Shown here piece after piece: positions 1-35,360 of a stretch of DNA of 35,360 nucleotides. Source of the DNA: Thermoprotei archaeon (GTDB lineage: Archaea > Thermoproteota > Thermoprotei_A > Sulfolobales > Fervidicoccaceae). Each line of letters starts with the position of its first letter. Position 1 is the first letter of the stretch. The position numbers and the translations under genes were made by a program. The stretch covers positions 1 through 35,360 of the forward strand of contig JAEMPT010000082.1 of NCBI GenBank assembly GCA_022759165.1, in the 5' to 3' direction. Under the pieces are notes generated by a model. That model did not search any database. It saw only the letters and a program-made list of their open reading frames with translations, and was not told the DNA's origin.

Positions 1-67
1 AAAAATTGGTTATTCTTAGATCTGAACCTAACTAAAGCCGTGCTTTGCGAGTTGGTCACAGGCCTTC

Positions 68-1336
68 TCAGATCTGCCCTCTAAGTTTCATTGCTTTGTA
101 AATCCTCTCGACGGATAGAGCAAATGATGCGTCTCTCATCGTCACCAGCTTATCGGCGTTCTTATCGCTGAGCCTCTTCCATGCTTCCATAACCCTCTTG
201 AAGTTATCCATCATTATGATCCTTAGCTTTTCCCTTGCCTCCTCTTCGCTCCAATTGAACCAATATAGGTTCTGAACCCATTCGAGATATGACATTACAA
301 CTCCACCGGAGTTGGCCAAAATGTCTGGTATTACTGCGTGGAAGCCTTTTCTCGAATACAGAAGCTTTTCTGCCTCTGGAACTGTTGGTCCGTTCGCCCC
401 CTCAACTATAAGCTTTGCCTTTACTCTCTCCACCTTTTCAGGAGTTATTACGTTCTCCAGTGATGCTGGCACAAGTATATCGGCATCGACGAACAGCGGC
501 ACATCTGTGTCGTTGGACTTCTGACCCTTAGGATATGTCCTAACATCCTTTATCACTTCGGGCTTACTTATCGCTAACTCGACGTCTATACCATTCGGAT
601 CGTATACGCTTCCATAAATGTTGCTAATGGCTATCACCTTAGCTCCTAGCTTTGATAGCCAATAGGCGGCATAGCTACCGACGTTCCCAAATCCATGTAC
701 AGCTACCTTTTTGCCTTCAATCCCACCCATGAAAGCATCAGCAGCTGCTTTCGCTAGGATAGCTACTCCAAATCCTGTTGAGTAGATCCTTGCAGGATTT
801 CCCCATAACTCAGGAGGCTTTCCGGTGAAAACTGCAGGTACGTTCCTCCCGGACAGCTTGCTATATTCGTCCACCATCCAAGCCATGATCTGTGGATTCG
901 TATTAACGTCAGGCGCGGGTATATCAACTTCGGGACCAATGAATTTGTATAGAGCCCTGACGTACCCTCTGCTCAACTCTTCCAGCTCGCGCGAGCTTAA
1001 TTTAGTTGGGTCAACCTTGACTGCCCCCTTTCCACCGCCGTACGGAATGTTTGCGAGGCTGTTTTTTAAAGTCATTCCCAACGCTAAAGCCATATCTGTA
1101 TCTAGTGTTACATCTGGATGATATCTAATTCCTCCTTTGTAAGGTCCCAAGACGCTGTTGTGTTGTACTCTGTATCCTTCAAAAACTGCCACCTTTCCGT
1201 TATCCATCTTAACAGGTATTTTTACTGAAATGACTCTTTCGGGCTTGAAGATCAGGTCGTGGAGCTCTTCAGGAAGACCGCCTAATGATATAGCTTCTTT
1301 TAGAACCTGAGACATCCACTGAAGGTACGAAGCCAT
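68..1336 (-). CDS. gdhA: NAD(P)-dependent glutamate dehydrogenase
   Basis: ORF 68..1399. It has the Glu/Leu/Phe/Val dehydrogenase glycine-rich catalytic-Lys segment NIPYGGGKGAVKVDP and the dinucleotide fold VAVHGFGNVGSYAA. The expected length of about 420 aa favours the ATG at 1336 (MASYLQWMSQ...). The 21-codon extension to 1399 reads through AT-rich promoter-like sequence. Confidence 0.9.
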   Translation of the reverse strand: MASYLQWMSQVLKEAISLGGLPEELHDLIFKPERVISVKIPVKMDNGKVAVFEGYRVQHNSVLGPYKGGIRYHPDVTLDTDMALALGMTLKNSLANIPYGGGKGAVKVDPTKLSSRELEELSRGYVRALYKFIGPEVDIPAPDVNTNPQIMAWMVDEYSKLSGRNVPAVFTGKPPELWGNPARIYSTGFGVAILAKAAADAFMGGIEGKKVAVHGFGNVGSYAAYWLSKLGAKVIAISNIYGSVYDPNGIDVELAISKPEVIKDVRTYPKGQKSNDTDVPLFVDADILVPASLENVITPEKVERVKAKLIVEGANGPTVPEAEKLLYSRKGFHAVIPDILANSGGVVMSYLEWVQNLYWFNWSEEEAREKLRIIMMDNFKRVMEAWKRLSDKNADKLVTMRDASFALSVERIYKAMKLRGQI

Positions 1337-1622
1337 GGCGACATCACTTTTCCAATAATAAATAATAAGAAATAAGTATTTATAAATTTCTGTATTCATT
1401 TAAACTTATAAACAGATTTTCTTAAATGTTAAAAATATTATTTTAACTAGTATGTTTAATAACACTCCAAAGAATTAGGTTAAAATAGATTCGGAAAAAA
1501 TATTTAATGATTTTAGCTAATATAAAAGCTAGTAAGAATTCAAGAAGAATTTGCACCTTAGATTGAGAAAAGTGCGCCTAGACGTTTTAGTTGAAAATAT
1601 TGAATTGGGGTGTCGTTAAAAT

Positions 1623-3755
1623 TTGGCTAAGAGGAAGGACAAACTGGTGCGTTCGCTCGGCTTCATGCATACGTTCTTCATAGGCCTAGGCGCGATCATC
1701 GGCGGTTCGATAGTTGTTCTAATAGGACCAACTATAGCCTTGAGCGGCACATTAGGAGCATTGTTCACACTAATTTTCAGCTCTTTGGTAGCAACTTTGA
1801 CTGCCTTAGTATACACGGAGATCACCTCGGCGATACCCGAAGTTGGAGGGGGTTATATCTGGGCTAAGCTTACGATGCCTAGGCCCTTCCCTTTCTTTGC
1901 TGGTTGGATAAATTGGCTAGCGCATACCATGGCTGGGACTTTTTACGCATTGTCTTTCGCTGTAATGTTCACACAGCTATTTCAGGGGCTCGGTTTCCAT
2001 TTAGGCTCGCATTTATACTTGGTTAATCGAATGATCGCATTAGCGCTGATATTCGTTTTTGCTTACTTAAATTACAGCGGAACTGCTAAAGTAGGGTGGT
2101 TTTCAGTCCTGATTGGTGTGTTCTTTGTATCGATCATATTGCTATATGGAGTTTACGGAACGTTTTTTGGGATAACTACAGGTAAGCTGAGCTCCGCATT
2201 ATTCGACAGCGTTCAGTTCACTAATTTGCCATCGATATTCGTTAGTATGATCACTGTCGTAATTGCCTTCGAAGGATACGAGATACTGGCACAAACGGCA
2301 GAGGAAGCTAAGTCTCCACTGAAAAGTCTGCCCAAGGCAATCTTGCTAACACTAGCCTCAGCAACATTTCTGTATTTGATCGTTACGATATCTACGATGG
2401 GAATTTTGGGGGATAGAGCATACGAATTTTCAGCCTTTTTTGGCGATAGGACCGTGATGGAGGCCGCTTCATTTTTGTTCAAATATGGCGGCCCCATTAT
2501 AGCGCTAAGCGGGCTCGCTACGATATTGTCTTCTATAAATTCCACGATGTTTTCTTCCTCAAGGGTTCTCCTAGCCATGGCAAGAGCTGGAGAGTTCCCT
2601 AAGTTCTTCTCAGAGATCCATGAAAAGCACAAAACCCCATCAAAATCTATCCTATTCACTGCTGCTATTATGGCTGTTATGTCTTTCTTCATGGACTTGC
2701 TTCTTTCCGCCTTCGTGGTAGGTATACTCTTCAACTTGTTATTCATAGTTGTAAATTACTCCGGGATAAAGCTAAGGCTTCTATATGAAAAGAAGCTAAA
2801 TTATGGTTTCAAGACTCCCCTTTTTCCCATAATTCCGCTGAGCGGGCTCGTTGTTAAGATATTTTTCTTCTTCGCTGCATTAATATTTAGCCCTATAGCA
2901 ACTCTCATAACACTCGGCCTAGTTGCTCTCGGAGGAGTGCTGTACAAGGGTTTCTTTTTTAAGTATGAGGTAGAGCATGAACTTCCCATCGTAACTGCTT
3001 ACGGTAGCCTTATAAGAAAAGACTTCAGGGTAATGGTCCTTTATCCTTCAAGCAAGAAAATTGGCATAGTACAGATAGCGGCCCATATTGCTAAGCAAAA
3101 GGATGGCGAGGTCAACATCGCTCACATCATAAAAGTTCCTGAGCAGACTCCTTTATCCTTTGGGTCGAAACTGATGGAGAGAGATGCTAAGCCGTTAAAG
3201 GACATAACGGATCATCTAAACGAAATTGGAGTCCCTGCTAGGTACATTATAAGGGTCGCGCATTCTGTTCCGGACGCTTTATTGGCCTCTTTAGAGCAGG
3301 AGAAGATCGATCTATTGATAGCTGACCTAGAAGATGAGGGGAGACTGGTCTCCAGGATAGAGCTAGCCAGGAGGGCCTTTGCGAGCCATCCTATGTCAGG
3401 CTGTGATCTATTGCTTGTGAACTCGTTTTATCCCTACGTATCTTATATCAGAGCCAAGTCAATAATAGTTCTTGGAAGAGAAAATGAGAAGAGCCTCGCT
3501 CAAAGGGTTGAGGAGCTGTTTCCGGGCAAGGAAATAACTTTACGAGTAATAGAATCTAGCAAGAGAGAAGAGATAATGAAGGTGATCGAAGAGATAAGGA
3601 CTAGCGGAGAAGAAGTGGGGATCATCGTATTCAGTTACTCTCTCTGGTCTTTAGTGAGGAGGTACAAAAACAGGATCTTCACGCCATTCATGGTTTTCAA
3701 GAGGGGCGCCTTTTCAATGGAAGAGTTCAAATCGCTTTTCATCAGATGGAGGTAG
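1623..3755 (+). CDS. APC-superfamily amino acid/polyamine permease fused to a C-terminal USP-like tandem domain
   Basis: 710-aa ORF. The N-terminal ~440 aa are strongly hydrophobic (about 12 helices) with an APC-type start (SLGFMHTFFIGLGAIIGGSI). The C-terminal ~250 aa are soluble with two alpha/beta USP-like halves (FRVMVLYPSS..., SIIVLGRENEK...). The start is TTG at 1623, with GTG 1647 or ATG 1668 as alternatives. Confidence 0.75.
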   Translation: MAKRKDKLVRSLGFMHTFFIGLGAIIGGSIVVLIGPTIALSGTLGALFTLIFSSLVATLTALVYTEITSAIPEVGGGYIWAKLTMPRPFPFFAGWINWLAHTMAGTFYALSFAVMFTQLFQGLGFHLGSHLYLVNRMIALALIFVFAYLNYSGTAKVGWFSVLIGVFFVSIILLYGVYGTFFGITTGKLSSALFDSVQFTNLPSIFVSMITVVIAFEGYEILAQTAEEAKSPLKSLPKAILLTLASATFLYLIVTISTMGILGDRAYEFSAFFGDRTVMEAASFLFKYGGPIIALSGLATILSSINSTMFSSSRVLLAMARAGEFPKFFSEIHEKHKTPSKSILFTAAIMAVMSFFMDLLLSAFVVGILFNLLFIVVNYSGIKLRLLYEKKLNYGFKTPLFPIIPLSGLVVKIFFFFAALIFSPIATLITLGLVALGGVLYKGFFFKYEVEHELPIVTAYGSLIRKDFRVMVLYPSSKKIGIVQIAAHIAKQKDGEVNIAHIIKVPEQTPLSFGSKLMERDAKPLKDITDHLNEIGVPARYIIRVAHSVPDALLASLEQEKIDLLIADLEDEGRLVSRIELARRAFASHPMSGCDLLLVNSFYPYVSYIRAKSIIVLGRENEKSLAQRVEELFPGKEITLRVIESSKREEIMKVIEEIRTSGEEVGIIVFSYSLWSLVRRYKNRIFTPFMVFKRGAFSMEEFKSLFIRWR

Positions 3756-3762
3756 AAATTCC

Positions 3763-4713
3763 ATGAGCCTATTGGGCGCCTCTCTTGAAATCCTCATAGG
3801 CATAGGGCTCGTAATTTTAGCTGGCATAATGGTCGAGGAGCTTGTTGATTGGATTTCATGGAGAATAAACAAGTCAAGCGCAAGTATAGCCATGATCTTG
3901 GCTCCACTGATGACCTCAGCACCAGAAATGGCAGTATTTGTCATAGCTCTAGTAGAAGGAAAAAAGAACATCGCTTGGGGAACAATCGTTTCGCAGCCAT
4001 TTATGGCGAGCACGATAATTTATCCAGCCGTAGTTCTGGTCGCAATAGCATCATACTACTTTGGCAAAAGAAAAAGCAGAGTCGTTAGAGTGCACAAGTT
4101 TGTGGCAGTACCTTTGTTAGCATTTACGTTGCCATTGCTGCCAATAATGTTTCTTCACCCCGAGACGCACGGCATCTACGGCAGGATTTATGGCATAGTT
4201 ATTATAGCTGTATATTTCATTTATTCTTATTTCATGCTAAGAGGAGAATCAAACGTAGCAAAAGAGCCTTCCTTGAAGTTAAAGCTTCCCTTTTTGCAGG
4301 TAGGCTCTTCTGTGGTTATGCTATATGTTGGCGGAGAGCTCATGGTACGCGGAATATACGCTTTAGGGATTCTGCTTAATATGAATGAAACCGCTCTATC
4401 AGTGCTAATTGTTCCTCTTGCTACAGTAGTGCCAGAGTCGATAGTCGGTCTCATCTTCATTGTAAAGAATAGAGACGATGAGGGGATAAGCGCGATTGTG
4501 GGCGAAAAGGCCCTTTATGGTACATTCTACCCCGGGCTAGCCATGGCATTGGGTGCTTATACCTTGGATTTCGCTTCCAAAGCTGCCTTAGAAATCGCCT
4601 TGGTAGTATCTCCGATAGAATCTATAGCAATATGGTTCGGATATTTCGGTGTGACCGCCCCGATTGGTATTCTAGGCTACATACTTTATCTCATTAAGGT
4701 TCTCATGATTTGA
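3763..4713 (+). CDS. Ca2+/cation antiporter (CaCA)-like membrane protein
   Basis: 316 aa, about 10 TM segments. Two internal alpha-repeat-like motifs, LAPLMTSAPEMAVF and LVPLATVVPESIVG, resemble the G(S/T)SxPE repeats of Na+/Ca2+ exchangers. The ATG lies 7 nt after the permease stop, so co-transcription is likely. Confidence 0.55.
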   Translation: MSLLGASLEILIGIGLVILAGIMVEELVDWISWRINKSSASIAMILAPLMTSAPEMAVFVIALVEGKKNIAWGTIVSQPFMASTIIYPAVVLVAIASYYFGKRKSRVVRVHKFVAVPLLAFTLPLLPIMFLHPETHGIYGRIYGIVIIAVYFIYSYFMLRGESNVAKEPSLKLKLPFLQVGSSVVMLYVGGELMVRGIYALGILLNMNETALSVLIVPLATVVPESIVGLIFIVKNRDDEGISAIVGEKALYGTFYPGLAMALGAYTLDFASKAALEIALVVSPIESIAIWFGYFGVTAPIGILGYILYLIKVLMI

Positions 4714-4840
4714 TTCATTCGCCGATTCCTGTAAAGGATGGTCTCCAGTTGTAATAATTATAAAATAGTTTCATTCACCCCTCTCCAGCTACTTTTTGTC
4801 AATCCAAACTTTTCTAATCAAAAGAGAAAATTTTCCATAG

Positions 4841-5557
4841 ATGGTACCTAGCGCTGAGGCGACGTATGTGGAGATTCGTCAGCAGCTGGCAAAGCAAAGT
4901 TGCATCAAAATAGGAATCCCTACTATTGATCATCTAGCAGGATGTCTCCCGGGTGGGGCTATCTCCGAAATATATGGAGATTTTGATTTGATACTGCATG
5001 CCTCATATATAGCTGTGGCGAGCCTCCATTGTCGCGGCGGCGCAGCCTTAGGTATAGTGCAAGATAACCAGATGACCTATGACCTATACGCTGTGCGGAC
5101 GTTTCTGAGGATTATGGGATGCTCAGAGGATGGACTGTTGATTTCTAGAGCATTCAAAATAGAAGATGCTGTTGAGATGATTAAGGAAGCTATTTCGATT
5201 CCAGCCGAGAACTTAGTGATCTTCGACCCATATGTTCACTCTCCATTGCAACCAAAGGAATATTGGAGACTAACTCCACTAACGGCTGCTTTAAGGAAGG
5301 CTATGGTAAGTGGGAAGAGAATTGTTCTACTAAACCGGGTCACGAAGTTCGGTAGGTTTCTTCCGGAGGGAGGCAAAATGCACCACCACGCGATATCTGT
5401 AATAATTAAGCTCGAAAGGAATGGCAAGAAAAGCTACAGAGCTTTCTTAGTGAAGCATCCGAGTAAACCGGAAGCTTCTGCTTCAGGCTCGATAAGGGAA
5501 CTATATGAGGTGAGCCGAGAATGGGGAGGACAGTACCTTCTACTAGAATGGCTGTAG
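4841..5557 (+). CDS. RadA/RecA-fold paralogue with a destroyed Walker A motif (predicted inactive ATPase)
   Basis: The N-terminus IGIPTIDHLAGCLPGGAISEIYGDFDLILHASYIAV aligns to the RadA-paralogue pattern TGIxxLDxLLGGGLPxGxxxxIxGxxGxGKTxL. The GxGKT box is replaced by DFDLILHA, so there is no Lys/Thr. A Walker-B-like strand ENLVIFDP is retained. This is the first gene of the PolB2 module. Confidence 0.6.
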   Translation: MVPSAEATYVEIRQQLAKQSCIKIGIPTIDHLAGCLPGGAISEIYGDFDLILHASYIAVASLHCRGGAALGIVQDNQMTYDLYAVRTFLRIMGCSEDGLLISRAFKIEDAVEMIKEAISIPAENLVIFDPYVHSPLQPKEYWRLTPLTAALRKAMVSGKRIVLLNRVTKFGRFLPEGGKMHHHAISVIIKLERNGKKSYRAFLVKHPSKPEASASGSIRELYEVSREWGGQYLLLEWL

Positions 5558-5775
5558 AATCTGAAGTAGATAGGATAAGGAAGTTGATGGATTATATTCA
5601 TGACCGTGAGCTGAAGAGGGCATTCGAGGAGATAATCGATAGCTATGCGGATATAGCCCCCGTTTTCAGGGCGGTGCCCCCATATGATAAGGCTTACGCT
5701 ATAGTTCTTGCCGGTTTAGCGAGGGCTCTGAAGAGGATAGATGAAATTGAGCGGAAGGTGGACTCTGGACGCTAG
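5548..5775 (+). CDS. Small (75 aa) predicted all-helical protein, middle gene of the PolB2 module
   Basis: ORF 5521..5775. The ATG at 5548 (MAVESEVDRIRKLMDY...) overlaps the upstream stop (5555-5557) by 10 nt. Composition is charged and helical, with no motif I recognise. Coding status rests on position and tight coupling between two recognisable genes. Confidence 0.45.
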   Translation: MAVESEVDRIRKLMDYIHDRELKRAFEEIIDSYADIAPVFRAVPPYDKAYAIVLAGLARALKRIDEIERKVDSGR

Positions 5776-5791
5776 ATTCCTCAGGGGAAAG

Positions 5792-7432
5792 ATGAGGTTA
5801 CTCCAACTTGATAGCGAGGGTAAGCTGGAGGTAAGAGAGTTAAAAAGCAGCTATCCTTTTTACTTTGATCCCTTGAAGCATAGCGCAGAGGAAATGAGTC
5901 GCTCTCTCATAGAGACCCCATTCGTCGTAGAGGTCTCGATAGAAGATTGGCTGATGCCACCTTGGTATGACTCTCGGAAGGAGCTCGTGAAGGTAGAAGT
6001 TGACTGTGCGCCTTGCTTCAAAAAAATAGCTAGAAGGATCGAGAGCATGGGAATCGCCAAGAGGCTCAACCTCCAGCCATCGAGCGAATCATTGGCGCTC
6101 ATGAGAATGGGGATAACAATGTTGGATTGGGAGGGGAAAGATCCATGGAGACTTGAGTTCGACTTCCCCCCTCTCAGGGTCATGCAAATCAAAGACATCA
6201 GCCCTGATGATGCTCTTATAGCTTCCTCGGAGCTGACTACAAGCGGAGTAATTGACAGGAATATCGAAAAAATTAGAAAAGAAAAGATTGGTTCGCAAGC
6301 CGTAGGAGAATTTACAGAGGGTCATCACATTGCTCTCATAGAAAGCAGATGGGTCACTTGTGAAGAAGTTTATGCGCCCGTCTGCATAGAAGAGCATGGC
6401 AACCCGGTCGAAGACTTGATAGGACTAATGGAGCTTTCCAGGCTTTCATATTCTAACCTGGACGAAACTGCCGAGAAAAGCATAGGGAAGATTCTAACGG
6501 ACATAGAGGCAATGGAGGCAGTTAACAGGAGAATGGCCGTTCCCCAAGCTAGATTGAGGGGCGATGCTTGGAGGGGGATAGAAGAGCTCTTAGAGGGAGA
6601 TAGCGGTGGCCTTGTCGGGCTTCCGAGACCAGGCATATACGAAAACGTCCTGCAGCTGGATTTCTCCAGTCTATACCCTACTATAATAGCGAAGTTCAAC
6701 ATATCGCCTGAAACCATCAACAGACCAAATTGCGAGAGAAGCCTAAGACCGCCCGGGAGCATGCATGAGATATGCATGGACATCGATGGACTTGTGGCGA
6801 GCACGCTAAAGAGGCTAGTAGATAGGAGGGAAAAGATTAGGTCGATGAACGGCTGGATGAATTCTAGGAGGGAAAAAGCGCTCAAGTGGATAATGGTGGC
6901 CAGCTTTGGATACCTTGGCTACAGAAATTCTCGCTTCGGCAGCGTCCCAGCATATGAGAGTGTTGTATCCATAGCGAGGGAGCTGATGAGGAAAGCTATC
7001 GTCGTTGCTTCCCAGGCCGGTTACGAAGTGATCCATTTTATAGTAGACAGCATATTCGCGTGGAAGCAAGGAAAGAGATTTTCCGAGAATGAGGCGGTTG
7101 AGCTCAAAGATATGATCGAAAGATCCACCGGGATGAAGATAAAGTTTGAAAATGTGTTCAGATACCTTGTAATACCGAGAACAGAAGCAACGGTGAGGAG
7201 GGGGGCCCCAAATAGATACTATGGGGTGACGAGCGAGGGCAGATTGATCGTGAAGGGTGTGAAGTGTCCAGAAATCGATGGGACCTTTATACCGAGGGAC
7301 TTAGAGAATGCGGTCCTCCAGGTCCTCTTATTAAACGAGCACCCGAGGAGATTATGCTTCCAGCTTTCATCTCTACTTAATAAAAGCGATATATCGAAGG
7401 AAGCGATGCAGAAAAATACGATCAGCCTATGA
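5792..7432 (+). CDS. polB2: Family B DNA polymerase, PolB2 (Dpo2)-like, no exonuclease motifs, altered motif C
   Basis: Motif A LQLDFSSLYPTII is intact. Motif B-like is KWIMVASFGYLGY. The motif C position reads VIHFIVDSIF against the consensus VIYGDTDSxF, so the first Asp is replaced by Ile and the second Asp is kept. A KxY-like segment NRYYGVTSEGRLIVKGV is present. No DxE (Exo I), Exo II or Exo III was recognisable. Length is 547-563 aa versus ~780 aa for canonical archaeal PolB. Start is ATG 5792 (16 nt after the small ORF stop, preceded by AGGGGAAAG) or ATG 5741. Confidence 0.8.
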   Translation: MRLLQLDSEGKLEVRELKSSYPFYFDPLKHSAEEMSRSLIETPFVVEVSIEDWLMPPWYDSRKELVKVEVDCAPCFKKIARRIESMGIAKRLNLQPSSESLALMRMGITMLDWEGKDPWRLEFDFPPLRVMQIKDISPDDALIASSELTTSGVIDRNIEKIRKEKIGSQAVGEFTEGHHIALIESRWVTCEEVYAPVCIEEHGNPVEDLIGLMELSRLSYSNLDETAEKSIGKILTDIEAMEAVNRRMAVPQARLRGDAWRGIEELLEGDSGGLVGLPRPGIYENVLQLDFSSLYPTIIAKFNISPETINRPNCERSLRPPGSMHEICMDIDGLVASTLKRLVDRREKIRSMNGWMNSRREKALKWIMVASFGYLGYRNSRFGSVPAYESVVSIARELMRKAIVVASQAGYEVIHFIVDSIFAWKQGKRFSENEAVELKDMIERSTGMKIKFENVFRYLVIPRTEATVRRGAPNRYYGVTSEGRLIVKGVKCPEIDGTFIPRDLENAVLQVLLLNEHPRRLCFQLSSLLNKSDISKEAMQKNTISL

Positions 7433-8225
7433 GAACTGTTGCCCCCCTAGAGAGCCTAGATATCGATGCTCTCCCCTGCTTCTTTATATAATCTGAAGCC
7501 TCTGCATTTAGCTTCATTAGATAGGGGCTACATGTAGTAGAGGAGGGGAGCAACAGGTATTCTTTCCCTTCCCCAGGAAATAGCGGTAGCGATGAAGGTC
7601 TATCACCGCTCTGAGCTGACGCGTATATCGCATTCGATGCTCTTATGATGGCTTTGGCTCCTGCCTCGCTTTCTCCCGCATATATTAAGGAAAGACCTTC
7701 TATCATATCGTAGATCGAGCTCTTAGGTGCTATGATTTCCAAGGTTTTCGGCTCCCTATAGAGAACTGCCACCCTAAGTGCTTCATGCGGATAAAAGTAT
7801 CTGAGCAATGCAGGGGCCTTCTCTCCTATCGAGTATATATTCATGCCTCCCAGCAATGATGAAGCTAGAATAGCCTTGAGCTCTTGCGGAGCATTAAGTT
7901 CATTGACGATGTTAACTTCTCTTTTTAAAGCGTAAAACGAGGACAATATGGCAGCGATCGAGCACGAAATGCAATCTTCTCTCTCCAAAGGCTTTCTCGG
8001 GAAGAATAGCTGAGCCCTACCTAGTCCAAACATGCTCAATATCTTTTCTATTTCGTCATTCGATTGTGCGCAACTACATTTAAGGGTAAGCTTAAGGCCT
8101 GTACCTTCATTTATTGCCTCAGATGTATATTCTTCCCCTTCGATCGCCAGTAAGAATATCAGGCGAGAATCGTCTGCCCTTAACCGGGAAATGATCATCT
8201 CAGGAACCGTGGCAATTGCTCTCAT
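7422..8225 (-). CDS. Hypothetical protein, possibly a degenerate GHMP-kinase-fold (archaeal shikimate/pantoate-kinase-like) protein
   Basis: 267-aa ORF convergent with polB2; the 3' ends overlap by 11 nt. The segment PLEREDCISCSIAAILSSFYALKRE sits where GHMP kinases carry PxGSGLGSSAA followed by a helix. A later LLLPSSTTCSPYLM sits where motif 3 (GxGxGPS) would be. The assignment comes from remembered patterns only. Confidence 0.4.
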   Translation of the reverse strand: MRAIATVPEMIISRLRADDSRLIFLLAIEGEEYTSEAINEGTGLKLTLKCSCAQSNDEIEKILSMFGLGRAQLFFPRKPLEREDCISCSIAAILSSFYALKREVNIVNELNAPQELKAILASSLLGGMNIYSIGEKAPALLRYFYPHEALRVAVLYREPKTLEIIAPKSSIYDMIEGLSLIYAGESEAGAKAIIRASNAIYASAQSGDRPSSLPLFPGEGKEYLLLPSSTTCSPYLMKLNAEASDYIKKQGRASISRLSRGATVLIG

Positions 8226-8428
8226 ATTCTTACCTCAAGGTTTTAGTTCGGAAATCCCTTGTGACCTCTGAATTAACTGAAGAAGTTATGGGCTATTCGT
8301 CCTCTTTTAATTTATTTCTTTTACTAGCATTTTTTTAATTGGCTAGGGTTAAAGAACGTTTTAGCTCGTCGATGAGCAGGAGTTTTTATTTCAGGCCCTT
8401 CAAATGCAAAGATCAGCGAAGGTGGAAT

Positions 8429-9130
8429 ATGCCTCAAATTTACGTGGGAACCAGCGGTTGGACTTACGACTGGAACGAGGGTGGTAGTTTCGACTGGTAT
8501 TCATCTTACTCAGGCCTCAACGCTGTCGAGTTGAATGCTAGCTTTTATAGATTTCCATTCCCTTCGCAAATCTCAGGGTGGAGGAAAAAAGGGGCTAATA
8601 TGAGGTGGTCAGTGAAGGTCAACAGGTTAATAACGCATATTAGAAGGCTTAGCCCTTTGTCGCTACAAACTTGGGAAAAGTTCAGAAGATTATTTACTGC
8701 GATGGACGAAGTCATCGATTTCTTCTTATTCCAGATGCCTCCAAATTTTTCATGCAATCGTGAGGCTCTTGAGAAAATAGAATTATTCGAAAAATCGGCA
8801 AAGCTTGGAAATAGAATGGCAATAGAATTCAGAAACTCCTCGTGCTTTAACGAAGAGGTGGTCAATTGGGCCGAAAAAATCGGTATAACCCTAGTCTCAG
8901 TTGATAGCCCACAAATTTCTTGGTTTATCAAGACAGGTAAAATAATTTACGTCAGGTTGCATGGTAGAAGTGATTGGTATATCCATCGATATACGGAAAA
9001 AGAGCTTGAAGAGATAGCCGAAAAATCTCTTTCACTGCACCCTGAGAAACTCTACGTTTTTTTCAATAATGACCACTGGATGCTAGACAATGCAAGGATG
9101 CTTCTCGAAATATTGAGGAAGAAAACCTAG
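8429..9130 (+). CDS. DUF72 (YecE-like) family protein
   Basis: MPQIYVGTSGWTYDWNEG...FY is the typical DUF72 N-terminus (IGTSGWxYxxW). The ORF track starts at TTG 8339, but the family normally begins at this motif, so ATG 8429 is preferred. Confidence 0.8.
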   Translation: MPQIYVGTSGWTYDWNEGGSFDWYSSYSGLNAVELNASFYRFPFPSQISGWRKKGANMRWSVKVNRLITHIRRLSPLSLQTWEKFRRLFTAMDEVIDFFLFQMPPNFSCNREALEKIELFEKSAKLGNRMAIEFRNSSCFNEEVVNWAEKIGITLVSVDSPQISWFIKTGKIIYVRLHGRSDWYIHRYTEKELEEIAEKSLSLHPEKLYVFFNNDHWMLDNARMLLEILRKKT

Positions 9131-9244
9131 CTTTCGGGCTCAAACGCTTAAATCTAGGGGTCCTCAAAAAATTGTGAAAATATCGTAAATTGTTCATAAA
9201 AATTTTTATGAAAGCAGTGCTTAACTTAATTTGGTGAGGAATGT

Positions 9245-9985
9245 TTGAAAAAAGCAACAGCTTTGATTGTCGCTGGAGGGAAGGGGACCAGATTTCATCC
9301 TTACACTGAGATAATCCCGAAGCCTATGATACCTCTTGGTAATGAAGAAAGGCCTGTGCTCGAATTCATTGTACGTTGGCTAGAAAGGTTTGGAATAAAG
9401 GATATAGTCATGCTTGTTAACCACAGGTGGAAATATATTAGAAACTACTTCGGAAATGGAGAGAGGTTTGGAGTGAGAATTACGTATTCAATAGATGAGC
9501 CAGGAGGCTACACTAACACAGGCGGAGCCGTCTATAAGGCTTATCTAGATGGTCTCGTGGATGATTTGGCCCTTATATGGTACGGAGACATTCTCGCTAA
9601 GATCGATTTGAACAACCTTCTTACATTTCATTTAGAGAAAAATTCCGAAATAACCTTAGTAGTCTCTAGAAAATACTCGGTCCCTGTTGGTGTAGCGGAG
9701 CTAGACCAAGATGGAAAGGTTAAAAGCATGGTTGAGAAGCCCGTGCTCAATATAAATGCTACAATTGGAGTGGGAGTTGTTCAAAGGAGCGTCTTCGAAG
9801 GCGGTATCATTGAAAAACTTAAGAAGGACTTTGACTTCATGGGCGACCTCGTACCGCACGCTATAAAAATGGGGAAAAGAGTCTATGGGTACATTTATGA
9901 AGGAGATTGGTACGACGTTGGTAGTTTGGAAAGGTATAAAAAAATCAATGAGAATGAGCTCGAAAGTGAGTTCGGTTTTCAATAA
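9245..9985 (+). CDS. Sugar-phosphate nucleotidyltransferase (RmlA/GlmU N-terminal-domain type)
   Basis: ALIVAGGKGTRFHPYTEIIPKPMIPL matches the GGxGTRLxPLTxxxPKPM signature. The TTG start at 9245 follows a GGTGAGG SD-like element at 9233-9239. Confidence 0.8.
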   Translation: MKKATALIVAGGKGTRFHPYTEIIPKPMIPLGNEERPVLEFIVRWLERFGIKDIVMLVNHRWKYIRNYFGNGERFGVRITYSIDEPGGYTNTGGAVYKAYLDGLVDDLALIWYGDILAKIDLNNLLTFHLEKNSEITLVVSRKYSVPVGVAELDQDGKVKSMVEKPVLNINATIGVGVVQRSVFEGGIIEKLKKDFDFMGDLVPHAIKMGKRVYGYIYEGDWYDVGSLERYKKINENELESEFGFQ

Positions 9986-10005
9986 ATATTCTTTTGGATT
10001 TTCCT

Positions 10006-10023
10006 CCCGCCTTTTAAGGCGGG
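10006..10023 (+). terminator. Hairpin CCCGCC-TTTTAA-GGCGGG flanked by T-tracts after the nucleotidyltransferase gene
   Basis: A perfect 6-bp GC stem with a 6-nt loop, read directly from the sequence. It follows CTTTTGGATTTTCC, 20 nt after the stop at 9985. Archaeal termination is mainly T-tract driven, so a functional role is inferred. Confidence 0.3.
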
Positions 10024-10060
10024 TGCTTCAGTTGTAATAGCAATAAGGAAAAGTTTAAAC

Positions 10061-11611
10061 TTGTGTCTCCCTATTAGCTTCTTTGTCGAGGTGCTCGAAT
10101 TGGATAACTCGTTTAAAAGATATTTCTCTGACCCAACTGTACTTGAGATATTGAATAAATACAAACAGATATGGAGTCTAGGCTATGCAATGTCGCTTAT
10201 TGAGTGGGACATGGAGACCTATATGCCACCTGAGGGTATAGCAGAAAGGGGTACAGCGAACTCACAGCTAGCAGTCCTACAGCATAAGCTTTTGCTTTCT
10301 CCAGATTTCCAGGAACTGGTGGAAAAGGCCAAAGGAAAAGAAGGGCTAAGCGATCAGGAGAAGGGGGTAATCAGGGTCCTGGGCAGGGAGGTTGAGAGAG
10401 CAAGGAAGCTTCCGGAGAGGCTTATAGCTGAACTGAGGGAAGTTACAACAAAAGCGCATGAAGCCTGGGTTATCTCGAGGGAAAAGAAGGAGGCTGAACC
10501 CTTCCTTTCTTACTTAGACAAAATAGTAGCGCTAGAAAGAGAAATGGCTGATAAACTCGGGTATGAAGAGCATCCATACGATGCATTGATGGATTACTTC
10601 GAAGAGGGGTTTACGACCAAAAAGGCTGATGAAATGTTCACTGCCATATTACCCACGCTGAAAAAATCCCTGGAAAAAGTAATGAATGATGAGACTTTTC
10701 CAAGGTGTCATTATCTTGAGACATTCAGATATGAAATTAGTAAAGCAGAAAGAATAAACAGGAAGATACTTGAGACCGTGGGATTTCCAAAGAGCAGGGC
10801 CAGGCTTGATGTATCGGCCCATCCGTTCACTATAAACATAGGACTGAAGGATGTGAGGATAACTACAAGGTATGAGGGGTTCGATATAAGGAGGACGATT
10901 CTATCCACGGTCCACGAGTTCGGACATGCTCTCTATGAACTACAGATAGATGAAGCATTGTCCGGCACTCCCATAGGGACGGGAGTTAGTATGGGGGTGC
11001 ATGAGAGCCAATCCAGATTTTGGGAGAATGTCTTGGGGAGGAGCAGGGCTTTCTCCGCTATAATAGGGGAGCTACTTAGAGGAGAATTCCCAGAGCTAAA
11101 AGATTATAGCGATGGAGAAATCTATAGATACGTAAACCTTGTCAGACCAAGCCTAATAAGAGTAGATGCTGATGAGTTGACCTACAACTTCCACATAGCA
11201 TTGAGGTTCGAAATTGAGAAGCGTCTCATAGCTGGGGAAGTAAAAGTCTCAGACGTCCCAGAGTTATGGAACAACATGATGGAGAGTATGCTGGGCGTAA
11301 GACCGAGAAACTTTGCTGAGGGGTTCCTGCAGGACATCCATTGGAGTCAAGGCAGCATAGGATACTTCCCCTCCTACAGCCTTGGGACAGTGCTAGCGGC
11401 GCAGATAGGGGCTAAAATGGAATCAGATATGGGAAAGCTAGGAGAAATAATTGAGAGAAGGGATTTCGGAGCCGTAAGGGAGTGGCTCAGGGAAAAGATA
11501 CATAGGTTCGGCTCAACATATGCTCCTAGGGAGCTTCTCAAGAATTCACTCGGCGAGGATGTAAACCCAAGCTACTTTGCTAAATATATTGAGGAAAAAT
11601 ATTCTAAATAA
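10061..11611 (+). CDS. M32 metallocarboxypeptidase (carboxypeptidase Taq family)
   Basis: The full M32 motif set is present in order: SAHPFT, HEFGHALYE (HExxH), HESQSRFWEN, IRVDADELTYNFH, LQDIHWSQG. The start is uncertain: TTG 10061, GTG 10091 or TTG 10100. Confidence 0.9.
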   Translation: MCLPISFFVEVLELDNSFKRYFSDPTVLEILNKYKQIWSLGYAMSLIEWDMETYMPPEGIAERGTANSQLAVLQHKLLLSPDFQELVEKAKGKEGLSDQEKGVIRVLGREVERARKLPERLIAELREVTTKAHEAWVISREKKEAEPFLSYLDKIVALEREMADKLGYEEHPYDALMDYFEEGFTTKKADEMFTAILPTLKKSLEKVMNDETFPRCHYLETFRYEISKAERINRKILETVGFPKSRARLDVSAHPFTINIGLKDVRITTRYEGFDIRRTILSTVHEFGHALYELQIDEALSGTPIGTGVSMGVHESQSRFWENVLGRSRAFSAIIGELLRGEFPELKDYSDGEIYRYVNLVRPSLIRVDADELTYNFHIALRFEIEKRLIAGEVKVSDVPELWNNMMESMLGVRPRNFAEGFLQDIHWSQGSIGYFPSYSLGTVLAAQIGAKMESDMGKLGEIIERRDFGAVREWLREKIHRFGSTYAPRELLKNSLGEDVNPSYFAKYIEEKYSK

Positions 11612-12722
11612 TGCCTTTTATGAAGGCACCGTTTTCGTAGACCAAATCTCCATCTACGTATATTTTCCCCTTTCTCATGTCTTTTATCATATCCCAATGG
11701 ATTGAGGAGAAGTTCTTCCCTCCCGTTTGGATATATGCCGATCCCAGCGCCAAATGTATGGTACCGCCTATCTTTTCATCGAATAAAATCTCCCTGGTGA
11801 ACCTGTCTATATTATAGTTCAACCCGAATGCAAATTCTCCTAGCCTCTTTGCACCATCATCAGTAGCGATCATTTTCTTCAAGAACTCCTCTCCTTTTTC
11901 GGCTGAGGCCTCAATTACTTCGCCCTTTTTGAAGTTTAACCGGATCCCCTTAACTTCCACTCCTCTCCAGATTGCTGGATAGCTATATGTAATGTATCCT
12001 TCTGCTGAATCCTCAATCGGGGAGCTGAATACCTCGCCTCCAGGCATATTATTCTTTCCATCGTCATTTACCCAGATTCTACCATCGAACCTCAAATAAA
12101 GGTCTGTATCATCAGCAAGCACTCTGATCTCCTTGGCCTTTTTTAGGAAAAGGGCTACTTTTTCCTGCTGCGCTGCTTGCTTGGTCCATTCCAGCACAGG
12201 ATCTTCTGAGAAAAGCTTCACTGCCCTGAATACGAACTCTCTCCATTCTAACGGAGAAAACCCGGCTTCCTGAGCCATTGAATTCGTTGGATACGCTGTC
12301 ACCGTCCACCTGAGAGTGCCACTAGCATCTCTTTTAAGCATTATGTCACTGAGGGGCTTAGAAGCCAACGCCACCTTTCTAATCCTCTCCGGGTCTACAT
12401 TTATGAGTGGCTTTGAATGCGTGGGGGCTATGATTCGTATCATGCCGCTGATGTTTTCCATTATAAATTTGTCTATCGGAGAAAGGTACTCCAGAAGCTC
12501 AGGAGGCGCATACCTATAGAAGTACTCGTTTAGCTCTTCATTGGAAATGACTATTCTCGGGTATCCGCCTGCGTCTACGACCTTCTTGAATATCTCCGTT
12601 ATTAAAGGCATAGCAGCTATAGTAGAGGATATGGATATTTCGGAAAGGGGCTTAACTCCTATGCAGTAGTTCACGAGAAGAGTCGCGAACTTTTCTTCGG
12701 GTGTCTTGAAGGACATCAACAT
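11604..12722 (-). CDS. M29 aminopeptidase (AmpS/PepS/aminopeptidase T family)
   Basis: C-terminal GGTIHLALGSAY and SSIHWDMI are characteristic of thermophilic M29 aminopeptidases. GGTGG lies directly before the first ATG, so the third codon ATG (12716) may be the real start. The 3' end overlaps the M32 gene by 8 nt (convergent). Confidence 0.85.
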   Translation of the reverse strand: MLMSFKTPEEKFATLLVNYCIGVKPLSEISISSTIAAMPLITEIFKKVVDAGGYPRIVISNEELNEYFYRYAPPELLEYLSPIDKFIMENISGMIRIIAPTHSKPLINVDPERIRKVALASKPLSDIMLKRDASGTLRWTVTAYPTNSMAQEAGFSPLEWREFVFRAVKLFSEDPVLEWTKQAAQQEKVALFLKKAKEIRVLADDTDLYLRFDGRIWVNDDGKNNMPGGEVFSSPIEDSAEGYITYSYPAIWRGVEVKGIRLNFKKGEVIEASAEKGEEFLKKMIATDDGAKRLGEFAFGLNYNIDRFTREILFDEKIGGTIHLALGSAYIQTGGKNFSSIHWDMIKDMRKGKIYVDGDLVYENGAFIKGII

Positions 12723-12767
12723 CCACCTAGCAGGGTTTATTATTATGAAGGGAGAGATTTAAAGTTT

Positions 12768-12828
12768 GGGATGATGTAGCTCGAAAGGACGGAGCTGAAG
12801 CGATGACAGCCCCGCGCAGGTCTGACCT
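12768..12828 (+). ncRNA. Candidate C/D box sRNA
   Basis: C box AUGAUGU (12771-12777) and D box CUGA (12822-12825). Internal boxes fit the 12-nt spacing rule as CGGA (12790-12793) and AUGACAG (12803-12809), or canonical CUGA (12795-12798) and GAUGA (12802-12806) with longer spacers. Flanks GGG/CCU can form a short terminal stem. TTTATTATTAT (12736-12746) lies about 26 nt upstream. The segment is GC-rich within an AT-rich spacer. No target could be checked. Confidence 0.3.
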
Positions 12829-13766
12829 TATTGAGTAGGTTCTTCATGAATGTGAATTTGCTTAACCATTGGAATTCTCTCCTTGACCTCAGACTCAATC
12901 TCATCTGCTATAGAATGTGCTTCCTCTAGGCTCATTTTTCCATTCACTTCAAGTACTAGATCCACCAGTAGGTCTCCTCCAGAGTCCCTCACTATAACTT
13001 CTTTTACGCCTTTAACCCCTTTGATTGAACTAGTTATTTGCTTTATCTTTGGGACGATTTCCTCTACGTTTTTGTCCATGAGGACTTGCGATACCTTAGT
13101 CATCAGCCCGAGCGCCTCATATAGGATAAACATGGAGATCGCTAACGTGAGTAAAGCGTCTATTCTAGCAATGCCGGTAGCATACCCTATGATAACCCCT
13201 ACAGTAGCACCAAGAGTAATTAAAGCATCCATTTTGTGATGCAGGGCATCTGCGAGACATAGAGAGGAGTTACTTGAATCTCCCAGCCTTTTGGCGAAAA
13301 TATAGTTATAATATTTAATCGCTACGCTGATCAGAGTTATAGTTGATGCCAACACTATATATTTCCCTTCATAAGGAGCTGGTGCGAGGAAAGATCTGAC
13401 TCCCTCAACTAAAAATATTCCGCCCAGGACAAAGAGCGCGACTCCTATGAACAAGGATCCTAGGTCTGCGGCCTTCCCATGCCCAAACGGATGATCTTCA
13501 TCCGGGGGTCTCGAGGCGATCTTCGAAGATACAAATACTCCCAAGGAAGTTATACTGTCACTGAGGCCATGGAAAGCATCGGTTATCAATGCACCACTGC
13601 CTATTAAAAGGCCAGCCACCAGCCTCAGGAAAAATATCACAATGTTTATAAATATTGAAGCTATTGCTTCTATTCTTTCCGCCTTTCTAGGATCTGTTCT
13701 ACGCAATTCATTTATGGTTCTAGCCATTCCTCCTCTGATTTGACAGGTTTTCAATGTTATTTTCAT
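12828..13766 (-). CDS. Cation diffusion facilitator (CDF) family divalent-metal efflux transporter
   Basis: Six TM segments carry the CDF metal-site motifs ITDAFHGLSDS (TM2) and LADALHHKMDAL (TM5). A C-terminal cytoplasmic alpha/beta domain is present. An alternative start is MARTINE (codon 14). Confidence 0.85.
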   Translation of the reverse strand: MKITLKTCQIRGGMARTINELRRTDPRKAERIEAIASIFINIVIFFLRLVAGLLIGSGALITDAFHGLSDSITSLGVFVSSKIASRPPDEDHPFGHGKAADLGSLFIGVALFVLGGIFLVEGVRSFLAPAPYEGKYIVLASTITLISVAIKYYNYIFAKRLGDSSNSSLCLADALHHKMDALITLGATVGVIIGYATGIARIDALLTLAISMFILYEALGLMTKVSQVLMDKNVEEIVPKIKQITSSIKGVKGVKEVIVRDSGGDLLVDLVLEVNGKMSLEEAHSIADEIESEVKERIPMVKQIHIHEEPTQ

Positions 13767-14437
13767 AGAACCCTATATTTGTTTCTATTGAAAATGCTAT
13801 AAGCCGCTAGAGCTATTATAAGAAAAGAAAAGAGCTCAAGAATCGTCAATTTCTCTACCGGAAGCTTTGTTCCCGAAACTGGTCCGTAGGGAGAGATTTC
13901 TAAGAAGAAGGCATAGACATTGCCCTGCTGAGAAGAGATATAGAAGTTCTCCATTATAAGAAGACCAGTCGAAGAATCATACATGGCGCTTTTAGAGCCT
14001 GAGGCAAAGCTTATCGTGACATCTATTCCTTCGACGAATCTTCCGTCACTGAGCTGGAATATCCCTTTACCTCCGTATGAAATCGTCCAGCCGTTCATTT
14101 CAATCCTGCCATTTTTCATAAGGGCGCTTATATTTTGTTGAGATAACCTGAAATGCGAAATGCTCGGCATTTCAATGACAGATTTTAGATCTTCCTGCGG
14201 TATTCCAAGTATAGACCCGGTTAGCGTGATGTCGGGAAACGGAGATTCCTTATAGAAAACTGTTAAGTTGGACAAGTAGTTCCCAGCTGCCATATTATCA
14301 TAGCTATCGTAAATTAGCAAATCGTATGGTATGTTGCCATTATTAATTATGTTTTGGTAATTCTCCGCGTGAACTTGAGGAATTGTAGCCAAGAGCAACG
14401 ATACTAGCAATGCCGAAGCTATCAGGAGCCTGACCAT
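13763..14437 (-). CDS. Secreted, C-terminally membrane-anchored protein of unknown function
   Basis: N-terminal signal peptide MVRLLIASALLVSLLLATIPQVHA|EN. A beta-rich Ser/Asn/Gly body. A C-terminal TM plus basic tail (LTILELFSFLIIALAAYSIFNRNKYRVL). Its TGA overlaps the CDF ATG (ATGA). Confidence 0.5.
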   Translation of the reverse strand: MVRLLIASALLVSLLLATIPQVHAENYQNIINNGNIPYDLLIYDSYDNMAAGNYLSNLTVFYKESPFPDITLTGSILGIPQEDLKSVIEMPSISHFRLSQQNISALMKNGRIEMNGWTISYGGKGIFQLSDGRFVEGIDVTISFASGSKSAMYDSSTGLLIMENFYISSQQGNVYAFFLEISPYGPVSGTKLPVEKLTILELFSFLIIALAAYSIFNRNKYRVL

Positions 14438-14486
14438 GAATCATCGAATTGTTTTTAGATCACATAGATTAAAAAATAATTATATT

Positions 14487-16781
14487 TTAAGGAAACAAAG
14501 CCTGTAGAATGTATAGCATGTACAGCGGTATGAAGACTAGCGATATCGTGTTGAGCAACTTTATCAATATATGGAGTGATGGGCCGACTGTGTCTTTCAG
14601 AGGATCGCCAACGGTGTCTCCTACGACTGTCGCCTCATGGACAGGCGAGCCTTTACCTCCAAGGTTCCCGGCCTCAACATATTTTTTCGCATTATCCCAC
14701 GCTGCCCCTCCCCACATCATCATTATACCTAAAACGATGGAGCTTGCGGTTGCACCTACTACTAGCGCTCCAACCGCTTGTCCTCCGAATAATATCCCTA
14801 AAACGAGCGGTGTCACTATTATGGAAAGGGATGGTCCTATCATGTTCTTTATGGCATACTGCGTGCTTATATCCACTGCCCTATAGTAATCTGGCTTTTC
14901 CTTGCCCTCCAAGATCCCGGGTCTTTCCTTGAACTGTCTCCTCACTTCCTCCACGATCATATAAGCTGCCCTGGTCACAGCTTTAAGACCCATAGAGGTA
15001 AAGTAATATGGAAGCATTGCGCCGATCAATATTGAGATTAGGATTACAGGCTTCGTTACCACTAGCCCGCTTAGAAAGTTCATGAGTGCATTGGCGAATC
15101 CAGCTAAGCTTATAGAAATGCCCGAAGTTGTAGCATATAGGACCGATGGGTCCCTGGCAACATAATCCTGGACAAATGCCTGGAAGAGCAAAAGAGCGGC
15201 GAGCGCGGCGCTACCCATAGCGTATCCTTTGGTTAGGGCCTTAGTTACGTTGCCAAGGGCATCAAGCGGCTCCAACCTCTCTCTAACCTCTTCGCTCAGG
15301 CCGCTCATTTCCGCTATCCCTCCGGCGTTGTCAGCTATAGGACCTGAGCCGTCCAGTGTCATGATTATTCCGGCCAAGGTTATCATGGCCATTGTCGCTG
15401 TTGCGCTACCATATATCCCATATATGAACCTGGAGAGATTCACCCCCCCTACGCTGTTTTGAAGCACCTCAGGCAAGGGAGCAGCATAAAGTGCATAGAA
15501 GGATGCTAATATGGCTATTGATATGGTTACTATTGGAATAATAGTCGACTTCATTCCGACAGAAAGTCCTGAAAGGAACGTGAGCGCTGGGCCGCTTTTA
15601 CTGCTCTCAGCTATCTCGATAACGCTCTTCGATTTCAGCCCAGTGTAGTAGTTTGTAACAAGCACCATCACTATCCCTGTTGCAATCCCAACGATTGAGG
15701 CAATGTATAGGTTTAGCCATATATCAGGCAATTCATACTTGTAAAGCAAAGGCAACAGTATAAGAGAAATTATTGATGAAACTATTACACCGTTTCTCAT
15801 CGGCTCAATTGGGTCTTTATATTTCTTCTGCATGATTATGGTAAAAATTCCTGGAATTGCTGCCACTATGCCAACTATCGATACCAATAATGGAAGGAAC
15901 ATGAACTTAGAAGAGTATTCTATCGGTAAACCGGCATTTGATAAAATGTAGTAAGTGGCCCACCCTATCATCATGGCTCCTATGGTTTCTGCCGTCACGC
16001 TCTCGAAGATATCTGCCCCCCTTCCAGCGCAGTCGCCAACATTATCCCCAACCTGGTCTGCTATCACTGCTGGATTTCTTGGGTCGTCCTCTGGTATCGA
16101 GGCTTCTAATTTTCCTACTAGATCGGCACCGATGTCTGCAGCTTTAGTGTAGATCCCCCCTCCTAGCTGGGCGAAAAGGGCTGAGAGGCTCGCTCCGAAG
16201 GCGAAACCGGCCATGCTGTCCAAAACGAACCTCAAGGTTATTGGGCTCTGTATAGACGCTCCGAAAAACGCCGAGTATGCTAGATAAATCGTTGAGATAA
16301 ACAAGAGCGATAGAGATGGAACCGAAAGCCCTAAGACTGCCCCTCCAAGAACGGAGTTCCTGAGCGCTCTTTGGGAACTTTTAATTGCACCTGCCGTAGC
16401 TCTGACATTTGCCCTCGTAGAAGCGTCCATACTGAAGAAGGCGGCGATAACCGAAGAGAGGGAGCCAAGAAATACGGATATGCCCACCAGGGCAGATTCT
16501 TTTAGCACCTCCTCCTCGAATTGAGGATAGGCTCCTAAAAGCCTAGCCTTATAACCGAGGTATACAGCTACAAAAACTATCACTGACATAACTGCTGAAA
16601 AAGGCAATATGGTTTTCGTTTGCCTTTTCATATAAGCAGATGACCCTTCCCTTATAGCCTTCCAAATTTCTATCATTCGTTCATTGCCTACGTCTTCCTT
16701 AGAAAGCACATAATACATAGCAAGAGCGAACAGAAAACCGATCGCACCACCCAATATTCCAAAAGCGACAAGAGATTCCAA
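14487..16781 (-). CDS. hppA: Membrane-bound proton-translocating pyrophosphatase, predicted K+-independent subtype
   Basis: Diagnostic motifs DQVGDNVGDCAGRGADIFES and VVGDTVGDPLKDTVGPS; about 16 TM segments. The segment GNVTKALTKG carries Lys and Thr at the positions (GNTTKAxTKG) that distinguish K+-independent from K+-dependent (GNTTAAxGKG) enzymes, as I recall that literature. Confidence 0.95.
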   Translation of the reverse strand: MESLVAFGILGGAIGFLFALAMYYVLSKEDVGNERMIEIWKAIREGSSAYMKRQTKTILPFSAVMSVIVFVAVYLGYKARLLGAYPQFEEEVLKESALVGISVFLGSLSSVIAAFFSMDASTRANVRATAGAIKSSQRALRNSVLGGAVLGLSVPSLSLLFISTIYLAYSAFFGASIQSPITLRFVLDSMAGFAFGASLSALFAQLGGGIYTKAADIGADLVGKLEASIPEDDPRNPAVIADQVGDNVGDCAGRGADIFESVTAETIGAMMIGWATYYILSNAGLPIEYSSKFMFLPLLVSIVGIVAAIPGIFTIIMQKKYKDPIEPMRNGVIVSSIISLILLPLLYKYELPDIWLNLYIASIVGIATGIVMVLVTNYYTGLKSKSVIEIAESSKSGPALTFLSGLSVGMKSTIIPIVTISIAILASFYALYAAPLPEVLQNSVGGVNLSRFIYGIYGSATATMAMITLAGIIMTLDGSGPIADNAGGIAEMSGLSEEVRERLEPLDALGNVTKALTKGYAMGSAALAALLLFQAFVQDYVARDPSVLYATTSGISISLAGFANALMNFLSGLVVTKPVILISILIGAMLPYYFTSMGLKAVTRAAYMIVEEVRRQFKERPGILEGKEKPDYYRAVDISTQYAIKNMIGPSLSIIVTPLVLGILFGGQAVGALVVGATASSIVLGIMMMWGGAAWDNAKKYVEAGNLGGKGSPVHEATVVGDTVGDPLKDTVGPSLHILIKLLNTISLVFIPLYMLYILQALFP

Positions 16782-16968
16782 AGCTCCACCACCTTTTTTG
16801 CTTTATCGATATGTTGACTTCTAAATCTAAGCTTTTATCAAGCTCACAACTAGCGTTTTTATTTTTTACTTTCAATTATAAATAGTGATAAATGCGCGAC
16901 AACGTGATTTCTGATTTCAAGAGAAAATTTATTATGCTATAAAATGACATAATTTTTGAGGTGTTAGC

Positions 16969-17982
16969 TTGAAGGCTACTCTTATAATAATAGCTCTCAT
17001 ACTAATAGCGGTTATCACCTCTGCTGCGGTCTTGTATATCAATTCAGGAAGTAAAAGCGGTAATGTAGCTGGAAGTAACTACAGGTTCGTCACAGACGCT
17101 CTAGGTAGAAACGTAACGGTCCCCTTGGACGTCTCTAGAATCGTTGTCCTAGACCAAGGCTCGGCAGAAATAGTTTATTCCGTTGGAGCTGGTAACCTTA
17201 TTGTCGGAAGGCTTGACTCAATGAACTTTCCTCCAAGCATATTGAATGCGACAGCCCTCACGTATACCAACGGGGTAGATTTGGAGCAGCTTGCCTCCTT
17301 GCATCCAGATCTCATTATTACATACATAAGAAGCCAGCAGGAGCTACAAAGCTATGAGACCCATAACTTTACAGTCATAGGCGTTCCGTGGACAAATAGC
17401 ATTGAAGATATTTATAACACGATAAGCCTAATAGGAAAGGCGCTTGGCAGAGAAAGCAGGGCGAATTACGTAATATCTTTCTTGAACGAAACAGTGAACA
17501 ATATAACCTCTATGGTTTCCTCCTCGAAAGAAAGACCTAGAGTGCTATTCATCAGAACTATCGGGACTACTGGTATACAGGTAGTAACGCAGGGGATCGA
17601 AAATCAACTTATAGAATTGGCCGGAGGGGTAAGCCTGAGCAATGGGTTATCCAAAAACACGAGCACTGTTTTCATAAATTATGAAGATTTAGTTAAAATG
17701 AACCCTGACATCATAATCCTTAGCTATAGAGTATCGCAAAGCGTGAATGATATATTAAACGATTCGAGGCTTCAGGACGTCAATGCTGTAAAGAACGGAT
17801 ATATCTTCAAGGCATCAAAGGAGTATACCCCAACGAGTCCTAGGTTTGTCCTCCTCTTGGCATACATGGCAAAATGCATACATCCAAACGAAACCTCCAA
17901 TTTGAACATAAGCAGCCTGCGAATTCAGCTTTATAAGAATATATATGGATTAAGCGATAGCGAGATATCACAGATCAAATAG
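16969..17982 (+). CDS. ABC importer substrate-binding protein, Fe-siderophore/cobalamin (cluster A-2, PF01497-like)
   Basis: N-terminal membrane anchor. RIVVLDQGSAEIVYSVGAG, LHPDLIITY and MNPDIIILS are typical of FecB/BtuF-type binding proteins. TTG start. Confidence 0.8.
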   Translation: MKATLIIIALILIAVITSAAVLYINSGSKSGNVAGSNYRFVTDALGRNVTVPLDVSRIVVLDQGSAEIVYSVGAGNLIVGRLDSMNFPPSILNATALTYTNGVDLEQLASLHPDLIITYIRSQQELQSYETHNFTVIGVPWTNSIEDIYNTISLIGKALGRESRANYVISFLNETVNNITSMVSSSKERPRVLFIRTIGTTGIQVVTQGIENQLIELAGGVSLSNGLSKNTSTVFINYEDLVKMNPDIIILSYRVSQSVNDILNDSRLQDVNAVKNGYIFKASKEYTPTSPRFVLLLAYMAKCIHPNETSNLNISSLRIQLYKNIYGLSDSEISQIK

Positions 17983-18008
17983 GAGAAGCTCTTGAAGATG
18001 ATCCGAGA

Positions 18009-19013
18009 ATGAAGGAGGATGGCAAGATAGCTATCGCTGCGGTCGCAACTTTTTTTATTTTCATAATAACTCTTGGAATGGGCAAATATGAATTTTCACC
18101 GATAGGCTCTTTAAAAATTCTAATTGAATCGCTCGCAGGAAAGGCTCCCAATGGAGATCCGCTGGCAAATATAGTATTACAGATAAGGCTTCCTCGTGTA
18201 TTAGCCGCTTTGCTAGTTGGGGCATCTCTATCGGTCTCAGGAGCCGGATTTCAGGCATTATTTAGAAACCCCCTCGTTAGCCCAGACATACTTGGAGTGC
18301 TTGCAGGGGCAGGATTCGGCGCATCGCTTGCGATACTCCTAAATTTTCCACTTCCTTTTGTACAGGCAGTAGCCTTCGGGATTGGATTAGCGGCATTGGG
18401 ATTATCTTATACAGTTGCGTGGAGGGGGGGAGGAGCAAGAATCGTTGACTTAGTGCTCTCAGGTATAATAATAGGAAGTCTTTTCAAAAGCCTTATGAGC
18501 CTAGTTAAGTTCCTAGCTGACCCTGAGTCCAAATTACCACAGATAACCTACTGGCTAATGGGCGGTCTCGCATCGTCAAGTTGGGGGGACGTTGAAATTC
18601 TAGCGCTGATTTCTGTACCTTCTATCGCTATGCTATATTTGCTTAGATGGAGACTGGATGCATTCATGTTGGGAGAGGAAGAGGCAAAAGCTCTTGGAAT
18701 AAAGGTCGAATTTTATAAAGCAGCTGTGATCGTACTTTCAACGCTTCCAGCTGCAGCTAGCACGGTTGTCGCGGGATTGGTAGGATGGATTGGACTAGTT
18801 ATTCCTCACATGGCTCGAATGATTTTCGGAGATTCAAATAGATTCACTGTGCCAGGATCCGCCATAATAGGAGGAGCATTTCTGCTGGTAGTAGATACTA
18901 TATCACGGGCAGTGCTCCCGAGCGAGCTCCCCCTAGAAGTCCTCACATCCTTCGTTGGCGTTCCATTCTTCGCATACTTGCTTAGGAGGAGGGTTTACCA
19001 TGGATGGAGCTGA
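18009..19013 (+). CDS. FecCD/BtuC-family ABC permease
   Basis: RLPRVLAALLVGASLSVSGAGFQALFRNPLVSPDILGV is the FecCD signature region. The C-terminal end reads GVPFFAYLLRR. Confidence 0.85.
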   Translation: MKEDGKIAIAAVATFFIFIITLGMGKYEFSPIGSLKILIESLAGKAPNGDPLANIVLQIRLPRVLAALLVGASLSVSGAGFQALFRNPLVSPDILGVLAGAGFGASLAILLNFPLPFVQAVAFGIGLAALGLSYTVAWRGGGARIVDLVLSGIIIGSLFKSLMSLVKFLADPESKLPQITYWLMGGLASSSWGDVEILALISVPSIAMLYLLRWRLDAFMLGEEEAKALGIKVEFYKAAVIVLSTLPAAASTVVAGLVGWIGLVIPHMARMIFGDSNRFTVPGSAIIGGAFLLVVDTISRAVLPSELPLEVLTSFVGVPFFAYLLRRRVYHGWS

Positions 19014-19794
19014 GCTGAAAGTTGAGGGGGTAAGCTATTCATATGGTCGCGATGACTTTTCATTGAAAAATATTAGCTTGTCTTTGAAAGGAGGGGAAAT
19101 ATTAGCTCTGCTTGGCCCGAATGGCTCAGGGAAAACCACTTTAACCAAGATCGTTCTCGGCATTTTAAAGCCTCACCCACCCTCTGTCACAGTTGGTGGG
19201 GTCAATTTATTCGAAGTAACTGAAAAGGAGAGAGCTAAGCTAATTGCCTGGGTACCGCAAGAAATAATGAAAAACGTCCCCCTCAGAGTAGAGGATTTCG
19301 TTTTATTAGGAAGGACCCCCCATATCTCTCCGCTATCAATCCCTTCAGATTTGGATAGAAAGCTTGTAGCAGAAGCCTTAAGGAAGTTCGGGCTGGAGAT
19401 CTTGGCGAAGAGGTATTTTTCTCAACTTAGCGGGGGAGAGAGGAGATTAGCGAGTATCGCCAGGGCTTACGTTCAGGGCACCCCATTTATGGTTTTGGAT
19501 GAACCGACTGCCTACCTCGATTTCAAGAACAAGTTGTTGGCCTTGAAAGTTATGAAGGAGCTAGCGCAGGAGGGTAGGGGGATCCTCTTCACCACGCACG
19601 ACCCCAATGAAGCTGTAGAAATTGCAGACCAGGTAGTTTTGATGTATAGAGGCGAAATCCTGATATCTGGAAATCCTGATGAGGTCATAAATGAAGAGAC
19701 TCTGGAAAAAGTGTATGGTATTAAGGTTAAAATTGTTAGGAGCAATGGTAGAGCTTACGTTACCCCATCTATAGGACAACATATAGAGGCTTGA
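19000..19794 (+). CDS. ABC importer ATPase (FepC/BtuD-like)
   Basis: Walker A GPNGSGKTT, Q-loop WVPQE, signature LSGGERR, Walker B MVLDEPTAYLD, H-loop TTHD. ATG 19000 (MDGAELKVEG...) overlaps the permease stop. The 18955 start in the ORF track is an in-frame read-through of the permease 3' end. Confidence 0.9.
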   Translation: MDGAELKVEGVSYSYGRDDFSLKNISLSLKGGEILALLGPNGSGKTTLTKIVLGILKPHPPSVTVGGVNLFEVTEKERAKLIAWVPQEIMKNVPLRVEDFVLLGRTPHISPLSIPSDLDRKLVAEALRKFGLEILAKRYFSQLSGGERRLASIARAYVQGTPFMVLDEPTAYLDFKNKLLALKVMKELAQEGRGILFTTHDPNEAVEIADQVVLMYRGEILISGNPDEVINEETLEKVYGIKVKIVRSNGRAYVTPSIGQHIEA

Positions 19795-19920
19795 CTTGTT
19801 GTAGCCTTTCTTTAGGGCCTCTATTGAAGATTTGAGATATTGCTCTAAAAAGCTACAGGAATGCAGATTTATGTTGCTTATAGAAAAGTTTATATATAAA
19901 ATTCTGGTTATTAAAACCAG

Positions 19921-21093
19921 GTGGTTCGCTTGGAATTACAGCAAAAAATCATATTTTCACTGCTCGTTGTAGCTCTAATATTATCAATGGCTTCATTGAT
20001 ATTTGTCTATGAATCCAACAATTCGTTTAAGGTCATCGAAGGCACGCTGCAAAATTTAAGCAATTCCGTAGCGGGCTTTCAAAAGATGTCTTCATCGTTA
20101 CAGAACATAAACTCAACCTTATCAGAGAAAATCAATGAAATTTCGGCTCAGATAAACGAGCTTAAGTTCCCGATACAGGTATATGACGCATTAAACAGGA
20201 CCGTTTTCATTACGCAACAACCGGAGAGGGTGGTTTCGATCGCCCCAAGCATAACGGAGATCCTCTTCGCGATAAATGCTAGCTCATTGGTTGTAGGAGT
20301 CGATGACTTTTCCAACTATCCCCCTATCTTAGAAAAAATGGTAGCCAACGGAACCATCGCAAGAGTAGGAGGATTTTCTGACATAAGCCTTGAGAAGGTA
20401 GTCTCTCTTAAACCAGACCTAGTCATAGGTACAACGGGAGTTCAATATAAATTCATCTACCAACTTTCCCAGATGGGAATTGACTCTATATCGTTGAGGA
20501 CAGAGAGCATAGATGATATCTTTTCTGCGACATTGCTTTTGGGGAAAATAACTGGTCACTATAATGAGGCAGTTGTACTCGTTAACGACCTTAAGCAAAA
20601 AATAATGAACATCTATGAAACGGTTTCCACGAGGACTACAGAGAGACCCTCTGTAGCCTATATTGTATGGATAAGCCCACTGTTTGTTGCGGGAGGGAGC
20701 AGCTTCTGGAACGATGCGATAAACCTCGCTGGAGGCGTCAATGCTTTCCAGAATGTCACTCAGGCTTGGCCGATGGTCTCTTGGGAGGATTTAGTGAAAG
20801 CAAACCCTGACTTCATTATATTATCCGAAAACGCAGGGGGATTTTCGAATGCCTCTCAATTTATCATTTGGGCTAAAAATCAGCCAGGAGGGGACAGTTT
20901 GAACGCAATAAAAAATGGAAGAGTATACATGCTTCATGGTGAGCTGAACGACATCGCTTCCAGACCAGGACCGAGAATAGCTGAACTTCAGCTGTCTATT
21001 TCGCTAATACTGCACCCAGACATATATGGAAAAGCGATCGTTCCTCAAGATCTGGACCTCGGTACCGTGATGAACCTTACAGCACAGAGGTGA
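19921..21093 (+). CDS. Second Fe-siderophore/cobalamin-type substrate-binding protein with an extended N-terminal linker
   Basis: TM anchor, then a ~60-aa Ser/Asn/Gln-rich helical stretch (NNSFKVIEGTLQNLSNSVAGFQKMSSSLQNINSTLSEKINEISAQINEL). The binding-protein core follows (RVVSIAPSITEILFAINA, LKPDLVIGT, ANPDFIILS). GTG start follows a TATA-like AAAGTTTATATATAAAA. Confidence 0.75.
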   Translation: MVRLELQQKIIFSLLVVALILSMASLIFVYESNNSFKVIEGTLQNLSNSVAGFQKMSSSLQNINSTLSEKINEISAQINELKFPIQVYDALNRTVFITQQPERVVSIAPSITEILFAINASSLVVGVDDFSNYPPILEKMVANGTIARVGGFSDISLEKVVSLKPDLVIGTTGVQYKFIYQLSQMGIDSISLRTESIDDIFSATLLLGKITGHYNEAVVLVNDLKQKIMNIYETVSTRTTERPSVAYIVWISPLFVAGGSSFWNDAINLAGGVNAFQNVTQAWPMVSWEDLVKANPDFIILSENAGGFSNASQFIIWAKNQPGGDSLNAIKNGRVYMLHGELNDIASRPGPRIAELQLSISLILHPDIYGKAIVPQDLDLGTVMNLTAQR

Positions 21094-21103
21094 GCTCCCT
21101 TCT

Positions 21104-22093
21104 TTGCTTTCTTCGGTTGAAGATTATGTAGAAAAAAAGAGGAAGAGGCTTAAGCTGCTGATCTTGACCGCTCTTTTTTCTTTAGTTCCCGTTTTTTGGC
21201 TAAGCTTATACTTAGGATCATCTGGTCCGCTTCCTATGTGGAGGTGGCACTTAGATGACCCTATATTTCAGCTGAGAATTTACAGGACTCTGACTGCCTT
21301 TTTTTCGGCCGCTTCTTTGGCTCTAAATGGTTTACTGCTCCAGAATCTCCTCGCTAACCCTTTGATAGACTCAAGCATACTCGGGATTTCTTCTGGGTCT
21401 ACACTGGGCATGCTTACGGGCTACATAATATCGGCTAAGCTAGGGCTTTATATTGCTCCAATCGTTTCTCTCATTTTCTCTCTAGCTACTATGATGCTGG
21501 TTTATGGACTTAGCAAAATGGGTGGGTTCAGGATACTTGTTGTTGCGTTATCTGGTGTCATGGTATCAACGATGCTTACCTCGATATCTTATCTATTAAT
21601 TTTAGTCAATCCGGCAATTTCAAAGGGTGGTGTAGCCTTAGTACTGGGGAGCTTAGGATATTCTGACACCTGGAGCGTATACCTAAGCCTAGCGAGCTTT
21701 TCTGTTGTAGCTGGCCATCAAATGCTCAGAGTAGGGAACATTAGGAAGATCCTATTAGGAGAGGATCTCGCAAGAGCTTCTGGCATAAACGTGGAGCGTA
21801 TCAGGAAGGAGAGCCTAATAGTTTCTAGCCTTAGCATATCGCTAGTGACTCTCTCTGTAGGACCAATTGGCTTTATTGGACTGATAATACCGCATATTTC
21901 AAGAATAGCTGTAGGCGGAGATCCTGGTGCCTGCTCGATAACCTCGACGCTTTGGGGACCGGTGCTACTAATTTGTGCGGACATAGTCTCCAGGGTAGCA
22001 TTCATGCCGTCCGAGCTTCCAGTTGGGATTACTATGAGCATTATAGGCGCTCCATTCTTCCTCTTCCTCCTGATAAAGAGCATGAGGCGATAG
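21104..22093 (+). CDS. Second FecCD/BtuC-family ABC permease
   Basis: RIYRTLTAFFSAASLALNGLLLQNLLANPLIDSSILGIS and C-terminal GAPFFLFLLIK. TTG start 10 nt after the binding-protein stop. Confidence 0.85.
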   Translation: MLSSVEDYVEKKRKRLKLLILTALFSLVPVFWLSLYLGSSGPLPMWRWHLDDPIFQLRIYRTLTAFFSAASLALNGLLLQNLLANPLIDSSILGISSGSTLGMLTGYIISAKLGLYIAPIVSLIFSLATMMLVYGLSKMGGFRILVVALSGVMVSTMLTSISYLLILVNPAISKGGVALVLGSLGYSDTWSVYLSLASFSVVAGHQMLRVGNIRKILLGEDLARASGINVERIRKESLIVSSLSISLVTLSVGPIGFIGLIIPHISRIAVGGDPGACSITSTLWGPVLLICADIVSRVAFMPSELPVGITMSIIGAPFFLFLLIKSMRR

Positions 22094-22095
22094 CT

Positions 22096-22842
22096 GTGCC
22101 AGAGGTTGTGCTTAGAGGCTCAATAGGATACTCGTTCCCCCTATACAGAAACTTGCACATCGAGCTGCGCTCAGGATACTTATATTGTGTTCTTGGACCC
22201 AACGGGTCTGGCAAAAGTACTTTGCTGAAGACCTTGTCTGGATCGATCCCCGTTTTCGAGGGGTCCCTTGAAAAAATCCCTCATGATTCTGCTTCCTCCT
22301 ATCTTCCTCCGGATCCCCCGGAGTTGCCTGGAATGAGGGGAGGGGATGCCGCGCTTTCGTTTTTAGCTACAAATGAAAAAAGGCTACTATATGGCAATTG
22401 GCGTAGCGAACAATCGCTTGAAAGGTTAGTGAGATATATTGAGGAATTCAGCTCCCCAGTAGACTTGGAGAAGTATTTCAATGAGCTTAGCACCGGAGAA
22501 AGGATGAAAATACTGTTGGCCTCTGCTCTCGCTTCTGAGGCCGATTTTCTTTTTTTAGATGAACCGAGCGGCCATTTAGACGTAAGGTCTAGAATCTTGC
22601 TATACAGAATTCTAAAAAGGGAAAAAGAGAGCAGGTTAATTGTCCTTAGCATGCATGAGCTTTCTGAAGCATCCTCAGCTTGCGACAAAGGAATACTCTT
22701 AGGTGCAGGGAATTTTTACGGTCCCTCGGACATAGGTTCGATACTCAACGAGGATTTGCTCAGTTTAGCCTACGGTGCCAGGTTCAAGAAGGTCCTTATA
22801 GACGGAAAGCCCTTGCTCGTTCCCTATGATATAAAAGAATGA
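22096..22842 (+). CDS. Second ABC ATPase, divergent (no Q-loop Gln recognisable)
   Basis: Walker A GPNGSGKSTL, signature LSTGERM, Walker B LFLDEPSGHLD, H-loop SMHE. The expected Q-loop position reads SYLPPDPPE. The ORF track start (21952) lies inside the permease gene. GTG 22096, directly after the permease stop, is the most economical start (alternative GTG 22108). Confidence 0.75.
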   Translation: MPEVVLRGSIGYSFPLYRNLHIELRSGYLYCVLGPNGSGKSTLLKTLSGSIPVFEGSLEKIPHDSASSYLPPDPPELPGMRGGDAALSFLATNEKRLLYGNWRSEQSLERLVRYIEEFSSPVDLEKYFNELSTGERMKILLASALASEADFLFLDEPSGHLDVRSRILLYRILKREKESRLIVLSMHELSEASSACDKGILLGAGNFYGPSDIGSILNEDLLSLAYGARFKKVLIDGKPLLVPYDIKE

Positions 22843-22903
22843 AATTTTTGATTGCAGTAATAGTTATAAGTTCAGTTGGCAAGGTTTTCTTTGGGAGTGG
22901 CTT

Positions 22904-23953
22904 TTGGGGCAGCAAAAATCTAGCGAGCTCGCTAAAGTTACTAATAGCGGCGCCATTCTTCTTGGGAATATATTCGAAGTTGATTCTTTTGCTGGGAAGC
23001 CAGTAAGGGTGGTGTCACATTTCCATAGCGACCACACAATTCTGCTTTCCAAGAGCGGTAAGTTTGCCTCTCATATCTTAGCAACACCTGCAACAATTGA
23101 AGCGCTCCCACTCATGGGATTTTCGCTCCCGGAAGACAAGCTCCTCCCATTAGAATATGGAAGAAGCATTAAGTTCGGAGAAGATTCGCTGGTGCTCGTG
23201 AAATCCTCGCATGTAATCGGAAGTGCTCAGGTCTTGGTTGAAACCGTAGATGGAAGCAGGGTGGGATACACTGGGGACTTCAAGTTCCCTGGTACCAAAA
23301 TAATGAGCGACTTAGATGTTTTAATTATAGATGCTACATACGGAGAAGAAACGATGGTGAGGCCTTTCAAAAATGAGGTCGACATCTTGTTCAGTGACCT
23401 CGTCTCTGAGCTACTATCGAAAGGGAAGCCGGTTATCGTGAAAGGTTACCATGGAAAGCTCCAGGAGGCCATGCACATTATGAGGAGGTTTGGGGTTGAG
23501 GCTCCTTTCATTCTTCCAGAGAAGGTCTACGAGCTAACAAAGCTTGCCGAAAAGCATGGGCTCAAGGTTGGCAATTATTTCCGCGAGGGATCTGAAGAGG
23601 CAGTAGAAGCCATAAAAGGCGGGTGGTTCGTTTACTTAAATCACGCTAACTCGAGGAAAAAAACTCCCTTCGTTGCCTCTGAGGTCGTTTTGACGGGTTG
23701 GTTCTTTTCCTCTCCTCTGAAAAAGATCTACGAAAATGGCTCCGGAGAAAGATGGGTCGTAGCTTTGAGCGACCACGCCGATTTCGAAGATACGCTCTAC
23801 TATGTGGAAGAGGCGAGACCGAAGAAGATCTTGATCGATGCATTCAGGTCCTCAAGAGAGATCGCGGAGGCGTTTGCTAAGAGCGTTCTTAGAAGGCTCG
23901 GAAAGGAAGCTGTTGTTATGCCAGACTCTCATGGTATCGAAGAGGAGGATTGA
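22904..23953 (+). CDS. Short beta-CASP-type metallo-beta-lactamase-fold nuclease (COG1236-like)
   Basis: MBL motifs VVSHFHSDH (HxHxDH), SSHVIGSA and GYTGDF. Beta-CASP motif A is IIDATYGEE and motif B is ALSDHADFEDTLYYVEE. At the motif C position (usually vHGE) the sequence reads ILIDAF, so there is no His. Size and N-terminus resemble the ~340-aa stand-alone exonuclease class rather than the ~640-aa aCPSF1. TTG start. Confidence 0.75.
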   Translation: MGQQKSSELAKVTNSGAILLGNIFEVDSFAGKPVRVVSHFHSDHTILLSKSGKFASHILATPATIEALPLMGFSLPEDKLLPLEYGRSIKFGEDSLVLVKSSHVIGSAQVLVETVDGSRVGYTGDFKFPGTKIMSDLDVLIIDATYGEETMVRPFKNEVDILFSDLVSELLSKGKPVIVKGYHGKLQEAMHIMRRFGVEAPFILPEKVYELTKLAEKHGLKVGNYFREGSEEAVEAIKGGWFVYLNHANSRKKTPFVASEVVLTGWFFSSPLKKIYENGSGERWVVALSDHADFEDTLYYVEEARPKKILIDAFRSSREIAEAFAKSVLRRLGKEAVVMPDSHGIEEED

Positions 23954-24023
23954 TTTGCTTCTCCCTCCCCTTAGACCTATTGATAATAAGGGGGGAAGGC
24001 TGCCAAGGTCTCCAAAATCGCAG

Positions 24024-24827
24024 ATGCTCCCGATCTATGAGTACTTAGATGTATTTTCCCGAGCTTTTGAATCAGAAAAGGCATTGCTGGATTTTCTCGA
24101 AGACAACTATAGCTACACGAGAGCCCTCCTATGGCTCAGAACTCTACAATGGATGGGATTCATCGATCCAGCCGAGGCATCATCTCCCTTCAAGCGAGGA
24201 CTTAAGTCAATTGAAATTAGATTTCTACCCCTCTATGAAGTGGTGAAAAAGGCGAGTTGCTTTCCCGCGGTATCCTGTTTTTCCCCTTTTCTCTCCATGC
24301 TCGCTCCCACCATTTTCAGAAAAGTTACTGCGTTAGCGCTTAATTCTAAGAGCGTTTCGGAAATAGCAGAGTTGTTGATAAGAGGGGACTTAGCTGCTGA
24401 AAGGGTAATAGCTCAGCAATATTTTAGTTTCGGTGGAGTTGGTACAACTGATCTCATATTTTTGCTCAGACTTCTTTTTTCAACTCTCGTCGTAAGAAGG
24501 GGCAAAAAAAGCGATGAAGGAGGTAAAGTAGCATATATGAGAGACCAAGTAAGGGGTGTCTGGAAGGAGCATCCTTGTCTGCAGCTTTCGCCCTATCTGG
24601 GCAAGGACCTTATTGAAGCAGAGAAGTTCTTGTCTGGAAGTATCATCGACATCCGAGAAGGAAAGATTGAGCCCAGAATAATCCTAAGCTCTAAGTTGAA
24701 TGATGATTCTATGAAATGTTTGCTTGGTTGCCTAGAAGATCTGAAGTTATCTCTCCCTGAAATAGCAAAGACCTACGAAGATTTTTGGGATTTAAGGTTT
24801 CGAAGAGCTGGTATTTCGAAAGGCTGA
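24024..24827 (+). CDS. Hypothetical protein downstream of the beta-CASP nuclease
   Basis: ORF 23838..24827 overlaps the nuclease by 116 nt. Realistic starts are TTG 23955 (1 nt after the nuclease TGA) or ATG 24024 (MLPIYEYLDVF...). The N-terminus could be a winged-helix-like segment (EKALLDFLEDNYSYTRALLWLRTLQWMGFID). I recognise no catalytic motif. Confidence 0.45.
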   Translation: MLPIYEYLDVFSRAFESEKALLDFLEDNYSYTRALLWLRTLQWMGFIDPAEASSPFKRGLKSIEIRFLPLYEVVKKASCFPAVSCFSPFLSMLAPTIFRKVTALALNSKSVSEIAELLIRGDLAAERVIAQQYFSFGGVGTTDLIFLLRLLFSTLVVRRGKKSDEGGKVAYMRDQVRGVWKEHPCLQLSPYLGKDLIEAEKFLSGSIIDIREGKIEPRIILSSKLNDDSMKCLLGCLEDLKLSLPEIAKTYEDFWDLRFRRAGISKG

Positions 24828-24875
24828 CCTGCCTCTTTTTCGTTTGCCGTAGCGGTTTTTAGAAATTTCAGAATA

Positions 24876-25280
24876 TCAATCGATATCTGAAGATATTGAA
24901 CAGAACGAGGAAGTTTTTATTCCATGCAATTTAGATATGGAGGTCATCAAATGCTTTATTCTCTCAGCGTCTCCCTTTACAGCTATGATCAGCATGCAGT
25001 TTTTTTCTGTAAGATGGATGTGGAGCGCTGAGATAATGACGTCCATAAATTCATGCTGTATGTCGGTGATCTTCTCTTCCAGTCCGTGAACATCGTGGTT
25101 ATAATGAATTGCGATCGCGCCCGCAACCTTGCCTTCGCTCGATATCCACTTCGTGTTAACGATATACATTTCAGCGGCCCTTTGCAATAGGGAGGAACGA
25201 CTGATCCCCTCCGATCTCGATATTCTCTCCAATTCCTCGAGAAGATGTTTTGGAAAGGAAACTGAGAATCGCGCGCTCAA
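24876..25280 (-). CDS. nikR: Nickel-responsive transcriptional regulator NikR
   Basis: N-terminal ribbon-helix-helix (FSVSFPKHLLEELERISRSEGISRSSLLQRA). The C-terminal metal-binding domain has LHIHLTEKNCMLIIAVKG, matching the E. coli NikR H87-x-H89-x5-C95 site (LHVHINHDDCLEIAVLKG as I recall it), plus an upstream His in IQHEF. Confidence 0.85.
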   Translation of the reverse strand: MSARFSVSFPKHLLEELERISRSEGISRSSLLQRAAEMYIVNTKWISSEGKVAGAIAIHYNHDVHGLEEKITDIQHEFMDVIISALHIHLTEKNCMLIIAVKGDAERIKHLMTSISKLHGIKTSSFCSISSDID

Positions 25281-25299
25281 ATTTTATCCCCATCGCTCC

Positions 25300-25965
25300 T
25301 TATATTATAATCTTCCCATCCTTCATATAATAAGTTTCATCGCAGAGCACCTCAATTTCTTTGTCCTGCGTTGCTATCACGACTGCCCATTCCTCAGAGT
25401 TTTTGCTTGAAATGAATTCGTGCAACCTTTTCATCATTTTTTCCTTGTTTTCTTCGTCAAGATTGCTTGTGGGCTCGTCCAGTAGCAACAGCTCTGGTTC
25501 CGTCACGAGTACCGATGCAAGTGAAACGAGCCTTCTTTGACCAAAGCTGAGCCTATGTGGAATTCTATCTTTGAGCTGCTCCAATCCTAGTTTCTTCAAT
25601 TCTTCTTCTGCCTTTTCAGAGGATTTCTCTCTCGGGATTCCTCTAACGATGAGCCCGAATGCTACCTCTTCCAATACGTTGGGGTTGAACAGCATGTCAT
25701 CGGGGTTCTGGAACAAGAGCCCTATTTTCTTTCGGAGCTCGGGGGCATTGTTTTTTTCGACCCTCCTCCCGAAAAGCTCGACTTCTCCTGACTGGGGGAA
25801 AATTAGAGCGTCAAGCACCATGAGGAGAGTGCTTTTCCCCGAACCGTTCGGTCCCATCAAGCAGATGACGCTCTCTTTTTTTAAACCGAGGCTTACACCA
25901 TTGAGCGCCCTAGTACCATCGGGATATGTGTACGTTACATCTTTGAGCGTTGCTATCATTTCCAT
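25300..25965 (-). CDS. cbiO: ECF-type Ni/Co transporter ATPase (CbiO/NikO)
   Basis: Walker A GPNGSGKSTL, Q-loop LLFQNPDD, signature LSFGQRR, Walker B LLLDEPTSNLD. The H-loop position reads IATQD (Gln instead of His). It is short (221 aa). Confidence 0.85.
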   Translation of the reverse strand: MEMIATLKDVTYTYPDGTRALNGVSLGLKKESVICLMGPNGSGKSTLLMVLDALIFPQSGEVELFGRRVEKNNAPELRKKIGLLFQNPDDMLFNPNVLEEVAFGLIVRGIPREKSSEKAEEELKKLGLEQLKDRIPHRLSFGQRRLVSLASVLVTEPELLLLDEPTSNLDEENKEKMMKRLHEFISSKNSEEWAVVIATQDKEIEVLCDETYYMKDGKIII

Positions 25966-25991
25966 GATCTCACTCTTCTGAAAGAGATGAG

Positions 25992-26711
25992 CTAAATCTC
26001 TATAGCTATGAAAAAGGCTGCTAACAATATTGCTAAAATCAACATAGACGTCTTCGTGATTTTGCTTCTCTTTATGCCGACATTACCTCCACCTCTTGAA
26101 ATGAAGGCCATGTTCATCCTTTCCCCCCTCTCATATCCTCTGACCAACTGGTATCCGAAAAAGTAACCCAAATCCTTTAGCCTTAACTTCGGTACCCCCC
26201 TTGAAAGAAATGCCAAGGATGAGCTCCATATGAATCTTGCCATCGATATAGCGTCAATCGATGTCATCATCATTAGATACGCGAAACCTTCAGGAATTCT
26301 AATTGAGGCAAGCCCATAGGATATGTAAGGCAATCCATAGCTCCTCGTTAGCAAAGAAGGTAATGATAGGGCCCCCCAAACTCTGAGCGTAAATACCACT
26401 GCCCCGTATAAGCCAAAGCCGGGGTCCCAAACAGCCCTTGGAAGAGCTATTGCTAAAGAGAAAAGGGGTATGAAAAAAAGGGAGCTCTTGATGAACCTGC
26501 TTAAGCTTTCCCCTATCGTTATTGCGAGCGCAAGCGATAACGATATAACGAATAATGGGAAGAAGGCTCCCTTCGATAGAACTACGAGGAATGGACAAGA
26601 TATCGCCAAAAAGGCAGCATCTGCCTCAGAAAATATTTTTCTCTTAGGCCTGTCAGCCAAATAAGAAAGCTCAATGAACTCTTCTAAGCCCTTAATTGCC
26701 TCCATCTTCAC
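25992..26711 (-). CDS. cbiQ: ECF transporter transmembrane (T) component CbiQ/NikQ
   Basis: Five or six TM segments. The C-terminal coupling-helix region ERGERMNMAFISRGG matches the CbiQ AxxxRG motif. Its operon position lies between the small subunit and the ATPase. Confidence 0.75.
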   Translation of the reverse strand: MKMEAIKGLEEFIELSYLADRPKRKIFSEADAAFLAISCPFLVVLSKGAFFPLFVISLSLALAITIGESLSRFIKSSLFFIPLFSLAIALPRAVWDPGFGLYGAVVFTLRVWGALSLPSLLTRSYGLPYISYGLASIRIPEGFAYLMMMTSIDAISMARFIWSSSLAFLSRGVPKLRLKDLGYFFGYQLVRGYERGERMNMAFISRGGGNVGIKRSKITKTSMLILAILLAAFFIAIEI

Positions 26712-26973
26712 CGACCTTCATCAGGAGCCTAATTATAGCGAAAACGATGATCCCTCCCACTAAGCCGCTGATGATACCCCCTGCCCAACATGGAAATCCG
26801 GGGATTGTGTACTCTGGAAAAGGTGAGCCTAGGAGGTTTTCACCCGTCAAATTCATTCTTTCAGCTACTTCATCGAGCGGTTCATAGGAAACAGATAAGA
26901 CTGTAGATCCAATTACTATCGCTACTGCGGAAAAAACGGCCAGGGCGAGATATATTTTCTTCATTGAGCTCAC
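26692..26973 (-). CDS. Small two-TM PDGLE-domain-like accessory subunit (NikL/CbiN analogue)
   Basis: 93 aa with an N-terminal TM, the extracytoplasmic segment SYEPLDEVAERM (resembling the PDGLE motif) and a C-terminal TM (GGIISGLVGGIIVFAII). Its stop overlaps the nikM region and it sits in the slot occupied by CbiN/NikN/NikL. Confidence 0.6.
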   Translation of the reverse strand: MSSMKKIYLALAVFSAVAIVIGSTVLSVSYEPLDEVAERMNLTGENLLGSPFPEYTIPGFPCWAGGIISGLVGGIIVFAIIRLLMKVGEDGGN

Positions 26974-27608
26974 CTCGAAAATAGCTCCGGCTTATATTTA
27001 CCGAAAGCATATACTGCGAATCCCGTTATAACGCCCTCAACTAAGCCGAGCACCGCGTGCGAAATTCCCATAACGGGTATAGTGATATTTAGGCCATAGC
27101 CGAAAGTTGCCCTCGAAAGACCTAGTTCAAGTCCACACAGGAGCGCTGCTGAAACTATCCCGAGCCAGCCAGCCAAGCCTCCTGAAATCACCCTTCCTTT
27201 CTCTCCCTTGAATGCCCTTCTGAAGAGAAGATAGGAATAAAACGATACGAGAGAGGCTGTTATTGCCATGTTGAGCGTGTTTGCCCCGTAGGTTGTTATA
27301 CCTCCATCCCCGAAAAGAAGGGCCTGTATGAACAGAATTACGGATAGCCCTACTATACCAGCATCTGGACCAAATATTATTGCTAGCATTGGAGTTCCAA
27401 TAAGATGGCCGGTTGTACCTCCCGGTCCAAGTGGATAGTTAACCATTTGCAGGGCAAAAACTGTGGCGGTTAAGGCGCTGAATAGGGGGACCTCCATCTT
27501 TCCCATTTTCCTCTTCAGCCTGATGTAGGCAAAAGCGATAATAGGGAGCGAAATTGCGTAGCAAGTCAGCCAAACTTTATTGCTTAGGTAGCCGTCTGGA
27601 ATATGCAT
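26970..27608 (-). CDS. cbiM: Ni/Co ECF transporter substrate-capture component CbiM/NikM
   Basis: Family proteins begin MHIxDG because the N-terminal amine and His2 ligate the metal. The ORF track begins at GTG 27617 (MVLMHIPDGYLS), but ATG 27608 gives the canonical MHIPDGYLS N-terminus. Seven TM segments. Confidence 0.9.
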   Translation of the reverse strand: MHIPDGYLSNKVWLTCYAISLPIIAFAYIRLKRKMGKMEVPLFSALTATVFALQMVNYPLGPGGTTGHLIGTPMLAIIFGPDAGIVGLSVILFIQALLFGDGGITTYGANTLNMAITASLVSFYSYLLFRRAFKGEKGRVISGGLAGWLGIVSAALLCGLELGLSRATFGYGLNITIPVMGISHAVLGLVEGVITGFAVYAFGKYKPELFSR

Positions 27609-27779
27609 GAGGACCACGGTGTTACTTTTTTAAATTTTTTTCACACAAAGACGGTATTTAAGTCATCCGATCAACCTTAATGCTTATGCCTTTCAAAAAT
27701 TGGATTCTTAGGATAAAGGCAGCGGATATTTGCCTGTATCCCGCCATTAAAAGTTGATCTATCAACATAAATCGCATGA

Positions 27780-28097
27780 GCGGACACCGCTATAACCCGT
27801 CTTCTGTAGTTTCAGTGGCATTCGGCTAAGCGGATCAGCCCCGCCTCAGGCAGCTGTTCACAAGCGAGGCTCCTTGCTCCATGGGGGACGGCCGTTTCAT
27901 CGGTCACCTGGAGGTCGTCAGCCACCCGCAACGTTGCCGTCGCGCTTAGAAGCATCATTCACATCTCTCCAGGGCCGTACCGTTTCTGTTCCGTTGCCGG
28001 GGTCTCTCTCCCCGCCCCATTTAGGGCCCCACTGCTGCCAGGAGGACGGTGTTTCCTCAGGGGCTTAGCCCCCGTAAGCCACTAGCGGCGTCCGCCC
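27780..28097 (-). ncRNA. rnpB: RNase P RNA (archaeal type A-like)
   Basis: On the minus strand the element is 5'-GGGCGGACGCCGCUAGU...ACUACAGAAGACGGGUUAUAGCGGUGUCCGC-3'. The termini pair (GCGGACGCCGCUA with UAGCGGUGUCCGC, P1). CR-I-like GAGGAAACACCGUCC and CR-V-like ACAGAAGACGGGUUAU match the universal GAGGAAAGUCC / ACAGAAxxCGGCUUAU. They covary so that CCGUC can pair with GACGG (P4). About 318 nt, well above the local GC content. End coordinates are good to a few nt. Confidence 0.8.
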
Positions 28098-28102
28098 ATT
28101 AA

Positions 28103-29935
28103 CTATTTTTCATCGTCCTCGCTTATAACGGTTCCTTCAAGAGGTAGGTAGTAGTATTCCCCTATTCTCTTTTGCTCCCTGTCAATGAAGCTTCCAGGCT
28201 TGTTGATCCGCGGTCTTCCCGTTACAGGATCCCTTCTGAAGGTGACCTCAAGTTGTTTAAGGAACTTGTTCATGCCCTCTCTCAGCCCGAGCGGTGAGCC
28301 TGTTCTTCCAATTACCCCAGGTTCTCCTTCAAATACCATGATCCTCGAGCATATATAATCTACGATAGAAAGGTCATGCTCCACCAAAAAAGCCGCAATA
28401 CCCCTTGCTTCAGTTAGCCTCTTTATCGTTTTTGAAACGGCTAACCTCTCTTCGACGTCCAGGTATGCGCTGGGCTCGTCCAACAGATATATTTGGGCCT
28501 CCTTTGCGAGGGCAACGGCTACAGCGAGCTTTTGTAGCTCTCCACCGCTCAAGCCTGATACTTCCCTGTCCCGCAATCTATAAAGACCGAACGGCTTAAT
28601 TATATCCTCGAATATCCAGCTTCCAGGTGTTAAAGCAGAAGGATTTGCGCTTGCTAGGTTCTCAGCGACTGTTGGCTTCTCGAATATTTCTGGGCTTATA
28701 TATTGTGGTTTGTAGCTGAATTTGACTAGGGCATTTTCGTTTTCTCTCCCTTCCTCAAGCAATTTCGCTATCCTGCTGACGAAGGTTGTTTTCCCTATTC
28801 CATTAGCACCAAGAATACCGATGACCTCCCCCCTTCTTATATCCCCACCGCTTGCCTCCAATTTGAATCTTTTTAAGTCAACTACGAACGGTTCCCACTT
28901 CAAGTATATTTCCGTGGTCGCTCCGACCTTGGCTGGTAGCTCAGAAACGTGGAATCGTATAGCCTCTTTTCTCAGTCTCATATTCTCCGCAGGAAGATAT
29001 CCTAAGAGAAAGTTGTTTATTCCTGCTCTGGAGCCGTAAACTTTAGATACGATTCCATATACGCCTGGCTCACCGTACATTATAACGAGCGAGTCAGAGA
29101 TATAATCTAGAACCGCAAGATCATGCTCCACCACAAATGCGTAGGAGGAGCTAGGCAAATATTCCCTCAGCATCCTTGCCACTTTTATACGTTCCTTTAC
29201 ATCTAAAAAGCTGCTCGGCTCATCGAATATGTATGAATCGGCCTCTTTTGAAAGTACAGCCGCTATGAGGAATTTCTGAAGCTCACCTCCGCTGATTTTG
29301 CTTATCTCGCTTTCCAAGATATTACTCAGCCCGAGCTCCTTCGAGAGCTCCTTCCATATGCCCCTTTCGTCGGCCTTCTCGAGTAGCTCGCCAACCTTTC
29401 CTTTCAGCCTCCTCGGTACAACTTCTATATATTGAATTTTGTGCGCTACCTTGAGCTTGCCCTCATATAGCTTTGAGAAGTACTGCTGAAGCTCTGTGCC
29501 CCTCAACCTTTCCAGGACTTCCTTCTGGCTATATTGCCTTTCTACATCTCCGAAGTTGGGGATCACCTCGCCCGCCAATATCTTGATGCTCGTCGTCTTC
29601 CCAGTGCCATTTTTTCCCAGGATGCCAATTAGTTGCCCCTCTTTCGGAATAGGTACGCCGAAGAGCTTGAACCCGTTAGCTCCGTACCTATGAAATGTTC
29701 TCTTTTCTAGTTCATCGGGGACGTTTTCAATGCTAATCGCATTGAACGGGCACTTCTTTATGCATATCCCGCAACCGATGCAGGTGTCTTCATATATAAC
29801 TGGCTTCCCAGTTTCTCCGCTGAGCTCTATAGCCTTTACCCCCTTTCTCCCTCTGTTTACGGGGCAAAAACGTACGCATTCGGTGTTGCATCTGTCAGGT
29901 TTACAGAGCGTATAGTCTATAACAGCAACTCTCAT
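28103..29935 (-). CDS. abce1: ABCE1 / RNase L inhibitor-type ribosome recycling ATPase
   Basis: N-terminal 4Fe-4S domain (CKPDRCNTECVRFCP, CIGCGICIKKCPF). Two nucleotide-binding domains (GILGKNGTGKTT / LSGGELQK / IFDEPSSFLD, and GILGANGIGKTT / LSGGELQK / LLDEPSAYLD). GGTGAT SD-like element before the ATG. Confidence 0.95.
   Translation of the reverse strand: MRVAVIDYTLCKPDRCNTECVRFCPVNRGRKGVKAIELSGETGKPVIYEDTCIGCGICIKKCPFNAISIENVPDELEKRTFHRYGANGFKLFGVPIPKEGQLIGILGKNGTGKTTSIKILAGEVIPNFGDVERQYSQKEVLERLRGTELQQYFSKLYEGKLKVAHKIQYIEVVPRRLKGKVGELLEKADERGIWKELSKELGLSNILESEISKISGGELQKFLIAAVLSKEADSYIFDEPSSFLDVKERIKVARMLREYLPSSSYAFVVEHDLAVLDYISDSLVIMYGEPGVYGIVSKVYGSRAGINNFLLGYLPAENMRLRKEAIRFHVSELPAKVGATTEIYLKWEPFVVDLKRFKLEASGGDIRRGEVIGILGANGIGKTTFVSRIAKLLEEGRENENALVKFSYKPQYISPEIFEKPTVAENLASANPSALTPGSWIFEDIIKPFGLYRLRDREVSGLSGGELQKLAVAVALAKEAQIYLLDEPSAYLDVEERLAVSKTIKRLTEARGIAAFLVEHDLSIVDYICSRIMVFEGEPGVIGRTGSPLGLREGMNKFLKQLEVTFRRDPVTGRPRINKPGSFIDREQKRIGEYYYLPLEGTVISEDDEK
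28123..28128 (-). promoter_or_regulatory. Candidate TATA box (TTATAA) for RNase P RNA, inside the last codons of ABCE1
   Basis: TTATAA lies 25 nt upstream of the GGGCGG 5' end of the RNA. That is the spacing expected between an archaeal TATA box and its transcription start. It falls within the ABCE1 codons for ...VISEDDEK. Confidence 0.3.
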
Positions 29936-29952
29936 AGTTTATCACCGGGAGG

Positions 29953-30020
29953 CGGCTCAGTTCAATTCAATTTCCACATCTCCGGGATATTCGGTGCCGT
30001 CACCACTCATCATGGCCCTC
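29953..30020 (-). ncRNA. Candidate C/D box sRNA, or alternatively an 18-codon small ORF, in the Dim2-ABCE1 spacer
   Basis: On the minus strand: a perfect C box AUGAUGA (30013-30007), a 12-nt spacer, CCGA, an 11-nt loop, AUGUGGA, a 12-nt spacer, then D box CUGA (29960-29957). The core is 57 nt. The same 57 nt also read as ATG ATG AGT ... AAC TGA (MMSGDGTEYPGDVEIELN), preceded by GGGGAGGG. The two readings cannot be separated from sequence alone. Confidence 0.3.
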
Positions 30021-30024
30021 CCCA

Positions 30025-30579
30025 TTAACTCTTCCAAAGGTCGGTCATCTTCTTTCTCTTCATTCTCCTAGCTTCCCTTTCGAGGAACGAGTAAACCACC
30101 GCATGTGGCTTTCCTTCAATGAGCATCCTTATAGCCTCGCTCGCAACCTTGACCTGCTCGAAGTCTCCTATTATCCCAACTGCTTTATCACCTATTATCA
30201 CGTTGGTCCCTGTCGTCTCCTCGATTATCTTCCTCGTTCTCCCATCCTCTCCTATTATTCTTCCCTTTATCCTCTTCAAGTGGTTCTCTCCTTCTATAAT
30301 TGAGCCAAGGTCTATTACTTCGAGGACTTGGTCGTCCTCGAGAAGCCTTAAGGCTTGTTCAGGCGAGAAGCCTAGAGCGATTGCTCTTATTATATCTCTC
30401 GCCTTGAGGAGAGAGTAAGAAGCAACGCTCTCCGACGCTGGCTCTATAGTTACTGTGCCGGTGGAGCTGTCCACCGCAATAATTGTGCCGGTGGAAACCT
30501 CGATTCTCTCCTTGGTGCTTCCACCAGGCCCGATCAGAACACCGATTCTTTCTGGAGGCACGAGCTCAAATATCCTCAT
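30025..30579 (-). CDS. Two-KH-domain RNA-binding protein (archaeal Dim2/Pno1 homologue)
   Basis: KH GxxG loops in VLIGPGGSTKERIE and IIGEDGRTRKIIEETTG. The gene order aIF1A-Rio1-KH is conserved in archaea. ATG 30579 (MRIFELVPPE...) overlaps the Rio1 TGA as ATGA. The 30612 start would overlap Rio1 by 37 nt. Confidence 0.8.
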   Translation of the reverse strand: MRIFELVPPERIGVLIGPGGSTKERIEVSTGTIIAVDSSTGTVTIEPASESVASYSLLKARDIIRAIALGFSPEQALRLLEDDQVLEVIDLGSIIEGENHLKRIKGRIIGEDGRTRKIIEETTGTNVIIGDKAVGIIGDFEQVKVASEAIRMLIEGKPHAVVYSFLEREARRMKRKKMTDLWKS

Positions 30580-31391
30580 TGCCCCCGTCCTCTTTTCTCC
30601 TCCCTCAGGCATCTAAGCAACTCCTCCAGCAAGGTATCTCCGTAAACTTCTATGTTATATGTCCTGTTAAAGAACCTATCTATATTCGAGATGTCCTTTC
30701 TGAGGAATTCTTCTGAATTAGGGTGCGTTGTTAGCACCGACTGAGAGACGTCTATGAAGACTGGCTTTCCGCGGAACACCATTATGTTGTATTCACTGAG
30801 ATCAGCATGAACAAGACTTGCTCTGCATATCATCTTTCTGAGGCCTTCGGCTATCTCATCATAAATTGACCTGGGATCATCCAAGCTTTCCCCCACCTCT
30901 TTTAGGAGTGGGGCCCTAACTCCTTCTTCACCGATGAACTCCATGACCACTATGTTGTCTTTATAGCCTATGGGTTCTGGCACACTAACTCTGGCAGAAT
31001 ACATCCTCTTCAAATTAGAATATTCCTTCTTGGCCCATAAGCTCATAAGCTTCTTAGTGGTAGTAGCCTTCGCGTTCTCGAATCTTTCGTCTCCCATAAC
31101 ATATTTGTATATTCCTTTCTTGAATTCCGCGGAAAATGTAAGATAAATTTTTATTGCCAGCTCTCTCCCGCTTTCATTTATACCTCTGTAAATCCTGGCC
31201 TCCTTCCCTGAACTAACGACGCCTCCGATCCTCTTAATGCCTAGTCTTCGAGCCAGCTCATATAATGAACGCACGGTAAACGAATCGAAGACTTCCTCGA
31301 CGGTTTTAAGGAGATCGTAGTCTTTTTCTCTTTCTTCCTCTTTTTCCGTCAACTTCTTATTGAGCTTTCTCTCTAGCTCGTCCTCTCCCAA
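30576..31391 (-). CDS. rio1: RIO-type serine/threonine protein kinase (Rio1-like)
   Basis: N-terminal RIO winged-helix region. ATP-binding Lys in ELAIKIY. Catalytic loop LVHADLSEYNIMV. Metal-binding FIDVSQSV. Confidence 0.9.
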   Translation of the reverse strand: MGEDELERKLNKKLTEKEEEREKDYDLLKTVEEVFDSFTVRSLYELARRLGIKRIGGVVSSGKEARIYRGINESGRELAIKIYLTFSAEFKKGIYKYVMGDERFENAKATTTKKLMSLWAKKEYSNLKRMYSARVSVPEPIGYKDNIVVMEFIGEEGVRAPLLKEVGESLDDPRSIYDEIAEGLRKMICRASLVHADLSEYNIMVFRGKPVFIDVSQSVLTTHPNSEEFLRKDISNIDRFFNRTYNIEVYGDTLLEELLRCLREEKRGRGQ

Positions 31392-31395
31392 TTAC

Positions 31396-31731
31396 TCAGA
31401 CACCCTCTAGAAGATCGGGGGGGACTAAATTCTTCTGTGCCAGCTTCCTCACTTCGCTGCTGGAGTACTTGTATATTAGATCTCCCTTCTTATCGGCCTC
31501 CATCTCCCAAGGGGCTACGAGGACTACGTCACCCTCTCTTATCCACATCCTCCTCCGAAGCCTACCGGGAATCCTAGTCATCCTCCTAACTCCGTCGGCG
31601 CATTTAGCAACGAAGTGATCCCCGCCTAGAATCTTTTCTACAACGCATACTACCATCCCTTCCCCTGGTAGCGGCATCTCTCCGCTTTGCCCTTCCTCTT
31701 TTCTCACCATCAAATCACTCTCTTCGAACAT
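31396..31731 (-). CDS. eif1a: Translation initiation factor aIF1A
   Basis: S1-like OB fold: GMVVCVVEKILGGDHFVAKCADGVRRMTRIPGRLRRRMWIREGDVVLVAPWE. The expected ~110 aa. The stop lies 4 nt before the Rio1 start. Confidence 0.9.
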   Translation of the reverse strand: MFEESDLMVRKEEGQSGEMPLPGEGMVVCVVEKILGGDHFVAKCADGVRRMTRIPGRLRRRMWIREGDVVLVAPWEMEADKKGDLIYKYSSSEVRKLAQKNLVPPDLLEGV

Positions 31732-31846
31732 ATATCGCTCTAAATTATCAGACTATATTCGTTTACGCCTGATTATAAAGATTTAGAAAGAAAAGAGCTC
31801 TCGCGTTTCTTAAATGAAGGTGAAACGTTGCAAAGATTTGCTCTAT

Positions 31847-32869
31847 TCAAAGAACCATTTCCCGCTTTATGAGAAAACGCCCGTTTTCGCTCTCCACAAG
31901 CAAATATTTTCCCATATCGGTTCCTCCAAATACGGAGGAAATCGGAACTTCCTCAGTTGAAAAATCCTCCAACAATACGATGACTTTGTCTGGAAGGACA
32001 GCCTGTAGAGTCGCCTCATGAGCTTCACCGGAGAAAGGCTTTAGCGCATTAGGTTCGATCTTGCTGAGCTTAATCTCCCTTCTGCTGGGCAGAAGAATAA
32101 CCTTGGCCGGCTCACCGCTTCTTCTCACGACCAGCGCCGGTTCACCATTGAGCTCTACAAGCTCTCCTCCTTTCTTTGAGTAAAGCCTAAGTGATATTGA
32201 AAGTCTCGTCCTCTTCTCTCCTCCCTTCTCAGAGATGAGCTTGTACGTGGTCTTGACCTCTCCGCCGAGCTTATCAGCAATAGCAGAGGCTATTATCTTA
32301 GCACTGGCCTTATCCATCAAGTTTATGTCGAAGCCTTCTTTGAGCTCATCAATGCTCACGACCGAGCTTCTCACATCGTAGGAAAAAGATGATATTATCT
32401 TCATGACTTCATCGAAGGTCCTTTTATCCACAGAGCCGGAGTTGCTCCTTATCTGAATCTTAGCCTCATATGAGCCTGATCTTCTGTACAAGCATGTGGG
32501 ACAAATAGTTTTTTCCTCCTCTATGATAACTTCTATAGGCATAGAGTAGCTGCCTTCATTTCCGAAGAGCTGTGCCTTAAACTTATCTCCGCGCCAATTG
32601 ACCATAGCCTCAAAGCCATAAGGACCGAACCTCTTCTTGAGAGCTTTTTCGGCCTCTTTCGCCGCTAAAGCTTCAACCCTTTCGGAAGGATCAGGCTCCC
32701 ACCTTCCTTTGAGAAATACAGCCCCGCAGACCTTACACCTCTTTATCTTCAGCCTTACTGGCTCAATTGGTTTCTTCGCTAAGTAGCACTCTATACATAT
32801 ACCCTCTATGAATGGAAGCGATGGGGTCTTTTCCCTATTGCATATGGGGCATTTGGTCACAATGCTCAT
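31847..32869 (-). CDS. nmd3: NMD3-family protein (large-subunit biogenesis factor homologue)
   Basis: N-terminal Cys clusters CPICNRE...CIECY, CKVCG and CPTCLYRRSG, followed by the NMD3 body. Family members begin just before the first CxxC, so ATG 32869 (MSIVTKCPICN) is preferred over the ORF track start at 32956. Confidence 0.8.
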   Translation of the reverse strand: MSIVTKCPICNREKTPSLPFIEGICIECYLAKKPIEPVRLKIKRCKVCGAVFLKGRWEPDPSERVEALAAKEAEKALKKRFGPYGFEAMVNWRGDKFKAQLFGNEGSYSMPIEVIIEEEKTICPTCLYRRSGSYEAKIQIRSNSGSVDKRTFDEVMKIISSFSYDVRSSVVSIDELKEGFDINLMDKASAKIIASAIADKLGGEVKTTYKLISEKGGEKRTRLSISLRLYSKKGGELVELNGEPALVVRRSGEPAKVILLPSRREIKLSKIEPNALKPFSGEAHEATLQAVLPDKVIVLLEDFSTEEVPISSVFGGTDMGKYLLVESENGRFLIKREMVL

Positions 32870-32959
32870 CCTCCCAGTGTTCTGTAAAGAGTTTGAACGT
32901 AGGAGCGGGAGTTTTGCTTGTAGCTGCAGTCCCTCATGTAGTGAAGAGTTCAGCATCAG

Positions 32960-33286
32960 TTAGACACGAGTATTAACAAAGATAGCATATGGAATCCCTG
33001 AAATTTTCATCACAGCCTCCGGGTGAATCATTCCCTCTTTAATTCCTAGGCTAACTGAACGTTCTCCGATGAGAGATATGTAGTCAGCCTCCCTGATGCT
33101 CATCGCAGCATCTTCCTCATCGACGAGTTCTCCCTTGTAATATTCTTCCTTTATATCCAGGATTCCTTTATCTTGAGTGAATTTCTTCCCGATAAGCTCT
33201 GCATCGCATAGCAAAACTGTCTTGAGGTTCCCCGCCTCTATCACTCTAAGGGAAAGGGTCCCGGACATTATGAAGCTTCCTCTCAT
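32960..33286 (-). CDS. Small conserved archaeal protein, DUF424-like
   Basis: 108 aa. The pattern VLLCDAELIGKKF...KEEYYKGELVDEED...ISLIGERSV...GIPYAIF resembles the DUF424 family as I remember it. Its ATG overlaps the aIF2-beta stop (TAATG). Confidence 0.5.
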   Translation of the reverse strand: MRGSFIMSGTLSLRVIEAGNLKTVLLCDAELIGKKFTQDKGILDIKEEYYKGELVDEEDAAMSIREADYISLIGERSVSLGIKEGMIHPEAVMKISGIPYAIFVNTRV

Positions 33287-33732
33287 TAGAAGGGCTTGAC
33301 CGGTTGCTCAGCACCACAAGCATCGCACTTGAGAATCCATGTCTTTCCTTTTTTGATTATCCTAGTGTCAGGCCTACCGCATGTGGGACATATGAGGTAA
33401 TTTACCACGAACCTTTCGAGTATCTGGGAAAGGGTGGATGAACTTATCTTAGTGCCTATCGTTAGTATACCGCTATGAGAGTCATAATTTCCAGCGGTTG
33501 CGAGCTCCCTGAGGAGATACCTTTGGAGCATCTCTGGGTCTCTGCGGAGCAAATCAGCGACTTCTCTGAAGTTCCTCACCACAGTCTGATTACCGACATA
33601 GTGCAGTTGGAACTTGGGTAGCTCAAACCTTTCTCCACTGCTCGCCGGCTTAGGGACCTTTTGATAGAGCCTCTGGAGCAGAGCCTCGTAGTCATAGAAT
33701 AGCTTCTCATCTTCCTCCAAACTTAGCACCAC
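33286..33732 (-). CDS. eif2b: Translation initiation factor aIF2 beta subunit
   Basis: YDYEALLQRLYQKVP N-terminus, a central helix-turn-helix core, and a C-terminal zinc ribbon CPTCGRPDTRIIKKGKTWILKCDACGA. GTG start, with the exact start uncertain. Confidence 0.9.
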   Translation of the reverse strand: MVLSLEEDEKLFYDYEALLQRLYQKVPKPASSGERFELPKFQLHYVGNQTVVRNFREVADLLRRDPEMLQRYLLRELATAGNYDSHSGILTIGTKISSSTLSQILERFVVNYLICPTCGRPDTRIIKKGKTWILKCDACGAEQPVKPF

Positions 33733-34783
33733 CTTCTCTGAAGGACCTGAGAGCCAGCTCTCTGGCCCTCTCCTTCAAATCCTTTAACAGGGTATCCAGT
33801 CCAATATTCTCTGCCGCGCTTATAAAATAAACGTCTCCTATTCCAGGTATCTGCTCGACCTTTTTTCTAACAGCATCGAGTTCTTCCTTGCTTAGAGAAT
33901 CTATCTTGTTAACGGCAACCTTTATCTCTGGTACTTCCCCCCTTAGCTTCAAGAGCATCTCTATCTGCTGTTCCAAGGGAACTGAGGCTGAGGTGGTAGG
34001 ATCTATTAAGAACAAAAGAATTCCCATTGCCATACGAAGCACGGCCACGGCTCGTCTCTCAGGCAGACTCATCTCTTGAAAGCTCCTTGGAAAAATGCCT
34101 GGTGTATCAAGCACAGCGACGTCCAGAAATTCCTCGGACAAAAGCCTCCCAGGTACAGCACGCTTAGTAGTGAAGGGATATTCTGCTACCTCCACCTTAG
34201 CGTTGGATATTCTGGAGGCTAGCGTGCTCTTTCCCGAATTTGGTACACCGGCTATAACTACAGAGATCTTCCCCTTCAGGTCCGGAAAAAGCATGGCCTC
34301 CTTCTTTATTTCAAGCGCCTCTGCCAAAAGGGCCTTATTTCTCTTAGCTACTGAGAGAAGCCTTGATGAAGCCCCTAGGGATTTTTTCCTAAGATCTCTC
34401 CTGCCGGATGATAGAAGCTCGCTTTTAAGGGATATGTAGAGCTGCTTCAGCTTTCCCTTCAGTCTCGCTGCATTTTCGAGCTTTTCAATTGCATCCTCTC
34501 CAAGGACGAGTGATACGTAAGCCCTGAGGTCGTCCCTCCGATTTATTATTTTGTAAAGCTTATCGTAAGCCTCGAGTTTTTCATAGATTAAATTATAAGC
34601 GGTGTTCAATATTTCAAGCGCGTCCGCCACATCGTCCTTTTCTTCTGCCCGTTTCTGCTTTTCTACAAGCTTGCCTATCCTTTTGTAGACCTTTTCGTAG
34701 ATCTCCTCGTACGAAGAAAGATGTATCCTCCTGAGCTCAACATCGGAAGGCAATTTTCCGCTGCTCTTCTTTTCCGAGATCAC
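33707..34783 (-). CDS. NOG1-like GTP-binding protein (COG1084-type, ribosome biogenesis)
   Basis: Helical N-terminal NOG1-type domain, then G1 GVPNSGKST, G3 DTPGI and G4 NKID. GTG start overlaps the upstream stop (GTGA). The 3' end overlaps aIF2-beta by 26 nt if GTG 33732 is used. Confidence 0.8.
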   Translation of the reverse strand: MISEKKSSGKLPSDVELRRIHLSSYEEIYEKVYKRIGKLVEKQKRAEEKDDVADALEILNTAYNLIYEKLEAYDKLYKIINRRDDLRAYVSLVLGEDAIEKLENAARLKGKLKQLYISLKSELLSSGRRDLRKKSLGASSRLLSVAKRNKALLAEALEIKKEAMLFPDLKGKISVVIAGVPNSGKSTLASRISNAKVEVAEYPFTTKRAVPGRLLSEEFLDVAVLDTPGIFPRSFQEMSLPERRAVAVLRMAMGILLFLIDPTTSASVPLEQQIEMLLKLRGEVPEIKVAVNKIDSLSKEELDAVRKKVEQIPGIGDVYFISAAENIGLDTLLKDLKERARELALRSFREGGAKFGGR

Positions 34784-35169
34784 TTCTTCTTACCTTCCTG
34801 CTCGCCTTTCACGTCGGTCTTGAGAACCTTCATGGAATCCTTATCTATTGTTACTGTCACGCTTGGGTGATCCCTATCTAACTCTTTAACATAGTACCTC
34901 ACGAGGACCTTCTTTCCTTCCCTGTCCTCCCCAACGTCTATCTTTGGCCGCCTATGCGACTGCGTGAACTTAACTACTTCGGGCAAGTTCAGAGTGAGCT
35001 TAACGTATTTTGCGTAAAGGTTCAAGGCCTTGGTCTGTTGCCTATAGTTTATTACAGCATAAGCTACGGTGAATACAGACATTATAGCCATGGCATATGC
35101 CATATAGAGCATCGCAGTATATCCGTCCAAAATTCCATACCCCTGTTTTAATAGATTAAAATTCAGCAA
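34780..35169 (-). CDS. Small membrane-anchored protein of unknown function
   Basis: 129-aa ORF with one N-terminal hydrophobic helix (YTAMLYMAYAMAIMSVFTVAYAVINY) and a charged, Lys-rich soluble part. It is coupled to the GTPase gene by a GTGA overlap. I recognise no motif. Confidence 0.4.
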   Translation of the reverse strand: MLNFNLLKQGYGILDGYTAMLYMAYAMAIMSVFTVAYAVINYRQQTKALNLYAKYVKLTLNLPEVVKFTQSHRRPKIDVGEDREGKKVLVRYYVKELDRDHPSVTVTIDKDSMKVLKTDVKGEQEGKKK

Positions 35170-35198
35170 TAAAAAGGATATCTAAAATATTTAATTTT

Positions 35199-35220
35199 CG
35201 ACCAGCTTACGACCAGCTTA
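35199..35220. repeat. Perfect tandem direct repeat, 2 x CGACCAGCTTA
   Basis: Read directly: cgaccagctta (35199-35209) followed by cgaccagctta (35210-35220). It lies next to the AT box AAATATTTAATTTT (35184-35197), 30-50 nt upstream of the minus-strand ORF start at 35169. Confidence 0.9.
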
Positions 35221-35360
35221 ATTGGGAACATCTCAAAAAGCTTAAAGCTCCTTAACGCTTTTAAAAATAACGAGGGTTGCTTATATCTGATAATTATGAC
35301 CCCTGGAAATATCTAAAACATGCGATTATCTTACAACTGAAAGCCTCGCCATTTATGGCG

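Follow-up and report, generated by a model that had tools for sequence, protein, structure and literature searches.

The closest described relative of the locus reported here is the Dpo2-based 'PolB2 mutasome' of Saccharolobus/Sulfolobus islandicus (Makarova 2014; Feng 2020, 2022; Timinskas 2025), which is built from the same three protein families. Genetics and biochemistry have established S. islandicus Dpo2 as a damage-inducible, exonuclease-free extender in translesion synthesis (TLS) (PMC7390963, PMC8764526). It carries an xxD motif and is a robust polymerase able to extend mismatches, and damage-induced mutagenesis depends on it (PMC8764526, PMC7390963). Motif C of this active enzyme reads IID. 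High-confidence models of a PolB2:iRadA:PPB2 (1:1:3) 'mutasome' were obtained for 40 species by Timinskas 2025 (PMC11791011), and the same paper reports iRadA-PPB2 and PPB2-PolB2 gene fusions as well as co-induction. As of early 2026, this heteropentamer is a computational model (PMC13324097).

The mutasome has been likened to E. coli Pol V (UmuD'2C-RecA-ATP), an analogy drawn in PMC11791011. Pol V, like the modeled mutasome, pairs a damage-induced TLS polymerase with one RecA-family protomer through a filament-mimicking motif, places the N-terminal arm of a small subunit near the active site and uses the sliding clamp. Pol V differs in having a Y-family catalytic subunit, a RecA that is an active recombinase, a requirement for ATP, a small subunit that is an unrelated dimer and not a trimer, and a clamp motif on the polymerase. 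Eukaryotic Pol zeta (Rev3-Rev7(2)-Pol31-Pol32) is likewise a multisubunit 'extender' TLS polymerase of family B with an inactivated proofreading domain, but its accessory subunits are unrelated (the HORMA protein Rev7 and the B and C subunits of Pol delta) and it has no recombinase-fold partner. Archaeal PolB3 and PolB1 have the family B fold too, as does E. coli Pol II. They differ in their active exonuclease (PF03104), DxD motif C and full thumb, usually have a C-terminal PIP motif of their own, and show no linkage to iRadA or PPB2.

We find that a 35,360-nucleotide stretch of DNA from a Fervidicoccaceae genome (hereafter, the window) carries three plus-strand open reading frames (ORFs), one from each defining family of the archaeal 'PolB2 mutasome'. 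They span 4841-5557 (238 aa), 5521/5548-5775 and 5741/5792-7432, the second and third having two candidate starts each. Upstream are a Na/Ca-exchanger gene and then a 127-nt spacer (4714-4840), and a convergent ORF (7422-8225, minus strand) shares 11 nt with the 3' end of the last gene. A first-pass annotation, made from the sequence, had described the three same-strand ORFs, the spacer and the convergent gene. All of these were borne out, and homologues in other genomes confirm each of the three ORFs as a real gene. Like the S. islandicus mutasome, the trio combines an exonuclease-free polymerase with an xxD motif C, a PPB2 with an MGRT arm, an iRadA that has neither P-loop nor N-terminal domain, and a DDRE-type promoter motif. 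We consider it probable that the locus as a whole is a chromosomal class 1a iRadA-PPB2-PolB2 operon for a damage-induced, error-prone translesion extender complex in Fervidicoccaceae.

Although real, the finding is not new: the trio is the Fervidicoccaceae copy of a PolB2 operon already published as class 1a (Makarova 2014; Timinskas 2025). A supplementary table already lists Fervidicoccus operons as class 1a, with an IVD motif and a DUF72 neighbor (PMC11791011). [quoted passage not shown] It had also ranked the trio as the strongest candidate for an uncharacterized system with no known mechanism, a view not supported in light of the demonstrated extender activity of Dpo2 and the 2025 mutasome study, which tabulates Fervidicoccus.

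The third gene (5741-7432, plus strand) encodes a PolB2, a Dpo2-type family B polymerase of 563 aa. Of the two starts proposed earlier, ATG 5741 is supported and ATG 5792 is not: W7 and L9-D10-A11, which align with conserved N-terminal residues of homologues, all lie upstream of ATG 5792, and relatives show a PPB2/PolB2 overlap of 29-35 nt. The protein matches Pfam DNA_pol_B (1.2e-15), and the exonuclease domain PF03104 was not detected in the Pfam search. Full-length matches come only from 'DNA polymerase II' of Fervidicoccus, Desulfurococcales and Sulfolobales, whereas PolB3-like matches cover about 50%. Identity to Sulfolobales Dpo2 is about 30%. A neighbor-joining tree groups the protein with Dpo2, apart from the exonuclease-bearing PolBs. 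Among competing HMMs, that of Dpo2 aligns contiguously over residues 7-509 and the PolB3-like one in two fragments, and the NCBIfam score pattern matches that of bona fide Dpo2. The earlier placement in PolB2, and not in PolB1/PolB3, is thus upheld by similarity search, tree and HMMs. Assignment as a replicative PolB3/PolB1 was rejected on the missing PF03104 and the IVD motif C.

Residues 111-225 of PolB2 fail to align with the part of the PolB3-like HMM that covers the exonuclease, and form a region about 70 residues shorter. The position that we infer to correspond to Exo I reads MQIKD. Only a small beta core is left here in the AF2 model (pLDDT 89.5), and sequence and model together indicate that the exonuclease domain is decayed and without an active site. 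The palm and fingers are intact, and Foldseek matches the model to archaeal PolB structures (Thermococcus, Pyrococcus; E ~1e-26). Motif A, DFSSLYP (6659-6679, plus strand; catalytic D307 and Y312), and KW..ASFGYLGY are invariant among the aligned homologues. In motif C (I434-V435-D436, within HFIVDSI; 7040-7048, plus strand), the first Asp of DxD is substituted and D436 is retained; IVD is also the motif C entry for Fervidicoccus in the published table (PMC11791011).

PolB2 was originally, in 2008-2014, read as an 'inactivated' polymerase, a view proposed by Makarova 2014 under which the trio would be a regulatory or structural complex (controlling, for example, replication initiation or fork restart). 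The replaced Asp, the decayed exonuclease and an iRadA without a P-loop all suit a dead polymerase, as does a thumb further truncated in this lineage. We nevertheless hold this reading to be quite improbable, given that Dpo2 of S. islandicus and S. solfataricus, with the same xxD, are robust polymerases and that Dpo2 is required for targeted mutagenesis. Furthermore, the absence of any variation in motifs A and B, the KxY-type region and D436 among 26 PolB2 speaks for selection on catalysis, and the window contains no orc1/cdc6 neighbor. By its motifs and by analogy with Dpo2, the polymerase is likely to be catalytically competent.

Two further regions set this polymerase apart from other PolB2. 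After the KG506 motif, 57 residues remain, compared with 103-156 in other PolB2, so that the thumb is 45-100 aa shorter, and there is no clamp-binding (PIP) motif at the C terminus. This truncated thumb of Fervidicoccales polymerases has possibly not been described before, and it could make activity weak or altered. The second region is the loop D275-G290 (DAWRGIEELLEGDSGG; 6563-6610, plus strand), which would correspond to the predicted iRadA-binding beta-alpha motif and, after it, the conserved D of 'D(K/R)', roles taken from PMC11791011. Here, 26 PolB2 without exception have D287, G289 and G290; the 'D(K/R)' motif, a predicted contact, is D287-S288, with D-S in place of D-K and with K/R replaced by S or N in Fervidicoccaceae. 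The loop has lower pLDDT (69-75) in the AF2 model, with a helix at 280-286.

The first gene (4841-5557, plus strand) encodes iRadA, a 238-aa homologue of the RadA/Rad51 ATPase core, and homologous ORFs occupy the equivalent position in 39 other loci. Across its positions 5-204, the iRadA family profile (33 members) matches the core of P. furiosus RadA (5jed_A) with an E-value of 3.7e-11; for Rad51/DMC1 the E-values are 1e-6 to 1e-8. The AF2 model of iRadA is poor (pLDDT 55.8); its top Foldseek matches are RecA (3.4e-8) and RadA 2zub (5.7e-7). The RecA P-loop 'GPESSGKT' aligns with 'G-DFDLIL' in iRadA, and no family member (0/40) has a Walker A motif (GxxxxGK[ST]) at the homologous position; the two regex matches found in the family both fall at a non-homologous position. 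These results agree with the initial description of the gene as a RadA paralogue lacking a P-loop. The protein shares the RecA-type ATPase core with RadA, RadB and Rad51, but it covers that core only, being about 230 aa, without Walker A or the N-terminal HhH/polymerisation domain, and with a PIP-like end. RadB models gave a weak C-terminal match (E 0.005), far below the cut-off. A role as a RadA/RadB recombinase was rejected because iRadA has no Walker A ATP-binding loop.

The C-terminal tail of iRadA, QYLLLEWL (5531-5554, plus strand), resembles a PIP box (pattern Qxx[LIM]xx[FYW][FYWL]). Q..L.EWL is invariant among six Fervidicoccaceae homologues, and among 40 iRadA tails the full PIP-like pattern occurs in 21 and its hydrophobic half in 35. 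Clamp-binding motifs have been reported at the iRadA C terminus (PMC11791011); such motifs, in iRadA or PolB2, occur in a fraction of PolB2 systems and are not obligatory. Because neither iRadA nor PolB2 of Fervidicoccus is assigned a clamp motif in the published HMM-based table (PMC11791011), our reading of this tail as a putative PIP box depends on pattern and conservation. A PIP-like iRadA tail is one difference from the S. islandicus mutasome. Part of the conservation of this tail, that of W-x-G-Q, could reflect the MGRT codons that overlap it.

Those codons belong to the second gene (5521-5775, plus strand), an 84-aa PPB2 of the arCOG07300 family. From ATG 5521 it begins MGRTVPSTR and so includes the conserved Arg3 and Arg9. 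PPB2 proteins run to about 80-90 aa and are predicted to have three helices and to trimerize. MGRT, the hallmark N-terminal arm of PPB2 (PMC11791011), shows no variation among the four closest homologues or among the 58 PPB2 sequences taken from related loci. An HMM built solely from PPB2 of other lineages matches the full length of the window protein at 73.7 bits; in a Pfam search, PPB2 matched no family. We place the start at ATG 5521 because a Shine-Dalgarno-like GAGGTGA (5507-5513, plus strand) lies 7 nt upstream, and no comparable ribosome-binding site precedes ATG 5548. In four relatives, genes called independently likewise yield an 84-aa PPB2. The first-pass annotation had instead begun a 75-aa ORF at ATG 5548. 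Its quoted spacings (10, 16 and 35 nt) were arithmetically correct, but with the start at ATG 5521 the 10-nt overlap with iRadA becomes one of 37 nt.

This dual-coding overlap (5521-5557, plus strand) reads ...WGGQYLLLEWL and stop in the iRadA frame and MGRTVPSTRMAV in the PPB2 frame, so the same 37 nt encode both the PIP-like tail and the MGRT arm, an arrangement possibly not described before. With corrected starts, the coding overlaps are 37 nt for iRadA/PPB2 and 35 nt for PPB2/PolB2, and their arrangement indicates that the trio is translationally coupled through both. An iRadA/PPB2 overlap of 37 nt recurs in 22 of 40 loci, and one of 49 nt in the same register in four more, from several orders. 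Gene calls in loci L081-L084 agree with it.

Linkage of the three genes extends well beyond the window. We observed an MGR[TS] small ORF adjoining PolB2 in 56 of 80 loci (55 when the ORF is limited to 60-115 aa), and an iRadA ORF ending at the start of such a PolB2-adjacent ORF in 40 of 81. The whole trio is syntenic in 39 loci besides the window, from several orders. Synteny in related genomes, which the first-pass annotation had expected of a neighborhood survey, therefore holds across dozens of genomes, and the trio is inherited together in many lineages. The order here is iRadA-PPB2-PolB2, whereas the Sulfolobales locus L075 has PPB2 immediately ahead of PolB2 and lacks a preceding iRadA.

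Co-transcribed genes need not form one machine: PolB2 could act as a lone TLS extender while iRadA and PPB2 serve another damage response, for instance as modulators of RadA filaments or of transcription. In fold, PPB2 is similar to the N-terminal domain of a sigma factor, Dpo2 by itself functions as an extender in vitro, the complex is known from models only, and some haloarchaea have extra iRadA-PPB2 pairs with no polymerase (Makarova 2014). We judge such a division of labor improbable in view of the tight and wide linkage of the three genes, the conserved translational coupling, the published iRadA-PPB2 and PPB2-PolB2 fusions and the high-confidence multimer models from 40 species. In addition, PolB2 conserves a loop around D287 for which no role is known in a polymerase acting alone.

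The same trio occurs in five more Fervidicoccaceae loci despite differing upstream neighbors. This variation, together with a PolB2 phylogeny that suggests horizontal transfers (PMC11791011), might point to a self-replicating module carried by a mobile element or virus with its own polymerase, and not to host repair. Such an origin is very improbable indeed: searches turned up neither an integrase nor terminal repeats nor a tRNA, the trio's flanking housekeeping genes are syntenic with loci L001 and L083, PolB2 is distinct from casposon and protein-primed PolBs (Makarova 2014), and the promoter carries a host-type damage-response element.

That element is a DDRE-like motif, AATAGTTTC (4764-4772), followed by a C/T-rich box, CCCCTCTCC, the two spanning 4764-4788 on the plus strand. 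Over its first 9 nt the motif agrees exactly with the DDRE consensus of S. islandicus, AATAGTTTCRGWDTACTCWS. In S. islandicus, Orc1-2 binds the DDRE and dpo2 induction depends on Orc1-2 (PMC6061795). AATA.TTTC (4764-4772) is invariant in five Fervidicoccaceae promoters, in which the C/T-rich box is conserved too. Within the 120 coding-strand nt that precede iRadA, A[CG]TTTC occurs in 23 of 38 loci against 2.2 expected, and the composite motif upstream of iRadA in 11 of 38 against 0.26 expected, an enrichment of about 10- to 40-fold before these operons. We infer that 4764-4788 is an Orc1-2-type damage-response element, and DDRE occurrence outside Sulfolobales has possibly not been described before. 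The motif lies 69-74 nt from ATG 4841, and the typical Sulfolobus distance is shorter (23-55 nt; PMC6061795). This spacing, and a window free of Orc1/Cdc6 genes, weigh against the proposed reading.

A candidate TATA box, CTTTTCTAAT (4809-4818, plus strand), lies about 25-30 nt upstream of ATG 4841, and its TTTT.TA (4810-4816) is invariant in the five-way promoter alignment. The position is compatible with archaeal TATA-to-TSS spacing and would imply a leaderless or very short-leader transcript. The AT-rich stretch TAATAATTATAAAATA (4752-4767, plus strand), which had earlier been noted as TATA-like, is present upstream of and overlapping the DDRE-like motif. As a TATA box it is probably wrong, since it is not conserved in L001, L081, L083 and L084.

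By analogy with the described systems, transcription of the trio would start from the promoter with the Orc1-2-type element and be induced by DNA damage. PolB2 would be an active polymerase that lacks proofreading and, in the manner of Pol zeta, serves as a translesion 'extender' on primer ends that are mispaired or lie opposite a lesion. One iRadA would be bound by the PolB2 loop, mimicking the RadA/Rad51 oligomerisation motif, and a PPB2 trimer would dock on the PolB2-iRadA complex, with one MGRT arm (Arg3, Arg9) entering the cleft between the two proteins beside the DNA. Going by its sequence pattern, and not by that analogy, the iRadA tail QYLLLEWL would tether the complex to PCNA and may offset the truncated thumb and C terminus of PolB2.

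We tentatively suggest, while thinking it rather less probable than otherwise, that loss of the thumb and clamp motif, the dual-coding overlap and a DDRE beyond Sulfolobales together mark a distinct sub-variant. The text of the 2025 PolB2 paper (PMC11791011) makes no mention of the overlap, thumb, promoter or start codon. Fervidicoccales PolB2 have lost about 45-100 thumb residues and any C-terminal clamp motif, and may therefore be obligate holoenzymes. If so, such an enzyme would hold DNA only via iRadA, the PPB2 arm and PCNA, recruited by QYLLLEWL of iRadA. The 37-nt two-frame overlap would couple translation and evolution of the iRadA tail and the MGRT arm, and may account in part for the likeness of iRadA tails to canonical PIP boxes containing Q. 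An Orc1-2-type element well outside Sulfolobales would imply a DNA-damage regulon across the sampled orders, with PolB2 as a core member.

Outside the trio, a DUF72 gene (8339-9130, plus strand; Pfam DUF72, E 6.8e-44) has its probable true start at ATG 8429. It lies close to the trio in the window, L001 and L083, and DUF72 genes have been recorded as enriched near polB2 and noted in Fervidicoccus (PMC11791011).

The three genes at 4841-7432 on the forward strand belong to a PolB2 system that is already known. They encode iRadA, a RadA-like protein lacking a P-loop; PPB2, a small protein with an N-terminal MGRT arm; and PolB2, a Dpo2-type family B polymerase. We establish the identities of these genes, their coupling, and the conservation of catalytic and interaction motifs. 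[quoted passage not shown] Its proposal of an uncharacterized system does not stand, because the system has been described and Fervidicoccus operons have been tabulated. iRadA and PPB2 were named by Timinskas et al. (2025, PMC11791011), and the supplementary table of that study lists Fervidicoccus operons as class 1a (order iRadA-PPB2-PolB2) with the motif 'IVD' and a DUF72 neighbor. The configuration in the window is identical (order 1a, IVD, DUF72 at 8339-9130). Given that Fervidicoccus representatives are already catalogued, the window trio is a further orthologue and adds no new kind of system. As a Fervidicoccaceae example it is now correctly delimited: PPB2 has 84 amino acids, and the extent of both gene overlaps is established. 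Overlap, thumb, promoter and start codon go unmentioned in the text of the 2025 study.

Rereading of the open reading frames (ORFs) confirmed the coordinates and overlap arithmetic first reported for the trio. The iRadA ORF (4841-5557, forward strand, 238 amino acids) follows a 127-nt spacer (4714-4840) that separates it from a Na/Ca-exchanger gene. On the same strand, the PPB2 ORF ends at 5775 and has in-frame ATGs at 5521 and 5548, and the PolB2 ORF ends at 7432 and has in-frame ATGs at 5741 and 5792. Public data contain homologues of all three ORFs, the closest of which are labeled Fervidicoccaceae (53-66% identity); these are real Fervidicoccaceae genes. The small gene had been started at ATG 5548 (75 amino acids), which is probably wrong. 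Translation from ATG 5521 yields 84 amino acids with the N-terminus MGRTVPSTRMAV, and a Shine-Dalgarno-like GAGGTGA (5507-5513) lies 7 nt 5' of this codon; direct reading found no such site before ATG 5548. The three closest PPB2 homologues are each 84 amino acids long with MGRT at the N-terminus, and independent gene calls on four further Fervidicoccaceae contigs give an 84-amino acid PPB2 that overlaps the upstream gene by 37 nt. For the polymerase, ATG 5792 and ATG 5741 had both been offered. Only the latter holds, as W7 and L9-D10-A11, which match the homologues' N-terminal consensus M...W.LDA, are all encoded 5' of ATG 5792. A PolB2/small-gene overlap of 29-35 nt recurs in relatives. With starts at ATG 5521 and ATG 5741, the trio is joined by overlaps of 37 and 35 nt.

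The polymerase is a PolB2, as first proposed, with coverage, tree position and synteny all pointing to Dpo2 rather than to PolB3-like proteins. Pfam detects DNA_pol_B (1.2e-15) and does not detect the exonuclease domain PF03104. Fervidicoccus, Desulfurococcales-type and Sulfolobales 'DNA polymerase II' (Dpo2) proteins match the window protein over 89-99% of its length, whereas exonuclease-bearing PolB3-like proteins align with its polymerase half only. In a distance tree, it groups with Dpo2, separate from PolB3-like sequences. A Dpo2 HMM gives one unbroken alignment spanning residues 7-509, and a PolB3-like HMM aligns in two pieces, skipping residues 111-225 (the exonuclease region). Bit scores from these HMMs are nearly tied (281 for Dpo2 versus 274 for PolB3-like), so the clade assignment draws on coverage, tree and synteny and not on bit score. 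NCBIfam has no PolB2-specific model and is unable to assign the clade, because bona fide Dpo2 proteins likewise fall under every cut-off. Motifs A (DFSSLYP) and B (KW..ASFGYLGY) are invariant, and motif C is IVD, with the second Asp retained. An AF2 model from 26 sequences is confident (pLDDT 89.5, pTM 0.88), and its matches to PolB structures from archaea reach E about 1e-26.

PolB2 of the Fervidicoccales clade is truncated at its C-terminus. After the conserved KG motif (KG506 in the window protein), these polymerases have 42-69 residues versus 103-156 in other PolB2 examined, ending 45-100 residues short of all others; the window tail comprises residues 507-563 (7259-7432). The phmmer alignment of the window protein to the 774-residue KOD polymerase stops at KOD residue 655. 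The short tail and this alignment end indicate that most of the thumb is missing in the clade, and the early C-terminus means that any C-terminal clamp motif is missing as well. We found no PIP-like motif at the PolB2 C-terminus. Separately, the conserved PolB2 'D(K/R)' motif, predicted to contact the PPB2 arm, is D287-S288 in the window (6599-6604) and D-S or D-N in close relatives; D-K or D-R is retained in more distant clade members and in all other PolB2.

Single-sequence searches do not place iRadA, which had no Pfam match, a weak RadB C-terminal match only in NCBIfam (E 0.005) and a RecA match in the PDB at E about 0.7. Its RadA homology was therefore established with a family profile of 33 members gathered from syntenic loci. 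Along almost its entire length, this profile aligns with the P. furiosus RadA ATPase core (E 3.7e-11), and it also matches Rad51 and DMC1 (1e-6 to 1e-8) and RecA. The position of RecA GPESSGKT reads G-D-x-x-x-x across the family, and GK[ST] is absent, in agreement with the original description of a RadA-like first gene lacking a P-loop. An AF2 model from six sequences, of low confidence (pLDDT 55.8), lends weak support, with RecA and RadA still the top Foldseek matches. A HMMER search of representatives with the narrow profile recovered only 52 clusters, which marks the family as fast-evolving.

The iRadA C-terminus, QYLLLEWL, conforms to the PIP pattern Qxx[LIM]xx[FYW][FYWL], and Q..L.EWL is invariant in six aligned Fervidicoccaceae sequences. 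We hypothesize that iRadA is a putative PCNA tether through this tail. Clamp-binding motifs in this system are mostly on iRadA (PMC11791011). For both iRadA and PolB2 of Fervidicoccus, the clamp-motif columns of the published HMM-based screen are blank (PMC11791011 supplementary data file 1); the tail is either a variant that the published profile overlooks or something other than a PIP box.

No Pfam family covers PPB2, even when 10 diverse members are searched. An HMM built solely from PPB2 of other lineages nevertheless matches the window protein over its full length (73.7 bits). Among 80 scanned loci encoding relatives of the window polymerase, 56 have an MGR[TS] small ORF beside the polymerase gene (55 if the ORF is limited to 60-115 amino acids). 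The trio is also syntenic in related genomes: In 40 of 81 PolB2 loci, window included, an iRadA homologue (hmmsearch E 1e-14 to 1e-133) stops where the MGR[TS] ORF begins. Locus records are labeled Fervidicoccaceae, Desulfurococcales, Acidilobaceae/Caldisphaera, Thermoproteota and Nitrososphaeria/'Geothermarchaeota'. Other loci have PPB2-PolB2 without an upstream iRadA or divergent arrangements, and operon variants such as these are already published (PMC11791011).

The iRadA-PPB2 junction is dual-coding. Its 37 nt (5521-5557, forward strand) read ...WGGQYLLLEWL* in the iRadA frame and MGRTVPSTRMAV in the PPB2 frame, so that the arm M-G-R-T-V-P-S-T-R-M-A-V shares its DNA with the tail W-G-G-Q-Y-L-L-L-E-W-L*. 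The MGRT arm is the most conserved feature of PPB2 (PMC11791011). The same 37-nt overlap occurs in 22 of the 40 loci and an in-register 49-nt version in 4 more, across several orders. Read directly from the DNA, the W of the iRadA tail is dictated by the ATG-GGN codons of MGRT (W from ATG-G), and the PIP-like box owes its Q to the Thr codon ACA together with the base that follows. In nine loci without overlap, the hydrophobic half LLxW[LIV] is kept in most, and the Q is missing in seven (L010 and L039 keep it). Therefore, part of the canonical PIP look of iRadA tails may be a by-product of MGRT codons.

Within Fervidicoccaceae, the internal structure of the trio is constant and its upstream neighbors vary. 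The genes upstream are CstA and an ArsA-type ATPase in L081 and L082 (numbers denote other loci encoding PolB2 relatives), a different set in L084, and those of the window in L001 and L083. This suggests that the trio has relocated as a unit within the family. We rejected a mobile-element reading, as the flanks are syntenic and no tRNA or integrase was found within the window. Downstream, a convergent hypothetical gene (7422-8225, reverse strand, 267 amino acids) overlaps the polB2 stop by 11 nt and has no Pfam, NCBIfam or PDB match. Its CxC...CxxC cysteines are kept in L001 (44% identity), and in L081-L083 the trio is again followed by a convergent gene of similar size, including where the upstream genes differ. 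The gene is absent from L084 and from non-Fervidicoccaceae PolB2 loci; being conserved within Fervidicoccaceae only, it was rejected as a general component.

A DUF72 gene (8339-9130, forward strand, probable start ATG 8429; Pfam 6.8e-44) lies ~1 kb downstream of the trio. DUF72 is a TIM-barrel family related to UV-damage endonuclease, and DUF72, SRAP and orc1/cdc6 genes are enriched near polB2 (PMC11791011). We rejected DUF72 as a general neighbor, because only the window and L001 have it among the 80 scan loci plus the window; it also adjoins the trio in L083. No orc1/cdc6 gene occurs within the window. A Sir2/CobB deacylase gene is inserted between the trio and DUF72 in L001 and follows the convergent gene in L081 and L082.

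The TATA-like stretch originally marked at 4752-4767 is unconserved in an alignment of five Fervidicoccaceae promoters. The conserved blocks are AATA.TTTC (4764-4772), a C/T-rich box, TAC and TTTT.TA (4810-4816). The last lies ~25 nt 5' of ATG 4841, where a TATA box is expected for a leaderless or short-leader mRNA, making it a candidate TATA box. The AATA.TTTC block is AATAGTTTC in the window, an exact match to bases 1-9 of the S. islandicus DNA-damage-response element (DDRE) consensus, which was defined in Sulfolobales. S. islandicus requires Orc1-2, a protein that binds an ANTTTC-containing element, for dpo2 induction (PMC6061795). Together, AATAGTTTC and the C/T-rich box form a putative DDRE (4764-4788) that is also found upstream of iRadA in L001, L081, L083, L084 and about 20 other loci. 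In 38 loci iRadA is preceded by 100 nt or more of sequence, and coding-strand motifs were counted in up to 120 nt of it. Of these loci, 23 contain A[CG]TTTC (2.2 sites expected; about 10-fold enriched) and 11 contain the composite of A[CG]TTTC with a C/T-rich box (0.26 expected; about 40-fold). PPB2-first loci also have the motif, including one from Stygiolobus, a member of Sulfolobales, the order where the element was defined; divergent arrangements have a DDRE-like motif in the opposite orientation. Among the papers searched, those mentioning ANTTTC in this context all deal with Sulfolobales, so the putative element upstream of PolB2 operons outside that order may be undescribed.

Dpo2 is the sole damage-inducible polymerase of S. 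islandicus; it raises survival at a mutagenesis cost, and targeted mutagenesis there is due to it alone (PMC7390963). Once purified, Dpo2 polymerizes robustly, lacks exonuclease activity, inserts poorly opposite lesions and efficiently extends mismatched or lesion-opposed termini (PMC8764526). A PolB2:iRadA:PPB2 (1:1:3) heteropentamer has been modeled in 40 species, with one MGRT arm occupying the PolB2-iRadA cleft and a PolB2 loop mimicking the Rad51 oligomerization motif (PMC11791011); according to a 2026 review, experimental verification of the complex is still awaited. By analogy with these orthologues, the window trio would be transcribed upon DNA damage, and its PolB2 would be an active, non-proofreading extender polymerase that assembles with one iRadA and a PPB2 trimer, the Arg3/Arg9 arm of PPB2 lying beside DNA. 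The iRadA tail, judged from its sequence, could then hold the complex to PCNA.

Among prokaryotes, no multisubunit B-family translesion polymerase other than the PolB2 mutasome is known, and in Sulfolobus damage-induced mutations arise mainly from it. Three side observations are modest, testable additions: a thumb-truncated PolB2 paired with a PIP-like iRadA tail, a conserved dual-coding overlap tying two interaction motifs, and a putative damage-response promoter element common to the sampled crenarchaeal orders. Tests of the modeled complex could draw on them when constructs and mutants are designed.

Outside this region, the window carries ordinary archaeal chromosomal genes, including those for glutamate dehydrogenase, transporters and H+-PPase. 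A Rio1-type kinase gene (30576-31391, reverse strand) lies 23 kb from the operon, in a ribosome-biogenesis/translation cluster with genes for a KH protein, aIF1A, NMD3, aIF2-beta, a Nog1-type GTPase and ABCE1. Rio1 is linked to the UV response in S. islandicus; its co-location with the PolB2 operon is probably coincidental. The window also carries two tandem paralogous FecCD-type ABC-transporter sets, each with a periplasmic binding protein, permease and ATPase (16969-22842, forward strand), near a NikR-like regulator and a CbiM/ECF cobalt or nickel uptake cluster (24876-27617).
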